64,000 nucleotides of DNA. Source: Myxococcota bacterium (lineage in GTDB: Bacteria; Myxococcota_A; UBA9160; JAFDDA01). Positions 1-64,000 of this stretch are shown here, one piece after another. The DNA lies in the NCBI GenBank assembly GCA_965228475.1, contig OZ245817.1:2592001-2656000 (forward strand). The letters run 5' to 3'. Position 1 is the first letter of the stretch; the number at the start of each line of letters is the position of its first letter. The translations under genes were made by a program, and so were the position numbers. The notes beneath the pieces are model-generated. The model saw only the letters and a list, made by a program, of their open reading frames with translations. It was not told the DNA's origin and ran no database searches.

Positions 1-1
1 C

Positions 2-766
2 CCGACGCCCGACAAGCCGATGATCCACGACTGTTCGATCACGGAGAACTGGTTCCTCTTCCTCGACCTCCCCGTGATCTTCGACGCCCAGATGATCCTC
101 GACGGGCACACCCTCCCCTACCGCTGGGAAGAGGATCGCCCGGCGCGGGTGGGCATGCTCCCGCGCGACGGAAGTGCCGAGGACGTGGTGTTCGCCGAGG
201 TCGAGCCCTGCTGGGTCTTCCACCCCTTGAACAGCTACGAGGACGAGGACGGCCGCATCGTGCTCGACGTGGTGCGCCACCCGAAGATGTTCGCCACGGA
301 CCTGCTCGGTCCGAACGAGGGTGCACCGACCCTCGACCGCTGGCTCGTCGACCCGAAGGGCGGACCGGTGAAGGAGACCCGCCTCGACGATCACGGCCAG
401 GAGTTCCCGCGCATGGACGAGCGCCGCATCGGCCAGCGGCACCGCTACGGCTACGGCGCCGGCCTGCAGGACGGCGCCTTCGTGGCGGGTGGGCTGCTCA
501 AGCACGATCTCGAGGCCGGGAAGACCGAGGTCCGCGACGAGGGCGCCCACCGGCAGTTCATGGAAGCCGTGTTCGTGCCCCGCGCGCCGGACGCCGACGA
601 GGACGACGGCTGGGTCATGACCTACGTCCACGACGCCCGCGCGAACCGCGCGGACGTCCAGATCCTGAACGCCCAGGACATCCAGGGCGATCCGGTCGCG
701 ACGGTCCATCTGCCCGAGCGCGTGCCCTTCGGCTTCCACTGCAACTGGGTGCCGGACGAGGCCTGA
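2..766 (+). CDS. Carotenoid cleavage oxygenase family protein (RPE65/LSD), 5'-truncated by the window edge
   Basis: Frame is open from the window start. Iron-ligand His motifs PMIHD, VFHPLN and C-terminal RVPFGFHCNW are present, plus EFPRMD and EAVFVP...EDDGW. Confidence 0.92.
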   Translation, partial: PTPDKPMIHDCSITENWFLFLDLPVIFDAQMILDGHTLPYRWEEDRPARVGMLPRDGSAEDVVFAEVEPCWVFHPLNSYEDEDGRIVLDVVRHPKMFATDLLGPNEGAPTLDRWLVDPKGGPVKETRLDDHGQEFPRMDERRIGQRHRYGYGAGLQDGAFVAGGLLKHDLEAGKTEVRDEGAHRQFMEAVFVPRAPDADEDDGWVMTYVHDARANRADVQILNAQDIQGDPVATVHLPERVPFGFHCNWVPDEA

Positions 767-818
767 GGCCGCCGGGAGGCGCTCAAGCCTCCGGTGAATC
801 CGACCGATTCACCGGGGG

Positions 819-1925
819 ATGGCCCGAGAAACTGCGCGCCGAAGAGGGGTCGACGTCCGGCAGACGACCCTCGACCCCGAGCACTGGTACCCGCTCGCCC
901 TCTCGAGCGAGCTGGCGCGCGGCGGAACCCGGGCGGTCGAGTGGGCCGGCGAGCCGATCGTGCTCTTCCGGACCGCGGACGGCGCCGTGCATGCGCTCGA
1001 GGACCGCTGCCCGCATCGCCAGTACCCGCTCTCGAGAGGGTGCGTCGAAGGCGACGGCCTGCGCTGCGGCTACCACGGCTGGCGCTTCGGCACCGAAGGC
1101 CGCTGCCAGGAGATCCCGAGCCACCCGGAGGCGAGCCCGGCACGCATGCGCGTGCGCCGCTACGCCTGCCGCGAAGCCTACGGGATGGTGTTCGTCCATC
1201 CCGGAGCCGGTCCGGAACCCCGCTTCCCGTTCTTCCCCGGATGGGAGCCCCGGCAGCGGCACTTCCTGCACACGAGCCGCCGCGTCGAATGCCACCCGAG
1301 CTTCCTGTTCGAGAACCTCCTCGACATGACCCATCAGACGCTCCATCGGCGGCTCATGGGAGGCGTGGAGACCGAAACGACCGGCCTCGAGGCTGGCGAT
1401 GGCTTCGTCGAAGCCCGCTATCGCTTCCACCGCGCCACCGGACGCATGCGTCTCGGCGGGCGGCTCGCCCTCGGCAGCGACGTGGGCGATGGAACGCTGG
1501 CGCACGTGACGGTCCGCACCGAGTACCCGTACCAGCTCCTCGAGGCCTGGCGCCCCGGCAGCAACGTGCCGGCGCTTCGCCTCTTCAGCACCTACACGCC
1601 CGTCGGCACGGAGGGACGCGCGTGCAACACCATCGGGGTCGTGGCCTTCCAGAAGCCGCCGGTCCCCGGCGCAGCGCGCGTGCTCGCGCCGATCCTTCGC
1701 CGCTTTACCGAGGCCATCTTCCGCGAAGACCGCGAAGCGGTCGAAGCCGAGCAGCGCGCCTACGACGCCCACGGGAATCAGAACCGTGAGGTCTCCGCGG
1801 CGGTGCTCCGCCTCCAGGATCTTCTCGTGCGGCACTCGCCCGGTGGAAACGAATCCGACGCGCCGGCTCCGCGCCGACGCCAACCGCTCGTGCCGACGAC
1901 GCCCCCGCCCCAGCCGTCGCCGTAG
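819..1925 (+). CDS. Rieske [2Fe-2S] non-heme iron oxygenase, alpha subunit (VanA/KshA-like)
   Basis: Rieske motif CPHR...CGYHGW, mononuclear Fe motif ENLLDMTHQTLH, and C-terminal IFREDR carrying the Asp ligand. Confidence 0.9.
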   Translation: MARETARRRGVDVRQTTLDPEHWYPLALSSELARGGTRAVEWAGEPIVLFRTADGAVHALEDRCPHRQYPLSRGCVEGDGLRCGYHGWRFGTEGRCQEIPSHPEASPARMRVRRYACREAYGMVFVHPGAGPEPRFPFFPGWEPRQRHFLHTSRRVECHPSFLFENLLDMTHQTLHRRLMGGVETETTGLEAGDGFVEARYRFHRATGRMRLGGRLALGSDVGDGTLAHVTVRTEYPYQLLEAWRPGSNVPALRLFSTYTPVGTEGRACNTIGVVAFQKPPVPGAARVLAPILRRFTEAIFREDREAVEAEQRAYDAHGNQNREVSAAVLRLQDLLVRHSPGGNESDAPAPRRRQPLVPTTPPPQPSP

Positions 1926-2014
1926 CCAGGACATCTCCCTCCGCCCGCCTGCTCGCGCGGTGCACCTGCGAATGAGTCCTTTCCAAGCGCCCCCATCCCG
2001 CCGATACTCGGCCC

Positions 2015-3700
2015 GTGAGTGCCGCGCCCCACACCTCTTCCCGCTGGCTCTGGGGGCCGACGTCGGACCTCCTGCTCGGCTGCGGCGGCTGGTACTTCTT
2101 CGCGTTCGCGGGCCTGTGCCTCTGGGGCGGCGCCATCCGCCAGGGCGGCGGCTTCGAGGCTCTCCCCTACATGACGCTGCTGTTCGGGACGCCCCACTAC
2201 GGCGCGACCCTCCTGCGCATCTACAAGAGCTCCGCCGACCGCCGCGCCTACCGCTTCTTCACGGTCTACGCGACGCTCGCCGTGATCGCGCTGTTCGCCG
2301 TCGGCGTCCACCAGCCCTTCGTGGGCTCGGCGATCCTCACGCTCTACCTGACCTGGAGCCCCTGGCACTACAGCGGCCAGAACTACGGCATCGCCTCCAT
2401 GCTGCTGCGCAAGCGCGGCGTCGCACCGAGCCCGCAGCTGAAGCGGATCCTCTACCTCTCGTTCTTCCTCTCCTTCCTGCTGACCTTCCTCGTGCAGCAC
2501 AGCGGCGGGAGCGGAAGCGACCACTTCGCGCCGCTCTCCTACGCCGGCGCCGGGTACACCTTCCTCCCGCTGGGGCTCCCACAGCCGTGGGCGGGCTACG
2601 CGATCACCCTCGTCGGCCTGGGGTACGTCGGCTCCTGGGTCGTCGGCGCGGCCGGCATCGTGCGCGCGGGAGGCCTTGCGGCCTGCGGCCCGGCCCTCCT
2701 GCTCATGGCGAGCCAGTCGCTCTGGTTCTCGATCCCGCTCGCCGCGCGCTACCTCGACCTCGGCCAGGGCTTCGAGCCGCTCTCGCGCAACTTCACCGAG
2801 TACTACTTCCTCTGGATCGCCGTCGCGCACTCGGTGCAATACCTCTGGGTGACGTCCTACTACGCCCGCAGCAGCGGCGACGACGCCGGGCTCACCGGCT
2901 ACTCCGCCCAGACCATGATGGCCGGGGCGCTCGCCTGGGTGCTGCCCTCGATCGTCTTCGCCCCGGACCTGCTCGGGCGTCTCTCCTACGACGCCGGGCT
3001 CGGCATCCTCGTGGCCTCGGCGGTGAACATCCACCACTTCATTCTCGACGGCGCGATCTGGAAACTCCGCGACGGCCGCGTGGCGAAGCTCCTCCTGCGC
3101 GCGAAGGAAGAAACGCCGCAGGCACCCCGGGAGACCGCCGGCCCCGCCTGGCAGCTCGGCCTCCTCGCCGCCGCCGGCGCGCTCTGCACCGTGCTCCTCT
3201 TCTACGGAAAGTTCGAAGCCGGCCGCGCGAGCGACGCTCTCACGAGCGGGGACACCACCGCCGCGGAAGCTTCGCTGCGACGACTCGCCTGGGCCGGCCA
3301 ATCCTACTCGGAAGGCCACCGCCAGCTCGGCGACCTCCTCGCCGCCGAGCAGCGCGACGGCGCGGCGCTCAGCCACTACGAACGCGCCCTCGAACTACGC
3401 CCGAGCGCCCAGACCTGGCAGGCCCTCGGCGGCCTGAAGCTCCGCCGCAATGACCTCCCGGGCGCCGTCGAAGCCTTCCGCCAGGCCGTCGCCGCCGCCC
3501 CGGACCAGGACGCCCTCCACCACGACCTCGGCGTCACCCTGATGCGTGCCGGCGACCTCGAAGGCGCGCGCGAATCGCTGACTCGCGCACGGGACCTGAA
3601 CCCGCGCCGAGGCATCCACGCGAAGATGCTCGAGCGGGTCGAGGCGGAGCTGACCACGAGAACCTCGACGCCCGCGCTACGGGATGGTCCCGGCCAGTGA
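2015..3700 (+). CDS. Multi-pass membrane protein with conserved His motifs and C-terminal TPR repeats
   Basis: About 10 hydrophobic segments with motifs PHYGAT, WHYSGQNYG, AHSVQY and IHHFILDGAIW. TPR-like units ALSHYERALELRP, AVEAFRQAVAAAP and ARESLTRARDLNP. Confidence 0.8.
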   Translation: MSAAPHTSSRWLWGPTSDLLLGCGGWYFFAFAGLCLWGGAIRQGGGFEALPYMTLLFGTPHYGATLLRIYKSSADRRAYRFFTVYATLAVIALFAVGVHQPFVGSAILTLYLTWSPWHYSGQNYGIASMLLRKRGVAPSPQLKRILYLSFFLSFLLTFLVQHSGGSGSDHFAPLSYAGAGYTFLPLGLPQPWAGYAITLVGLGYVGSWVVGAAGIVRAGGLAACGPALLLMASQSLWFSIPLAARYLDLGQGFEPLSRNFTEYYFLWIAVAHSVQYLWVTSYYARSSGDDAGLTGYSAQTMMAGALAWVLPSIVFAPDLLGRLSYDAGLGILVASAVNIHHFILDGAIWKLRDGRVAKLLLRAKEETPQAPRETAGPAWQLGLLAAAGALCTVLLFYGKFEAGRASDALTSGDTTAAEASLRRLAWAGQSYSEGHRQLGDLLAAEQRDGAALSHYERALELRPSAQTWQALGGLKLRRNDLPGAVEAFRQAVAAAPDQDALHHDLGVTLMRAGDLEGARESLTRARDLNPRRGIHAKMLERVEAELTTRTSTPALRDGPGQ

Positions 3701-3782
3701 CCCCGCCGTGTATCCTCCAACGGTAGCCAGTCCGCGGTTGACCAAGTTCAACACGATCTCGCCGACCGGAGGGAATCGCAAC

Positions 3783-4844
3783 GTGTCGCAGTTGAGGCGT
3801 CGATCGAGGTTCCTCCTTCTGGTTACCGCGGCGCTCGTAGCCCCCCTTCTTGTATCGGGCTGCCTTCGGAACCCATCCATCAACGACCTTTCCCGGGCGG
3901 ACCGATCTCGCCTTGCCGGATTGCAGCAGGTCGATGTCTCGGACCTGAGTCCAGCGCACTACCAGATCCTTGAGACAGTCCACGGCATATCCTGCCAAGT
4001 CACCACCTTCGAAGGTCCGCCCACATATCAAGAAGCGATGGACGGCCTCCGTCGTCGCGCAGCGCAGGCCGGAGCAGACGCCGTCGCGAACGTTGCCTGC
4101 GAAAGAACCGGCCTGTCGTGGTCGAACAACTGTGCCGATTCTATCGAGTGCATCGGCGAAGCGATCGCGCTCTCTGAACAGATCACTCCGCGCGACCATC
4201 CTGGCAATGCCTCTCCTGCCGCCTTGGGAACCGGCTGGTTCCTCCGAAACGGGCTCGTGGTTACGAACGAACATGTGGTTCGCGGCCGATCCCGAATTTC
4301 TCTCGTCTTACCCTCAAGAGAGGCGGTCCCTGCAAGGGTCATCGCAGCAGACGCACGCAACGACTTGGTGCTCCTTGAGACCGATGGCGGGTTCGAGCGC
4401 CCCAACGGAATCCTGCTATCCCAGGAACCTACCGACCCCGGGGCGGAGGTTTGGACGATCGGTCACCCGCACTCGAACTTTATGGGACCAGAGCCGAAGG
4501 TCACTAGCGGAATCATCAGCGCAGCAACGGGGCTTGGCGGAGATCCACGATTCCTACAGACAACGGTCTCGATCCAGCCTGGAAACAGCGGCGGCCCACT
4601 ACTGGACATGCGAGGTGTTGCGGTAGGCGTGGCGACCAAGAAGCTAGATGCTCGAGCCGTCTTCGAGATGACAGGCGACTTGCCCGAAGGAGTTTCCTAC
4701 GCGATCAAGGCGATCTACGTCCGTGCCTTGGTCGAATCGACCGGACGTCGATCAGCGGCAACGTCACACGAACCGGTGAACCCTTCCCTAGCCGATGTCG
4801 TCAAGAGAGTCCGCGGGTCTGTTGTCGGAATCGTGGCCCAATGA
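3783..4844 (+). CDS. Lipoprotein: RcsF-like Cys-rich domain fused to a trypsin-like (S1) serine protease, no PDZ domain
   Basis: GTG start chosen at 3783 with lipobox LVSG-C. Catalytic triad motifs TNEHVV, NDLVLL and PGNSGGP. N-terminal 4-Cys pattern GISCQ..PP..ADAV..CE..C..CIGEA. Confidence 0.8.
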   Translation: MSQLRRRSRFLLLVTAALVAPLLVSGCLRNPSINDLSRADRSRLAGLQQVDVSDLSPAHYQILETVHGISCQVTTFEGPPTYQEAMDGLRRRAAQAGADAVANVACERTGLSWSNNCADSIECIGEAIALSEQITPRDHPGNASPAALGTGWFLRNGLVVTNEHVVRGRSRISLVLPSREAVPARVIAADARNDLVLLETDGGFERPNGILLSQEPTDPGAEVWTIGHPHSNFMGPEPKVTSGIISAATGLGGDPRFLQTTVSIQPGNSGGPLLDMRGVAVGVATKKLDARAVFEMTGDLPEGVSYAIKAIYVRALVESTGRRSAATSHEPVNPSLADVVKRVRGSVVGIVAQ

Positions 4845-4879
4845 GCCGCAGGCAGGTCCGCTCAACGGATATGGGCAGT

Positions 4880-4920
4880 TGGTGGGCCCTGCGGGGCTCC
4901 AGCCCGCGAACCCGGACCAA
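4880..4920 (-). repeat. Degenerate copy of the tRNA 3' half (att-site remnant)
   Basis: tggtgggccctgcggggctccagcccgcgaacccggaccaa versus tRNA 6036 tggtgggccctgtggggctcgaacccacgaccctcggattaa. First 12 nt identical including CCA; same orientation. Confidence 0.75.
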
Positions 4921-5048
4921 GAGAAGAACCGAGTAGTCAGCGCGGCCCGCGCCAGAGCCGGCTGCGCGCAATCCCGCGGAGGATCGCGGCACCGAGCGCC
5001 GTCCGCGGCCCCACGTCCTTATTGCAGCCCCGAGGTAGCTAGGGTCCG

Positions 5049-5801
5049 TCAGCGCCCGATGTCTTCGGCACTCCAGCGCGAGGCTACGGGTCTTCGTGTC
5101 TGAGCAAGGCGGCCTAGCTCCAGTAGGCGCGTCCGGGCGATTTCCGGCGGAACGTCGAACGCGATCGCTATCAACTTCACGAACTCTCGATCGTCCGAAA
5201 CGGGCAGCCTGAGTTTGCGAACCGACTGGATGTCCCTGGCCGTACGGTCAACCGCACTCCGGAGTGGCTGGCGAGGCATCATCAGCGCCGAGGCGAACCG
5301 CGTCGCTTGCCACTCCATCCACCGTCTCGCGGGCGGGTCAGTCAGGACGTCAGCCTCGGTATCGGTCAACGTATCGTAGTTGCCTCGAAGCACTTCGAGA
5401 TTTCTATGGAGAACGAAATGCGCAAACTCGTGGGCCAGCACGCAACGCCGAAGGTCTGAGTTCGAGACTCGCCAATCAAGGAGTATCGCCGGCTGCGGCC
5501 GAAAGACACAGGTCCCGACCAGCACGCCGCGCTGCCGCCCTGGATTCAGATCGCAGATTTCAAAAACGAGCGTCCCGGCGGCGTCGAGCGAGACGATGTG
5601 CTCCTCGATGCTCACCGGCCGAGGCACTCGCAGTGCATTGCCATCGAAACTGGAGAGTTCGTCTTCTGCTAGCTGTTCAAGGTCCCGCGCGGAGTGATAC
5701 GGGACGCCGGAGGAGTCTACTTGGGTCAATTCTCCTTCTACGCCTTCCTGGAGGTCTTGGAGCCGATCAGATAGTGAGAGGGTTGACCAAGAAAGTAGCA
5801 T
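5049..5801 (-). CDS. ImmA/IrrE family metallo-endopeptidase
   Basis: RRCVLAHEFAHFVLH (HExxH) followed by MEWQATRFASALMMP, the characteristic ImmA/IrrE motif pair. Confidence 0.88.
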   Translation of the reverse strand: MLLSWSTLSLSDRLQDLQEGVEGELTQVDSSGVPYHSARDLEQLAEDELSSFDGNALRVPRPVSIEEHIVSLDAAGTLVFEICDLNPGRQRGVLVGTCVFRPQPAILLDWRVSNSDLRRCVLAHEFAHFVLHRNLEVLRGNYDTLTDTEADVLTDPPARRWMEWQATRFASALMMPRQPLRSAVDRTARDIQSVRKLRLPVSDDREFVKLIAIAFDVPPEIARTRLLELGRLAQTRRPVASRWSAEDIGR

Positions 5802-5871
5802 TCACTTCACAGGTTCCCTACATCCCGGAGCACCCCTCCACACCAAGTCTCCCCGCAACTCGACACACGCC

Positions 5872-6006
5872 CGTTGGGTCGCCGATCAACTCGGTCACTC
5901 TGACCCGGCTTTGACTCTCCGGGTCTGTGCCAACGCGTTGCGGGAGGCCGACACGGGCCTCTGTTCTGCCGCGTCCAGCGCCCCCGGCCGGCCCTATGCG
6001 GCCCCC
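5872..6006 (+). pseudogene. C-terminal remnant of a tyrosine recombinase/integrase
   Basis: Manual translation RWVADQLGHSDPALTLRVCANALRE matches integrase box II (LGH..x..T..Y). The catalytic Tyr codon reads TGT (Cys). No upstream integrase body; points toward the tRNA 3' end. Confidence 0.75.
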
Positions 6007-6035
6007 CATGTGGATGAACGGACGATGATCTGAAG

Positions 6036-6111
6036 TGGTGGGCCCTGTGGGGCTCGAACCCACGACCCTCGGATTAAAAGTCCGGTGCTCTACCAACTGA
6101 GCTAAGGGCCC
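6036..6111 (-). tRNA. tRNA-Lys (anticodon TTT)
   Basis: Reverse complement GGGCCCTTAGCTCAGTTGGTAGAGCACCGGACTTTTAATCCGAGGGTCGTGGGTTCGAGCCCCACAGGGCCCACCA: 76-nt cloverleaf with TTCGA T-loop and encoded CCA. Confidence 0.98.
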
Positions 6112-6145
6112 GGGCCGAGGTTAGCGCGCCGCGCGGGGCCTGCGG

Positions 6146-8224
6146 CTACGGCTGCGCCGGTGCGCCGGGGCGGTTGGCCGCCTGCCAGCGGTCGCAGCGG
6201 GTGATGAGGTCGTCGAGGACGGCGACGACGCGTTCGCGTTCGCGGACTTCGTTGCTGGTGACGTCCGGGGCGAGGCGGAGATCCGGGACTTCGTCGCGCA
6301 GGGTGTCGGCGACGCTGCGCAGGCCGCCGACGATGCGCTCGAATTCGTCCCAGGCGCCCTGTCGGCCGACGACGACCTCGCGCAGGAAGACGTCGATCTT
6401 CACGGCGAGGACGAGCACGGTCCGGGCGTTCAGGCCGGCGTTCATGGCGGCGACGCCGCCTCCGCCGGCCAGGCCGAGGAGCGCTCCGCCTCCGACCAGG
6501 ATCACCGTCCCGTGGGCGACGGCGGCGCTTCCGAGGTGCAGGATCGCGCCGAAGCCGAGGGCCGCGAGGCCGGTATTCGCGGCGATGGCGCTGGCGAGCC
6601 CGAGCAGGCCGCCGAAGGCGCTCCCGATGATCGGCGCAGCGAGGCCCGCGGTGAGCGCGCCGAGCGCGAGTCCGCCGAGCGCGACCGTCCCGACGCGCGC
6701 CCAGAACCGCGAGAGGTCCTTCAGCGCCGAACTCGAGGCGCGTTCGAGCGTGACGGGCCACGCCTCGCTCCGACCGAGCCGTTTCGCCGCGCTCCGCAGC
6801 CCAGCGCGGCGCACTTCCTTGTCGAGGGACGAACCGCCGAAGGGTCGCATGCGGCGGCGCTTTCCATCCGAGGGCCAGTACGGCTCGAAGCCCACCAGCT
6901 CGAGCAGGATGAGATCCTGGGCGTGGCGGTTCTGGGAGCCTTCGAGAGCCTCGCAGGCGGCCGCGAACTCGGGGGTCTCGACCCCGAGGATCTGCGGCAC
7001 GTCCGCACCCGAGAACTCCTCGAAGCGGCGGCGCCAGAGGTCCTGCCACTCGGCGTACCAATCCTTCTTGCGCTGAAGGCCATCGTTGGAACCGCGCGTG
7101 GGCGCGGTGGCCTTGATGTCGGCTTCGACGAGGGACGCCTGGAGCGAGGCGAGCACCGTCGTCGCCGTCGCGTCGAGGGCGAACTCGCGCAGCACGCCCT
7201 GCTCCACCCGGCCGACCCCGCCGAGGCGCGACGCGTCGAGGATGCGCCGCCAGTGCGGGTCGTCCTCGTCGATCTCGAGCGCGCGTGCGGCCCGCGCCGC
7301 GCGGCGGAAGTGGAAGAGTGCGAGGCCGAGCCGGGGAAGCAACACGTAGGCCACGCCGGTGATCGCCCAGACGTGGAGCCAGATCGCGGCCTCGGCCCCG
7401 GCCGGGTCGGCCAGCGCCCGCACCGCCTCGGCGTCCGGGAACGCCCCGCCGAGCGCCAGCGCCCCGGGCAGGAAGACGCCGTGGACGAGGCTTTCGCGCG
7501 CGGCCTCGGTGCCGACGAGCGTGCTCTCCCAGAAGGCGCGGTAGCCGAAGCCGACGCCGCGCAGGTACATCCCCGCGAGGGTGCCGAGGGCGAAGCCCAC
7601 GGCCGAGAGGTTCAGGATGCCGCGCACCCGATCGGTCGCGGGGGCCGCGGCGTGGGCGGCGTGCAGGGCGCGGAAGCGCGTCGCCACGGGCCCGAGGCCC
7701 TCGGCGGTCGAAGCGGCCCCGCGGCCCCAGAGCCGCACGAGCCAGCGAAAACCCGCGAGCAGGCCGCGCCCGAGCCAGCCGAAGTTCCCGGCGATCACCG
7801 AGGTCGGCGCGCGGAGCGACTCGTTCGCACCGGCGTCCGCTCCCCGTGGCTTCCACCCGCCGGTCGCCAGGAACGCCAGGTACGCGCCGACGCTCCAGAG
7901 CACGAGCGCCATCATCGGATTCACGAAGAGATGGATCTTCCCGCCGGGCCCGAGCGAGGCCCCCGCCACACCGAGCAGCGCGGCGCCCGCCGGAACCGCG
8001 CCGAGCAGCCAGCGCGGGGGCAGCGCGCCGTTCGCGAGCTCGGCGAGCCCGGCCGGCATGCGTTCGAGCAGGACGTCCGCGCGCCGGAGCAGCCAGGGCG
8101 CGAGCTCGTCGCGCTCCCCGGCCGCCTCGTTCGCCGCCGCGATGGATTCGGGCAGGAACGCGCCCTCCTCCACCTCTTCGAAGGCACGGACGAGGAGCAC
8201 TCGCTTGAGTTCGGCTTCCTGCAT
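6146..8224 (-). CDS. Membrane protein: DUF2868-like N-terminal half plus Gly/Ala-rich hydrophobic C-terminal half
   Basis: GMYLRG...YRAFWESTL and YVLLPRL motifs resemble DUF2868. The C-terminal GGLALGALTAGLAAPIIG segment is a glycine-zipper-like region. Confidence 0.6.
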   Translation of the reverse strand: MQEAELKRVLLVRAFEEVEEGAFLPESIAAANEAAGERDELAPWLLRRADVLLERMPAGLAELANGALPPRWLLGAVPAGAALLGVAGASLGPGGKIHLFVNPMMALVLWSVGAYLAFLATGGWKPRGADAGANESLRAPTSVIAGNFGWLGRGLLAGFRWLVRLWGRGAASTAEGLGPVATRFRALHAAHAAAPATDRVRGILNLSAVGFALGTLAGMYLRGVGFGYRAFWESTLVGTEAARESLVHGVFLPGALALGGAFPDAEAVRALADPAGAEAAIWLHVWAITGVAYVLLPRLGLALFHFRRAARAARALEIDEDDPHWRRILDASRLGGVGRVEQGVLREFALDATATTVLASLQASLVEADIKATAPTRGSNDGLQRKKDWYAEWQDLWRRRFEEFSGADVPQILGVETPEFAAACEALEGSQNRHAQDLILLELVGFEPYWPSDGKRRRMRPFGGSSLDKEVRRAGLRSAAKRLGRSEAWPVTLERASSSALKDLSRFWARVGTVALGGLALGALTAGLAAPIIGSAFGGLLGLASAIAANTGLAALGFGAILHLGSAAVAHGTVILVGGGALLGLAGGGGVAAMNAGLNARTVLVLAVKIDVFLREVVVGRQGAWDEFERIVGGLRSVADTLRDEVPDLRLAPDVTSNEVRERERVVAVLDDLITRCDRWQAANRPGAPAQP

Positions 8225-8274
8225 CGAGACGCGATGCTACCGGAGCCCGTGCCCGGGTAGCTCGTCCGGCACGC

Positions 8275-9570
<1,296 letters not shown>

Positions 9571-9572
9571 GG

Positions 9573-11153
9573 CTAGAGCTCGACCAGCTGGGCGGTGATG
9601 ACGTGCTCCTGGCCGCGGAGCTTCTCGAGGGTCTCCTCGCTCGGGGCCGGGTCCATGTTCACGAGCATGGCGGCCTCACGGCGCTCCGGGACCAGGGCGA
9701 GCTGCATGCGCGAGATGTTGATGCCCGCTTCGCCGAGCAGGTTGCCCACCATCCCGACCACGCCGGGCTGGTCGTGGTTCTGCACGAGCAGCGTCGGGCC
9801 CTCCGGAATCGCCTCCAGCATGAAGTCGTCGATGCGCACGATGCGCGGCTGGTTGCCGTGGAAGAGCGCGCCCTCGATCAGGCGGTCCGTGCAGCCCTTC
9901 ACCTTCGTCGTGATGGCGCTCGCGAAATCCCGGGAGCGGCTCGTCTTGCTCTCGATCACGCGGATGCCACGCTCCTGGGCGATCACCGGCGCGTTCACCA
10001 TGTTCACGCGGTCCGAAACGCTCTCGAGCATGCCCTTCAGCACGGCGATCGTGACGGGCGCGACGCGCAGGTCCGCGACGTCGCCCGAGTACTCGATCTC
10101 GATCTCGTCGATCGCGCCCTTGCAGAGCTGGCCCTGGAAGCGGCCGAGCTTCTCGGCGAGGGTGATGTAGGGTCGGATCTGCTCGAGCAGCTCGCCCGAG
10201 ACCGAGGGCACGTTCACGGCGTTTCGCACGACGCCCGAGGTCAGGAAGTCCGCGACCTGGCGCGCGATGGCCGTCGAGACGTTGAGCTGCGCCTGGCCCG
10301 TCGAGGCGCCGAGGTGCGGCGTGCAGATGACCTTCGGGTGGCTGACGAGCGGGTGGCCCGCCGGAGTCGGCTCTTCGACGAACACGTCGAGCGCCGCGCC
10401 GCCGACCTGGCCGGACTCGAGGGCCTCGAGCAGCGCCTCCTCGTCGACGATACCGCCGCGCGCCGCATTCACGACCAGCACGCCTTCCTTGCAGCGGCCG
10501 AGCGTCTCGCGGTTCAGCAGCCCGGTCGTCTCCTTCGTGCGCGGCACGTGGATCGTGATGGCGTCCGCGCGCGCGAAGAGCTCTTCCTGGTCGACGAGCT
10601 CGACGTCCGCGCGGGCCGCCGCCTCGGTGGAGATGTGCGGATCGCAGGCGATCACGTGCATGCCGAGCCCCTGGGCGCGGTCGCACACGATGCGCCCGAT
10701 GTTCCCGAGCCCGAACACGCCGAGCGTCCGGTTGTAGAGCTCCATGCCCTGGAACTGGCTCTTCTCCCACTTGCCGGCCTTCATCGACGCCGTCGCGTGG
10801 GGGATGTGGCGCGCGAGCGAGAACAGCAGCGAGAGCGCGTGCTCGGCGGTGGTGACGTTGTTGCCCTCGGGCGTGTTCATCACGACGATGCCGCGCTGGG
10901 TGGCCGCCGCGAGATCGACGTTGTCGACGCCGATGCCGGCGCGGCCGACGGCGCGCAGCTTGTCGGCGCGCTCGATCACGTCCGCGGTCACCTTGGTGCC
11001 GCTGCGGATCACGAGCCCGTCGAACTCGCCGATGCACTCGAGCAGGTCGCCCGGGTCGATGCCCGGCTGGTAGCTGACCTCGAGGCCCGGGGTTTGTTCG
11101 AGGATTTCGAGCCCCTGGGGCGCGGTCTTGTCGCTGACGAGGACCTTCGGCAC
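9573..11153 (-). CDS. serA: D-3-phosphoglycerate dehydrogenase (type I, with ASB and ACT domains)
   Basis: GRAGIGVDNVD, GLGNIG, NAARGG, TPHLGAST and C-terminal ACT domain (DQPGVVG). GTG start after an AAAGGAGAG RBS. Confidence 0.97.
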   Translation of the reverse strand: MPKVLVSDKTAPQGLEILEQTPGLEVSYQPGIDPGDLLECIGEFDGLVIRSGTKVTADVIERADKLRAVGRAGIGVDNVDLAAATQRGIVVMNTPEGNNVTTAEHALSLLFSLARHIPHATASMKAGKWEKSQFQGMELYNRTLGVFGLGNIGRIVCDRAQGLGMHVIACDPHISTEAAARADVELVDQEELFARADAITIHVPRTKETTGLLNRETLGRCKEGVLVVNAARGGIVDEEALLEALESGQVGGAALDVFVEEPTPAGHPLVSHPKVICTPHLGASTGQAQLNVSTAIARQVADFLTSGVVRNAVNVPSVSGELLEQIRPYITLAEKLGRFQGQLCKGAIDEIEIEYSGDVADLRVAPVTIAVLKGMLESVSDRVNMVNAPVIAQERGIRVIESKTSRSRDFASAITTKVKGCTDRLIEGALFHGNQPRIVRIDDFMLEAIPEGPTLLVQNHDQPGVVGMVGNLLGEAGINISRMQLALVPERREAAMLVNMDPAPSEETLEKLRGQEHVITAQLVEL

Positions 11154-11308
11154 GGACGGCTCTCCTTTGAGCGTGCGGATGATGCTGGCGCGCGCCAGCG
11201 GGGGCCCGGCGGCACCGGAAGCGGCCCCGAGGACAGGGCGGTGTCCCGAAGGCCACCCATGGTGCCTCAACCCCCCGGAAAGGCGCGGGATTTCCTTGCG
11301 GAGCCGAG

Positions 11309-11337
11309 AGTGTGCGAGACCGGCGAGGGGGTGTCAA
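11309..11337 (-). promoter_or_regulatory. Putative sigma70 promoter for serA-purA
   Basis: Minus strand TTGACA-17 nt-CACACT, about 150 nt upstream of the serA start. Confidence 0.55.
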
Positions 11338-11418
11338 GCAGGAGCCGCCGGGGTAGCCTGCCCGGGCCGCGCCCCTGCCCCCGACTCCCGGGAGCGGCCG
11401 CCGCGGCGGAGGGTTTCC

Positions 11419-12210
11419 GTGGCTGCCAGCGAACCGATCGTCCTCTACACGACCAAGGATCACGTGACGCGCATCACGATGAACCGGCCCGAGGCGCGCA
11501 ACGCGCTCTCGCCGGAGCTCGTGCGCGAGCTGATCGAGGCCCTGAACCGCGCCAAGGTCGACCCGGACACCCGGGTGATCGTGATCCAGGGCGCGGGAGA
11601 AGAGGCCTTCAGCATCGGCGGGGATCTCGAATCCCAGGACCTGCCGCCCGAGAGCCCCTTCCAGCACTACGAGAGCGAGGACGCCTACACCGAGATCTTC
11701 CGCACCCTCGAGGACCTCGGAAAGCCCGTGATCGCCAAGGTCGACGGCTTCTGCCTCTCGACGGGCCTCGGCCTGGCGCTCGGCTGCGACCTCGTCGTCG
11801 CCACCAACGACAGCACCTTCGGCACCCCCGAGATCAAGCGCGGGCTCGTCCCGATGCGCGTGATGGCCGTGCTGATCCGCAACTGCGGTCGCAAGAAGGC
11901 CATGGAGATGATCCTCACGGGCCAGCGCGTCTCGGCGATGGATGCGGAGCGCTTCGGCCTGATCAACTACGCCGTCCCGAACGAGGACCTCGAGAACAAG
12001 CTGAACGACCTCGTCGCGCCGCTGAAGGAGAAGTCCGCGACGGCGATCCGCCTCGGCCGCGACGCCTTCTACTCGATGTCGGACCTCGAGTTCGAGAACG
12101 CCCTCGACTACCTCCAGTCCATGTGGACGCTGAACCTCTCGACCGAGGACGCGCGCGAAGGCATCGAAGCCTACCGGGAGAAGCGCCCGCCGGTCTGGAA
12201 GGATCGCTAG
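11419..12210 (+). CDS. Enoyl-CoA hydratase/isomerase family protein
   Basis: ITMNRPEARNALS, AFSIGGDL, FGTPEIKRGL and crotonase C-terminus EDAREGIEAYREKRPP. Confidence 0.92.
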   Translation: MAASEPIVLYTTKDHVTRITMNRPEARNALSPELVRELIEALNRAKVDPDTRVIVIQGAGEEAFSIGGDLESQDLPPESPFQHYESEDAYTEIFRTLEDLGKPVIAKVDGFCLSTGLGLALGCDLVVATNDSTFGTPEIKRGLVPMRVMAVLIRNCGRKKAMEMILTGQRVSAMDAERFGLINYAVPNEDLENKLNDLVAPLKEKSATAIRLGRDAFYSMSDLEFENALDYLQSMWTLNLSTEDAREGIEAYREKRPPVWKDR

Positions 12211-12214
12211 GGCC

Positions 12215-13492
12215 ATGTCCGGTGCCGCCCCCATCGCCGTGCGGCCGCGCGGCGCCGTCGACGCGGACTTCGTCGTCCCGGGCTCGCGGAGCCTGACGAA
12301 CCGCGCGCTGCTCGCCGCGGCCCTCGCCGACGGGGAGAGCCTGCTCCGCGGCGGCCTCGAAAGCGACGACACCGAGGCCATGCGCGATTGCCTCGATGCG
12401 CTCGGCGTTCAGGTGGATTCCTCCTCCGACCCGTGGCGGGTGCGCGGAGCCGGAGGTGCCCTGCTCGCCCCGAGCCGCACCCTCGACGTCCGCTGGTCCG
12501 GCACCACCGCGCGCTTCGTCACCGCCGCCGCCACCCTCGCGCCCGGCCCGAGCCGGGTCGATGGCGAGCAGCGCACGCGCGAGCGCCCCATCGACGACCT
12601 CGTGCACGCACTCGCCCAGCTCGGCGCGGAGATCACGATCGAAGGCAGCGGGGGCTGCCCTCCCCTGGCCGTCGCGGGCGGCGGCCTTGCGGGCGGCGAG
12701 GCGGTGATCGACGGCAGCCGCTCGAGCCAGTACGTCTCGGGCGTCCTGCTCGCCGCGCCCTACGCCGGGGCCCCCGTGCGCCTGAGGCTCAAGGACGGCG
12801 TGCTGATCTCGCGGCCCTACGTCGAGATGACCCTTTCCGTGATGCGCGCCTTCGGCGCCGAGGCCGGCTGGGCCGCGGCGGACGAGCTGCGCGTGACGCC
12901 CGGCGGCTACCGGGCCCAGGACTACGCGATCGAGCCCGACGCCTCCTCGGCGGCCTACCCCTTCGCGGCGGCGGCGATCACGGGCGGGCGCGTCCGCGTG
13001 CCGCGCCTCTCGGCGCGCTCGACCCAGGCCGACGTCCGCTTTCTCGACGCCCTCGAAGCCATGGGCTGCACGATCGACCGCGGCGAGGATTCCTGCGAGG
13101 TACGCGGGCCGGAGCAGCTCCGCGCGATCGACGTCGACGCCAACGACTTCCCGGATGCCTCCATGGCCCTGGCCGTCGTGGCCCTGTTCGCGGACGGCCC
13201 GAGCCACATCCGCAACGTCTGGAACCTGCGGATCAAGGAGACGGACCGCCTCGCGGCCCTCGAGACCGAGCTCCGAAAGCTCGGCGCGGGCGCCACCGCG
13301 GGCCCGGAGGACCTCCGCGTCGAGCCGGCCGCGGCATACCGGGGCGCCGAGATCGACACCTACGACGACCACCGCATGGCCATGGCCCTCTCCCTGGCCG
13401 GCCTCCGCATCCCGGGCGTGGCCATCCGGGACCCGGAGTGCGTCCGCAAGACCTGGCCGGATTACTTTCGGGCCCTCGAGCGTCTGTCCTAG
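12215..13492 (+). CDS. aroA: 3-phosphoshikimate 1-carboxyvinyltransferase (EPSP synthase)
   Basis: PGSRSLTNR, SGTTARF, SSQYVSG, EPDASSA, LRIKETDR, DDHRMAM and KTWPDY motifs. Confidence 0.96.
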   Translation: MSGAAPIAVRPRGAVDADFVVPGSRSLTNRALLAAALADGESLLRGGLESDDTEAMRDCLDALGVQVDSSSDPWRVRGAGGALLAPSRTLDVRWSGTTARFVTAAATLAPGPSRVDGEQRTRERPIDDLVHALAQLGAEITIEGSGGCPPLAVAGGGLAGGEAVIDGSRSSQYVSGVLLAAPYAGAPVRLRLKDGVLISRPYVEMTLSVMRAFGAEAGWAAADELRVTPGGYRAQDYAIEPDASSAAYPFAAAAITGGRVRVPRLSARSTQADVRFLDALEAMGCTIDRGEDSCEVRGPEQLRAIDVDANDFPDASMALAVVALFADGPSHIRNVWNLRIKETDRLAALETELRKLGAGATAGPEDLRVEPAAAYRGAEIDTYDDHRMAMALSLAGLRIPGVAIRDPECVRKTWPDYFRALERLS

Positions 13493-13578
13493 CAGGGGGA
13501 CGACGTGGATCGAGTGCAACAGACGGCGGCCGTCCGGCATCGCACGAGGATGGCGACGGCGGGCGCAGCGACGAGGGG

Positions 13579-14355
13579 ATGGCAGCGATGAGCGCGGCGG
13601 CGGCTCCGCAGCGCGAGGGCGTCCGGGTCGAGGCACGGGGGCTTTCGCGCCACTTCGGCGAGCACCGCGCGCTCGATGGCCTCGACCTCGCGATCGAGCC
13701 CGGCGAGACCTTCGGCCTGCTCGGCGCCAACGGGGCCGGCAAGACGACCTTCATCCGCCTCGTCACCGGCTACCTGCTGCCGACCGCCGGCGAGATCCTC
13801 GTCGACGGCTTTTCGCCTTCCACCCAGGCCCCGGAGGTGCACGCCCGGCTCGGCTTCGCGGCCGAGACCTCGCGCCTTTACCCGGAGCTCCGCGTGCGCC
13901 GCTTCCTCGCCTTCGCGGGCGAGATCCGGGGGCTCACCGGCGCGGCGCTCGAGGCGGCGATCGAGCGAGCGCTCGAGCGTTTCGAGCTCGGCTCCGTGGC
14001 GGGGCGCATCGTCGGGAACCTCTCGAAGGGCTACCAGCAGCGCGTGAGCCTGGCCCAGGCCTTCCTGCACGATCCGCCGCTGCTGATCGTCGACGAGCCG
14101 ACGAGCGGCCTCGATCCGCTCCACCAGGAGGCCGTGCGCGAGGTCATCCGCGAGGCCCACGGACGGCGCACCCTGCTCCTCTGCACCCACGATCTCGACG
14201 AGGCCCGGCGCCTGACCGACCGCGTGGCCGTCCTGCATCGCGGAAGCCTCGTCACCGCCGGGCCGACCGCCGAGGTGCTCGCCGGCGACGACCTCGCGCC
14301 GCTCTTCGACCCGACGGGCTCCGGCCACGAGCCGTCGGAGGCGGGCGCCCGATGA
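13579..14355 (+). CDS. ABC transporter ATP-binding protein (GldA-like)
   Basis: Walker A GANGAGKTT, signature LSKGYQQR, Walker B LIVDEPTSGLD and H-loop CTHDL. Confidence 0.92.
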   Translation: MAAMSAAAAPQREGVRVEARGLSRHFGEHRALDGLDLAIEPGETFGLLGANGAGKTTFIRLVTGYLLPTAGEILVDGFSPSTQAPEVHARLGFAAETSRLYPELRVRRFLAFAGEIRGLTGAALEAAIERALERFELGSVAGRIVGNLSKGYQQRVSLAQAFLHDPPLLIVDEPTSGLDPLHQEAVREVIREAHGRRTLLLCTHDLDEARRLTDRVAVLHRGSLVTAGPTAEVLAGDDLAPLFDPTGSGHEPSEAGAR

Positions 14356-15140
14356 GGCCCTTCCTCGCCCTCTTCCGCAAGGAGCTCGCGGTCCTGTTCG
14401 GATCCCCCGTGGCCTACCTCACGCTGACCTTCGTCGGGCTGGTGACGGCGCTCCTCTTCTTCGACCACCTGCGCGTCTACAACCAGGTGCTCTTCGTCTA
14501 CAGCAGCAACGCCATGCGCGGCTTCGAAGCCGGCACCGTCCCGGACCACGTGAACCTGCGCGACCAGGTCTTCGTGCCGCTCATGGAGACCCTGGCCATC
14601 ACGTTGATCGCGCTGATCCCGCTGGTGACGATGCGCGTGTTCGCCGAGGAGCGCGCGCGCGGTACGGACGAGCTGCTCCTGGTGAGCCGCCTCACGCCGC
14701 GCGCCATCGTGCTCGCGAAGTTCCTGGCGACGTATCTCTTCATCGCGGTCCTGCTCGCGGTGAGCTTCGTCTACCCGGCGACGTCGGTGGTGCGCGCGGG
14801 CCTCGGGCTCGAACATCTGGCGGCGGTCTACCTGGGCCTGCTCGCCGTGGCCATCGGCATCAGCTCGATCGGCCTCGCGTGCTCGGCCTTCACGCAAAGC
14901 CAGCTCGTCGCGGCGATCTCCGCCTACGGCGTGGCCTTCGTCTTCTACGACTTCGGCTGGGCCCTGCCCTTCGTCGGTGAGACGCTCGGGGGCACGCTCG
15001 ACCGGCTTTCTTTCCACACGCGCTTCGCGTCGTTCTCCGAGGGTCTGGTCGTCCCGGCGGACCTGATCTTCTTCGCGGGCGTCTCGGCGCTGTGCATCGC
15101 GCTCTCGCGCATCTCCCTCGACCTGGTGCGGGTCCGCTAG
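14352..15140 (+). CDS. ABC-2 type permease (GldF-like)
   Basis: ATGA overlap with the ATPase gene. KELAVLFGSPVAY and PLVTMRVFAEERARGTDELL motifs; about 6 TM segments. Confidence 0.88.
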   Translation: MRPFLALFRKELAVLFGSPVAYLTLTFVGLVTALLFFDHLRVYNQVLFVYSSNAMRGFEAGTVPDHVNLRDQVFVPLMETLAITLIALIPLVTMRVFAEERARGTDELLLVSRLTPRAIVLAKFLATYLFIAVLLAVSFVYPATSVVRAGLGLEHLAAVYLGLLAVAIGISSIGLACSAFTQSQLVAAISAYGVAFVFYDFGWALPFVGETLGGTLDRLSFHTRFASFSEGLVVPADLIFFAGVSALCIALSRISLDLVRVR

Positions 15141-16669
15141 TGCGCGAACTCGGCCTGGCAGGAGCGATCGCGATCGCCTTCACGCTCGTGTCCTACTACG
15201 CCACCCGTGGCCCGGCGGGCGGGGAGCTCGGCGGGTACGGCTGGGTGAACCTCGTCGGCGGCGGGGCAGCGCTCCTCGTGGCCGCCGGAATGGCCGTGCG
15301 GCGGGCCCGCGGCTTCGGAACCCCGGCGGCGCGCCGGATCCTCCTGCCGCACCTCGCCGCCACGGCGCTCCTGGTGACGGGCTTCGTCGTGGCCGAGGGC
15401 GCCGCCCGCAAGGCCGGCTGGCGCTTCGACTGGACGGCCGACGCCCGCTTCGAACTCGCCCCCGCGACCCTCGAGCTGTGCGCCCGCCTCGAACAGCCCG
15501 CTCGGGCGACCCACTTCGCCGAGCCCGGCGACCCGGACTCCCGCCGCACCCGTTTCCTGCTCGAGAGCTTCGTCGCGGCGGGCTGCTTCGACGTTCGCGA
15601 AAAGAACGCCGAGCAGTCCGAAGCGGAGCTCGACCTGTTCGGCGTGTCGACGCCCGACGCCGTCGTCCTCGAGGTCGGCGAGTACTACGACGTCGTCGAG
15701 CGCGCGAGCGAAGGGAGCCTGCTCGAGACGCTCCTGCGCCTCGAGAGCGACCCGACCCGCACCCTTTACGTCACGATCGGCGAGGGCGAGGGCGACTTCC
15801 GCGCCCCCGGGCCGGCCGGCTACTCGGGCCTGCGCGAGGCCCTCGGGAGCGAGGGCTACGTCCTGAAGAGCCTGGTGCTCGTCGCTGCGGGCGAAGTGCC
15901 CGAGGACGCGGACGGCGTGCTCGTGATCGCGCCGCGCCGGCCGCTCCACGCGAGCGCCCAGGACGCCTTGGAACGCTACGTCTCGCGCGGTGGACGGCTC
16001 GTCACGATGCTCGAACCGGGGATCGACACGGGCCTCGAACCGCTGCTCGAGCGGTTCGGCATCGACGCCGGGCCCGGCCTCGTCGTGGACTCCCGCTTCG
16101 CGGATCTCCAGGGGACCGCCCGGGGCACGGGCGTGCTCGTCTCGGACTACGCGGACCACCCCGTCGTCGAGGGCTTCGAAGGACGCCACATGAGCTTCTT
16201 CCCGAGCGTCCGCGCCGTCGTGCCGGCCCGCAAGCCGACGCCCGACGATCAGCTCGCCGCGATCCTCTACACGAGCCGCGAGGCGTTCCTCTCCGACAAC
16301 GTGGAGGCCGCCCGCCGCGGCATCGCCCCCACCCGCGGCGACGCGCGCCTCGAGCGCTTCCCGCTGGCGGCCTCGGGCCGCTACCCGCGCGAAGCCGGCG
16401 AAGGCCGCATCGTCGCCTTCGGGGACGCGGACTTCGCGAGCAACCGCTACGCCCGGGCCCTCTACAACCTCGACGTCGTCCTGAATGCCGTGCACTGGGC
16501 GCTCGAGCGCGAGCCCCAGATCACCCGGCGGCCCAAGGTGCTGACGCCCTACCAGACTCCGCTCCCGCCGCAGACCACCTTGCAGATGCTCTACGGCGTC
16601 GGCCTGCTCGTTCCGGAAGTGCTCTTGATCATCGGCGGGATCGTCTGGATCCGCCGGCGCTCGGGCTAG
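15140..16669 (+). CDS. GldG-family ABC auxiliary component
   Basis: RFDWTADARFEL, YVTIGEGE, LERYVSRGGRL and GRIVAFGDADF...NLDVVLNAVHW motifs, with N- and C-terminal TM helices. Confidence 0.85.
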   Translation: MRELGLAGAIAIAFTLVSYYATRGPAGGELGGYGWVNLVGGGAALLVAAGMAVRRARGFGTPAARRILLPHLAATALLVTGFVVAEGAARKAGWRFDWTADARFELAPATLELCARLEQPARATHFAEPGDPDSRRTRFLLESFVAAGCFDVREKNAEQSEAELDLFGVSTPDAVVLEVGEYYDVVERASEGSLLETLLRLESDPTRTLYVTIGEGEGDFRAPGPAGYSGLREALGSEGYVLKSLVLVAAGEVPEDADGVLVIAPRRPLHASAQDALERYVSRGGRLVTMLEPGIDTGLEPLLERFGIDAGPGLVVDSRFADLQGTARGTGVLVSDYADHPVVEGFEGRHMSFFPSVRAVVPARKPTPDDQLAAILYTSREAFLSDNVEAARRGIAPTRGDARLERFPLAASGRYPREAGEGRIVAFGDADFASNRYARALYNLDVVLNAVHWALEREPQITRRPKVLTPYQTPLPPQTTLQMLYGVGLLVPEVLLIIGGIVWIRRRSG

Positions 16670-16704
16670 GCCCGGCGCTCGCCCCGCGCGCGGCGCCCGC
16701 GGCG

Positions 16705-17133
16705 TCAGTTCCTCGGTTTCCTCGTCGCCAGGCCGATCCCCCGCGCGCCGGCCTGCTGAGCGACGTCGAGGATGTTCACGGCCTGGCCGAGCAGGACCTG
16801 CCGGTCCCCCTTCAGCACCACGAACTTCTCGCGCGATTCCTCGAGGGCGGCCGTCAGCACGGCCACGATGTTCGCGTCGCTCACGGTCTCGTCGTTCACC
16901 TGGACGACGCCGTCCTTGGTGACGGTGACCGTGACGCCCTGGGGCGAGGTGTCCGAGACGGCGGCCTCGGGCAGGTTCACGTTCTTGCCCTGGCTCTGGA
17001 TCGCCGAGGCCGTGACCATGAAGATGATCAGCAGCACGAGGAACACGTCCGTCAGCGGGGTGATGTTGATCTCGGCGACGATCGCGTCGCCGCCGTCCCC
17101 GCCGTCGCTGCTAGGCAGGCTGGAGATCGCCAT
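16705..17133 (-). CDS. exbD: ExbD/TolR biopolymer transport protein
   Basis: EINITPLTDVFLVLLIIFMV with the conserved Asp; VNLP and LKGDRQV motifs. Confidence 0.92.
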   Translation of the reverse strand: MAISSLPSSDGGDGGDAIVAEINITPLTDVFLVLLIIFMVTASAIQSQGKNVNLPEAAVSDTSPQGVTVTVTKDGVVQVNDETVSDANIVAVLTAALEESREKFVVLKGDRQVLLGQAVNILDVAQQAGARGIGLATRKPRN

Positions 17134-17818
17134 CCGGCACCTCCTGCGCACCGCTCGCCGGCGGCGAGGCCCCACCGCCCGACGCTTCCACGTAGAGCAG
17201 GGCCTGGACGAAGCGGTCGCTCGAGCGATGGAAGACGCCCGCGATGTCGCCCACGCGCACCTGGAGCCAGTTGAAGAAGGCCAGCGCGACGATGGCGACC
17301 AGCAGGCCGACGGCCGTGGCCACGAGCGCTTCGGAGATGCCCGCCGCGACGACCTCGAAGCCGCCCACGCCCTCGACGGCCATGTCCTGGAAGGCGCGCA
17401 GGATACCGATCACGGTGCCGAGCAGACCGATGAACGGCGCCAGCGAGCCGATCGTTCCGAGGATCCACAGGCCCCGCCGGAGCTCGTGCACCACTTCGGC
17501 CCGTGAGGTCGCGAGGATGCGGTCGAGGTCTTCGAGGGCGACGTTGCGCCAGCGCAGCGCCTCCTGGAAGACGTCGCTCATGGGGGTCTTCGTCGCCTGG
17601 CACGTCGCCAGCGCGGCGGAGAGGTCGCGCTGGGAGAGCGATTCCACGACCTTGCGGGTCAGGTCCCGGGTGCGCTTGGCGAGGCCGCGGTAGCGCCAGA
17701 GCCGCTCGAAGACGATCCCGAGGGCGATCACGGACATGATCCCGAGCGGGACGGTCGTGAGCGCGCCGATCCGCAGCAGTTCAAGAACGGTCAAGCGTTC
17801 GACACCGACGCCTTCCAC
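17111..17818 (-). CDS. exbB: MotA/TolQ/ExbB proton channel protein (start approximate)
   Basis: LGTIGSLAPFIGLLGTVIGI and GISEALVATAVGL motifs; overlaps exbD. Confidence 0.9.
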   Translation of the reverse strand: MEGVGVERLTVLELLRIGALTTVPLGIMSVIALGIVFERLWRYRGLAKRTRDLTRKVVESLSQRDLSAALATCQATKTPMSDVFQEALRWRNVALEDLDRILATSRAEVVHELRRGLWILGTIGSLAPFIGLLGTVIGILRAFQDMAVEGVGGFEVVAAGISEALVATAVGLLVAIVALAFFNWLQVRVGDIAGVFHRSSDRFVQALLYVEASGGGASPPASGAQEVPDGDLQPA

Positions 17819-17834
17819 GAGCGCGTACCTCCAA

Positions 17835-17885
17835 CCTTCAGTCGGTTCTGAGCCTTCAGTCGGTTCCGGGCTTCGATCGGTTCCG
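17835..17885. repeat. Three tandem 17-18 bp repeats upstream of exbB
   Basis: ccttcagtcggttc at 17835 and 17853, plus degenerate cttcgatcggttc at 17871. Confidence 0.75.
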
Positions 17886-18027
17886 ACTCTTTCGGCCGGC
17901 CCCGATTTCACTACGTGCCAAAGGTCACTTCGGCTACGCGGCCAGCGGAATCTACCGGACCGCTTGTGGGGCTGCACCGTCACCCGTGTTGCGTGCTTGC
18001 GTTGCACAGTTGCCGGTCGCTGCTGCG

Positions 18028-18056
18028 TTGACAGCGTGAGGGCCGAAGCCTACGAT
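18028..18056 (+). promoter_or_regulatory. Putative sigma70 promoter for the TonB-like/repeat-protein operon
   Basis: TTGACA-17 nt-TACGAT. Confidence 0.65.
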
Positions 18057-18155
18057 TTTTCGAGGGTTCGGGGGGTTTTCTCGAAGGGTGTTCGAACTCT
18101 TCGGGCGTTCCGAACGTCGCAAGGATGACGGCGCTGCCGTCGGCTAGCATCGGCC

Positions 18156-18201
18156 GACTCGCCTCGGCGAGCTCGTAGGACTCGCCGCGGCGAGCACGAA
18201 G
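18156..18201. repeat. Tandem 23-bp repeat, each copy palindromic
   Basis: gactcgcctcggcgagctcgtag followed by gactcgccgcggcgagcacgaag; core CTCGCC-NN-GGCGAG. Confidence 0.75.
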
Positions 18202-18217
18202 GGAACTGACGTTCGGC

Positions 18218-19363
18218 ATGAAGGACGAAGCGTTCATCGTCCGTCGTAGACGGGCCCGTTCGACGCCGATGCGCTCACGCCGCATCGGCGCGGCCCTCGC
18301 TGCGGGCGGGGCCGGCGGCGGCAGCGGCGCCCCCGTCGAGTTCCCGGGCATCGACTTCGAAGACAAGGACCAGGCCGGCGGCCGCTGGGCCGGAATGGGC
18401 CTGGCCGCCCTGATCCACGGAGGGTTTCTCGCCTTCCTGATGGCCCTGGCGGCCCTGAACCCCGAGATCGCCGAAGAGATCATCGAGCTCCAGCTCATGA
18501 AGGAGCCGCCCGCCGCCAAGACCGACCCGGCGCCCGCCCGCCGCGTCGTCGCCGAGCGCCGCTCCGCGAACTTCGCGCCCCAGGCCCAGGCCCTGAAGGC
18601 CGACGTCGCGAACCCGAAGGTCGTGGCCCGCCGCTCGGCCATCGCCTCCAAGGCCTTCCAGGTCGACGCCGCCGGCGCGCGCGTCGCTCCCCGCCAGGTC
18701 ACCCGCGCGCGGGTCAACACCACGCGCGTGAACGCGATTGCCACCGTCGCCCAGCCGACCCGCACGGACCTGAACGTCGCCGACAGCGCGGCCCCGGCCC
18801 TGCGCTCGGCGAGCGTCACCGGGCCGACCGGCCCCTCGGTGGGCCCGCGCCAGATCGTCGCCAAGGGCGACTCGATCGGAACCGGGCCCTCCATGGTGAT
18901 CGGGCTCGGCGACACCTCCTCCGTACGCGACGGCATCGATTCCGACCGCGACGTGCTCGGCTCGAGCACGGGGCCGCGGCTCGCCAACGTCGACACCGCC
19001 ATCGGCCAGGGCCTCATGGACGGCAGCGGCGGCACGGGGCGCGGCGGCGTCGCCATGGGCGACTGCTATAAGCTGCCGGAGGTGCTCCAGTACCTCGAGT
19101 CGGTAAAGGTGAGAACGTTGGCTCGCTGGGTTCTCCCCCCGAACATCCCGGCCAACCAAGAGGTGGCCCTGCGCTTCAGGATTGACCCGGCAGGGACGGC
19201 CACGCGCGTCGACGTCGTCAGGACCGAGAACCAGGCGCTTGGCCAGAGCGCGGTAGACGCCCTCAAGAACGCTTCACCCTTCCCCGCCATGTCCGGCCGC
19301 GCGCGCTGCCTCTCGCGCGAACCCATCGTCGCGACGTTCCGCAACCCGAACGCCAGCGGATAG
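18218..19363 (+). CDS. TonB/TolA-like energy transducer
   Basis: Single TM helix with His (AALIHGG), Ala/Arg/Val-rich then Gly-rich linker, C-terminal TonB_2/TolA-like domain (RW.LP...FRIDPAG...SAVDALKNASPFP). Divergent from exbBD. Confidence 0.82.
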   Translation: MKDEAFIVRRRRARSTPMRSRRIGAALAAGGAGGGSGAPVEFPGIDFEDKDQAGGRWAGMGLAALIHGGFLAFLMALAALNPEIAEEIIELQLMKEPPAAKTDPAPARRVVAERRSANFAPQAQALKADVANPKVVARRSAIASKAFQVDAAGARVAPRQVTRARVNTTRVNAIATVAQPTRTDLNVADSAAPALRSASVTGPTGPSVGPRQIVAKGDSIGTGPSMVIGLGDTSSVRDGIDSDRDVLGSSTGPRLANVDTAIGQGLMDGSGGTGRGGVAMGDCYKLPEVLQYLESVKVRTLARWVLPPNIPANQEVALRFRIDPAGTATRVDVVRTENQALGQSAVDALKNASPFPAMSGRARCLSREPIVATFRNPNASG

Positions 19364-19372
19364 ACTCCTCTC

Positions 19373-22300
19373 GTGATCGCCCGACGCTTCCTTGCCCCGT
19401 TGATCGTCCTGACCCTCGCCACCGGCAGCCCACCGGCAGCGGGCCGCTCGCCCGTCGTCCTCGAGTACGACGACGCCGAGCAGCTCAAGCTGAAGAAGGT
19501 CGATACCAACGGCGACGGCATGTACGACGAGCTCGTCCACTACCAGGACGGCAAGACGGTTCGGGCCGAGCGCGACGACGACCACGACGGCCGCATGGAC
19601 GTGACCATCCACTTCCGGGACGACGGCAAGACCCGGCTTCGCCAGGAGCGCGACACGAGCGGCAACGGCCGCATCGACCAGTGGGTCGACTTCGACGCCA
19701 ACGACCAGCCCGCCCTCCAGAAGACCGACCGCAACCAGGACGGCAAGCCCGATGCCACCATCACCTACCACCGCGGCCAGCCCGCCTCCGAAGAGCACGA
19801 TTCGAACTTCGACGGCAAGCCCGACCGCTTCGTCCGCTACGAGGGCGGAAAGCTCTCCTCGATCGACGAGGATCAGACCTACGACGGGAAGATCGACGTC
19901 CACGCGGTCTACGGCGCCGACGGCGAGAAGATCCGCGAGAAGCAGGACACCACGGGCGACGGCAACTTCGACGTCACCATCAACTACGAGAACGGGAAGA
20001 AGGTCCTGCTCTCCGAGGACGCCGACGCCAACGGCAAGCTCGAGCGCGTGACCTACTACCGCGACGAGGTCGTCACCAAGCGCGAGGCGGACACCACCGG
20101 GGACGGCCACTTCGACACCGTGGCCCTCTTCGAGGGCGGCACCGAGCGTTTCCAGTACCGCGACGAGGACGGCGACGGGCAGAACGAGTTCGTCATCACC
20201 TTCGCCGCCAACGGCGACCGGGAGCTCGAGGAGATCGACACCGACGGCGACGGGCGCCACGATGTCGTCCGCCGCTTCGAGAACGGCTTGAAGGCCCGCG
20301 AAGAGGAAGACCAGAACCACGACGGCAAGGTCGACCTGATCCGCGAGTTCCAGGGCGACCTGATCCTGAAGAGCCGGGCCGACGTGAACTTCGACGGCCG
20401 CATGGACACCTTCGTCGAGTACGCCGGCGGCGCCAAGCTCGAGCAGACCGAAGACCGCAACGGCGACCGCAAGCCCGACGCCCTCTACCGCTTCGACGAA
20501 AAGGGCCAGGTCGAGCTCGAGCAATTCGACGAGGACTTCGACGGCCACTACGAGATCGTGGCCGAGCGCAGCGGCGGGAAGATCGTGCGGCGCTCCGTCG
20601 ACGCCAAGAAGAAGGGCTCCCCCCAGCGCATCGAGCAGTTCGACGCGAACGAGCGGCTCGTGCAGGTCCAGCTCGACGAGAACGTCGACGGCCGCATCGA
20701 CGTGTGGAACTTCTATGGTGGGGGCAAGCGCCTCGTCCGCCAGGAGCAGGACCAGGACTTCGACGGGAACCCCGACGCCTGGATCGAGCTCGACCCGAAC
20801 ACCGGCAAGGAGACCGCCGTCCGCCGCGACACGGACGGCGACGGCAAACCCGACGTGTTTCGGCAGAACGACGTGAACGGCGTCGCCCAGAAGGTCGAGG
20901 AAGACCGCGACAAGGACGGCAAGGCGGACCGCTTCGTCTTCTACGAGGGCGGCCAGGCGGCCCGGTTCGAAGAGGACGACGACGGGGACGGCAAGCCCGA
21001 CGTCCGCGGCACGCTCGACGCCGACGGCAAGGTGGCCTTCGAGGAGCGCGAGCCCACGCGGGGCGGCGCCTTCAACCTTCGCGTCTTCTACGAAGGCGGC
21101 GAGAAGGTCAAGGAAGAGCGGGCCACCAAGGGCGATGGCAAGATCGACGTCGTCACCTTCTTTGCGGACGGCAAGCAGACCCGCCAGCAGCAGGACACGA
21201 CGGGCAAGGGTTCCTTCGACTCGACCATCGTCTTCGCCGACGGCAAGCAGGCCGAGCAGAGCCTCGACACCGACGGCGACGGCAAGCCCGACCAGGTCAC
21301 CCGCTTCGATTCGGACGGCCGCCCCGAGCGCGAGGAGATCGACCGCAACGGCGACGGCAAGCCCGACTTCGTGAAGTCCTACTCGCGCGGCAAGCTCGTC
21401 CGCGAAGAGGAAGACCGCGATCAGGACGGCGACTTCGACCTCGTCACCGAGTACGACGACGAGCTGCCGAAGCGCTCCGTCGAGGACGCCGACGGCGACG
21501 GCCGGCCCGAGATCGTGATCGACTACGAGAACGGGAAGAAAGCACGCCAGGAAGAAGACCCGGGCTCGGACGGACGCATCGACGTGGTCACCGTCTTCGA
21601 CGCGAACGAGCGGCCCGCCCGCATCGAAGTCGACGGCGACGAGGACGGACGCCGCGAAACCGTGCAGACCTTCACCGCCGGCCAGCTCGTGCGCGAAGAG
21701 AAGGACATGAACGGCGACGGGAAGCCGGACGTGATCTCGGAGTTCGAGAACGGCAAGCTCGCGCGCCAGGAGAAGGACGTCGACTTCGACGGCAAGCCCG
21801 ACCAGCGCGTCGTGGCCGGCGCCGACGGTGCCGCCGTGCAGGAGGCCGACTCCGATGGTGACGGCAAGATCGACACCTGGATCACCCTCGACGACCAGGG
21901 CCGCCCGAAACTCCGGCGCGAGGACCGCAACGGCGACGGCAAGCCCGAGCTCGTCGCGACCTTCAAGAACGGCGTGATCCAGCGCCTCGAGGAGGACGTG
22001 AACGGCGCGGGCTGCTTCACCCTGGTCCAGGACCACGACGCCGCCGGCGAGATCTCCTACGAGAAGCGGGACGCCAACGACGACTGCAAGTTCGACCTCT
22101 GGACCTGGCTCCAGAACGGCAAGATCCGCAAGCAGGCCGAGGACCCGCGCGGGACCGGCAAGGCCACCGTGCTCACCAAGTACGACGCCCAGCAGCGGCC
22201 CCAGCTCCAGGAGGTCGTGAGCGAGGGCAAGCGCCGGCCGGACAAGAAGCTCTTCCTACGCGCCAACGGCACCGTGCGCTCCCAGTGCGTGGACGGCGAC

Positions 22301-22636
22301 GGCAACGGCCGCCTCGACACGCGCATCCGCCTCGACGATGGCGGCAACGTCTCCGAAGTCGCCCTCGACACGGACGGCAACGGGGGCGTCGACCAGCAGG
22401 AGATCTACTCGGGCGGCATTCTCGTCCGCTTCGACGCGGACACCAACGCGGACGGCAAGGCCGACGTCGTCGAGCACCGCCAGGGCGACACCGTCACGCA
22501 CCAGGACCAGGACAGCGACTTCGACGGCGTGCTCGACTACCGCTTCGTCGGCGAGCAGGCGACCGAGATCAAGACGAAGGTCCCGGCCTTCGGGAGCCTC
22601 GGCTGCGGCAACTTCGATCCGTTCTGGCGGAGCTGA
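19373..22636 (+). CDS. Large secreted protein made of about 42 tandem Dx[DN]xDG-xxD repeats (24-26 aa)
   Basis: Signal peptide MIARRFLAPLIVLTLA. Manual parse gives 42 units such as DTDGDGKPDQVTRFDSDGRPEREEI. Lies 9 nt downstream of the TonB-like gene. Confidence 0.9.
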   Translation: MIARRFLAPLIVLTLATGSPPAAGRSPVVLEYDDAEQLKLKKVDTNGDGMYDELVHYQDGKTVRAERDDDHDGRMDVTIHFRDDGKTRLRQERDTSGNGRIDQWVDFDANDQPALQKTDRNQDGKPDATITYHRGQPASEEHDSNFDGKPDRFVRYEGGKLSSIDEDQTYDGKIDVHAVYGADGEKIREKQDTTGDGNFDVTINYENGKKVLLSEDADANGKLERVTYYRDEVVTKREADTTGDGHFDTVALFEGGTERFQYRDEDGDGQNEFVITFAANGDRELEEIDTDGDGRHDVVRRFENGLKAREEEDQNHDGKVDLIREFQGDLILKSRADVNFDGRMDTFVEYAGGAKLEQTEDRNGDRKPDALYRFDEKGQVELEQFDEDFDGHYEIVAERSGGKIVRRSVDAKKKGSPQRIEQFDANERLVQVQLDENVDGRIDVWNFYGGGKRLVRQEQDQDFDGNPDAWIELDPNTGKETAVRRDTDGDGKPDVFRQNDVNGVAQKVEEDRDKDGKADRFVFYEGGQAARFEEDDDGDGKPDVRGTLDADGKVAFEEREPTRGGAFNLRVFYEGGEKVKEERATKGDGKIDVVTFFADGKQTRQQQDTTGKGSFDSTIVFADGKQAEQSLDTDGDGKPDQVTRFDSDGRPEREEIDRNGDGKPDFVKSYSRGKLVREEEDRDQDGDFDLVTEYDDELPKRSVEDADGDGRPEIVIDYENGKKARQEEDPGSDGRIDVVTVFDANERPARIEVDGDEDGRRETVQTFTAGQLVREEKDMNGDGKPDVISEFENGKLARQEKDVDFDGKPDQRVVAGADGAAVQEADSDGDGKIDTWITLDDQGRPKLRREDRNGDGKPELVATFKNGVIQRLEEDVNGAGCFTLVQDHDAAGEISYEKRDANDDCKFDLWTWLQNGKIRKQAEDPRGTGKATVLTKYDAQQRPQLQEVVSEGKRRPDKKLFLRANGTVRSQCVDGDGNGRLDTRIRLDDGGNVSEVALDTDGNGGVDQQEIYSGGILVRFDADTNADGKADVVEHRQGDTVTHQDQDSDFDGVLDYRFVGEQATEIKTKVPAFGSLGCGNFDPFWRS

Positions 22637-22651
22637 CCGGCTCCCCAGCCC

Positions 22652-22969
22652 CTACGGACAGCTGTAGATCCCGTAGACCCGCTCGCCCGAGGCCACGTCT
22701 TCGAGGGGCGACACGGCGTTCCCGCCCATGTTCACCGCTTCCTGACGCGCCAGCCGTTCGAGCTCCTCTTCGACCTTGCTCCCGCGGCGCGGGATGAAGC
22801 CGACCTTGTCGAGCGTTCGGGTGTGGGTCTTCCCGAGGCGCTTACATCCGGCCACGTCGCCCGCCGCCCGGACGTTCACGGCTTCCGCGCGCGGCCCGAG
22901 GGCGACCCAGGTGCAACCCGTCGCCAAGAGACCGCCCAGAACGGCCGCGGAGATCGTTCGTCTGCTCAT
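22652..22969 (-). CDS. DUF4156-like small lipoprotein
   Basis: Lipobox LATG-C, GCKRLG, LARQEAVNMGGNAV and terminal YSCP. Confidence 0.75.
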   Translation of the reverse strand: MSRRTISAAVLGGLLATGCTWVALGPRAEAVNVRAAGDVAGCKRLGKTHTRTLDKVGFIPRRGSKVEEELERLARQEAVNMGGNAVSPLEDVASGERVYGIYSCP

Positions 22970-23130
22970 GCCTTCGGATCCTCCTCCACGAATGGACGCC
23001 GCTGCCGGGCTCCGAGTTCTCGGAAGGGCGAAACGCCGGCCGGCCCCGGGCCAACCCGGGCGAGGTTCGCCCGTTTCGCCCGGCTTCGCCCACCCGGGCG
23101 TGCGCGGCGCCGACTCTGCCGCCCGCCGCG

Positions 23131-23146
23131 CGGCATGCCTCTTGCT
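23131..23146 (+). promoter_or_regulatory. Sigma54 -24/-12 promoter
   Basis: CGGCATG-CCTC-TTGCT (GG-N10-GC), upstream of an AGGAGGA RBS and the sigma54 activator gene. Confidence 0.7.
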
Positions 23147-23181
23147 CTCCCCCTGCACGGGACGGGGAACAGGAGGAAACC

Positions 23182-24528
23182 GTGAAGCTTCGTACGATTC
23201 TCTGGGTGGGTTCGGGGGACGGCCGCGGCGCGAGCGTCGTCAGCGATGCCGTGAGCCTCGACGTGGCCTGGGCGCGGGATGCGGAGGACGCCCTGGCCCT
23301 CCCCCTCGCCGCCTTCGAGGCGCTCGTGGTGGATGCCGGCTCGGCCCGCACGGCGCGCGCGACGATCGCGGCATTGCGCGAGGCGGAACCGAGCGCGGCC
23401 ATCCTCGTGCGGATCGACCCCGCCGAGCGCGCGGACGCGGCCCTGCTCGAGAGCGCGGGTGCCTCGCGCGTGATGCTGCGCCCGACCGAACACGCCCGGC
23501 CCGGCGCCGACGCCGAGGCGATCGTGCAGGAGCTCGACCGTCTCCCCCGCAGAAGCCCTTCCACCCCGCCGCCGGCGCGCGGGCTCGACGCCCTCGTCGG
23601 GAACAGCCGCGCACTGCAGGCCCTGCGAACCCTCGCGCGCCGCGCCGCGCGCTCCCAGGCCTCGATTCTCGTCTCGGGCGAGACGGGGACCGGCAAGGAG
23701 CTGCTCGCGCGTGCGATCCACGAAGAAAGCCCGCGCAGCAAGGGCCCCTTCATTGCGATCAACTGCGCCGCGTTCCCCGAGACCCTGCTCGAGAGCGAAC
23801 TCTTCGGCCACGCCAAGGGCGCCTTCACGGGCGCCGACCGGGAGCGCAAGGGCCTGTTCGCCGCAGCCGACCGCGGCACGCTCTTCCTCGACGAAGTCGG
23901 CGAGACCTCCGCCGGGCTCCAGGCGAAGCTCCTGCGGGCGCTGCAGGAGGGCGAGGTCCGGCCCGTAGGAGGAACGGCCGCGCGGCGGGTGGACGCGCGC
24001 ATCGTCGCCGCCACCAACCGCGACCTCGAAGAGGAGATCGAACGCGGCGGCTTCCGCGAAGACCTCTTCTACCGCCTCGCCGTCTTCCCGCTCCGCATGC
24101 CCTCGCTGCGGGAGCGCATCGACGACGTCGTCCCCCTGGCCGAACACTTCACCGCACGGCAGGCCGAGAAGCGTGGCGAACTCGTCTCTCGCTTGGCCCC
24201 GGCGGCAGAAGAGATCCTCCAGCTCCACGCCTGGCCGGGAAACGTCCGCGAGCTCCAGAACGAGATCGAACGCGCGCTCGCCCTGGCGGAGCCCGGCCAG
24301 CCGCTCCGCCCGGAACACTTCTCCGAACGGCTGGCCTCGGCCCGCGGCGCCCTCGGCAACGTCACGGGCCCCACCGGCACCCTGCGCGACGCCATGGACC
24401 GCGTCGAGGCCTGGTACCTCCGCCGCGCCCTCGCCGAAAACGCCGGCCGCCGCGCGGCCACGGCGCGCAAGCTCGGCATCACGCGCGAGGGGCTCTACAA
24501 GAAGATGAAGCGGCTGGGGGTCGAGTGA
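23182..24528 (+). CDS. Sigma54-dependent Fis-family enhancer-binding protein with degenerate receiver domain
   Basis: GETGTGKE, ESELFGH, GAFTGA, LFLDEVG, FREDLFYRL, WPGNVREL and C-terminal Fis HTH. Confidence 0.95.
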   Translation: MKLRTILWVGSGDGRGASVVSDAVSLDVAWARDAEDALALPLAAFEALVVDAGSARTARATIAALREAEPSAAILVRIDPAERADAALLESAGASRVMLRPTEHARPGADAEAIVQELDRLPRRSPSTPPPARGLDALVGNSRALQALRTLARRAARSQASILVSGETGTGKELLARAIHEESPRSKGPFIAINCAAFPETLLESELFGHAKGAFTGADRERKGLFAAADRGTLFLDEVGETSAGLQAKLLRALQEGEVRPVGGTAARRVDARIVAATNRDLEEEIERGGFREDLFYRLAVFPLRMPSLRERIDDVVPLAEHFTARQAEKRGELVSRLAPAAEEILQLHAWPGNVRELQNEIERALALAEPGQPLRPEHFSERLASARGALGNVTGPTGTLRDAMDRVEAWYLRRALAENAGRRAATARKLGITREGLYKKMKRLGVE

Positions 24529-24561
24529 GTGACCGCCGCGCGGCGACGGCGTTGTCCGGCT

Positions 24562-25476
24562 TCAATCTCGCCCGGCACTCGACTCGAGATGCCCCGCGAG
24601 CGCTTCCCCGAGAAAGTCGAAGACCAGCCGGATGCGCCGGCTGGTGTGAAGCTCGCGATGCGTCGCGAGCCAGAGGGGCATCGGAATGGGGGCAAGCTCG
24701 GGCAGTGCGCACTCGAGCTCCGGGATGCCCATCGCGATGTGGCTCGGCATGGGTGCAACGCCGAAGCCGCGCCGGACCAGCTCCACGACCACCGTGCCGC
24801 TCGACGTAGTGGTCCTGAAGTTGTCGGGCGTGAGGGACAGACCGAGCGCGTTCCACTCAGGAACGAACCGCTCTGGTTGCTCAGGCCCGACGAAGTCGGC
24901 CTCGGACAGATCCCGGGGGCCCGTGGGACGACCGTGCTCCTTCAAGTACTCGGACGACGCGTAGAAGCGAGCGTGAATCTCGCCGATCCGGCGGGCGATC
25001 AGGCTGGGCTGCTCGGGGCGAACGTGCCGGATCGCAATGTCTGCCTCACGCCGAGTCAGGTCATGCACCTCATTCGACGCGACGATCTCGATCTCGATCT
25101 GGGGCGCCACCTCCTGGAGCCCTTTCAACCATTCCGGGAGCAGATAGGTCGCGACCAGGTCGGAGGCCGAAACGCGGACCTGCCCCTCGATCGCTTGAGA
25201 CTGCCCGGACGCCGCCAGCGAGATGCGCGCGGCGGCAGCTCCCATTGCGCGGAAGTGCTCCAACAGATCGATCCCCGACCGGGTGAGGGACAAGGACCGC
25301 CCGCTCCTCTCGAACAGTGCCACGCCGAGTTCCGCCTCGAGGGCGCTCACCTGACGGCCGACTGTTGGCTGGGTAAGTCCCAGCACCCGCGCAGCTGCGG
25401 AAAGAGAGCCCTCATCTGCCGTCGCCAGGAACGCTCGCGCCTGGTTCCAATCGAAACGGATGGCTTGCCAATTCAT
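24562..25476 (-). CDS. LysR-family transcriptional regulator
   Basis: HTH EGSLSAAARVLGLTQPTVGRQVSALE and DLTRREADIAIR. Confidence 0.95.
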   Translation of the reverse strand: MNWQAIRFDWNQARAFLATADEGSLSAAARVLGLTQPTVGRQVSALEAELGVALFERSGRSLSLTRSGIDLLEHFRAMGAAAARISLAASGQSQAIEGQVRVSASDLVATYLLPEWLKGLQEVAPQIEIEIVASNEVHDLTRREADIAIRHVRPEQPSLIARRIGEIHARFYASSEYLKEHGRPTGPRDLSEADFVGPEQPERFVPEWNALGLSLTPDNFRTTTSSGTVVVELVRRGFGVAPMPSHIAMGIPELECALPELAPIPMPLWLATHRELHTSRRIRLVFDFLGEALAGHLESSAGRD

Positions 25477-25608
25477 GCATATACGCATATCAGATGCGCG
25501 ATTCTGGTCAATTGATCACAGAAATTCGCATGTCATGATCGGGTCTCGCCGCTCCAACGCGCTTTGCGCGTGGAACACCGCGGAGCACGCGTTCCGGAAA
25601 GGAGACCG

Positions 25609-26229
25609 ATGACTAAAGCCGCGCGCTTCTGGAACCGCCACGCCGACAGCTACGCGAAGAAACCGATCCAAGACGAGGCGAGCTTCCGCCAGACCCTGGA
25701 CCGGACCCGGAGCTACCTGTCGCCGGGCGATCGAGTCCTGGAGATCGGCTGCGGGACCGGGACGGCTGCGCTGCTGCTCGCACCGAGCGTCGCGCAGATC
25801 ACCGCCACCGACATCTCATCTCGCATGGTCGAGATCGGTCGGGAGAAGGCGGCAGCCGAGAACGTGGAGAACGTTCGCTTCGCGGAGGCGACGCTCTTCG
25901 ACGCGGATCTGGACCGCGGACCTTTCGACGTGATCACCGCCTTCAACAGCCTGCACGTGATCGGGAACCTCCCCGATGGCCTCGTCGAGATCAGGGAGCG
26001 TCTCGAGCCAGGCGGCTTCCTCATCTCGAAGACGCCCTGCGTTGGCGAGATGAACCCCCTCGTGCGCGTCGGCATCTCGGTGATGAAGCCGCTCGGCCTC
26101 GCGCCCCCCCTCGACTACCTGAGGGCGACGGAACTCGAGGACCACATCACGGGTGCGGGCTTCGCGATCCTCGAGACCGCCTTCCGTCCACACCCCGTCC
26201 GATTCATCGTGGCGCAGAAACCGGAGTAG
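25609..26229 (+). CDS. Class I SAM-dependent methyltransferase
   Basis: VLEIGCGTG, TDISSRM and LEPGG motifs; AAAGGAG RBS; divergent from LysR. Confidence 0.92.
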   Translation: MTKAARFWNRHADSYAKKPIQDEASFRQTLDRTRSYLSPGDRVLEIGCGTGTAALLLAPSVAQITATDISSRMVEIGREKAAAENVENVRFAEATLFDADLDRGPFDVITAFNSLHVIGNLPDGLVEIRERLEPGGFLISKTPCVGEMNPLVRVGISVMKPLGLAPPLDYLRATELEDHITGAGFAILETAFRPHPVRFIVAQKPE

Positions 26230-26408
26230 AGAAGCCACGACCCGGCAGGGTCCAGCTACGACCGCTCGTCTAAGCGGTGGACGCCCGCTTCGGCCGTCCA
26301 TCCGACCCATCTCGTCGAGACCTGGAACCGGGTTGGCGCTGGGCTTCCCGGGCCCGCGACACTACCGTCGAGCACGGAGAGCGCTCCCGCTCTCCAGGAG
26401 GAGGAACC

Positions 26409-27160
26409 ATGAGTCTCGAAGGCATGAACGCGGTCGTCACGGGAGCCGCATCGGGAATCGGCCGGGCTTCGGCCGTCCGCCTCGCCGAGGACGGTGCAGA
26501 CGTCGCGATCCTCGACGTCAACGAAGCGGTCTCGCCGGAACGGCGGAACTCGTGGAACGGGCCGGCCGACGCAGCCTGCCCGTTCGACTGGATCTCCTGG
26601 AGCGCGATGAAATCCGCGAAGCGTTCGACACCGTCCAGAAGAACCTCGGGGCGATCACGATCCTTCACAACAACGCTGGCGGGAGCCTGCGTGAAGGCAT
26701 CCGGACCTTCCCGAAGTCCGACCATGAGCAGTGGGACTACATGGTCACGCTCAACCTGCGGCAGGCGGTCGACTGCACCCGCCGGGTCCTGCCCGCGATG
26801 ATCGAGGCCCGGTACGGGCGGATCATCAACACGTCTTCCGAGATGGCCTTCCGAACCGGCCACGGCATGACCGACTACACGGCCGCGAAGGCGGGCCTGC
26901 TCGGGTTCACGCGCTCGCTCGCGAACGAGGTGGGCCAGTACGGGATCACGGTCAACGCCGTCTGCCCCGGGGCCACGCGCACGCCCCTCTCCGAGCGGAT
27001 GCCCGAGGAGCACATGCAGCGCACGGTCTCGCAGATTCCGCTCGGGCGCCTGGGCGAGCCCGAGGAGATCGCCCACGCCGTTTCGTTCTTCGCGAGCCCC
27101 GGAGCCTCCTACGTGACGGGCGAGCACCTGCTCGTCACGGGTGGCCGCACGGTGCATTGA
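26409..27160 (+). pseudogene. SDR (FabG-like) oxidoreductase split by a 1-nt frameshift near 26528 (real or sequencing error)
   Basis: N-terminal TGAASGIG is in one frame; NNAG, YTAAK and VNAVCPG are in another. Adding one G to gcggt gives continuous ...DVNEAGLAGTAELVE.... Confidence 0.85.
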
Positions 27161-27232
27161 GGCCCGCGAGACGCGCAACGAGAGGCTGAAGCGCCTCGCG
27201 GCCAAGTGGGGATGCCCCGCTACCCTGGGCGG

Positions 27233-27970
27233 GTGTTCGGCTTCTTCCGACGGTTCTCTCGCCGCAAGCTCCTGCGAGAACCCATGCCCGAGGACTGGCT
27301 CACGCATCTCGAACGGCGCGTGCCGTTTTTCCGGGACATGGAGGGACCGCTCCGCGAGCGCTTCCTCGACGACCTCAAGGTCTTCGCCTGGGAGAAAGAA
27401 TTCATCGGCGCCGGGGGGCAGGAGATCGACGATGAAGTCCGCGTCGTCATCTCGGCCGCCGCGGTTCGCCTGATCCTGCACCTCGACCTCTCCTACTACG
27501 ACCGGCTCACGGAGATCATCGTCTACCCGGAGGCGTTCCGGCGGCCCGGCGAAGAGACGTGGGTCCTCGGCGAAGCGCACACCTGGGGGACCGTGGTGCT
27601 GGCCTGGAAGAGCGTCGTGCTTGGGCTGGCGAACCAGGAGGACGCCCACGACACGGCCACCCACGAGTTCGCCCACGTGCTCGACCGGGCCGCCGGCGCC
27701 TTCGATGGGACGCCGGAGCTCCGCGCCCGCGCCCACTATCGCCCCTGGGCCCAGGTGATGACCCGCAACTTCAGGGCGCTCCGGCGCGGCGGCCGCAGGG
27801 CCCGCAAGGTCCTGCGGGAGTACGGCGCGACCAACGAGGCCGAGTTCTTCGCCGTGGCGACCGAGGCCTTCTTCGAGAAGCCCGAGCAGATGCGTGAGCA
27901 GACACCGGACCTCTACGCCGAGCTCGAGCGCTTCTATCTCAGGCGGTCCATCCCCGCAGCGAAGGCCTAG
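27233..27970 (+). CDS. MtfA-like zinc-dependent peptidase (M90)
   Basis: EIIVYP, THEFAHVLD and YGATNEAEFFAVATEAFFEKP motifs. Confidence 0.92.
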   Translation: MFGFFRRFSRRKLLREPMPEDWLTHLERRVPFFRDMEGPLRERFLDDLKVFAWEKEFIGAGGQEIDDEVRVVISAAAVRLILHLDLSYYDRLTEIIVYPEAFRRPGEETWVLGEAHTWGTVVLAWKSVVLGLANQEDAHDTATHEFAHVLDRAAGAFDGTPELRARAHYRPWAQVMTRNFRALRRGGRRARKVLREYGATNEAEFFAVATEAFFEKPEQMREQTPDLYAELERFYLRRSIPAAKA

Positions 27971-28401
27971 ACCTTCTCCGCTTCTGCGAGGACGTGTTCG
28001 AGGAAGGCGCGGATCGTCTCCTGCTCCCGGCGGTCGAACGGCGCCAGCAAGGCGGCGTTCAGGCGCTTCGTCTCGGAGAGGGTCCGCGCGACCAGCGCCC
28101 GGCCCGCCCGCGTCAGATGCAGGAGATGCACCCGGCCATCGTCGCCGGAGACCCGGCGCTCGACGAGCCCCTCCCCTTCGAGGGTGTCGACGAGACCGGT
28201 GAGCCGGGACCGGCTGTGGCCCGCTCGCCGTGCGATCTCCGAGCTCGGCAGACCGTCCGCGGCCGCGAGCGTGAACAGGATGACCTGATGGGCCGTCGCG
28301 ATTCCCTCGGCTTCGCGCAGCTTCCGGTCGAGCGCGCGGAACAGCGCTCCGTGCGCACGGTGCAGCAGGTGGAAGACTCGAAGCGGGCCGGAGTTTGACA
28401 T
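27967..28401 (-). CDS. MarR-family transcriptional regulator
   Basis: Winged helix LVDTLEGEGLVERRVSGDDGR...LTRAG. Confidence 0.9.
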   Translation of the reverse strand: MSNSGPLRVFHLLHRAHGALFRALDRKLREAEGIATAHQVILFTLAAADGLPSSEIARRAGHSRSRLTGLVDTLEGEGLVERRVSGDDGRVHLLHLTRAGRALVARTLSETKRLNAALLAPFDRREQETIRAFLEHVLAEAEKV

Positions 28402-28424
28402 CGTTCCTGGCACGGAGTATTTAG

Positions 28425-28436
28425 TTCAATCTTGAA
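28425..28436. promoter_or_regulatory. Putative MarR operator palindrome
   Basis: TTCAA-TC-TTGAA in the AT-rich divergent intergenic region. Confidence 0.5.
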
Positions 28437-28493
28437 TCATATTGCACCAGGCCCGGGCTGATCGCAACCGCCCGCCCTCGGAGGTCGCCCCTG

Positions 28494-28949
28494 ATGGCCC
28501 AAGCCGCCTACTTCGTCGCACTCGCCGCCAGCTTCGTCTGGTTCTCCATGGGTTTCCGGTACTTCGGCTTCCAACCCGAAGCGGCCGCCAAGGTGATGGT
28601 GGCGAAGTCCCAGCGCGACTCACCGATCTTCAGGACCTACGCGGCCGGCGTGCGATTCCTCGGCGGGTTCAATGCCGCCTTTGCGCTCATGTCCCTCGTG
28701 CTCCTCGTCCTCGCCCTGGTCGGGAGCCCCCTGTTCGCCGCGCCCGGGGAACGCGCGATCGTCCTGTTCATCCTCGGAGCCGCCCACTTCTCGCAGTTCT
28801 GGTTCAACGTTCCGGTCCTGCGGAACGGCGAACGCCAGGGCGAGGCCTACTGGCCGGTCCTCTCCGGCCCCATGCTCGTGATCTTCGTGGTCGATGCGGC
28901 CGAGGCCCTCCTCCACCTCGGGGGCGGCCTGCTTCAGCTCGCCGCCTGA
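28494..28949 (+). CDS. Hypothetical 4-TM membrane protein
   Basis: GGAGG RBS, four hydrophobic segments, host-like codon usage, divergent from MarR. Confidence 0.75.
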   Translation: MAQAAYFVALAASFVWFSMGFRYFGFQPEAAAKVMVAKSQRDSPIFRTYAAGVRFLGGFNAAFALMSLVLLVLALVGSPLFAAPGERAIVLFILGAAHFSQFWFNVPVLRNGERQGEAYWPVLSGPMLVIFVVDAAEALLHLGGGLLQLAA

Positions 28950-28973
28950 CTCGAAGGGAGCGTCGGAACGCCC

Positions 28974-29015
28974 TCTAGACACTCGATCTAGATTGATCTA
29001 GACTGTCCATCTAGA
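28974..29015. promoter_or_regulatory. Double operator, TCTAGA-N7-TCTAGA twice, upstream of TetR
   Basis: TCTAGA at 28974, 28987, 28997 and 29010, immediately before the TetR ATG. Confidence 0.7.
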
Positions 29016-29016
29016 G

Positions 29017-29583
29017 ATGGCCAGGAACCGACCCGAACGCAGCCACGAGGACAAGGCCGCCGAGATCGTCGCGATCGCGCGGCGGCTCTTCCTCGAGAAC
29101 GGCTACGACAAGACGCCCATCGCCGCGATCGCCCGGGAAGCCGGCATCGCGAGCAACGTCGTCCACTGGTACTTCCCGACGAAGGACGACCTCTTCGTCG
29201 CGGTCCTCGAGGACCTGCAATCCGAGGACCTCGAGGAAGCGCTCGAACGATTCGAACGCTCGGCCGGCCGCGAGGAACAGGAACTCGAGGCCCTCCTGAC
29301 CGAGTTCGTGGTGCGCCGCCTCGACCGCTACGCGCTCATCGCCACCCTTCACGAGCGCTCCCACCACTCGCCCGCCATGGCCGAGTTCCACGAGCGCATC
29401 CACCGGCGCTACGCGCACTACCTGAGCGAAGCGCTCGATCGCTGCGGCGTGCCGGCCGGGAACCGCGGCCTCGTCGTCAGCGCCCTCGTCACCGCGATCG
29501 AGGGGCTCGTCATGCACCGCGCCAGCAAGCGTGAGGCGAAGAAGATGATGTCCTTCCTCGCCCAACGGCTCATCACACCCTGA
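29017..29583 (+). CDS. TetR-family transcriptional regulator
   Basis: HTH LFLENGYDKTPIAAIAREAGIASNVVHWYFPTKDDL. Confidence 0.93.
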   Translation: MARNRPERSHEDKAAEIVAIARRLFLENGYDKTPIAAIAREAGIASNVVHWYFPTKDDLFVAVLEDLQSEDLEEALERFERSAGREEQELEALLTEFVVRRLDRYALIATLHERSHHSPAMAEFHERIHRRYAHYLSEALDRCGVPAGNRGLVVSALVTAIEGLVMHRASKREAKKMMSFLAQRLITP

Positions 29584-29611
29584 CCCTCGCCCACCCGAAA
29601 GGAACCGGACC

Positions 29612-30172
29612 ATGAACCTACTTCCCCTCGCCGACGAACCCCTCACCGCCCCGACGGACCGGGACATGCTCCCCTCCGAGCGCCGCGAGTTCGTTCGCAC
29701 CCATCGGACCTGCCTGTTCGGCCACGCGCGCAAGAACGACGGCCCGGCGATGTCGGTCGTCTACTACATCCCGACGGACTCGGACGAGCTCCTCGTCTCG
29801 ACCATGGGCGACCGGGCCAAGGCCAAGGCGGTCGGGCGCAACGGAAAGGTCAGCCTCTGCGTGCTCGACGAGCGCTGGCCCTTCACCTATCTGCAGGTCT
29901 ACTGCGACGCCGAGGTCGACCGCGATCCGAAGCTCGTGACCGACGTGATGATGGCCGTGGCCGGCCGGATGTCCGGAACGCCGCTCCCGGAGGCGACCCG
30001 CCCGGCCGTCGAGAAGATGGCGCAGGCCGAGGGGCGCGTGGTCCTCCGCTGCCGCCCCTACGCCACCTTCGCGACGCCGCCGCGGCATCTGCACGCGAAC
30101 GACCAGGAGGAGCAGCTCACCCACTGGGTCACGGCCAACATGCCGTGGGATGCGGCCGACGAACCGGCCTGA
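29612..30172 (+). CDS. Pyridoxamine 5'-phosphate oxidase-like split-barrel protein (PPOX class, possibly F420-dependent)
   Basis: RKNDGPAMSVV...STM.DRAKAK...RNGKVSLCV pattern typical of PPOX-class proteins. Confidence 0.75.
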   Translation: MNLLPLADEPLTAPTDRDMLPSERREFVRTHRTCLFGHARKNDGPAMSVVYYIPTDSDELLVSTMGDRAKAKAVGRNGKVSLCVLDERWPFTYLQVYCDAEVDRDPKLVTDVMMAVAGRMSGTPLPEATRPAVEKMAQAEGRVVLRCRPYATFATPPRHLHANDQEEQLTHWVTANMPWDAADEPA

Positions 30173-30187
30173 ATCCGGCGGGAGCCG

Positions 30188-31333
30188 CTAGGGGCCAAGC
30201 GAGTGAACCGATGGAATGTCCCAGACCTCGGCGATGCGGCCGTCGACGATCCGCCAGACCACCACGACGTCCGTCGCGATGGGCTGATCGCCGATCCGCA
30301 TCGTGTTCCTCGTGTGCACGACGAGCAGCTCGTCTCCCACCGGCGTGACGGAAACCGGATGGACTTCGAAGGTGCCGTTCGTCAGCTCGGCGATCCGGCC
30401 GAAGAAATCCAGGATGCCCTTCCGGCCGACGTAGTCGCCCTGGACGTCGGGAAGCAGGGGATTGTAGAAGTGGAAGACGGCGTCTTCGGAGAAGGCGTCG
30501 ATCGTCCCCGGAACGTCCGCCGGATCGAAGCGCTCGAGTACCGCGACGTTCGGGTGAGCCCCGCCCACGGCCGGCTCCGCTCCACCGGCTTCCTGCCGCG
30601 CGATCCCGTCGATCGTCGCCTGAACCTCGGCCGTCTTCGATGAGATCCGCGTGGGGCCGCCCTGTTTGAAGCGAAAGTCGCAGTGACTGCACCCGTCGGC
30701 GAGCGTCTGGGTGCGGACCAGCCCCCAGCCGAACGCATCGCTCAGGGCGACGTCGGACATGCAGACGTAAGGCGCGAAGGCCTCTGCGCCCAGCTTGCGC
30801 GCGAGCTCCAGGTTCCCGCAGCGCAGATAGTCCACCCCGAAGTCGAAGCGCTCGCCGTCGCCGACGACCGAGCGAGTCTCGAAATCGCCTGCCCGGAGCG
30901 GCGCAGCGGCAGCGCGCTTCCGGATCACGAAGCGCGAAAGGCGCGAGAACAAGAGCCAGCTCCGCAAGCGACGCTTCCACGCGGGAATCCGTTGTATCCG
31001 GAGCCGAAGCCCTCGGTGGCAAAGCTCCCATGCTTCGGAAGCAGTCCCTCCCCGCGCTTCGACGGCCTGATAGACGGCAAGCTCCTGGGCCGTGATGTCG
31101 AGGAACCGGTTCAGCACCAGCCCCCGCCTTCCCTTCACGCGCTCCATGCGCGGCAGGATCTCCGCGTATCTCTCGCGGGCCGCGAGCACGAGCGCCGTCG
31201 CGCCGGGCTCTCCATAGCGCTCGCGGAGGAACCCGCGCAGAAGGCCAGCCGTCCGGTCGAAGTCTTCCAGCGCTTTCCGGATCCATCGCGGGGGATGGGC
31301 CGCTGCTGAGACCTGGGGGACTGCGGAGGTCAC
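30188..31333 (-). CDS. Fusion of an L-2-amino-thiazoline-4-carboxylate hydrolase-like domain and a SnoaL/NTF2 domain
   Basis: YLRCG...YVCMSD...RTQTLADGCSHCDFRF, then FSEDAVFH...GDYVGR...VWRIVDGRIAEVWD. GTG start after a GGAGAGGAGG RBS. Confidence 0.7.
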   Translation of the reverse strand: MTSAVPQVSAAAHPPRWIRKALEDFDRTAGLLRGFLRERYGEPGATALVLAARERYAEILPRMERVKGRRGLVLNRFLDITAQELAVYQAVEARGGTASEAWELCHRGLRLRIQRIPAWKRRLRSWLLFSRLSRFVIRKRAAAAPLRAGDFETRSVVGDGERFDFGVDYLRCGNLELARKLGAEAFAPYVCMSDVALSDAFGWGLVRTQTLADGCSHCDFRFKQGGPTRISSKTAEVQATIDGIARQEAGGAEPAVGGAHPNVAVLERFDPADVPGTIDAFSEDAVFHFYNPLLPDVQGDYVGRKGILDFFGRIAELTNGTFEVHPVSVTPVGDELLVVHTRNTMRIGDQPIATDVVVVWRIVDGRIAEVWDIPSVHSLGP

Positions 31334-31518
31334 CCTACCCTCCTCTCCTTCGGCGACGAGGAGAACGTTCCACCGCAAAGAAAGAAGCAAGGCGAGTGCC
31401 AGCCGGACAGCTTCGAGACGGCGCGGGCGTCCAGGCGGCGCTTCGCCCCGTGGCAGAATGCCTTCGCGAGTGGTGCAACGAGTCACACCCGGAGAGCCGC
31501 TGCCCGGCAGGACGAAGC

Positions 31519-32337
31519 CTACTCGTCGAGCTCCCGGTTGAAGCGCGGCGGGCGCTTCTCGAGGAACGAGCGATACCCCTCGATCTGGTCGGGTGTCCCG
31601 GAGGTCGCGTGCACGGCCGCTCGCTCCGCAGCGAGGTTTTCCTCGAGCGTCCGCTCATGAGCATCGACGATCGCGCGCAGCATCCCCGCCACCGACTTCG
31701 CGGGCTGGGCGGCGAGCTCCTGGCCGAGGGCCTCGGCGCGATCGAAGAGTTCGGCGACCGGCCACACCTCGTGCACGAGGCCGATGCGCAGGGCTTCGGG
31801 CCCGGAGACCTTCTTCGCGCGGAGGATCAGGTCGAGCGCGTGGTGGGCGCCAACCAGGCGGGTCAGGCGCGCACTTCCGCCCCAGGCCGGAACGCTCCCG
31901 AGGTCCATCTCCGGCAGCCCGATCTTCGCACCCTCCTCCGCGGCGAGGCGGAAGTGGCAGGCGAGCGGGAGTTCGAGTCCACCGCCCAGGCAGTACCCCG
32001 CGAGGACGGCGATCACGGGTTTCTCGAGCGTCTCGATCGCGCGAAGCACGCGCAGCCGCTGATCGAAGAGCGCGTCCGCGCTGCCCATGCGCTGGATGCC
32101 CGACGGGAGTTCCTTCAGGTCCATCCCGACCGAGAAGTGCTCCTCCCCGGCCCCGCGGATCACGACCGCGCGCACCCGCGGGTCGCCCGCGATGCGCGGG
32201 AGCTCCGCCTCGAGCGCATCCATGAATGCCATCGACATCCGGTTGCGCGGCGGGTCGTTGATGACGAGGGTGCGGACCGGCCCGCGGTCTTCGACGCGGA
32301 GCGCCTGCGGGGCCTCTTCCTTCAGGTTCGAGCTCAT
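31519..32337 (-). CDS. Enoyl-CoA hydratase/isomerase family protein
   Basis: HFSVGMDL, CLGGGLEL and GLPEMDLG (both catalytic Glu present). Confidence 0.93.
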   Translation of the reverse strand: MSSNLKEEAPQALRVEDRGPVRTLVINDPPRNRMSMAFMDALEAELPRIAGDPRVRAVVIRGAGEEHFSVGMDLKELPSGIQRMGSADALFDQRLRVLRAIETLEKPVIAVLAGYCLGGGLELPLACHFRLAAEEGAKIGLPEMDLGSVPAWGGSARLTRLVGAHHALDLILRAKKVSGPEALRIGLVHEVWPVAELFDRAEALGQELAAQPAKSVAGMLRAIVDAHERTLEENLAAERAAVHATSGTPDQIEGYRSFLEKRPPRFNRELDE

Positions 32338-32408
32338 CGCTGCACGCTCCTCGTTTTCCGAGTATGGTTTTGCGGCTGCGCCCCGGCAGCCTCGCAAGGG
32401 TCGAGAAC

Positions 32409-32741
32409 ATGCACCACTACGCCTGCATCATCCAAGAGGGACAGGCCGCGGACCAGCGGATCGATTCCCTCGAAGCCGGCCTGAAGGGGCTGGCGAAGGA
32501 TTTCTTCGGAGACGACCCCGCAGCGGTGAACATCCGCTGGACGCGCCAGGCGCCGGGCTGGGCCTGGACCGCCGGCGAGCCCAGCACCTCCTCCATCGTG
32601 GTCCGCTCGGTCCCGGTCGGCTTCGACGATGCGGAGCGGGAGCGGTTCCTCCACGCCGTCTGCGACCTCTGGGTCGACACCACCGGGTGTTCCGTGAACG
32701 AGATCGTGGCGACGGCCTTCGACGGCCCCCTGCCCCTCTAG
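32409..32741 (+). CDS. Tautomerase-like small protein lacking Pro1
   Basis: Size and beta-alpha-beta pattern parallel the downstream tautomerase (MHHYACII versus MPLYRCAI; ERERFLHAVCDLW...TGC). Confidence 0.5.
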   Translation: MHHYACIIQEGQAADQRIDSLEAGLKGLAKDFFGDDPAAVNIRWTRQAPGWAWTAGEPSTSSIVVRSVPVGFDDAERERFLHAVCDLWVDTTGCSVNEIVATAFDGPLPL

Positions 32742-32756
32742 ACGCGAGGTCTTCCC

Positions 32757-33143
32757 ATGCCCCTCTACCGATGTGCCATCCGCGAAGGCCTGAGCAGCGA
32801 AGCGCAGCGCGGCCAGATCGCGAAGGAAGTGGTCCGGATCCACTGCGGCGTGACCGGGGCCCCCGCCTCCTTCGTCCACGCCTTCTTCGAGGAGCGCCCG
32901 GCCGAGGCCCTTCCGGGAGGCCAGGCCGCCTTCGTGCTCGGGACGATCCGCTGGGGGCGGACGGAAGCACAGAAGGCCGAGATCGTCTCCGAACTCACGA
33001 AGAGCGTCGCCGGCGCGCTCGGATGCCCCGCGGCAGACGTCGGCGTGGTGACCGTCGACATCCCCTCGAAGTGGAACATGGAGGGCGGCTCGCTGCTCCC
33101 CGAACCGGGAGAGGAAGCCGCCTGGCTGGAACGCCACCGCTAG
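32757..33143 (+). CDS. Tautomerase superfamily protein, cis-CaaD-like
   Basis: Pro1 after Met, IH..TGAP (His28), IRWGR arginine pair and MEGG.LLPEPGEE. Confidence 0.85.
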   Translation: MPLYRCAIREGLSSEAQRGQIAKEVVRIHCGVTGAPASFVHAFFEERPAEALPGGQAAFVLGTIRWGRTEAQKAEIVSELTKSVAGALGCPAADVGVVTVDIPSKWNMEGGSLLPEPGEEAAWLERHR

Positions 33144-33197
33144 AGGCGAGACAACTCCGGTGCCGGGCGAGTAGAATCAGGAGCCGAAGGAGGACGC

Positions 33198-33737
33198 ATG
33201 GCGGATCTCCGGATGAGGCCCCGCTTCGCGGTCGACGTCTCGTGCGACGTCGAGACTTTCGTGAGCGTTCTCGAGGCGCGCGCCGTCCACGCCGCACCGC
33301 CCCTCGAGGGCCACTTCGACCCGGGCCACTGCGTGCTGCGGATCCCCAAGGCGCGGCGCGCATTCTGGTCGCCCGAGCTCGACATCACCTTCGATCGCCC
33401 CGAACCCGGAATGAATGGACGCCACCTCGTCCGGTGCCTGCTCGGGCCCCGCCCCGAAGTCTGGACGGGGTTCGCCTTCGTCTTCGCCGTGCTCGGGGCC
33501 GCGAGCGTCGTCGGCCTGCTCTACGGGCTCGCGCAGCTCACGCTCGGGGAGTCGCCGTCCGCGCTCCTCGCGATCCCCGTGGCCCTCGTCCTCGGCGGGC
33601 TCACCTACGCCTCGAGCTTCATCGGACAGGGCCTCGCGCTCGCGCAGATGTACGAACTCAGACGCACGCTCGACGAGACCGTGGTGCGGGCCGAGGCCCA
33701 GGCCCAGCGGGATCGGCCCCGCGGCTATCAGATCTGA
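33198..33737 (+). CDS. Hypothetical membrane protein (2 TM)
   Basis: AAGGAGG RBS, FWSPEL and GPRPEVWTGF motifs, two TM helices. Confidence 0.7.
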   Translation: MADLRMRPRFAVDVSCDVETFVSVLEARAVHAAPPLEGHFDPGHCVLRIPKARRAFWSPELDITFDRPEPGMNGRHLVRCLLGPRPEVWTGFAFVFAVLGAASVVGLLYGLAQLTLGESPSALLAIPVALVLGGLTYASSFIGQGLALAQMYELRRTLDETVVRAEAQAQRDRPRGYQI

Positions 33738-33765
33738 CGAAGGCCGGAAGCGGCGTCCCGCGTGT

Positions 33766-35343
33766 TCAGCGCATCGAAGCGGCGTCGTCCGTACGGACGA
33801 CCTCGCGGTCCCCCACAGGCCACTCCTCCGGCGGTTCGAAGCGGGCGAGGCTCGTCGCCAGGAAATCCGGCCCGGCATCCGAGGGGTCCTTTCCGGCACG
33901 GGCTCGCGCTTCGAGGCGCTGCCTCGCCTGCTCCAGCTCACAGCGCACCTCGATCAGGCGTGCGCGCACGCCCCGCTGCTCCGCCCACGCGCGGGCCATG
34001 GCGCGCTGGCTCCGCGTGGTGAAGGAGGCGTCGAGGAGTGCCGTCCTTCCGGACGCCACGAGATCCTCGGCGCGTTCGAACAGCGCCTCGTAGACCCGGC
34101 GCGTCTGCTCCGGGTGGTAGAGCCCCTCGTCGACGCCGGCACCGGTCCGCGCAGTCGGCTCGAGACCGGCGAGCCGCTTGCGGACCCGATCGGACGCGAC
34201 CGGCACCCCCTGCCCCGCTTCCGCCATTCTGCGCGCCACCGTGCTCTTCCCCGAACCCACCGTGCCGCAGAGCAGCACGATCGCCCCCTCGCTCCGAGGC
34301 TCGAGGAGCGACTCCGCCAGCTCGAGGTGGCGGACCGCGCTGGCCCGGGCGTCGCCGCGCTGCGCCGCGGACAGGGTCGCCTGGCCGGTTGCCAGAGCCG
34401 CAACCTTCGCCCGCACGAGGGCACGGTAGGCCGCAAAGAAGTCGACGACCCGGAAGAGCCCGAAATCGTCGGTCCGCCCCGCGTAGTCGGCAAGGAGGAA
34501 CTCTCCGAGGTCCGCCCGCCCGCGATAGGCGAGGTCCATCTGGAGGAAGGCGAGTTCGCTGGCGCGGTCGATCCGGCGGAGGTCTTCGCTGAACTCGAGG
34601 CAGTCGACGAGCAGCGGCTCGTCGCCGTCGTCCTCGAACCACACGTGGTCGAGATGCAGGTCGCCATGGGCGTCCACGGCTCGCCCGTCGGACCGGCGCC
34701 GCTCGAAGTGCGGCGCCCCCGCCGCGAGCGCCGCCTCCGCTTGCGCGGCCGCGGCGGCGACCCGGGCCGCCTCCATGCAGTCGCCCTCGCCGAGCACCAC
34801 AAAGCACTCCCGGACGGGTTCGGCGATCCGCGCGAGCCAGCGCTCGGCGTCCCAGGGAGCGGGGCTTCCGAGGGTGTGGGCGTCGTGGAAGGGAGGGAGT
34901 CGAGCGGCGATGGCCGCCACGTGGCCCGCCGTCAGTTCGCCTCGCTCGAGCAGCGAGAGCGCGTCCCGCCCGGCGGGTAGCCGGCGCATGACCGTGGCGT
35001 GCTCGGCGTCGCCGGCCAGCGACTCCCCGAGTGGACCCACCGTAACCTCGCCCGCTTCGCACCGGATCGGGGCGACGCCGAGGTAGACCGAGGGCGCGAG
35101 CCGACGATTGAGTGCCACCTCGCGCAGGCAGTCGTCGTTGCGTGCGGCGCGCTCCGTGAAATCGAGGAACGGGAAGGCCACCGCCTTCCGCAGCTTGTAG
35201 ACCCGTTCGCCCACGAGGAAGACGTGGGAGATGTGCGTCTGGATCCACTCGGCCGGTCCGGCGCCGCCGGGCCACACGCGAAGCGACGCCAGGCGTTCGG
35301 CGAGCCGGTCCGGTGTCTCGTCGCTGGCGATCGGTTCGGGCAT
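33766..35343 (-). CDS. Bifunctional aminoglycoside-phosphotransferase-like kinase / AAA_33 P-loop protein
   Basis: QTHISHVFL, YKLRK, HGDLHL and DCLEFS motifs; Walker A GTVGSGKST. Confidence 0.92.
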   Translation of the reverse strand: MPEPIASDETPDRLAERLASLRVWPGGAGPAEWIQTHISHVFLVGERVYKLRKAVAFPFLDFTERAARNDDCLREVALNRRLAPSVYLGVAPIRCEAGEVTVGPLGESLAGDAEHATVMRRLPAGRDALSLLERGELTAGHVAAIAARLPPFHDAHTLGSPAPWDAERWLARIAEPVRECFVVLGEGDCMEAARVAAAAAQAEAALAAGAPHFERRRSDGRAVDAHGDLHLDHVWFEDDGDEPLLVDCLEFSEDLRRIDRASELAFLQMDLAYRGRADLGEFLLADYAGRTDDFGLFRVVDFFAAYRALVRAKVAALATGQATLSAAQRGDARASAVRHLELAESLLEPRSEGAIVLLCGTVGSGKSTVARRMAEAGQGVPVASDRVRKRLAGLEPTARTGAGVDEGLYHPEQTRRVYEALFERAEDLVASGRTALLDASFTTRSQRAMARAWAEQRGVRARLIEVRCELEQARQRLEARARAGKDPSDAGPDFLATSLARFEPPEEWPVGDREVVRTDDAASMR

Positions 35344-35473
35344 GCACCGCAAAGCTACCCGAAGCGCGGCGAGCCTTCGGCCGGTCCCGAGCGGCATCCG
35401 CGAACCCGAACCGCGCGCACGTGACATGCTGACTCACTCCCGCCCGCGAGACGCTTGGGATAGCCTCCCGGCC

Positions 35474-37141
35474 ATGCCGAGCGACGTCGAGATCGCCCAC
35501 TCCGTCGAGCCGCAGCCCATCGCCGACATCGCCGCGAAGCTCGGCCTCGAGGCAGGTGATTGGCGGCCGCGGGACGTCGACGTCGCCAAGGTCGACCCGG
35601 CCCTGCTCGGGCAGCCGCCGGCCTCCCCCCGCCAGCCGAAGCTCATCCTCGTCTCGGCCATCACGCCCACCCCCGCCGGCGAGGGCAAGACCACCACCAG
35701 CATCGGGCTGGCGGACGGGTTGGCCCGCCTCGGGGAGTCCGTCTGCCTGGCCCTGCGTGAACCCTCCCTCGGGCCCTCCTTCGGCATGAAGGGCGGCGCG
35801 ACGGGCGGCGGACGAAGTCAACTCCTCCCGATGGAGCGCATCAATCTCCACTTCACGGGCGACTTCCACGCCATCACCTCGGCCCACAACCTCCTCGCCG
35901 CCGTGCTCGACAATCAGCTCTACTGGAACAACCCGCTCGGGATCGACCCGCGGCGCGTGCTCTGGCGGCGCGTGATGGACATGAACGATCGCGCTCTGCG
36001 GAGTCTCGTCGTCGGACTCGGCGGTCCGAAACAGGGCATCCCCCGGGAGACGGGCTTCGACATCACGGCCGCGTCCGAGGTCATGGCCATGCTGTGCCTC
36101 GCAGAAGACGAGGACGATCTCCGCGAGCGCATCGACCGCCTGCTCGTGGGCTTCACCTACGAGGGCGAACCGGTCACGGCGTCGAAGCTCGGCGCCTCCG
36201 GGGCGATGCTCGCGCTGCTCCAGGACGCTCTCTGGCCGAACCTCGTGCAAACCCTCGAGGGCACGCCCGCCCTCGTCCACGGGGGCCCCTTCGCCAACAT
36301 CGCGCACGGCTGCAACAGCGTGGTCGCCACCCGGCTCGCGCTCCGACAGGCGGACTGGGTCATCACCGAGGCCGGGTTCGGCTTCGACCTCGGGGCCGAG
36401 AAGTTCTTCGACATCAAGTGCCGCAGCGCCGGGCTCGAGACCGCGGCGGTCGTCCTCGTCGCGACCGTCCGCGCGCTCAAGATGCACGGGGGCACGCCGA
36501 AGAAGGCGCTCTCGCGCCCGGACGCCGAAGCCGTCCGCGCCGGACTCCCGAACCTCGAGAAGCACGTCGAGAGCATCGGGCACTTCGGTCAGGCACCGAT
36601 CGTCGCGCTGAACCGCTTCGGCGAGGACACGGATGCGGAGATCGAAGTCGTTCGCACCCACTGCGAGACGCTCGGCGTTCCCTTCGCCGTCTCCGACCAC
36701 CATGCCCGGGGAGGCGAAGGCGCAGAGCCCCTCGCGAGGACGCTCCTGGCCCATGCCGACCCCGAAACCCCCATGACGCCGATCTACGACCTCGAGGCCT
36801 CCGTCGCCGAGAAGGTCCTGGCCGTGGCGCGGACGATGTACGGCGCCCGCGACATCGTCTTCAGCCGCGACGCCAGGCGCGACCTCCGCGAGGTCGAGCG
36901 GCTCGGCTACGACCGCCTCCCCGTCTGCATCGCCAAGACACCCGGCTCGCTCTCGGACGAGCCGGCGCGCCGCGGCCGCCCCGAAGACTTCGAGGTGACG
37001 GTGCGGGGCATCCAGATCAACGCCGGCGCCGGATTCCTCGTCGTCCTCACGGGCGACATCATGCGGATGCCCGGCCTGCCCCGTCGCCCCCTGGCCGAAG
37101 CCATCGACCTGCGCGACGGTCGGATCGTCGGACTCGAATGA
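35474..37141 (+). CDS. fhs: Formate--tetrahydrofolate ligase
   Basis: TPTPAGEGKTT, REPSLGP, GGATGGG, INLHFTGDFHA, HGGPFANIAHG and TEAGFG motifs. Confidence 0.98.
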   Translation: MPSDVEIAHSVEPQPIADIAAKLGLEAGDWRPRDVDVAKVDPALLGQPPASPRQPKLILVSAITPTPAGEGKTTTSIGLADGLARLGESVCLALREPSLGPSFGMKGGATGGGRSQLLPMERINLHFTGDFHAITSAHNLLAAVLDNQLYWNNPLGIDPRRVLWRRVMDMNDRALRSLVVGLGGPKQGIPRETGFDITAASEVMAMLCLAEDEDDLRERIDRLLVGFTYEGEPVTASKLGASGAMLALLQDALWPNLVQTLEGTPALVHGGPFANIAHGCNSVVATRLALRQADWVITEAGFGFDLGAEKFFDIKCRSAGLETAAVVLVATVRALKMHGGTPKKALSRPDAEAVRAGLPNLEKHVESIGHFGQAPIVALNRFGEDTDAEIEVVRTHCETLGVPFAVSDHHARGGEGAEPLARTLLAHADPETPMTPIYDLEASVAEKVLAVARTMYGARDIVFSRDARRDLREVERLGYDRLPVCIAKTPGSLSDEPARRGRPEDFEVTVRGIQINAGAGFLVVLTGDIMRMPGLPRRPLAEAIDLRDGRIVGLE

Positions 37142-37155
37142 GGAGGCATCTCTCG

Positions 37156-37602
37156 ATGAAGCAGCAGATGGTCGGGGTCTTCGTGGCGGCAGCGCTCGTG
37201 GTGGCGTGCTCCTCCGAACCTCGGCGCGCGCCCGGCTCCAAGCCGATCCTGACGCCCGTCCACGATGCGACGCTGCGAGCCCACATGGCCCGCCTCGAGC
37301 AGCTCGTGGTCGAGCGCCTGCCGGCCGCGATGGACAGTGAGAAGGCTCGGGAGGAGATTGCGCGGGAGGCGACCGAGCTGGTCAGCTCAGCCAAGAGCCT
37401 GCCCGAGATCGCGGACGATCTCGACCTCTCGCACGACGAGAAGGCGCTCTTCTACACGCTGGCGGACTCCCTCGACGTCTCTGCCCAGCAGCTCGCCTCC
37501 GAGGCCGCGACCGGTGACGCCGACTCCGTGATGGCCCGCTACGAGGCGATCGTCCCCAGCTGCGTCGGCTGCCACAACCTCTTCCGCGAGCTCCCGGAGT
37601 AG
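37156..37602 (+). CDS. Lipoprotein class II (four-helix) cytochrome c / c-prime-like
   Basis: AGGAGG RBS, lipobox VVA-C, helical body and C-terminal CVGCH..FR. Confidence 0.8.
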   Translation: MKQQMVGVFVAAALVVACSSEPRRAPGSKPILTPVHDATLRAHMARLEQLVVERLPAAMDSEKAREEIAREATELVSSAKSLPEIADDLDLSHDEKALFYTLADSLDVSAQQLASEAATGDADSVMARYEAIVPSCVGCHNLFRELPE

Positions 37603-37618
37603 CCGGGCACCGCGACGC

Positions 37619-38224
37619 TCAGCCTTCGGGGCAGGGATCGAAGCGCAAGGCCACCGTGGTGTCCCGGGCCTCGGCCGGGTAGAGGCCCACGGCCGCGGAA
37701 GCCCGCGCCACGGCGTACTTCTCGACCTTCATGGCATGGATGGCCTTCACGGTCGGACGGTCTTCATGGAGCACCGGGACCACGCAGCGCGTCTCGCCGG
37801 CCCGGAGCATGTCGAGGCGCGCCCCGTCGAGGGAATGCTCGACGGCCTTCGAGCGCTGCATCCCGACCCACTCGCCGTCGTCGCGATCGACGATCCAGAG
37901 GCGCAGCTCCGCCGGCTGTCCCCCGCTGTCGGTCGCGTAGAGCGAGATCACCTCCTCGAGCTCCGACATCGTCGCGTAGAGGCCGAAGAAGAGCACGACG
38001 GGGCTCGCGGCCAACCCGGCCCAGCCGAGCGCGCGCGGCTTGCCCGGCCACAGCAGGAACGCGCCGAGCAGCAGGGCCCCGACCCCGCCGAAGAGATTCC
38101 CGCCGCGCGGCACGGCGTAGGCGCCCTCGTGCTGGAGCCGGACCGCGAAGACCACGAGCCCGAGGACAAGCAGCAGGACTCCGACGACGGTCTGGACCTT
38201 CGATGAAGCGTTCGACTCCGGCAT
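37619..38224 (-). CDS. Hypothetical membrane protein (3 TM plus soluble C-terminal domain)
   Basis: AAGGAGG RBS, three hydrophobic segments, C-terminal LRLWIVD domain with a Cys pair. Confidence 0.7.
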   Translation of the reverse strand: MPESNASSKVQTVVGVLLLVLGLVVFAVRLQHEGAYAVPRGGNLFGGVGALLLGAFLLWPGKPRALGWAGLAASPVVLFFGLYATMSELEEVISLYATDSGGQPAELRLWIVDRDDGEWVGMQRSKAVEHSLDGARLDMLRAGETRCVVPVLHEDRPTVKAIHAMKVEKYAVARASAAVGLYPAEARDTTVALRFDPCPEG

Positions 38225-38305
38225 GTCGTTCCTCCTTGAAGGACTGAGGCTACCCCACACCGTTGCCCGAACCGCGAACTCGGATCCGGCGCCCGCGACG
38301 GAAGG

Positions 38306-39859
38306 TCAGCGCGTTGCGCGAGGCCCGGCGCCCTTTCCCGGCAACTCGTTTCGGAGCAGCGCATCGATCGACAGCGCCAGCTCCCGGCGGGTGAAAGGCT
38401 TGCAGAGGAGCGGAACCCCCGCCGGAGGCGTGAGATCGCGCTTCCCCGACATGAGCAGCGACCGGGTCGCCGGAACGCGCTCCGCCACCTCCTTCACCAG
38501 CTCGACGCCATCGATCCCCCCCGGAAGGGAAACGTCCGAGAGCAGGAGGTCGAACGTCGTGCCCTCGAGGGAGGCCAGGGCCTCCGGAGCCGTCCCGGCC
38601 TCGGTCACCCGATAGCCGAGCAGCGCCAGCTGGCGGCGGACCACCGTGCGGACGGCCGGCTCGTCCTCGACCAGCAGGACCGTTTCGCCGGCCCCACCGG
38701 GCGCAGCCTGGGCGACCGGCTTCGGCGCCTCTTCCAGCGCCGCGTGACGCGGCAACATCAGGGTGAACCGGGCTCCGTTCCCCGGCTCGCTCTCAGCAAG
38801 GAGCTCCCCGCCCGTCTGGCTCGCGAAGCCGTAGACCATGCTGAGCCCGAGCCCGGAGCCGGCGCCGTCGGGCTTGGTCGTGAAGAACGGGTCGAAGACC
38901 CGCTCGAGGACGGCGCGGCTCATTCCGACGCCGGTGTCGGCCACCGTGACCGCCACGCGGTCGCCGGCCTCCCCGCCCTGTCCCGCAGCCTGGACGTTCC
39001 GGGCGCTGATCCGCAGGGTCCCGCCCGACGGCATGGCGTCGCGCCCGTTGAGCGCCAGGTTCACCAGTGCGTTCTCGAGCTCCGAGGGGTCCGCCTTGCA
39101 CTTCCACAGACCGGGCTCGCAGTCGATCCGGATGTCGATCCGGTCTCCGAGCCCGACCGAGAGCATGGGCTCGATGCGATGCAGGAGCGTCGGGAGGTCC
39201 AGCGGGACCGGCGCCAGATCCTGCTGCCGGGCGAAACTCAAGAGCCGGTTCGTGACCGAGACCCCGCGCTTGGCGGCATCGACGGCGCCTTGCAGGAGCT
39301 CCCTCGTCTCGCCGCTCTGGGGTGCGTCCAACGCCAGCTCGAGCGACCCGATGAGCACGGCCAGGATGTTGTTGAAATCGTGCGCGACGCCGCCCGTGAG
39401 CTGGCCGAGGGACTCGAGACGCTGGAGCTGCCGAAGCTGGGCCTCGGTCCGCTTGCGCTCGGAGATGTCGCGACAGTTACAGACGAGGCCGACGCGCTCC
39501 CCCGACTCGTCCATGAGCAGGCTCAGCGAGACCTCGACGTCGAACGCGCGACCGTCCCGGCGGAGCCCAACGAGTTCTCCGCTCCAGGCGCCGCTCCTCA
39601 AGAGCTCCGGGAACGACTCTTCGTCGATCCGGCGCGTTTCCTCGGGGCCGTAGAGCAGGCGCCAGCTCTTGCCGAGGAGCTCCTCCGGTGCGTAGCCGTA
39701 CATCCGCGCCTGCGCCGGATTGACGTAGGTGAAGTTGCCGTCGTTGTCGTGGAGCGCGAACCCCTGCATCGCCTGATCGCAGGCAGCTCGGAGCATCTCG
39801 ACCTTCGCGACGGACATGGAAGCTCCTGGGCCGGGGTCCTCGGGTCCGCTCCGGAACAT
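38306..39859 (-). CDS. Cytoplasmic PAS hybrid sensor histidine kinase with receiver domain
   Basis: PAS (YVNPA...GY..EELLG), H-box GGVAHDFNN, NLALNGRDA, DTGVGM, FDPFFTTK, GSGLGL and REC LVEDE...LSD...KP. Alternative start at 39817. Confidence 0.94.
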   Translation of the reverse strand: MFRSGPEDPGPGASMSVAKVEMLRAACDQAMQGFALHDNDGNFTYVNPAQARMYGYAPEELLGKSWRLLYGPEETRRIDEESFPELLRSGAWSGELVGLRRDGRAFDVEVSLSLLMDESGERVGLVCNCRDISERKRTEAQLRQLQRLESLGQLTGGVAHDFNNILAVLIGSLELALDAPQSGETRELLQGAVDAAKRGVSVTNRLLSFARQQDLAPVPLDLPTLLHRIEPMLSVGLGDRIDIRIDCEPGLWKCKADPSELENALVNLALNGRDAMPSGGTLRISARNVQAAGQGGEAGDRVAVTVADTGVGMSRAVLERVFDPFFTTKPDGAGSGLGLSMVYGFASQTGGELLAESEPGNGARFTLMLPRHAALEEAPKPVAQAAPGGAGETVLLVEDEPAVRTVVRRQLALLGYRVTEAGTAPEALASLEGTTFDLLLSDVSLPGGIDGVELVKEVAERVPATRSLLMSGKRDLTPPAGVPLLCKPFTRRELALSIDALLRNELPGKGAGPRATR

Positions 39860-39926
39860 AGAGACCCCCTTGCGGCACCGCAGGGGCAAACGAGCCCGTG
39901 CGGTGTAGGCGGAAACCGGCAGTCGA

Positions 39927-39952
39927 CATTAATTGAACTCGTTCATTTAATG
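39927..39952. promoter_or_regulatory. 26-bp imperfect palindrome (putative operator) upstream of Coq4
   Basis: CATTAATTGAAC-TC-GTTCATTTAATG, one mismatch, strongly AT-rich. Confidence 0.7.
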
Positions 39953-39988
39953 GTCTAGAGTCGCCCGCAGACCCCACGAGGAGGCCCC

Positions 39989-40690
39989 ATGCCCCGACCC
40001 ATCGTCGATCGTGCGTTCGCCGAGAAGTTCCTCACCTCGGTCGACCGCCCCCTCGAATACGGCGTCTACTTCCTCTTCCACGAGTGGTGGGACCAGGCTC
40101 CCCAGTCGGCCATCGACGCCTACGCGAAGGAGCTCGCCTCCCTGCCCGGCGCGGACGCCTTCATGAAGGAGCGCTACCTCGCGGAGCCGCTCTCCCTCGA
40201 ACGGCTCGCCGCGTGCGCGGAGGGCACGCTCGGCCACGGCTATCACCGGTTCATCGTCGAGAACGACCTGGAGGCGAACCTCGCCCGCAACTACCGGGAG
40301 TTCAACGCCGAGCTGCAAGCCTCGGGGAAGCTCGACCGGCTCCCGGACGACATGAGCTACGCGATCGTGCGGGGGTTCCAGATCCACGACTTCCTGCACG
40401 TACTCACCGGCTTCGACTCGACTCCCGCCGGAGAGCTCGCCCAGGCCGCCTTCCATTTCGCACAGCTCCGCTACCCCTACCATGCGATGCGCATGGCGGT
40501 GACGACGGCGCACATCGCCTTCCTCGCCCCGGGATTCATCGAGACCGCGATGGATTCGATCGTGGCGGGCTGGAGCCTCGGCCGGTCGAGCCAGAACCTC
40601 CACTTCGAGCGCTGGGAGGACGAGCTCGACACGCCGATCGCAGAGCTGCGCCAGCGCATGAACATCGCGTCCGAAGCCCGAGCCGCCTAG
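39989..40690 (+). CDS. Coq4-family protein
   Basis: EGTLG.GY and metal motif IHDFLHVLTGFDSTPAGE (HDxxH-x11-E). Confidence 0.88.
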   Translation: MPRPIVDRAFAEKFLTSVDRPLEYGVYFLFHEWWDQAPQSAIDAYAKELASLPGADAFMKERYLAEPLSLERLAACAEGTLGHGYHRFIVENDLEANLARNYREFNAELQASGKLDRLPDDMSYAIVRGFQIHDFLHVLTGFDSTPAGELAQAAFHFAQLRYPYHAMRMAVTTAHIAFLAPGFIETAMDSIVAGWSLGRSSQNLHFERWEDELDTPIAELRQRMNIASEARAA

Positions 40691-40711
40691 CGCCCGCGAC
40701 GCCCGGAAGCG

Positions 40712-41302
40712 CTACCGATCCGGACCGCCGAAGCCTCGAAGGAGCTGCCGGATGGCCCGCTCGATCGCGGCCGGGCCGAGGCGCGGCTTGCGATGGAGCG
40801 ATGCCAGGGCCGCTTCGGCGAGGGCCGCATTGACGAAGCGGGCCGTGAGCTCGAGCGAATCGACGCGGAGCTCCCCCGCCTGGGCCGCGCGTTCGAGCCC
40901 CCGGGTCATGAGACCGAGACTCGTCCGGGCCTCGAGGTCGCGCGCACGCTTCCAGCCGAGGACCTGCGGGCCCTGCTCGAGCAGGATCGCCGCGACCTCG
41001 GGCTTGCGAACCTCTCGCAGCCAGCCGAGGCACACCTGGACGAGCGCCTCGAGCGGCGAGTCCGAGGGTCTCGCCCGCCGCAGGGCACGGGCGATCGCCT
41101 CATCGGAGACCCGCTCGAAGACGGCCTCGAAGACCGCCCGCTTGTCGGCGAAGTGGTGGTAGAGCGCGCCACGGCTCGTTTCCGCGGCCTCGAGGAGATC
41201 CTCGGTCGAGGTGGCCTCGTAGCCGTGCTCGGCGAAGAGTGCCTGGGCCGCGTCGAGGATGCGCGCCTGGGTCGCGGCGCGACGTTCTGCCTGGGTTGCC
41301 AC
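40712..41302 (-). CDS. TetR-family transcriptional regulator
   Basis: LFAEHGYEATS...SRGALYHHFADK. Confidence 0.93.
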   Translation of the reverse strand: MATQAERRAATQARILDAAQALFAEHGYEATSTEDLLEAAETSRGALYHHFADKRAVFEAVFERVSDEAIARALRRARPSDSPLEALVQVCLGWLREVRKPEVAAILLEQGPQVLGWKRARDLEARTSLGLMTRGLERAAQAGELRVDSLELTARFVNAALAEAALASLHRKPRLGPAAIERAIRQLLRGFGGPDR

Positions 41303-41313
41303 CCCGTGATGTT

Positions 41314-41360
41314 ACCGACGGCTCGTCGGTTTGCTATCTAAACAGACTCACAGTCTGTTT
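41314..41360. promoter_or_regulatory. Two related TetR operator palindromes
   Basis: ACCGACG-gct-CGTCGGT (41314-41330) and AAACAGACT-cac-AGTCTGTTT (41340-41360), shared geometry AC.GAC-N5-GTC.GT. Confidence 0.7.
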
Positions 41361-41372
41361 TCTGGAGGCGAC

Positions 41373-41741
41373 ATGAGCGATTACCCCGAGTCCTTCGATC
41401 ACATGCTCGCGGCGTGGAACGAAAGCGAGCCGGCCAACGTCCGCGGCCACCTCGAGCGGGCCCTGGCTCCGAGCGTGCACTTCGTCGACCCGAGCATCGA
41501 GACGCGCGGCATCGACGCATTCGAGGCCAACGTCCACGAAGTCCAGGGGCGGATCCCCGGCGCCGAGTACCGCCGGACCAGCCGCGTCGACGGACACAAC
41601 GGCCTCTACCGCTACCACTGGGAGATCCGGCGCGACGGAAAGACGCTGCTTCCGGGCTTCGACGTGACGGAGGTCGACGACCAGGGCCGTGTCGTGCGGG
41701 TGCTCGGGTTCTTCGGCCCGCTGGCCGAACACGACGGCTGA
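41373..41741 (+). CDS. SnoaL-like/NTF2 family protein
   Basis: GGAGG RBS; AAWNE...HFVDP...YRYHW...GFFG pattern. Confidence 0.85.
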   Translation: MSDYPESFDHMLAAWNESEPANVRGHLERALAPSVHFVDPSIETRGIDAFEANVHEVQGRIPGAEYRRTSRVDGHNGLYRYHWEIRRDGKTLLPGFDVTEVDDQGRVVRVLGFFGPLAEHDG

Positions 41742-41777
41742 CCCCCGGCCCCTTGCGGGACCGTCCCGTGGCCCATA

Positions 41778-41795
41778 AAATGACCATGATCATTT
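41778..41795. promoter_or_regulatory. Putative TetR operator abutting the start codon
   Basis: AAATGA-N6-TCATTT directly before ATG 41796. Confidence 0.55.
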
Positions 41796-42416
41796 ATGAG
41801 CCCGATCCCCGCCACGACGGAACCGCCCCTCGGCCTGCGCGAGCGCAAGAAGCGTGACAAACGCGCCCGCATCCTCGCGGCCGCCCGGTCCCTCTTCGAG
41901 GAGCAGGGATTCGAGGAGACCACGGGGCGGCAGGTCTGCCAGCGCGCCGGGGTCGCGACCGGAACCCTGTTCCTCTACGTGAAGGACAAGCGCGAGCTGC
42001 TCCTCCGGGTCTTCGAGGAGGATGCGCGACGCCTCTTCGCGCGCCCCCGGCCCGCGACGGGCCCGGCCGTCGACCGCTGGCTCGCGATCTTCTTCCCGTT
42101 CCTCACCCTCTACGCGCGCAACCCGGGCCTCTCCGCCGCCTACGTGAAGGAGCTCCTCTTCCGCACGGAGCGGCCTCCGGAACTGCGAGAGCTGAATCAG
42201 GCGCTGCGCGACGCCGTCCTCGAAGTCGCCCGGGATGCCCAGGTCGCCGGCGAGCTGCGCCGCGACGTCGGCGCCGAAGAGGTCGCCGCGCTCGTCGCAG
42301 GCCAGTACGCACACCTCGTCCAGATGTGGCTCGGCGTCGGCGCCCTGGGCCCGCGGCAGGTCCGCTCACAGCTGCGCCGCGGGCTGACCCTCCTGATGGA
42401 AGGACTCGGAACATGA
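41796..42416 (+). CDS. TetR-family transcriptional regulator
   Basis: GLRERKK...LFEEQGFEETT...AGVATGTLFLYVKDK. Confidence 0.93.
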   Translation: MSPIPATTEPPLGLRERKKRDKRARILAAARSLFEEQGFEETTGRQVCQRAGVATGTLFLYVKDKRELLLRVFEEDARRLFARPRPATGPAVDRWLAIFFPFLTLYARNPGLSAAYVKELLFRTERPPELRELNQALRDAVLEVARDAQVAGELRRDVGAEEVAALVAGQYAHLVQMWLGVGALGPRQVRSQLRRGLTLLMEGLGT

Positions 42417-43567
42417 CGGATCGGACACGCGGCAACGAACGGATCTTGATCGTCGGCGGCGGCATCATGGGGCTCGGCCTGGCCACGGGGCTGCGGCGCC
42501 TCGGCCTCGCCCCCACGATCGTCGAGCAGGCGCCGCGTTTCGGTGCGGTGGGCGCCGGGATCTCCCTCAGCGTGAACGCCATGGCCGCCCTGCGCTCCCT
42601 CGGCCTCGCCGACGCCGCCCGCCAGGCGGGCCGCGTCATGCCGACGGCCGAGATCTTGACCTCGAGCGGGCGCTGCCTCTCGCGGGTCGATCTCGGGAAG
42701 CTGGCCGCGGAGTTCGGCCCGACCCTCGGGATCCACCGCGCGCAGCTCCACGAGGTGCTCCTCTCGGGCTGCGAGGGCCTCGACCTCCGAGCCGGCACGA
42801 CCGTCGAGAAGCTCGTCGACCACGGAGAGGTCGTCGAGGCGAACTTCTCCGATGGCACCCAGGGCGAGTTCGACCGCGTCATCGGCGCCGACGGGCTGCG
42901 CTCGCGAACCCGGGAGCAGGTCTTCGGCGAGACGGCCCTCCTCTACTCCGGCTACACGTGCTGGCGCCTCGTCGTCGACCGCCCGGAGGGACTCGACGGC
43001 GGCCAGGAGATGTGGGGACGAGGGCAGCGCTTCGGGCTGATGCCTCTGCCCGAGGGCCGGGTCTATTGCTTCGCCACCGACAACGCGCCGGAGGGGACGC
43101 CCGACCCGGCGGACGGCCGCGTCGAGCGCTTCCGGGCCCGGTTCGCGGACTTCGCCGGCCACGCCCCGGCCGTCCTCGAGCAGATCGAACGCCCGGAGCA
43201 GCTCATCCACAACGACCTCTACGAGCTGCCGCCCCACCCCTGGCACGCGGGCCGCGTGCTCCTGCTCGGCGACGCCGCCCACGCCACGACGCCCAACATG
43301 GGCCAGGGTGCCGCCATGGCCCTGGAGGACGCCTCGGTCCTCTGCGAGATGCTGGCCGGTGGCGCGCCCTGGGACGCGGTCCTTCCCGCCTTCGTGGCCC
43401 GGCGCGAACCGCGGGTCCGCTTCGTCGTCGACCAGTCGCGGCGCATCGGCCGGATGGGCCAGACCGCGAATCCGCTCCTCGCCTGGCTCCGGAACACGAT
43501 CGTCGGAGTGACGCCGGACCGCGTCGCAGAACGGACCGCGCGGCGCGCCGCGGCGACGGCGATCTGA
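42413..43567 (+). CDS. FAD-dependent monooxygenase (class A)
   Basis: GGGIMG, IGADGLRS and LLGDAAHATTPNMGQGAAMALED motifs; ATGA-coupled to TetR. Confidence 0.93.
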   Translation: MTDRTRGNERILIVGGGIMGLGLATGLRRLGLAPTIVEQAPRFGAVGAGISLSVNAMAALRSLGLADAARQAGRVMPTAEILTSSGRCLSRVDLGKLAAEFGPTLGIHRAQLHEVLLSGCEGLDLRAGTTVEKLVDHGEVVEANFSDGTQGEFDRVIGADGLRSRTREQVFGETALLYSGYTCWRLVVDRPEGLDGGQEMWGRGQRFGLMPLPEGRVYCFATDNAPEGTPDPADGRVERFRARFADFAGHAPAVLEQIERPEQLIHNDLYELPPHPWHAGRVLLLGDAAHATTPNMGQGAAMALEDASVLCEMLAGGAPWDAVLPAFVARREPRVRFVVDQSRRIGRMGQTANPLLAWLRNTIVGVTPDRVAERTARRAAATAI

Positions 43568-43612
43568 ACGGCCCGGCCCTGCTCACGGGCCGGCGGGTGA
43601 TATCCTGCCCCC

Positions 43613-45394
43613 GTGGTACCGCGCGAACCGTCGGAACCCCTGCTCGAAGCTTCCGGACGAATCGTCCGGCCCGCCTATCTCGGCGCCGCCATCGTCTATC
43701 TCGGCCTCGCCGCGAGTCACCCCTGGCTCGGGCAGGCCGACACGCCGCTCCCGCTGACCCTCGCGGTGCCGATCACCGGCCTCGGGCTGCTCGCCGCCTG
43801 GGCGTTCATGGCACGGCGGCCGGCACCCACCGTCCATGCGAACGCCCTGATGCTGCTCCTCGTCTTCATCATGTGCCTCAACTCGACGGCCTTCCTCGAC
43901 TGGGCCCGCGACCCGATGCACAGCACGAACCACATCCTGATGGGCTTCGCAGCCGGCTTCGCGCTCTCGTCCCGCGCCTACCTGGCCGCGGCGCTCTCGA
44001 TGATCTTCGCGTTCTGGCTGAGCGTCGCGGTCGCCGAGGGCCTCGATACGCCCGAGTGGCGCCACTGGAGCGCGATGATCGGTGCGAGCAACGTCCTGGC
44101 CGTGCTCCTGTTCGAAGCGCGCCGACGCGCCCTGCTGCACGAGCACGGGCTCCGCACCCTCTCGGACGAACGCGCCCAGGTCGCGGCCCAGGCCCTCGCC
44201 GAAGCCAACGCCGCCAATCGCGAGCGCCTGGAGATGCAGGAGATGATGCAGGAAGCCCTGCGGCGCGAATCCCTCGGCTCCCTCACTGGCGGGATCGCCC
44301 ACGACTTCAACAACCTGCTGGTCGCGATCGGCGGCAACCTCGAGCTCGCGAAGGGCCAGCTCGACGACCCCAAAGCCCTCCGCGAGTGCATCGAGGAAGC
44401 GGAGCTCGCGACCCAGCAGGCCGCGCGCCTGACGCAGCAGATGCTGCTCTACGCCGGGCGTTCGAAGCCGAAGAGCGAAGTGTTCTCGCTCGGCGAGCGG
44501 ATCCGTGACATCTCGCGGATGCTGCGCTCGTCGATCCCGCCCTCCATCTCGTTTCGGCTGGAGGGGACGGGCGCAGGGCCCACGGTCAGCGCGGACGGGA
44601 CCCAGTTCGATCAGGTCGTCCTGAACCTCGTCCAGAATGCGGTCGACGCCTGCACCGAATCGGGGGGCTCGATCGAGATCCGCTGGTGCGAGATGAACCT
44701 CTCGGCCGAGGCGCTCGCCTCGATGCGCCGCGCTTCCTCCGCGGCCCCGGGCCGCTTCGCGTGCATCGAGGTCCGCGATACCGGCGTCGGCATGGATCGC
44801 TCGGTCGAGACCAGCATGTTCGACCCCTTCTTCACGACCCGCGGCCGCGGCAGCGGACTCGGCCTCGCGACCGTCGACGGCATCGTGACGGCCCACGGCG
44901 GTGCCATCTCCGTGACAACGGCCCCGGGCGAAGGATGCACGGTGCGCGTCCTGCTTCCGCTCACGCCGGGCGTGGCCGACGATCCCCGGGAGGAGACGCC
45001 GCGCGCCCGCGCCTCGGGCGCCGTCCTCGTCGTCGACGATCGCCCCGAGGTGCGCCGCGTCGCCCGCCGCCATCTCGAAGCGGAGGGTTTCTCGGTCCGC
45101 GAGGCCGACGGCGGCCGGGAAGCGCTCGCGATCATCGGCAAGCACGACGACTGGGCCGCCGCCCTCGTCGACCTCACCATGCCCGAACGAAACGGCCACG
45201 AGGTCGCGAGCGATCTGCGGGTGCTCCTTCCCGAACTCCCGGTCGTGATCGTGAGCGGCTTCGACCGGGACGACGTCCTCGCCGAGCACGCAAGCGAGTA
45301 CCCCTTCCTCGCGAAACCCTTCACGCGCAAGAGCCTCCTCGAGGCGCTCTCACAAGCGATCGCACGGGGCGGCCCGGGCCCGAGGACCGGCTGA
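43613..45394 (+). CDS. Membrane-bound hybrid histidine kinase/receiver protein
   Basis: 5-6 TM N-terminus, GGIAHDFNN, NLVQNAVDA, DTGVGM, FDPFFTT and REC VVDD...VDLTMP...KP. Confidence 0.93.
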   Translation: MVPREPSEPLLEASGRIVRPAYLGAAIVYLGLAASHPWLGQADTPLPLTLAVPITGLGLLAAWAFMARRPAPTVHANALMLLLVFIMCLNSTAFLDWARDPMHSTNHILMGFAAGFALSSRAYLAAALSMIFAFWLSVAVAEGLDTPEWRHWSAMIGASNVLAVLLFEARRRALLHEHGLRTLSDERAQVAAQALAEANAANRERLEMQEMMQEALRRESLGSLTGGIAHDFNNLLVAIGGNLELAKGQLDDPKALRECIEEAELATQQAARLTQQMLLYAGRSKPKSEVFSLGERIRDISRMLRSSIPPSISFRLEGTGAGPTVSADGTQFDQVVLNLVQNAVDACTESGGSIEIRWCEMNLSAEALASMRRASSAAPGRFACIEVRDTGVGMDRSVETSMFDPFFTTRGRGSGLGLATVDGIVTAHGGAISVTTAPGEGCTVRVLLPLTPGVADDPREETPRARASGAVLVVDDRPEVRRVARRHLEAEGFSVREADGGREALAIIGKHDDWAAALVDLTMPERNGHEVASDLRVLLPELPVVIVSGFDRDDVLAEHASEYPFLAKPFTRKSLLEALSQAIARGGPGPRTG

Positions 45395-45413
45395 GCCCGG
45401 GAAGGGCGCGGTC

Positions 45414-46199
45414 TCAGGGGTTCGCTTCGAGGAAGTCGAGAATCAGCTCGTTGAAACGCGCGGGCTTCTCGAAGTAGGTCGAGTGCCCTGCGCCGTCGAA
45501 GGCGACGAAGCGTGCACCCGGGATCGCGTCGGCGACGGTCACGAGCGCTTCGCGAGGGAAGATCACGTCCTCGTCGCCGGACAGGACCCGGGTCGGCGTG
45601 TCGAAGGCCGCGAGGTCCTGCTCGTTCAACCGGACGCCGGCGAGGCGAGCCACCGCGGCGGGCTCGAGGCCGGGGTTGAAGCCGGCGATCTGGTCGTAGA
45701 GAAACGCCCCGGTCGGATCGCGCTCCTTGAAGCTCACTCCGAGCGCCGGGCCACCCGGACCGACGATCCCGCCGTCGGCGGCGATGCGCGCGCCGAGCCC
45801 CGCAAAGGCCTGTGCGACGGCTTCGTTCCACACGCCGCCCGGGGTTCCGCAGAGCGCCAGGGCGGAGACGCGGTCGGGGTTCGCCAGGGTGAAGGGCAGC
45901 CCCGTCCAGCCGCCCATCGATTGGCACACGAGGGCCGCGCGCTCGATCCCGCACGCGTCGAGGATCGCCGCGAGGTCGTTCGGGAACTCCGCCGGATCGA
46001 AGTCGTCGCTCGCGCAGATCGAGCGGCCGAAAGCGCGGTGATCGAACGTCACGACCCGGTAACCGCGCTCCCGGAAGAACGGGACCTGCTGCCACCAGAT
46101 CGCCGCGTTGCCGCCCGCGCCGTGGGCGAAGACGAGCGGCCGCCCTTCCCCGTGGACCTCGTAGTGGATCTCCGCCGCCTTCGTCGCGACCCTGGGCAT
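45414..46199 (-). CDS. Alpha/beta-fold hydrolase
   Basis: FAHGAGG, DHRAFGRS, nucleophile CQSMGG, GDED and AGHSTY motifs. Confidence 0.9.
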   Translation of the reverse strand: MPRVATKAAEIHYEVHGEGRPLVFAHGAGGNAAIWWQQVPFFRERGYRVVTFDHRAFGRSICASDDFDPAEFPNDLAAILDACGIERAALVCQSMGGWTGLPFTLANPDRVSALALCGTPGGVWNEAVAQAFAGLGARIAADGGIVGPGGPALGVSFKERDPTGAFLYDQIAGFNPGLEPAAVARLAGVRLNEQDLAAFDTPTRVLSGDEDVIFPREALVTVADAIPGARFVAFDGAGHSTYFEKPARFNELILDFLEANP

Positions 46200-46201
46200 G
46201 C

Positions 46202-47320
46202 CTAGCCCCCCGCGATGCCGTCGAGCCGCTCCATCGTGTCCGCGTACTCCTGCGCGAACTCCTCCATCACGGTGCGAACCGACTTCACGTGGTTCATCGA
46301 GCCCACGATCTGTCCGACGAAATAGTTCGAGAGCTGGCGCGCACCCTCGTGGTTGTGGGCGGTTCGCTGGATGCGGGCCTGGGCCTCGCGGACCAGGCGC
46401 GGCTGCAGCGGCATGGGCAACGGATCCGGGTTGGCCGGATCTTCCCAGGCCTCGGTCCACGCGCTCCGCAGCTGACGGGCCGGCTTCCCGGTGAGCGAGC
46501 GGCTCCGGACGGTGTCCGAAGAGCCCGCCGCGAGGAACTTCTCCTTCACCACGGGGTGGGTCTCGGCCTCCTCCGTCGTGAGCCAGACCGATCCACACCA
46601 GATGCCCTCGGCGCCGAGCGCGAGGGACGCCGTCAGCTGCCTTCCGTTTCCGATCCCGCCCGCGGCGAGCACCGGGACCGGCGCCACGGCGTCGACCACC
46701 TCGGGAACGAGCACCATGGTCGAGACGGTTCCCGTGTGCCCGCCCGCCTCGTAGCCCTGGGCGACGACGATGTCGACGCCCGCTTCGACGTGCCGCTTGG
46801 CGTGTTCGACGGTGCCGGCGAGCGCCGCGACCTTGACCCCGTTGGCCCGCCCCATCTCGATCATCCACGGCGGCGGCGGGCCCAGCGCCGAGGCGATCAG
46901 CGCGATCGGGTACTCGAAGACGAGCTCGATCACCTCGCGCTGCTGCTCGTAGCCGACGGCGATCTCCCGGCCGAGCTTCACGTCCCCCGGAAGCGCGGGG
47001 ACGCCGTGCTCGTCGAGCAGGCGCTCGAGGAACGCGACGTGTTCGCTCGGGATCCGCGCATCCATCTCCTCGGAGTCGAGACCCCCGCGGTCGCTGCCCG
47101 CGAAGCGGGTCGGCAGCAGCAGGTCGACGCCGAAGGGTTTGTCCCCGACCTCGTTGCGGATCCAGTCGAGCTCGACCCGCAGGCCGGCGGGCGAGTGCCC
47201 CGCGACGCCGAGCACGCCGAGGCCTCCGGCCTTCGAAACCGCCGCCGCGACGTCGCGGCAATGGGTGAAGGCGAAGACGGGGAACTCGAGCCCGAGATCC
47301 TTGGCGAGCGAGGTGAACAT
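46202..47320 (-). CDS. Nitronate monooxygenase/FabK-like flavin oxidoreductase
   Basis: AFTHCRDVAAAVSKAGGLGVLG, QGYEAGGHTG and LAAGGIG motifs. Confidence 0.9.
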   Translation of the reverse strand: MFTSLAKDLGLEFPVFAFTHCRDVAAAVSKAGGLGVLGVAGHSPAGLRVELDWIRNEVGDKPFGVDLLLPTRFAGSDRGGLDSEEMDARIPSEHVAFLERLLDEHGVPALPGDVKLGREIAVGYEQQREVIELVFEYPIALIASALGPPPPWMIEMGRANGVKVAALAGTVEHAKRHVEAGVDIVVAQGYEAGGHTGTVSTMVLVPEVVDAVAPVPVLAAGGIGNGRQLTASLALGAEGIWCGSVWLTTEEAETHPVVKEKFLAAGSSDTVRSRSLTGKPARQLRSAWTEAWEDPANPDPLPMPLQPRLVREAQARIQRTAHNHEGARQLSNYFVGQIVGSMNHVKSVRTVMEEFAQEYADTMERLDGIAGG

Positions 47321-47337
47321 GGAGACCTCCTTCGGCG

Positions 47338-48426
47338 CTAGGCGGCCGGCACGAGCCCCTGGAGCCCGGCCGCGCGCTCGCGCAGGAACTCGGGCCCGCC
47401 GAGCAGGTGCCGGGCGTTCGCGATGCGCTTGAACCAGAAGTGCAGGTTCTGCTCGTCGGTCCAGCCGATTCCCCCGTGGACCTGGGTGGCCACGCTGGCG
47501 ATGTCGCGGCCGATCTCCGAGACGTGCGAGAGGACGTGGCACGCCATCTGCGGCGCCTCGTCCGGCATGGCGTCGAAGCTGTGCGCGGCGTACCAGAGGA
47601 GCGAACGCGCCGGCTCCACCTCCGCGATCATCTCCGCGCAGAGGTGCTTCACCGCCTGGAACGAGCCGATCAGGCGATCGAACTGCTTGCGCTCCTTGGC
47701 GTAGGCCACGGCCTGCTCGACCATCGTCTCACAGCACCCGAGCGCATCGGCGGCCAGGGCGATCCGTCCCGCGTCGAGCATGCGGGCGATCGCGGCACCT
47801 GCGTCCTCGAAAACGGTTTCGGGCGCGACGCCCGTCAGGACGACTTCCGAGGTGCAGCGCGTCGCATCGACCGTCGCGAGCCGCGTGGTCTCGACGCCCG
47901 GGGCGCCGCCCCGGACGACGGCGAGCTGCCGCCCGTCGACCGGAACCAGGACGAGATCGGCGCCGAGGGCATCGAGGGCCATGAGCGCCTTGCCGTGGAG
48001 CGCTCCGCCTTCGAGCCGGACTCCGGCTCCTTCGCGAACCGAGAAGCACTCGGTCGCCGCGACTCCCACGACGATCCCGCCGTCGGCGATCTCGCCCAGC
48101 CAGGCTTCCGCCTGGGAACCGCCCGCCGAGGCGAGGGCCGTCGCCGCCATCACCGCCGTCGAGAGGAACGGGGCCGGCGTCGCGGCGTGGCCGAGAGCCT
48201 GGGAGACGAGCGCCGCATCGAGCAGGCCGAGGCCGCTCCCCCCCTGCGCCTCCGGAACCATCACGCCCGTGATTCCGAGTTCGGCGAGCGCCGTCCAGAT
48301 CTTCCGATCGTTCGGGCACGGCGCGTCGCGCAGCTCGCGCACCCGCTCGATCGGCACCCGTTCGGCCAGGAACGAGCGGACCGTTTCGTCGAGGAGCCGC
48401 TGGTCGTCCGAGAGTCCGAAATCCAT
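47338..48426 (-). CDS. Acyl-CoA dehydrogenase (short, probable non-catalytic partner subunit)
   Basis: MDFGLSDDQ, YAKERKQFDRLIGSFQAVKH and QVHGGIGWT motifs. Confidence 0.9.
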   Translation of the reverse strand: MDFGLSDDQRLLDETVRSFLAERVPIERVRELRDAPCPNDRKIWTALAELGITGVMVPEAQGGSGLGLLDAALVSQALGHAATPAPFLSTAVMAATALASAGGSQAEAWLGEIADGGIVVGVAATECFSVREGAGVRLEGGALHGKALMALDALGADLVLVPVDGRQLAVVRGGAPGVETTRLATVDATRCTSEVVLTGVAPETVFEDAGAAIARMLDAGRIALAADALGCCETMVEQAVAYAKERKQFDRLIGSFQAVKHLCAEMIAEVEPARSLLWYAAHSFDAMPDEAPQMACHVLSHVSEIGRDIASVATQVHGGIGWTDEQNLHFWFKRIANARHLLGGPEFLRERAAGLQGLVPAA

Positions 48427-48434
48427 CCCGCCCC

Positions 48435-49613
48435 CTAGGCCCGCGCCGGCTTCGGCTCTCGGGGCAGCCCGAGTCCGCGCTCTGCGATGATGTTCTTCTG
48501 GATCTGCGCGGTGCCGCCGCCGATGATCAGCCCGAGCGAGAAGAACGAGTGCGCCTGCCAGAACCCGCGCTCGCGCTCGTACTTCGTGTGGTCGTAGAGC
48601 GCGCCGAGCTCGCCCATGACGTCGAGCGCCAGGGCCGCCATGTCGAAGTTCAGCTGGCAGTTCTGGAGCTTCACGATCAGGCCCGCGACGCCGGGCGACT
48701 CCTGCTTGAGCGTGCACGTGAGCATCCGCATGCCGTGGTGCTTCATCGAGAGCGCACGCGCCTGGAGCCGCATCAGCCGGTCCCGGTAGACCGGGCTCGC
48801 CAGGAGCGACACGCCATTCACCGTCTCGCGCTCCATCAGGCGCGCCAGGCGCATCCAGGTGCCCTCGGCGTTGGCGTTGAGCGAGCTGCGCTCGTGCGCA
48901 AGGGTGGTGTTGGCGATCTTCCAGCCCTCCCCGCGCCGGCCGACGACGTTGGCCTTCGGGACGCGCACGTCGCTGAAGAAGACCTGGTTGAAGGAGTTCT
49001 CGCCGATGTCGCCGGACATCGTGCGCAGCGGCTGGACCTCGATGCCCGGCGTGTCCATGGGCAGCAGGATGTAGCTGATGCCCTCGTGCTTGCGGGCGTC
49101 GGGCTCCGTGCGGACGAGGATGAAGCACATCTGCGAGATGTCCGCGGAGCTCGTCCAGATCTTCTGGCCATTGATCAGGAAGTCGTCGCCGTGTTCGGTG
49201 GCCGAGGTCTGGAGGCTCGCCAGATCGCTCCCGGAGCCGGGCTCCGAGTAGCCCTGGCACCACATGATCTCGCCACGCATCGTCGGCGCGATCCATTGCT
49301 TTCGCTGCTCTTCGGTCCCGTGGGCAAGCAGCGTCGGCACGAGCATCGAGGGGCCCTGCGCCATCATCCCGCGCGGGATCCCGGCCTTGTTGAACTCCTC
49401 GTCCATGATCACGGTCTCGAGCAGATCGGGCTCGGCACCGTAGCCGCCGTACGCCTTCGGGATCGTCCGGGCCCAGTAGCCGTGCTCGATCAGTTTCGTG
49501 AGCCAGGCGGTGCGGTTCTCCCGGCCCCCCTCCTCCGCGGGTCGATGGTTCGCGAGGAAGTCCCGAACCTCCTCCCGAAAGGCGTCGTAGCGGGCGTCGA
49601 TCTCGAGATCCAT
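48435..49613 (-). CDS. Acyl-CoA dehydrogenase (FadE/ChsE-type catalytic subunit)
   Basis: WCQGYSEPGSGSDLAS, NGQKIWTS, TLAHER (Glu) and GGGTAQIQKNIIAER motifs. Confidence 0.93.
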   Translation of the reverse strand: MDLEIDARYDAFREEVRDFLANHRPAEEGGRENRTAWLTKLIEHGYWARTIPKAYGGYGAEPDLLETVIMDEEFNKAGIPRGMMAQGPSMLVPTLLAHGTEEQRKQWIAPTMRGEIMWCQGYSEPGSGSDLASLQTSATEHGDDFLINGQKIWTSSADISQMCFILVRTEPDARKHEGISYILLPMDTPGIEVQPLRTMSGDIGENSFNQVFFSDVRVPKANVVGRRGEGWKIANTTLAHERSSLNANAEGTWMRLARLMERETVNGVSLLASPVYRDRLMRLQARALSMKHHGMRMLTCTLKQESPGVAGLIVKLQNCQLNFDMAALALDVMGELGALYDHTKYERERGFWQAHSFFSLGLIIGGGTAQIQKNIIAERGLGLPREPKPARA

Positions 49614-49648
49614 GAGGCGTCGTCTCCCTGGCCGTTCCTTCGGCCGGA

Positions 49649-50449
49649 CTAGCGCGCGGGCCGTCGCGTGCCGGGCGCCGGCGGATCGACCGCCCCGCCG
49701 GCGAAGCACTGGGCGATCGACATCCACTCCGTCGCCACCGGGCCGACGACGTCGAGGTCGGTATCCGCCACGTTGCAGTTCTGCGTGACCACGTGACAGA
49801 ACTCGGCGGCGCTCCCGCGCACGCACTCCGTCTCGCTCGGCTCGTTCCACTCCCAGATCGCCCCGGACGGAGCGGCGAGCCGCACGTACGGCGGCGGGCC
49901 GGGCGCCTCGCGTTGGCGGTTCGCGAAGGTCCACCCGAAGGTCTTCACGCCGATGGTCGCAATGTGCTTGAGGCGATCGCTGTAAGTGCGCGTTTCGCCG
50001 ACCAGATCGAAGATCTCCTGGCCGTGCGCCCAGGTCTCCATGAGACGCGCGGTGGTGAACATCGCCACGCCCATGTCGGGCCCGAACCAGGGGAGCCGCG
50101 CCTTCGGGTCCGCGGCCCCGAGCGTTTCCGCGAGCGCGTGGGCCGTGCCCTGCCAGGCCTCGAGCAGGGCCGGCGCGTCGAGTCCGCCGAAGGTCTCCCG
50201 GGCCAGCTGTTTGTGGGTCTTGCCTTCGACCATGGCCGCCACGAGCGCCTTGCGCTCGGGTGCGAAGGCCTCCTCTCCTTCGAGCGAGACCATCGAGACG
50301 CGATCGAAGAAGTGGAGATGCGCGACGACGTCCCAGGGCGTCCACGCCATGAACTCGGTCTCGCGCTCCCAGTGTTCGCTTCCGACCGTCTTCAAAAAAG
50401 CGTGGAGTTCATCCACCTCTTCGCGAAAGTCGCGACAGACCTCGAGCAT
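49649..50449 (-). CDS. TIGR03084-type metal-binding protein (DinB/MDMPI superfamily)
   Basis: WTPWDVVAHL, PWFGPDM, TARLMETWAHGQ and IAQCFAG motifs. Confidence 0.85.
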   Translation of the reverse strand: MLEVCRDFREEVDELHAFLKTVGSEHWERETEFMAWTPWDVVAHLHFFDRVSMVSLEGEEAFAPERKALVAAMVEGKTHKQLARETFGGLDAPALLEAWQGTAHALAETLGAADPKARLPWFGPDMGVAMFTTARLMETWAHGQEIFDLVGETRTYSDRLKHIATIGVKTFGWTFANRQREAPGPPPYVRLAAPSGAIWEWNEPSETECVRGSAAEFCHVVTQNCNVADTDLDVVGPVATEWMSIAQCFAGGAVDPPAPGTRRPAR

Positions 50450-51228
50450 CAGGCCTCCTCGCTCTCGTCCGCCGCCCAGGGCGGCTTCTCTCGTTTCAAG
50501 AACGCGCGCATCCCCGCCGCGGCCTCATCGCCCCGGAAGAGGCTCTGGGAAAGCTCCGCGGTCCAGGCGAAGGCCTCCTCCTGCTCCATCCCGGGGACCT
50601 CGTGCACGAGCCGCTTGGCGAAGCCCAGGGCCTTCGGCCCGCCGAGACGGAGATCGGCGAGGACCGCCTCGACCTCGTCGTCGAGCGCATCTGCCGGAAC
50701 GGCCCGGCTGATCAGACCGAGCTCCGCCGCACGCGCGGCCGGGAACCGGTTCCCGCGCAGGAAGGCTTCCATCGCTTCCCCCTGCCGCATCTTCGGAAGA
50801 CACACGACGGAGATGATCGCCGGGGCCACGCCCAGGCGAACCTCGGTGAAGCCGAACTTCACGTCGTCCTGGGCGATCGCGATGTCGAGCGCTGCGACGA
50901 GGCCGTTGCCGCCTCCGACCACGTGTCCCCGGATCTTGCCGACGAAGGGCACCGGGCACTTCTGGATCCTCACGAGGAGCTCCGGGAGCCCGCTCTTCGG
51001 CCGAGCGCCCTCGGCCGCGCCGGACTGCTCCTTCAGGTTCGCGCCGGCACAGAAGGTGTTGCCCTCGTTCGTGACGAGAACCGCGCGAACGCCGTCGTCC
51101 GCCTCTGCCTGGTCGAGGGCGTCCACGAGGCCGTTGATGACCGTCGCACCGAGCGCGTTGCGGTTCTCGACGTCGGCCAGGGTGACGGTGAGCACCCCTT
51201 CGACCCGTTCGCTTCGGACCTCTCCCAT
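50449..51228 (-). CDS. Enoyl-CoA hydratase (AtuE/LiuC-like)
   Basis: NRNAL, FCAGANL, GGGNGLVAA and FTEVRLGVAPAIIS motifs. Confidence 0.9.
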   Translation of the reverse strand: MGEVRSERVEGVLTVTLADVENRNALGATVINGLVDALDQAEADDGVRAVLVTNEGNTFCAGANLKEQSGAAEGARPKSGLPELLVRIQKCPVPFVGKIRGHVVGGGNGLVAALDIAIAQDDVKFGFTEVRLGVAPAIISVVCLPKMRQGEAMEAFLRGNRFPAARAAELGLISRAVPADALDDEVEAVLADLRLGGPKALGFAKRLVHEVPGMEQEEAFAWTAELSQSLFRGDEAAAGMRAFLKREKPPWAADESEEA

Positions 51229-51345
51229 GCGATCCCCCGTGCTCGCTCCCTGCAAAGTTCCTGGCGGCGAGGGGCCAGGATAATATGAGTTGCCCAAAAT
51301 TACCTCCCCTGTTATTGGTGTCCGCGAACGAACCCTGGGAGCCCC

Positions 51346-53007
51346 ATGCGACCGACCCTGCTCGCCCCGCCCCTGCGATCGAGCCTCGATGCCCGCACCG
51401 CCGAGTTCCGGGAGAACCGCGCGGCCATGCTCAAGCGGCTCGAGGAGATCGACGCACTCCTCGACGAAGCCGAGCAAGGCGGCGGCGCCTACCACCACGA
51501 ACGCCTGGCCAAGCGGGGGAAGCTCCCGGTCCGCCAGCGGATCGCCCTGGCCCTCGACCCGGACAGCCCGTTCCTCGAGATCAGCTCGCTCGCGGCGTAC
51601 AACTCGTCCTACACGATCGGCGGCGGCGCCGTGATGGGCATCGGCGTGATTGCCGGCGTCGAGTGCGTGATCTTCGCGAACGACCCGACGGTCCTCGGCG
51701 GCGCCCTCACGCCCTACGTCGGGAAGAAGTGGATGCGCGCCCTCGAGATCGCGCGCGACAACCACATGCCCTACGTGAGCTTCGTCGAGTCCGCGGGCGC
51801 GGACCTGCGGCGCGGCGGGGGCGGCGGCAAGAAAGAAGGAGCCGCGACCGCCGCCGGAACCCGCATCGAACACTTCGCCGAGACCGGGCGCTTCTTCTAC
51901 GAGATGATCGAGCTCTCGAAGCTCGAGATCCCGACCGTCTGCGTCGTCTTCGGCTCCTCGACCGCCGGCGGCGCCTACCAGCCCGGCCTCTCGGACTACA
52001 ACATCGTGGTCAAGGAGCAGTCGAAGATCTTCCTGGCCGGCCCTCCCCTCGTGAAGATGGCTACCGGCGAGGAGTCCGACGACGAGAGCCTCGGCGGGGC
52101 CAAGATGCACGCCGAGATCTCCGGGCTCGGCGAGTACTTCGCCGAGGACGAGCCCGACGCCCTGCGACTGTGCCGCGAGGTCGTCTCCCATCTGAACTGG
52201 AAGAAGCCCGGCCCGGCCCCGACCCTCCGCCCCGACCCGCCGAAGCTCGACCCCGAGGAGCTGCTCGGGATCATCGACCCCGAGCTCAAGCGCCCGGCCG
52301 AGATCCGCGACGTGATCGGCCGCATCGTGGACGGCTCGCGCTTCGAGGACTTCAAGCCGCGCTACGGCCCGACGATGGTCTGCGGCTTCGCTTCGATCGA
52401 GGGCTACCCGGTGGGCCTGCTCGGCAACAACGGAGTGATCTACCCGGAGGCTGCCGAGAAGGCGGCCCACTTCATCCAGCTCTGCAACCAGATCGACCTC
52501 CCGCTCGTCTTCCTGCAGAACCTGACGGGCTTCATCGTGGGCCGCGCCTTCGAAGAGGCGGGAATCATCAAGAAGGGCTCGCAGATGCTGAACGCGGTCA
52601 CCAACTCCACGGTGCCGCATCTGACGGTGATCGTCGGCGCGTCCTACGGCGCGGGCACCTACGCCATGAGCGGGCGGGCCTTCAACAACCGGTTCACGTT
52701 CCTGTGGCCCACCGCGAAGATCGCGGTCATGGGCGGGAAGCAGATCGCCGGCGTCATGTCCATCGTCCGTCGAGGCCAGGCCGCCCGCAAGGGCGAGGCG
52801 TTCGACGAAGAGGCCGACGCCCAGATCCGCGCCGCCGTCGAAGACGCCCAGGAGCGGGGCTCGGTGGCCCTCGAAGCCAGCGGCGCGATCACCGACGACG
52901 GCATCATCGACCCGCGCGACACGCGCACCGTGCTCGGCATCTGCCTTTCGGTCGTCCGCAACAAGCCCGTCGAAGGCACCGACGGCTACGGAGTCTTTCG
53001 CCTGTGA
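51346..53007 (+). CDS. Acyl-CoA carboxylase carboxyltransferase subunit (AtuC/AccD2-like)
   Basis: RGKLPVRQRI, NDPTVLGG, STAGGAY, LAGPPLVKMATGE and DDGIIDPRDTR motifs. Confidence 0.94.
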   Translation: MRPTLLAPPLRSSLDARTAEFRENRAAMLKRLEEIDALLDEAEQGGGAYHHERLAKRGKLPVRQRIALALDPDSPFLEISSLAAYNSSYTIGGGAVMGIGVIAGVECVIFANDPTVLGGALTPYVGKKWMRALEIARDNHMPYVSFVESAGADLRRGGGGGKKEGAATAAGTRIEHFAETGRFFYEMIELSKLEIPTVCVVFGSSTAGGAYQPGLSDYNIVVKEQSKIFLAGPPLVKMATGEESDDESLGGAKMHAEISGLGEYFAEDEPDALRLCREVVSHLNWKKPGPAPTLRPDPPKLDPEELLGIIDPELKRPAEIRDVIGRIVDGSRFEDFKPRYGPTMVCGFASIEGYPVGLLGNNGVIYPEAAEKAAHFIQLCNQIDLPLVFLQNLTGFIVGRAFEEAGIIKKGSQMLNAVTNSTVPHLTVIVGASYGAGTYAMSGRAFNNRFTFLWPTAKIAVMGGKQIAGVMSIVRRGQAARKGEAFDEEADAQIRAAVEDAQERGSVALEASGAITDDGIIDPRDTRTVLGICLSVVRNKPVEGTDGYGVFRL

Positions 53008-54944
53008 GCTTCTCGACCCTGCTCGTCGCCAACCGCGGCGAGATCGCGCGCCGCGTCATCCGCAGCGCCCACGCCATGGGCATCCGCTGCGTCGCCGTCT
53101 ACGTCGATGCGGACGCGGGCGCCCCCTTCGTGCGCGACGCGGACGAAGCCGTCCGGCTCGAGAACGGCTACCTCGACGGCGACACCATCCTCGAAGCTGC
53201 ACTCGCGACCGGCGCCGGCGCCGTCCACCCCGGCTACGGCTTCCTGTCCGAGAACGCCGACTTCGCGCGCAAGGCCACCGCTGCGGGCATCGTCTGGGTC
53301 GGCCCCTCGCCGGAAGCCATCACCGAGATGGGCGACAAGATCGCGGCGAAGGCCCTGGCCGAAAAGGCCCAGGTGCCCACCCTGCCCGGTTCGGAGGATC
53401 CGGCGGCCGCGGAGGAAGTCGGCTTTCCGCTGCTCGTGAAGGCCGCGGCCGGTGGCGGCGGCAAGGGCATGCGGATCGTGAACGCGGCCTCGGAGCTCGA
53501 AGAGTCGATCGCCGCCGCCAAGCGGGAGGCGCTCGGCGGCTTCGGGGACGACCGGGTGTTCCTGGAACGCTACGTCTCCCGGGCCCGGCACATCGAAATC
53601 CAGATCCTGGGCGATGCGCACGGCAACGTCGTGCACCTCGGCGAACGCGAGTGTTCGATCCAGCGCCGGCACCAGAAGATCCTCGAAGAATCGCCCTCCC
53701 CGCGCGTCGACGCGGCCACCCGGGAAAAGATGGGCGCGGCCGCCCTGAGCCTGGCGCGCGAACTCGGCTACCAGAGCGCCGGAACCGTCGAGTTCCTGTT
53801 CGACGACGAGACCGGAGAGTTCTTCTTCCTCGAGGTGAACACCCGCCTCCAGGTCGAACACCCGGTGACCGAGCTCGTCACGGGCATCGACCTCGTGCGC
53901 GAGCAGCTGCGCGTCGCGGCCGGGGAGCCCCTCGGCTACGAGCAGAGCGACATCACCTTCGAGGGCGCGGCGGTCGAGGCCCGGCTCTACGCGGAAGACC
54001 CGAGCAACGAGTTCCTTCCCGCCACGGGCACGCTCGAGGCCTACGCTCCCGCCGAGACGCCCGCCGTTCGCTGGGACTCGGGCGTCGAGCAGGGCTCGGT
54101 GGTCGGGACCGACTTCGACCCGATGCTCGCCAAGGTCATCGCCCACGCGCCGACGCGCAGCGAAGCGGCCGGGCGGCTGGCTCTCGCCCTGGCGCGCACG
54201 CATCTCGGCGGCGTCGTCACCAACCGCGACTTCCTCGTCCACGCCCTGCGCGCGCCCGAGTTCCTGGCCGGCGACACCACCACGGACTTCATCGATCGCG
54301 TGAAGCCGCCGCGCAGCCTCGAGCCGAGCGAGGACGAGCTCGTCCGGCTCGGCCAGGTCGCGGCGCTCTGGCTCCAGGGGAAGAACCGGGCCGAGGCGCC
54401 GGTCCTCTCCACGGTGCCCTCCGGCTGGCGCAACGCGCGGCTGCCGGACCAGCAGGTCGAGCTCTTTCACGGCGAAGACGTCCTGACCCTGCAGTACCGA
54501 TCGCTCCGAGGCGGCGGGTTCCGGTTCGCCGACGGCACCGACGCCCGCGTCCACGACTGGCAGCCCGGTTCGATCGACGCGGAGATCGGCGGCCGCCGGG
54601 TGCGCGGACGTGTCACGCACGCGGAGGACCGCCTGCACGTCCAGGGCCCGCGCGGGGACGTGACGTTCCTCGAGAAGCCGCGCTTCGTCCTCCCCGGCAG
54701 CGAGGCCGAAGCCGGCGGCTTCGTCGCCAAGATGCCCGGCAAGGTCCTCGCGCTGCAGGTCGGGGTCGGGGACGTCGTGCGCGAAGGCGACACCGTGCTC
54801 GTGCTCGAGGCCATGAAGATGGAACACCCCATGCGCGCGGCCGAGGACGGCACGGTCACCGCGGTCCACGTGGAGGAAGGCGAGCAGGTCGAGGCGGGCA
54901 CGCTCCTGCTGGTGGTCGAGCCGCTCGCGAACGAAGACGCCTAG
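53004..54944 (+). CDS. Biotin carboxylase/biotin carrier subunit (AtuF/AccA2-like)
   Basis: LVANRGEIA, HPGYGFLSEN, GGGGKGMR, RECSIQRRHQK, EVNTRLQVEHPVTE and biotinyl EAMKM. GTGA overlap with the previous gene. Confidence 0.95.
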   Translation: MSFSTLLVANRGEIARRVIRSAHAMGIRCVAVYVDADAGAPFVRDADEAVRLENGYLDGDTILEAALATGAGAVHPGYGFLSENADFARKATAAGIVWVGPSPEAITEMGDKIAAKALAEKAQVPTLPGSEDPAAAEEVGFPLLVKAAAGGGGKGMRIVNAASELEESIAAAKREALGGFGDDRVFLERYVSRARHIEIQILGDAHGNVVHLGERECSIQRRHQKILEESPSPRVDAATREKMGAAALSLARELGYQSAGTVEFLFDDETGEFFFLEVNTRLQVEHPVTELVTGIDLVREQLRVAAGEPLGYEQSDITFEGAAVEARLYAEDPSNEFLPATGTLEAYAPAETPAVRWDSGVEQGSVVGTDFDPMLAKVIAHAPTRSEAAGRLALALARTHLGGVVTNRDFLVHALRAPEFLAGDTTTDFIDRVKPPRSLEPSEDELVRLGQVAALWLQGKNRAEAPVLSTVPSGWRNARLPDQQVELFHGEDVLTLQYRSLRGGGFRFADGTDARVHDWQPGSIDAEIGGRRVRGRVTHAEDRLHVQGPRGDVTFLEKPRFVLPGSEAEAGGFVAKMPGKVLALQVGVGDVVREGDTVLVLEAMKMEHPMRAAEDGTVTAVHVEEGEQVEAGTLLLVVEPLANEDA

Positions 54945-54953
54945 GAGGCCCCG

Positions 54954-56711
54954 ATGGCCGACCCGATCCGCATCGCCAACTGCTCCGGCTTCTTCGGGGA
55001 CCGCCTGACCGCTGCACGCGAGATGGTCGAGGGCGGCCCGATCGACGTCCTCACCGGGGATTGGCTGGCCGAGCTCACCATGCTGATCCTCGCCCGGACG
55101 CGCATGAAGCACCCGGGCCGCGGCTTCGCACGAACCTTCGTCGCGCAGATGGAACAGGTCATGGGCCCCTGCCTCGATCGGGGGATCAAGGTCGTGAGCA
55201 ACGCCGGCGGCCTCGACCCGGAGAACTGCGCCGAGGCCGTGGCCGAGGTCGCGAAGGAGCTCGGTCTCTCTCCGAAGATCGCCTTCATCCGGGGGGACGA
55301 CCTCCTTCCGCGCATGGACGAACTGATGGCCGCCGACCAGCTCATCCACTTCGAAAGCGGCGAGCCGATCAAGGACGCGGCCTCGTTCCTGACGGCCAAT
55401 GCCTACTTCGGCTGCTGGGGCATCGTCGACGCCCTCGAGCAGGGGGCGGACATCGTGATCACCGGCCGCGCCACCGACGCCGCCATCGTGTGCGGCCCGG
55501 CGGCGTGGCACCACGGCTGGAAGCGGGACGATTGGGACGCGCTCGCGGGCGCGGTGGTCGCCGGGCACGTGATCGAGTGCGGAACCCAGGCCACCGGCGG
55601 GAACTACTCCTTCTTCCACGAAGTGCCCGGCATGGAACGCGTGGGCTTCCCCTTCGCCGAGGTCGCCTCCGACGGCTCTTCGGTGATCGGCAAGCACGAG
55701 GGAACCGGCGGCGCCGTGACCCAGGGCACGGTGACCTCGCAGCTCCTCTACGAGATCGGCGGCCCGGCCTACTTCGGCCCGGACGTCACGGCGCGCTTCG
55801 ACACGATCGCGCTCGAGGACGCGGGACCCGACCGCGTGCGCATCCACGGCGTGAAGGGCGAGCCCCCGCCGCCGACGCTGAAGGTCTGCATCAACCGACC
55901 GGGCGGCTTCCGCAACGACATGAACGTCTGCCTCACGGGCCTGGACATCGAGGCCAAGGCGAAGCTCGTCGAGGACGGGTTCTGGGCCGCCTGCCCCTAT
56001 CGTCCCGAAGACTTCGCCCACGTCTCGACCCAGCTGATCCGCACGGACCAGCCGGACCCGGCGAGCAACGAGCAGGCCGTCGCCATCCTGAAGATCAGCG
56101 CCAAGGACCCGGACGCGAACAAGGTCGGCCGGGCGTTCTCGAACGCCGTGATCGAACTCGCCCTCGCGAACATTCCCGGCTTCTTCGCCGTGGGCGGCGG
56201 TCCCGGGCCGGGCCGGCCCTTCGGCGTGATGGTGCCCGCGAAGATCGCCGCGGAGCTCGTTCCCCAGGAGGTCGTCCTGCGCGCGGGAGAGTCGCGGTCG
56301 GTCTCCTCGGTGAATCCGACGGAGGGAAGCGCCGTCGAGCCGGCCCCGGACCCGGGTACCCCGGTTCCCGGCGGAGGCACCCGGCGCGTTCCGCTCGGTA
56401 CGATCCTCGGCGCACGCTCCGGCGACAAGGGCGGCAACGCGAACCTCGGCGTCTTCGCCCGCAGCGACGAAGCCTTCACCTGGCTCGACGACTTCCTCTC
56501 GACCGAGACCCTGAAGCAGCTCCTCCCGGAGGCGGCCCCCCTCGAGGTCGACCGCTACCGCTTGCCGGCGATCCGCTCCCTGAACTTCGTGATCCACGGC
56601 CTCCTGCAAGAGGGCGTCGCCGCTTCGACGCGCCAGGACCCTCAGGCCAAGAGCCTCGGCGAATGGCTGCGCGCCCGGGTCGTCGAGATCCCGGAAGCGC
56701 TCCTGCCGTGA
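54954..56711 (+). CDS. atuA: Acyclic terpene utilization AtuA-family protein
   Basis: IRIANCSGFFGD, DWLAELTM, GHVIECG.QATGGNY, ARSGDKGG and DPQAKSLGE motifs. Confidence 0.92.
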   Translation: MADPIRIANCSGFFGDRLTAAREMVEGGPIDVLTGDWLAELTMLILARTRMKHPGRGFARTFVAQMEQVMGPCLDRGIKVVSNAGGLDPENCAEAVAEVAKELGLSPKIAFIRGDDLLPRMDELMAADQLIHFESGEPIKDAASFLTANAYFGCWGIVDALEQGADIVITGRATDAAIVCGPAAWHHGWKRDDWDALAGAVVAGHVIECGTQATGGNYSFFHEVPGMERVGFPFAEVASDGSSVIGKHEGTGGAVTQGTVTSQLLYEIGGPAYFGPDVTARFDTIALEDAGPDRVRIHGVKGEPPPPTLKVCINRPGGFRNDMNVCLTGLDIEAKAKLVEDGFWAACPYRPEDFAHVSTQLIRTDQPDPASNEQAVAILKISAKDPDANKVGRAFSNAVIELALANIPGFFAVGGGPGPGRPFGVMVPAKIAAELVPQEVVLRAGESRSVSSVNPTEGSAVEPAPDPGTPVPGGGTRRVPLGTILGARSGDKGGNANLGVFARSDEAFTWLDDFLSTETLKQLLPEAAPLEVDRYRLPAIRSLNFVIHGLLQEGVAASTRQDPQAKSLGEWLRARVVEIPEALLP

Positions 56712-57367
56712 GCCGGCCGGGCAAGAGCCGCCCGCGCGTTCGCTTCAGCGACGTGCGTGCGCCCAAGCCCCTGCTCTCCCGCGAGAGCGAGCGGCGGCTC
56801 AGCGCCCGCCAGCTCGAACTGCTCGAGGAGCTCGAAGCGAAGCTCGTTCGCGGCGGGCTCGGCGAGCTCACCATGTCCGAGATCGCCTCGGACGTCGGCT
56901 GCTCCCTGCGCACGCTCTACGGCATCGCACCGAGCAAGGACGAGCTGCTGCTGCTGGTCGTCGACCGCCGACTCCACCGGATCGGCCGTGCCGCCGTGGA
57001 CGTGCTCGAGGCTGGCCGGCCTCCCCTCGAGACCCTGCGCGCGTACCTGCGCGCCACCAACGAGGCCGTCCAACCGGAATCCGTCGTGCTCTCGGCCGAC
57101 CTCGGCGACGTAGTCGGAGCCGGCGCGCTGTTCGCCTCCCACGAGGGCTACCTGAGCGCCGTCGCGAAGAGTCTGCTCGACCGAGCGGTCGCCGCCGGCG
57201 ACGTCGGCCCCGTCGACACCGCCGCGATCGCCCACGTCCTCGGCGGACTGGGCCGCGAGTTCGCCCGGCCCGAAGTCGTCCGCAAGGTGCGCGGTTCGGC
57301 GAAGGAGACGGCCGACCACCTGACCGAACTCCTGCTCGATGGCCTCCCGCCGGGCCGGAACGCGTGA
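56708..57367 (+). CDS. TetR-family transcriptional regulator
   Basis: LTMSEIASDVGCSLRTLYGIAPSKDEL; GTGA overlap with atuA. Confidence 0.85.
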   Translation: MSRPGKSRPRVRFSDVRAPKPLLSRESERRLSARQLELLEELEAKLVRGGLGELTMSEIASDVGCSLRTLYGIAPSKDELLLLVVDRRLHRIGRAAVDVLEAGRPPLETLRAYLRATNEAVQPESVVLSADLGDVVGAGALFASHEGYLSAVAKSLLDRAVAAGDVGPVDTAAIAHVLGGLGREFARPEVVRKVRGSAKETADHLTELLLDGLPPGRNA

Positions 57368-58320
57368 AGCGCGGCCTGCTCGTCCTGGCCGTCGTCGCGG
57401 GGCTCGCGTTCGCCGCGGTCGAACACCGCCACCGGATCCTGATCCACGCGCTCTCGCTGGCCGGCCCGCCTGCGCTCCTCGAAGCCGGTGAGGAAGGCCC
57501 CGGCGTCCGCTGGCTCGACGACTACTTCACCGTCGAAGCCCTGGACGAGCGCACCTTCGCGATCGGCGAGCCGCGCTACGCCCAGCAGGTGTTCAACTAC
57601 CTGATCGTCGGAGAGACGCGGGCCCTGCTGTTCGACGCGGGGCCCGGACTGCGGGACGTTCGCGCGGTCGCGGAATCCCTCACGGACCGGCCCATCACGT
57701 TCCTGCCCTCCCACTTCCACTACGACCACGTGGGCAACGAGGTGCGCTTCGAACGGGTCGCGCTGGTGGACCTCCCCCACCTGCGGGAGCGTGCCCGGGA
57801 CGGGCGGCTCCGCCTGACCTTCGAGGAGCATCTCGGCGTCGCCGAAGGCTTCGACGCACCGACCTTCGAGGTCAGCGAGTGGATCGCGCCGGGGTCGTTC
57901 ATCGACCTCGGCGGGCGCTCCGTGCAGCTCCTCCTGACGCCGGGGCACACCGAGGAGTCCGTCTCGCTGCTCGACGCCGAGGCCGGGCGCGTCTTCACGG
58001 GCGACTTCCTCTACCCGGGCCCGCTCTACGCCTTCCTTCCGAACAGCGGCATGGGCGACTACCTCCAGGGGGCGGAAACCGTGCTCCGGCTGGCGCCGGC
58101 CGGCGCGAGCGTCCACGGCGCGCACCGGACCGCCGCGCCGGGGAAGCCCGTCCTCGGCCTCGCGGACGTGGAGGATCTGCGCGCTGCGCTGGTGGCGATC
58201 CAGCGCGGAGCGCTCTCGGGGGATGGCTTCTACCCGGTCGAGTATCCGGTCAACGACCGCATCCAGCTCCTGGCCGAGCCGCCCTCGCTTCAGAACTGGA
58301 CGCCGCATCATCCAGAATGA
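57364..58320 (+). CDS. Metallo-beta-lactamase-fold hydrolase with N-terminal signal/anchor
   Basis: LFDAG, SHFHYDHVG, TPGHT, FTGD and GAH motifs. Confidence 0.9.
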   Translation: MKRGLLVLAVVAGLAFAAVEHRHRILIHALSLAGPPALLEAGEEGPGVRWLDDYFTVEALDERTFAIGEPRYAQQVFNYLIVGETRALLFDAGPGLRDVRAVAESLTDRPITFLPSHFHYDHVGNEVRFERVALVDLPHLRERARDGRLRLTFEEHLGVAEGFDAPTFEVSEWIAPGSFIDLGGRSVQLLLTPGHTEESVSLLDAEAGRVFTGDFLYPGPLYAFLPNSGMGDYLQGAETVLRLAPAGASVHGAHRTAAPGKPVLGLADVEDLRAALVAIQRGALSGDGFYPVEYPVNDRIQLLAEPPSLQNWTPHHPE

Positions 58321-58442
58321 AAGTCGCCCGCCGGCGCGCGGGGGCAGCCCCACGGCAGGCCTTCGGCAAGACGCGCCGGACCTTCCCGTCCGCTGGCGCC
58401 TCGGCGACACCGATGGGGTTCAGCCTCGGCCGGCGCTGCCGG

Positions 58443-58460
58443 TTGGACTCACGCTTGCAA
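58443..58460 (+). promoter_or_regulatory. Possible sigma54 promoter of the flagellin gene
   Basis: TTGGACTCACGCTTGCAA (GG-N10-GC with good -12 box and weak -24 box). Sits very close to the start codon, so uncertain. Confidence 0.35.
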
Positions 58461-58471
58461 CACACGAGGGT

Positions 58472-59284
58472 GTGGGACTGCGAATCAACACCAACGTCGC
58501 CTCGCTCCGGGTGCAGCGAAATCTCGCCGAGAACACCCGCCAGATCGGCGTCCTGATGGAGCGGCTCTCCTCGGGCCTCCGCATCAACCGGGCCTCGGAC
58601 GACCCGGCGGGCCTCGCGATCTCCGAGCGCATGCGGGCCCGCATCCGCGGCCTCCAGCAGGCCGAGCGCAACGCCCTAGACGGGATCTCGCTCGTCCAGA
58701 TCGCCGAGGGCGCCCTCGCCGAGAGTGCGAACCTGCTGATCCGCATGCGCGAGCTCGCCATCCAGGCGGCCAACGGCTCCCTCTCGGACGCGGACCGCGC
58801 CTCCATCCAGCAGGAGGTGGACGACAACCTCGCCGAGATCGACCGGATCGCCGCGGTGACGGACTTCAACGGCGTCTTCCCGCTCGCCGGGAGCAGCCCG
58901 ATCTTCCTCGCGATCGACCCGAACGGGAGCGGGATCTCGATCGGCGGCGTCGATGCCTCGGGCGCGGCCCTCGGCCTCGCGAGCGCCGACGTCTCGACCG
59001 CCGACGCCGCCCGGGCCCGGCTCTCGGCGATCGATCAAGCCATCGGCAACCTCTCGAGCCTGCGCGCGACGCTCGGCACGGCCCAGAATCGGATCGAGTC
59101 CGCGATCCGCAGCATCCGGGTGAACATCGAGAACACCTCGGCCGCGGAGTCGCGCATCCGCGACGCCGACCTCGCGGACCTCGTCTCGGAACTCTCGCGG
59201 CGCCAGGTCCTCCAGCAGTTCGGCACCGCGCTGCTGACCCAGGCCAACCTGGCGCCTTCGATCGCCCTGCGGCTCCTGCCCTAG
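58472..59284 (+). CDS. fliC: Flagellin, minimal 270 aa (D0/D1 only)
   Basis: MGLRINTNVASL, ERLSSGLRINRASDDPAGLAIS, RMRELAIQAANG, LGTAQNR, SRIRDAD and QAN terminal motifs. Confidence 0.95.
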   Translation: MGLRINTNVASLRVQRNLAENTRQIGVLMERLSSGLRINRASDDPAGLAISERMRARIRGLQQAERNALDGISLVQIAEGALAESANLLIRMRELAIQAANGSLSDADRASIQQEVDDNLAEIDRIAAVTDFNGVFPLAGSSPIFLAIDPNGSGISIGGVDASGAALGLASADVSTADAARARLSAIDQAIGNLSSLRATLGTAQNRIESAIRSIRVNIENTSAAESRIRDADLADLVSELSRRQVLQQFGTALLTQANLAPSIALRLLP

Positions 59285-59343
59285 CCGCTCCGTCACCCGC
59301 TACCCTCCCGGCGCACCGCAGGGGCGCGGCGAGGAGACGAGAC

Positions 59344-59727
59344 ATGGCGGACGCGGAACGGATTCGATCGATCTACGAGCGCTACCCGGAGCTGGTGAGC
59401 GCGGGCGACGTCGACGCGATCGTCGACCTCTACGCCGAGGACGCGACGATCGAAGACCCGATCGGCTCGGACCTCCACCGGGGACGCGACGCGATCCGCA
59501 AGTTCTACGCCGCCTCGGCCGGGCACGTGACGATGAAGCAGACGGGGCCGGTCCGCGTCGCCGGCCACGAGGCCGCGACGCCCTTCGTCATCCTCATGGG
59601 CCCCGAGGGCGAGCGGCGCGCCCTCGACGTGATCAGTACGATGTCCTTCGACGACGAGGGCAAGGTGCGGGCGATGCGCGCCTTCTGGAGCTTCGATGCC
59701 ATGCGGCCCGCGACCGAGGCCGATTGA
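59344..59727 (+). CDS. Steroid Delta-isomerase (KSI)-like NTF2 protein
   Basis: Tyr14, Asp38 (EDPIG) and Tyr55 at the same numbering as Comamonas KSI; KVRAMRAFW terminus. Confidence 0.82.
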   Translation: MADAERIRSIYERYPELVSAGDVDAIVDLYAEDATIEDPIGSDLHRGRDAIRKFYAASAGHVTMKQTGPVRVAGHEAATPFVILMGPEGERRALDVISTMSFDDEGKVRAMRAFWSFDAMRPATEAD

Positions 59728-59826
59728 CCCCAAGCCGCTCGCGCAGCGGAGCGGCGCGTTCCCCACCGGGCTTGACCCTTCGACGCCCGGGGCGTAGAAG
59801 CACACCTGCGCCATCCGGAGGAACCG

Positions 59827-60234
59827 ATGACCCCTTCCCTGATCGCCCTTTGTGCCTTCGCTCTCTGGACGAGCCTGCTCGTCTTCTCCCTCGCGAACGT
59901 TCGCGTTCTGACCAGCCAGCGTTCCGGCAGACCCGTGAACAGCTTCCGGCCCGATGGGACCGACCTCGAAGGGTTCGGAAGCCGCCTCACCCGGGCGCAC
60001 CTGAACTGCGTCGAGTTCCTGCCGATCTTCGGCGCGGTGATCCTGGCGGCAGCGGCCGCCGGCAAGGGCGCCGTGACCGACGGCCTCGCCATGACGGTCT
60101 TCTACGCGCGCGTGGGCCAGTCCATCGTGCACATCGCGTCGACCTCCGTTCCGGCGGTCCTCGCACGCGCGACGCTCTTCGTCGTGCAGCTCGCGATCAC
60201 GGCCTGGTGGGCGTTCCAGCTCGTCACGGCCTGA
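59827..60234 (+). CDS. MAPEG-family membrane protein
   Basis: RLTRAHLNCVEFLPIF and ARVGQSIVH motifs, four TM segments. Confidence 0.85.
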   Translation: MTPSLIALCAFALWTSLLVFSLANVRVLTSQRSGRPVNSFRPDGTDLEGFGSRLTRAHLNCVEFLPIFGAVILAAAAAGKGAVTDGLAMTVFYARVGQSIVHIASTSVPAVLARATLFVVQLAITAWWAFQLVTA

Positions 60235-60255
60235 GCCCGGCGGAGGCCCGTCTCC

Positions 60256-61251
60256 TCAGGCTTCGAGCAGCTGCTTGCCGAAGTTCGCTCCGGTGTAGAG
60301 CCGCCGGAGCGTCTTCGGCAGGTTCTCGAAGCCCTTCTGCACGTCGACCTGCCAGGCGATCTTTCCGGCGGACACCCACTCGAGCAGCTGGGCCGTCGCC
60401 TCGCCGGCGCGCGGGAGAAAGTCGAGCACCACGAACCCCTCCATGCGCGCGCGCTGGGCGATCAGGCGGTAGTAGTGGCTCGGCCCGGGCGGCAGCTCCT
60501 CCTGCCCGTAGCGCTGGACCGTCCCGCAGATCACGACGCGCGCGCCGCGGGCGATGCGGGCGAGCACCGCGTCGAGGATCGGACCGCCCACGTTGTCGAA
60601 GAAGACGTCGATGCCGTCGGGGCAGAGCGCGGAGAGCCGCTCGCCGACGTCCTCGGACTTGTAGTCGATCGCGGCGTCGAGGCCCGCCTCCTGCGTCAGC
60701 CAGCGGCACTTCTCGGGCCCGCCGGCGATCCCGACCACGCGGCATCCCTGGATCTTCGCGATCTGGGCGGCGACGGATCCCGTCGCCCCGGCGGCTCCCG
60801 AGACCACGACCACGTCGCCCGACTGGAGCTTGCCGATCTCGAGCAGTCCGAAGTACGCCGTGATGCCCGTCATGCCGAGGGCGGAGAGCGCGAGCCCCGG
60901 ATCGACCCCGGGTTCGAGCTTGCGGAGCCCGGCGTCGCCGACGGCGTATTCCTGCCAACCGGTCATGCCGAGCACCGCATCTCCGGGCGCGTAGCCTTCG
61001 AGGCGCGACTCGACCACCTCGGCGACGGCCATCCCCCGCATCACGCCACCGACGGGCACCGGCGGCAGATAGTTCGGTGCGTCGTCGACCCAGCCGCGCA
61101 TGGCCGGTTCGAGACTGAAGAGGCGGTTGCGCACGAGCACCTGTCCGTGGCCGGCCTCGGGCACGGGCGTTTCGGTGAGTTCGAAGTCGCTCTCCTCGAT
61201 CATCCCCACCGGTCGGCGCGCGAGAAGCCACTGCCGGTTCGGCCCGGTCAT
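60256..61251 (-). CDS. NADP-dependent oxidoreductase (CurA/PTGR1-like)
   Basis: SLEPAMRGW, GMTGITAYFGL, SGAAGATGS, FFDNVGG and GANFGKQL motifs. Confidence 0.93.
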   Translation of the reverse strand: MTGPNRQWLLARRPVGMIEESDFELTETPVPEAGHGQVLVRNRLFSLEPAMRGWVDDAPNYLPPVPVGGVMRGMAVAEVVESRLEGYAPGDAVLGMTGWQEYAVGDAGLRKLEPGVDPGLALSALGMTGITAYFGLLEIGKLQSGDVVVVSGAAGATGSVAAQIAKIQGCRVVGIAGGPEKCRWLTQEAGLDAAIDYKSEDVGERLSALCPDGIDVFFDNVGGPILDAVLARIARGARVVICGTVQRYGQEELPPGPSHYYRLIAQRARMEGFVVLDFLPRAGEATAQLLEWVSAGKIAWQVDVQKGFENLPKTLRRLYTGANFGKQLLEA

Positions 61252-61655
61252 CGCGCACCCACGAGAGCCGGTGCGCTCTCCGCCTCGGCGGGAACGAGCC
61301 GGAGGTGCGCCGGCCGCAGCGCGTAGGACGCCGCGCCCAGCGCGAAGACCGCGACCGGGGCCAGGCTCTCGCCGATCGGATCGCCCACGAAGACGTGAGA
61401 GGCCAGCGCGCCTGCGAGGTCGATCGCGAAGCCCGCGTAGGCCCACTCCTTCAAGAGCGGCAGCCCCGGGGCCAGGAGCACCGCCACGCCGGCGAGCTTG
61501 GCGACCCCGAGGATCGTCATCACGTAGGCCGGGTATCCGAGCTTCTCCATCGAGGCCGCGATGGTCTCGAGCTGGAAGAGGTGCCCCACCCCTCCGGCGA
61601 GGAAGACCAGGGAAAAGAGCCCGGTCGCGATCCAGTAGGCGGTCGAACGATTCAT
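61248..61655 (-). CDS. DoxX-like membrane protein
   Basis: YWIATG, LGYPAY...LGVAK and LKEWAYAG motifs. Confidence 0.9.
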   Translation of the reverse strand: MNRSTAYWIATGLFSLVFLAGGVGHLFQLETIAASMEKLGYPAYVMTILGVAKLAGVAVLLAPGLPLLKEWAYAGFAIDLAGALASHVFVGDPIGESLAPVAVFALGAASYALRPAHLRLVPAEAESAPALVGAR

Positions 61656-61723
61656 GGAGACTCCAGGCAGGACCGGGCGCGAGGTGCTGCGGTTTGTACG
61701 ATTGACTAAATCGACCCAGGGCG

Positions 61724-61751
61724 ATTATACAGACGACTAAACCAGGGTCAA
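61724..61751 (-). promoter_or_regulatory. Putative sigma70 promoter for doxX-curA
   Basis: Minus strand TTGACC-16 nt-TATAAT, with TTTAGTC direct repeats at 61704-61710 and 61735-61741. Confidence 0.65.
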
Positions 61752-63067
61752 GCGTCTTCGGGGGCGCTCCGGGCGAGCGTGGCGAGGCGGAGGAGCAGCT
61801 CGGCCTGAAGCGCCTGCTCCCCGGGAGCCAGATCGTGGGAGAGGCCGGCGAGCAGGACCAGCGTCCGGACGACCAGGGCGATGTCGGGCGGGACGGTGCG
61901 CAGCCGGCTCCGCCGCAGGAGGGCCGGGACGCCCGCCGCCGTGCCCGGTCCCTCGCCCTGCCCACGCGCACCCGGCGCTCCGCCGAGGACCGTCCGGAGG
62001 AGCCCCAGCACCGCCTCGGCATCCGAGCCCTCGACGTCGAAGCCGAGGGCGGCGGCCGAACGCGCAAGCCCCTCGGCGTCGCCCGAGAGCCCCTGCATCA
62101 CGAACCGCGCGGCGTCCCGGGCGAAACCCGGCGGGAGTTCCTTGCAGAGCCCGAAGTCGAGCAGGCCGAGTGTTCCCCCCTCGAGGACCAGCAGGTTCCC
62201 GGGGTGCGGGTCGCCGTGGAAGAAGCCGCGCTCGAAGATCATGACGGCGTAGAGGTGGGCCAGGCGGCGCGCCAGCTCGCGCGGATCGTGCCCGGCGGCG
62301 CGCAGGGACGCGACGTCCGTGATGGGGATCCCGTCGAGGTACTCGAGCACGAGCGTGTGGTCGCCGCAGAGCGGCCCGTGCACGCGGGGGACGCGGACGA
62401 AGGCCAGGGTCGAGAGTTCCTTGGCCGCCCGTTCGGTGGACGCCGCCTCCCGTGCGAAGTCGAGTTCGAGGGCGACGAAGCGCGTGATCTCCCGAACGAA
62501 GCTCGGGAAGTCGGTGCCCGAGACGAAGCCGATCACGTGGGACATGAGGCGCCCCATCGCGAGATCGACCGGTGCGATCCGGCCGATCTCGGGGTACTGG
62601 AGCTTCACCGCGACGTCGCTCCCGTCGCGGAGCCGGGCGCGGTGCACCTGCGCGATGGAGGCCGCGGCGAGCGGGCGCTCGTCGAACGCCGAGAAGACCT
62701 CTTCGAGCGGCCGGCCGAGATCGGCCTCGAGCGCCGGTCTCAGGCTCGCGAAGGGCCGCGGCGCCGCCGCGTCGTGGTAGCGGCGCAGCCGGCGCACGAA
62801 GGGTTCGGGAAGCAGGTCCCCGCGCGCGCCCGCGATCTGGGCGAACTTGACCGGCAGCCCGCCGAGATGCGCCACGAGCCGGTCGACCCGCGCCGCCGTT
62901 CGCTCGTGGATGCGCAGCCAGGCCGCCTGGCTCGCCGCTTCGTCCCGGAAGCGGTCGAGGACCCCGGCCCACAGGTACGCGGGCAGACTCCGCGCGACGG
63001 TCCCGCCGATGCACGCCATCCGATAGGGGCGCAGATGACGAAGCCGGGCGCCCAGAGAAAGAGTCAC
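61748..63067 (-). CDS. ABC1/AarF/UbiB-family atypical kinase
   Basis: VKFAQ, LAAASIAQVHRA, VAVKLQYP, ELDF.RE, HGDPHPGN and LDFG motifs. Confidence 0.93.
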   Translation of the reverse strand: MTLSLGARLRHLRPYRMACIGGTVARSLPAYLWAGVLDRFRDEAASQAAWLRIHERTAARVDRLVAHLGGLPVKFAQIAGARGDLLPEPFVRRLRRYHDAAAPRPFASLRPALEADLGRPLEEVFSAFDERPLAAASIAQVHRARLRDGSDVAVKLQYPEIGRIAPVDLAMGRLMSHVIGFVSGTDFPSFVREITRFVALELDFAREAASTERAAKELSTLAFVRVPRVHGPLCGDHTLVLEYLDGIPITDVASLRAAGHDPRELARRLAHLYAVMIFERGFFHGDPHPGNLLVLEGGTLGLLDFGLCKELPPGFARDAARFVMQGLSGDAEGLARSAAALGFDVEGSDAEAVLGLLRTVLGGAPGARGQGEGPGTAAGVPALLRRSRLRTVPPDIALVVRTLVLLAGLSHDLAPGEQALQAELLLRLATLARSAPEDA

Positions 63068-63702
63068 GAGCTCTCCGCGCCCGCGCTTCCGATCACCCCG
63101 TGCAGAAACAATTCGGCGAGGGTGTCCGTCGCTTCCTCGACCGGGATGGCCACGTGCCGCTCGGCCCCGAGGAGTTCCTGACTCGCCCAGAAGGAAACCA
63201 CCAGCGTGACGAGACTCCGCCCCGCCACCCAGGTGTGGAGACGCTTCGCGCGCTCGGCCGGGAGCTTCGCCTCGAGGAACTCGGCGAGCAGGCGGTTCAC
63301 GGGAACGAGAACCTCGGAGACGAAGTGGTCCGCCTTGTCGAGCTGCCCCGGGAGCTCGCGCAGCAGGAGGCCGACGAGATGGCGGCGTTCCTCGAGCGCA
63401 GCCCAGAGGCTCCGCACCAGGGTGCGGACGACCACCTCGAGCGGCTGCTCCTTCCATGCGGCGAGGAGCGCCTCCACGTCGGGACGGAGGCTGTAGCGGC
63501 GCAGGACTTCGTCGAGCAGGGCGAGCTTCCCCGGGAAGTAGAGGTAGAGCGTGCCCTTGGTGAGGCCGACCTCCCGCGCGATGGCGGCCATCGAGGTGCC
63601 GTCGTAGCCGTGACGCCCCCAGAGCCGGATGGCCGCTTCGAGGATCTCCTCGCGGCGCCCCTCGACGAAGGCCTCCCGGTCCTTGGCGGCGATCCTGGGC
63701 AT
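63064..63702 (-). CDS. TetR-family transcriptional regulator
   Basis: GYDGTSMAAIAREVGLTKGTLYLYFPGK. Confidence 0.93.
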   Translation of the reverse strand: MPRIAAKDREAFVEGRREEILEAAIRLWGRHGYDGTSMAAIAREVGLTKGTLYLYFPGKLALLDEVLRRYSLRPDVEALLAAWKEQPLEVVVRTLVRSLWAALEERRHLVGLLLRELPGQLDKADHFVSEVLVPVNRLLAEFLEAKLPAERAKRLHTWVAGRSLVTLVVSFWASQELLGAERHVAIPVEEATDTLAELFLHGVIGSAGAESS

Positions 63703-63712
63703 GGGGTATAGA

Positions 63713-63732
63713 ATGACTGAACGTTTGGTCAT
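63713..63732. promoter_or_regulatory. Putative TetR operator palindrome
   Basis: ATGACTGAAC-GTTTGGTCAT (20 bp, two mismatched pairs) between the divergent TetR and P450 genes. Confidence 0.65.
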
Positions 63733-63759
63733 CCTCAACCCCTGACGACCGAGGACACC

Positions 63760-64000
63760 ATGGACCCGCAGAAGAGCTCCCCGCCTCCGCCCTCCCTGCC
63801 CCTCGGCGGGAATCCCCTCGCCAACCCCGCCCTGCTCGAGAACCCCTACCCGTTCTACGCGGCCCTTCGCTCGAACAACCCGATCTTCCGCGTACCCGCG
63901 CCGATCGAGACCGGAGCCGGCATCTTCCTGCTCACGCGCTACGCCGAGGTCGAGGCCGTGCTGCGCGATTCCGACCACGCCTTCAGCGTCCGCCGCACCG
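63760..64000 (+). CDS. Cytochrome P450, N-terminal part (runs off the window)
   Basis: Manual translation MDPQKSS...ENPYPFYAALRSNNPI...FLLTRYAEVEAVLRD...FS is a typical bacterial P450 N-terminus. GAGGA RBS. Heme motif lies outside the window. Confidence 0.75.
   Translation, partial: MDPQKSSPPPPSLPLGGNPLANPALLENPYPFYAALRSNNPIFRVPAPIETGAGIFLLTRYAEVEAVLRDSDHAFSVRRT

What the first reader, a model, noticed from the sequence alone, without database searches (positions are those of the whole stretch)
16705..22636. Receptor-less ExbB/ExbD/TonB-like motor paired with a giant DxDGDG-repeat secreted protein
Seen: exbB-exbD is divergent from a two-gene unit encoding a TonB/TolA-like transducer and, 9 nt later, a 1087-aa signal-peptide protein. 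No TonB-dependent receptor, TolB or Pal is in the window. Known: the same motor class powers Ton uptake, Tol-Pal and the myxobacterial Agl-Glt gliding machine, each defined by the partner its TonB-C domain pulls on. Inference: the repeat protein is the dedicated client or track of a separate proton-motive-force-driven envelope machine (transport bridge, adhesion, motility or predation). This is the best candidate for an undescribed system here.
Basis: partly seen in the sequence, partly recalled or inferred. Interest (0 to 1): 0.78.

Follow-up and report, generated by a model that had tools for sequence, protein, structure and literature searches.

The report
Proton motor with giant beta-ribbon partner
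An uncultured class of myxobacterial relatives keeps a Ton/Tol-type membrane motor and its pulling arm next to a giant secreted protein predicted to form a long beta-ribbon, and these likely form an undescribed machine that, with a lipoprotein and an adhesin-like protein gained and lost alongside them, would pull on the cell surface.

Summary
exbB-exbD diverge from a TonB/TolA-type transducer and a 1087-aa exported protein of 42 acidic-loop beta-hairpin units (only 7 loops are exactly DxDGDG). The repeat gene follows the transducer in 170 of 170 loci; divergent exbB is present in 138 of 144. No receptor or TolB was found in 165 loci. The genome encodes separate Tol and Ton systems, lacks Agl-Glt, and this ExbB forms its own clade. 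The transducer occurs in 181 of 225 genomes of the class (likely UBA9160). Two further parts lie elsewhere in this genome: a glycine-zipper repeat lipoprotein and a secreted vWA protein. They join the locus in six genomes of one family, and the set is lost together in one genus (vWA 0 of 31, motor 1 of 31) that keeps TolB. AlphaFold predicts an open MORN/OspA-like ribbon; global shape uncertain. Best reading: a dedicated proton-driven force-transmitting machine built like the Glt core (motor, transducer, periplasmic shaft, lipoprotein, vWA) from unrelated parts. Binding and function are untested. This scan noted the same kind of locus on other genomes (e1-2405548, e1-6794432). Seven literature searches found no description.

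The parts
16705..17133 (-). ExbD/TolR-type motor subunit, 142 aa, one membrane helix with the conserved proton-accepting Asp
   Evidence: PF02472; below the cut-offs of tolR and ExbD equivalogs; motif [IV]N[IVL]TP[LMF]xD in 170 of 170 homologues
17111..17818 (-). ExbB/TolQ-type motor subunit, about 235 aa, three membrane segments; start codon uncertain
   Evidence: PF01618; TIGR02796 118 bits against cut-off 221, TIGR02797 76 against 206; channel motifs GLxGTVxGI in 71 of 72 and EALxATA in 68 of 72 homologues; own clade
18028..18056 (+). sigma-70-type promoter-like site TTGACA-17-TACGAT upstream of the transducer
   Evidence: only such site in 6.7 kb, 0.2 expected; conserved in four close relatives L002, L140-L142; activity untested
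18218..19363 (+). TonB/TolA-type force transducer, 381 aa: short cytoplasmic tail, membrane helix with S/A63-H67-L74-A78, strand 88-94 (motor-box-like), conserved but predicted-disordered domain II (about 96-279), TolA-III/TonB-CTD domain with two conserved Cys
   Evidence: H67 112 of 112; C283 112 of 112; C364 108 of 112; Foldseek: TolA-III and TonB-CTD, E 2e-4 to 5e-4
19373..22636 (+). Giant exported repeat protein, 1087 aa, 42 acidic loops between 43 beta-hairpins, net charge -98, conserved N-terminal VxLxYDxxE strand and C-terminal CGxFxxFW cap
   Evidence: AlphaFold2 pLDDT 88, pTM 0.39, 86 strands; VIA matches OspA single-layer sheet Z 9.8, MORN1 Z 9.0, junctophilin Z 8.6

Best explanation
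The four genes are a conserved unit that likely encodes the core of a dedicated proton-driven envelope machine, in which the ExbB/ExbD-type motor would pull the TonB/TolA-type arm, the arm would bind the predicted long periplasmic beta-ribbon, and the ribbon would pass the force to an outer-membrane glycine-zipper repeat lipoprotein and a secreted vWA adhesin-like protein to grip or retract something at the cell surface. Shown: gene identities, intact motor and motor-docking residues, fixed linkage, own ExbB clade, class-wide spread, joint loss. Predicted: the ribbon fold; disorder of the arm's domain II when alone. Inferred: periplasmic location, calcium binding by the loops, domain II folding along the ribbon with the C-terminal domain on an edge strand (by analogy to GltG on GltD), the roles of lipoprotein and vWA protein, and a mechanical (adhesion or tethering) rather than an uptake function.
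For: Linkage 170 of 170; no receptor or TolB match in 165 loci while control loci were found; separate Tol and Ton operons in the genome; no full-length GltG or GltE in G000; own ExbB clade. Giant form in 51 of 58 class genomes and none of 243 other phylum genomes, best E 3.9e-28 (hand count); vWA family in 36 of 38 class and 0 of 163 other genomes. Genus g29: motor 1 of 31, giant 1 of 31 and any repeat match 3 of 31, transducer only G434, vWA 0 of 31 against 36 of 37 in the rest of the family, TolB kept in 30 of 31. In six genomes of family f13, transducer, giant, lipoprotein, exbD, exbB, vWA and a glycine-zipper OmpA gene share one neighbourhood. vWA and lipoprotein genes converge within about 4 kb in 70 of 78 genomes where both are listed (hand count). 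Unit number nearly fixed, each unit conserved in register. Domain II is 40.6% identical to the window's on average, more than the membrane helix (33.7%), yet pLDDT under 50 alone. One protein fuses the repeats to a TonB-type C-terminal domain (P0209). vWA has an invariant DxSxS..T..D metal site. Analogy: GltG's disordered segment is modelled in a crevice of the 1191-aa GltD (PMC11761067, passages).
Against: No binding or function is shown. Mutual information on 112 paired sequences (effective 86) gave no coherent inter-protein pattern. The joint loss is one event in one genus. G434 keeps motor, transducer and a shortened giant without the vWA gene. The glycine-zipper N-domain was found in only 1 of 68 genomes of family f10, although a repeat gene still faces the vWA gene there. 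No outer-membrane barrel partner was identified, so how the vWA protein would reach the surface is open; it has no lipobox. The transducer lacks GltG's FHA domains. P0209 is a single sequence on a 1.9-kb contig with no second full fusion among the 120 listed hits. Short cousins of the repeat in other myxobacteria had no ExbB in 20 of 20 loci, so the repeat alone does not imply a motor. pTM 0.39 leaves the global shape open.
Confidence: 0.45

Rival explanations
1. A second Tol-Pal-like system: the ribbon stands in for TolB and the glycine-zipper OmpA lipoprotein for Pal, so the motor moves outer-membrane-to-wall tethers (or lipids) to keep the envelope intact or to constrict it at division.
For: C-terminal domain matches TolA-III as well as TonB; a glycine-zipper OmpA gene borders the locus in 6 f13 genomes and precedes the vWA gene in G000; single copy in most genomes and near-consensus housekeeping promoter.
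Against: A canonical tolQRA-tolB operon is present and is kept where the module is lost; the OmpA gene matched only 6 of 165 module loci; the vWA metal site is not explained.
Confidence: 0.22
2. An auxiliary Ton system for metal or solute capture: the acidic ribbon with 42 loops binds calcium or lanthanides (or a cargo) in the periplasm and works with unlinked TonB-dependent receptors.
For: Net charge about -100; Dx[DN]xDG loops bind calcium in many folds (PMC3123361, passages); weak sequence hits to lanmodulin (E 0.002); one receptor carries these repeats at its N-terminus (P0016); six receptors in the genome.
Against: No receptor match in 165 loci; receptors in G000 mostly have their own TonB-C genes nearby; position 12 of the loop is hydrophobic, not the EF-hand Glu; a metal sponge would not need a fixed unit number with position-specific conservation, nor a vWA partner.
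Confidence: 0.15
3. The giant protein closes into an Rhs/YD-type shell that encapsulates or chaperones a cargo (for instance the transducer's domain II or the vWA protein), which the motor extracts.
For: Foldseek's best hits are Rhs, teneurin and Tc shells at E down to 2e-21; fixed length of about 1070 aa resembles Rhs cores; pTM 0.39 does not exclude a shell.
Against: Those hits have TM 0.1 and rmsd about 60 A; the rigid-body search prefers open sheets; the Rhs core motif PxxxxDPxG occurs in 1 of 112 sequences; there is no variable C-terminal toxin and no immunity gene; the C-terminus is a conserved cap.
Confidence: 0.12
4. The linkage is positional inertia: an ordinary extra TonB set sits beside an unrelated secreted repeat protein.
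For: All loci come from one class; other neighbours (GldAFG-type ABC, aroA, serA) are also often conserved.
Against: The transducer-giant pair survives a complete change of neighbourhood and motor position in f13; joint loss with unlinked genes in g29; the ABC neighbours are missing from several loci with full flanks.
Confidence: 0.04

Closest known systems
Agl-Glt gliding machine and its core complex (AglRQS, GltG, GltD, GltE, GltC; adhesin CglB)
   Same: Overall layout: 5:2-type motor, TonB-C transducer with a long disordered arm, a roughly 1100-aa periplasmic repeat shaft, a roughly 450-aa repeat lipoprotein and a vWA protein (PMC11761067 and PMC3169522, passages).
   Different: Shaft and lipoprotein are beta-hairpin repeats, not TPR; one ExbD, not two; no FHA domains; no GltA/B/H barrels found; ExbB outside the AglR-like clade; no full-length GltG or GltE in the genome. 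Not homologous beyond motor and TonB-C domain.
Tol-Pal (TolQRA, TolB, Pal, CpoB)
   Same: Motor and transducer type; C-terminal fold matches TolA-III; an OmpA-domain lipoprotein is adjacent in six genomes.
   Different: No TolB in 165 loci; ExbB outside the TolQ clade; a canonical tol operon exists elsewhere.
Ton system (ExbB-ExbD-TonB with TonB-dependent receptors)
   Same: Motor, SHLS-like helix, motor-box-like strand, TonB-C domain.
   Different: No linked receptor; domain II conserved in sequence; fixed giant partner.
vWA force transducers (PMC12204202, Fig. 4 text)
   Same: An orphan motor associated with a vWA protein.
   Different: There the vWA domain replaces the TonB-C domain on a membrane-anchored arm; here the arm keeps TonB-C and the vWA protein is separate and secreted.
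MORN/YwqK, OspA single-layer sheets, YD/Rhs repeats; Lsa25.6 family (NF050087)
   Same: Antiparallel beta-hairpin meander; weak match to Lsa25.6 (81 bits).
   Different: An acidic Dx[DN]xDG loop between hairpins; below the Lsa25.6 cut-off of 150; no Rhs core motif; five times longer than Lsa25.6.

Membership tests
ExbBD/TolQR-type proton motor with TonB/TolA-type transducer | ExbB/TolQ channel motifs and ExbD/TolR membrane Asp | tested here: met
   (71 of 72, 68 of 72, 170 of 170)
ExbBD/TolQR-type proton motor with TonB/TolA-type transducer | Membrane helix with SHLS-type His, motor box, TonB/TolA C-terminal fold | tested here: met
   fourth position is Ala rather than Ser
ExbBD/TolQR-type proton motor with TonB/TolA-type transducer | Proton-driven force transduction | not testable with these tools
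   needs experiment
Tol-Pal | tolB and pal next to tolQRA (criterion of PMC12204202) | tested here: not met
   TolB 0 of 165 loci; OmpA-domain gene 6 of 165; window scan
Tol-Pal | ExbB-like subunit in the TolQ clade / above TIGR02796 cut-off | tested here: not met
   118 bits against 221; separate clades
Ton system | Linked TonB-dependent receptor | tested here: not met
   0 of 165 loci; linkage is not obligatory for Ton systems
Ton system | C-terminal domain binds receptor TonB boxes | not testable with these tools
   needs binding assay
Agl-Glt | AglR-type motor with two ExbD-like subunits | tested here: not met
   one ExbD; outside the AglR-like clade. That clade was labelled from context (GltG-like and GltE-like genes flank L136), not with a named AglR sequence
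Agl-Glt | GltG (FHA + TonB-C) and TPR proteins GltD/GltE | tested here: not met
   G000 has only FHA-part matches to NF033760 and no NF033758 match at 1e-10; GltD itself not searched
Rhs/YD shell proteins | PxxxxDPxG core motif and variable C-terminal toxin | tested here: not met
   1 of 112; conserved C-terminus
Rhs/YD shell proteins | Closed spiral shell | tested here: inconclusive
   TM 0.1 to shells but pTM 0.39
Dx[DN]xDG calcium-binding loops | Motif followed by a further acidic ligand | tested here: met
   D92% position 1, N/D 73% position 3, D76% position 5, G84% position 6, D/E 93% position 9
Dx[DN]xDG calcium-binding loops | Measured calcium binding | not testable with these tools
   needs experiment
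Lsa25.6 adhesin family (NF050087) | Score above curated cut-off, about 200 aa | tested here: not met
   81 bits against 150

The most novel reading that the evidence does not exclude
An independently evolved counterpart of the myxobacterial focal-adhesion machine: a proton motor hauling on a 40-nm calcium-stiffened beta-ribbon shaft that drives a vWA adhesin at the surface, giving a whole uncultured class (and probably other phyla) an unrecognised form of surface traction, attachment or prey contact.
Probability: 0.2. Interest if true: 0.9.

Novelty: new variant of a known kind. Interest (0 to 1): 0.7.

Why it matters
Ton, Tol-Pal and Agl-Glt are told apart by what the transducer pulls on. This is a further, class-wide partner set with a fold not known in that role, and its parts list (motor, arm, shaft, lipoprotein, vWA) parallels the gliding core with unrelated proteins. 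It offers a test of how such machines are assembled by convergence, a natural loss lineage for comparison, and a concrete envelope function to look for in an abundant uncultured class reported to lack much of the canonical social and predatory toolkit (bioRxiv 10.64898/2026.07.10.737566, section 16).

Tried and rejected
Inter-protein mutual information: scattered pairs, no pattern; too few sequences. Motor replacement in family f13: their ExbB forms a separate clade but holding it together with the module clade was not rejected (p-AU 0.198), so a swap is not shown; the careful tree did not finish and quick trees are reported; the test against the AglR-like clade was not reached in the time limit. 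GldAFG-type ABC genes (13570-16669) as part of the machine: gldG matched in 46 of 78 genome loci (hand count) but is missing from several loci with full flanks and from the f13 arrangement; treated as a neighbour. sigma-54 activator and DUF4156 downstream: variable distance or no match. EF-hand/lanmodulin membership: only E 0.001-0.002 from the loops. FG-GAP propeller: Pfam below cut-off; model has no propeller. Short 200-aa repeat lipoproteins of other myxobacteria as motor partners: no ExbB in 20 of 20 loci; lepA adjacent in 9 of 18 scanned. Link to flagella: none; g29 has MotB in 25 of 31, the rest of its family in 9 of 37, and G000 has both systems. No RNA holder listed. No solved structure related by sequence to the vWA alignment at E 0.01. 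Cluster member look-up could not be made, so names and contexts of the 400-630-aa cousins (Atlas: Binatota, Thermodesulfobacteriota, Nitrospinota) stayed unchecked. The first protein search found only two full-length relatives because it is word-based and misses this divergent repeat; genome searches superseded it.
Full report
Observation. The four ORFs are present as described. Pfam gives ExbD, MotA_ExbB and TonB_C/TonB_2; the motor subunits fall below the cut-offs of the tolQ, tolR, exbB and exbD equivalogs. The 1087-aa protein starts 9 nt after the transducer stop. It holds 42 units of 24-25 aa, each an acidic loop followed by two strands; 25 loops match Dx[DN]xDG and 7 are exactly DxDGDG. 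Its net charge is -98. A near-consensus promoter-like site lies at 18028-18056 and is conserved in four close relatives. None of 62 window proteins scanned matched a receptor, TolB or OmpA family.

Genome context. The closed 5.0-Mb genome has seven MotA/ExbB genes, six receptor barrels and seven TonB-C domains. They include a tolQ-tolR-tolA-tolB-cpoB operon at 3.00 Mb, a two-ExbB, two-ExbD, TonB, TPR, receptor operon at 1.86 Mb, two flagellar motAB pairs and a divergent exbBD at 4.41 Mb. It has no full-length GltG and no GltE match, while genomes of other classes of the phylum do. So the module is an extra motor in a cell that has Tol and Ton and seems to lack Agl-Glt. Record titles of related loci read Myxococcota or Deltaproteobacteria, one of them 'isolate UBA9160'; I infer class UBA9160, no tool named it.

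Linkage. Of 218 loci with the transducer (78 genome, 80 metagenome, 60 fetched), 187 were non-redundant. The repeat gene follows directly in 170 of 170 with at least 300 nt downstream; divergent exbB is in 138 of 144 and exbD in 125 of 131 with enough upstream sequence. The six exceptions are L066 (not resolved) and five genomes of family f13, where an exbB lies downstream of the giant or elsewhere. The genome's six receptors and TolB matched none of 165 loci (not de-duplicated; 74 of at least 12 kb), whereas control loci were found; this tblastn test could miss very distant receptors. Full-length repeat proteins span 991-1119 aligned residues in 111 loci, most near 1070, and each unit keeps its own conserved letters.

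Spread. The transducer profile matched 181 of 225 class genomes, mostly once. The giant form matched 51 of 58 class genomes in a phylum sample and none of 243 others, where the best E-value was 3.9e-28 (hand count). Those others mostly carry a 200-aa lipoprotein with 4-6 units, often beside lepA (9 of 18 loci scanned) and without ExbB in 20 of 20 loci. Mid-length cousins exist in other phyla, but their neighbourhoods could not be read.

Motor tree. In quick IQ-TREE trees of 61 and 46 rows the module ExbB is one clade at SH-aLRT 100 on a long stem, apart from TolQ (99), an AglR-like group (97 and 94) and two further ExbB groups. Reference rows came from G000 and five other genomes of the phylum; labels rest on context and on TIGR02796 for one row, not on named sequences. 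Four duplicate rows were dropped, and six more long-branch or redundant reference rows. The f13 motors form their own clade; joining them to the module clade was not rejected (p-AU 0.198).

More parts. G000 has three more proteins with these units: lipoproteins at C1:4095304-4096560 (glycine zipper, coiled coil, 8 units) and C1:2313286-2314686, and a TPR protein at C1:1479473-1481185. In six f13 genomes the neighbourhood holds the giant, the first lipoprotein, then on the other strand exbD, exbB, a secreted vWA protein and a glycine-zipper OmpA lipoprotein; the transducer is in view in five, the sixth contig ends inside the giant, and my gene caller missed some genes that the blast runs then found. 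The vWA orthologue in G000 is C1:4117127-4118425, next to an OmpA gene; it has an invariant DxSxS, Thr, Asp metal site. The vWA family matched 104 of 130 well-assembled class genomes and 0 of 163 genomes outside the class. The lipoprotein's N-domain matched 149 of 225. The two genes converge within about 4 kb in 70 of 78 genomes listed in both tables (hand count); in G000 they are 21 kb apart. Genus g29 has lost the set: module ExbB 1 of 31, giant 1 of 31, any repeat match 3 of 31, vWA 0 of 31 against 36 of 37 in the rest of the family, while TolB is kept in 30 of 31. This is one loss event. Against a strict parts list: G434 keeps motor, transducer and a shortened giant without vWA, and the glycine-zipper domain matched 1 of 68 genomes of family f10.

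Structure. AlphaFold2 models the giant as a continuous meander of 86 strands, pLDDT 88, pTM 0.39; at the textbook 4.8 A per strand that would be about 41 nm if straight. Foldseek ranks Rhs, teneurin and Tc shells first, but with TM 0.1 and rmsd about 60 A; VIA-align prefers open single-layer sheets (OspA variant Z 9.8, MORN1 9.0, junctophilin 8.6, CPAP 8.4), values the tool calls middling for repeats. The Rhs core motif is in 1 of 112 sequences. Cys pairs 881/905 and 972/1078 are conserved, which fits an oxidising compartment and a capped C-end; the N-terminal strand VxLxYD is conserved and is a candidate edge for strand addition (inference). The transducer has H67 in 112 of 112, a motor-box-like strand, and a TolA-III/TonB-CTD fold. 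Its 170-220-aa domain II is predicted disordered yet is 40.6% identical to the window's on average, whereas PMC12204202 (parts 1-4 of 9 read, plus passages) describes domain II of TolA and TonB as poorly conserved. That pattern suits folding on a partner. Covariation gave no usable inter-protein signal and the complex could not be folded.

Mechanism. Best reading: a dedicated proton-driven machine whose arm binds the ribbon and passes force to an outer-membrane lipoprotein and a vWA protein. The analogy is the Agl-Glt model, in which GltG's disordered segment runs in a crevice of the 1191-aa GltD with its TonB-C domain at GltD's N-terminal domain (PMC11761067, passages). PMC3169522 (passages) notes that the Glt core alone does not drive gliding and has unknown jobs elsewhere, so motility is not implied. 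I put about 0.8 on the giant being a dedicated partner of this arm and 0.45 on the full mechanical reading; rivals are a second Tol-Pal-like tether (0.22), metal or solute capture with unlinked receptors (0.15), a cargo shell (0.12) and positional inertia (0.04).

Novelty. Seven searches (listings seen) found no description of this module; PMC12204202 has no passage on such a repeat partner in its main text, its supplements were not opened, and most subscription journals are not covered. PMC3123361 (passages) describes the loop motif in other folds. The bioRxiv paper 10.64898/2026.07.10.737566 (section 16 and passages) lists UBA9160 among lineages often lacking canonical social and predatory components. 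This scan had noted the same kind of locus on other genomes (e1-2405548, e1-6794432); the second note primed me to look for a lipoprotein and a vWA gene, which I then tested. Verdict: a new variant of a known motor kind with an undescribed partner set; interest 0.7.

Noticed in passing
window 17835-17883: Three copies of a 14-nt motif spaced 17-18 nt apart just upstream of the likely exbB start; in the extended exbB frame two read as a six-residue repeat. Five copies in the whole genome; not seen in relatives.
   Followed up: partly
window 13570-16669: GldA/GldF/GldG-type ABC transporter converging on exbD; a frequent but not fixed neighbour.
   Followed up: partly
window 22652-22970: Small DUF4156 protein converging on the repeat gene; not matched in the 78 genome loci.
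   Followed up: partly
window 23182-24528: sigma-54 activator with an atypical N-terminal region (no receiver domain matched).
   Followed up: no
window 2015-8224: TPR protein, trypsin-like protein, IrrE-like peptidase and a DUF2868 protein in a stretch that my codon model mostly did not call, possibly acquired.
   Followed up: no
window 58472-59284: A lone flagellin gene far from the flagellar cluster at 1.70-1.74 Mb.
   Followed up: no
G000:C1:4409077-4411737 (L083): A fourth, highly divergent exbB-exbD pair among unannotated genes; noted before as e1-4835570.
   Followed up: no
G000:C1:1867754-1869199 (L081:12755-14200): Penicillin-binding transpeptidase fused to a TonB-C domain; noted before as e1-7819364.
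   Followed up: no
G000:C1:1703114-1705306 (L079:3115-5307): A longer paralogue of the vWA protein beside the flagellar motAB genes; the family has several paralogues per genome in the class.
   Followed up: partly
L090-L106: A 200-aa repeat lipoprotein, near universal in the sampled phylum (211 of 243 genomes outside the class match the repeat profile) and often divergent from lepA; function unknown.
   Followed up: partly
family f10: The genus that lost the module is mostly flagellated (MotB 25 of 31) while its module-bearing relatives mostly are not (9 of 37); one clade only.
   Followed up: partly
G386: One genome holds two copies of the module (contigs C120 and C102); duplication or a mixed bin.
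   Followed up: no
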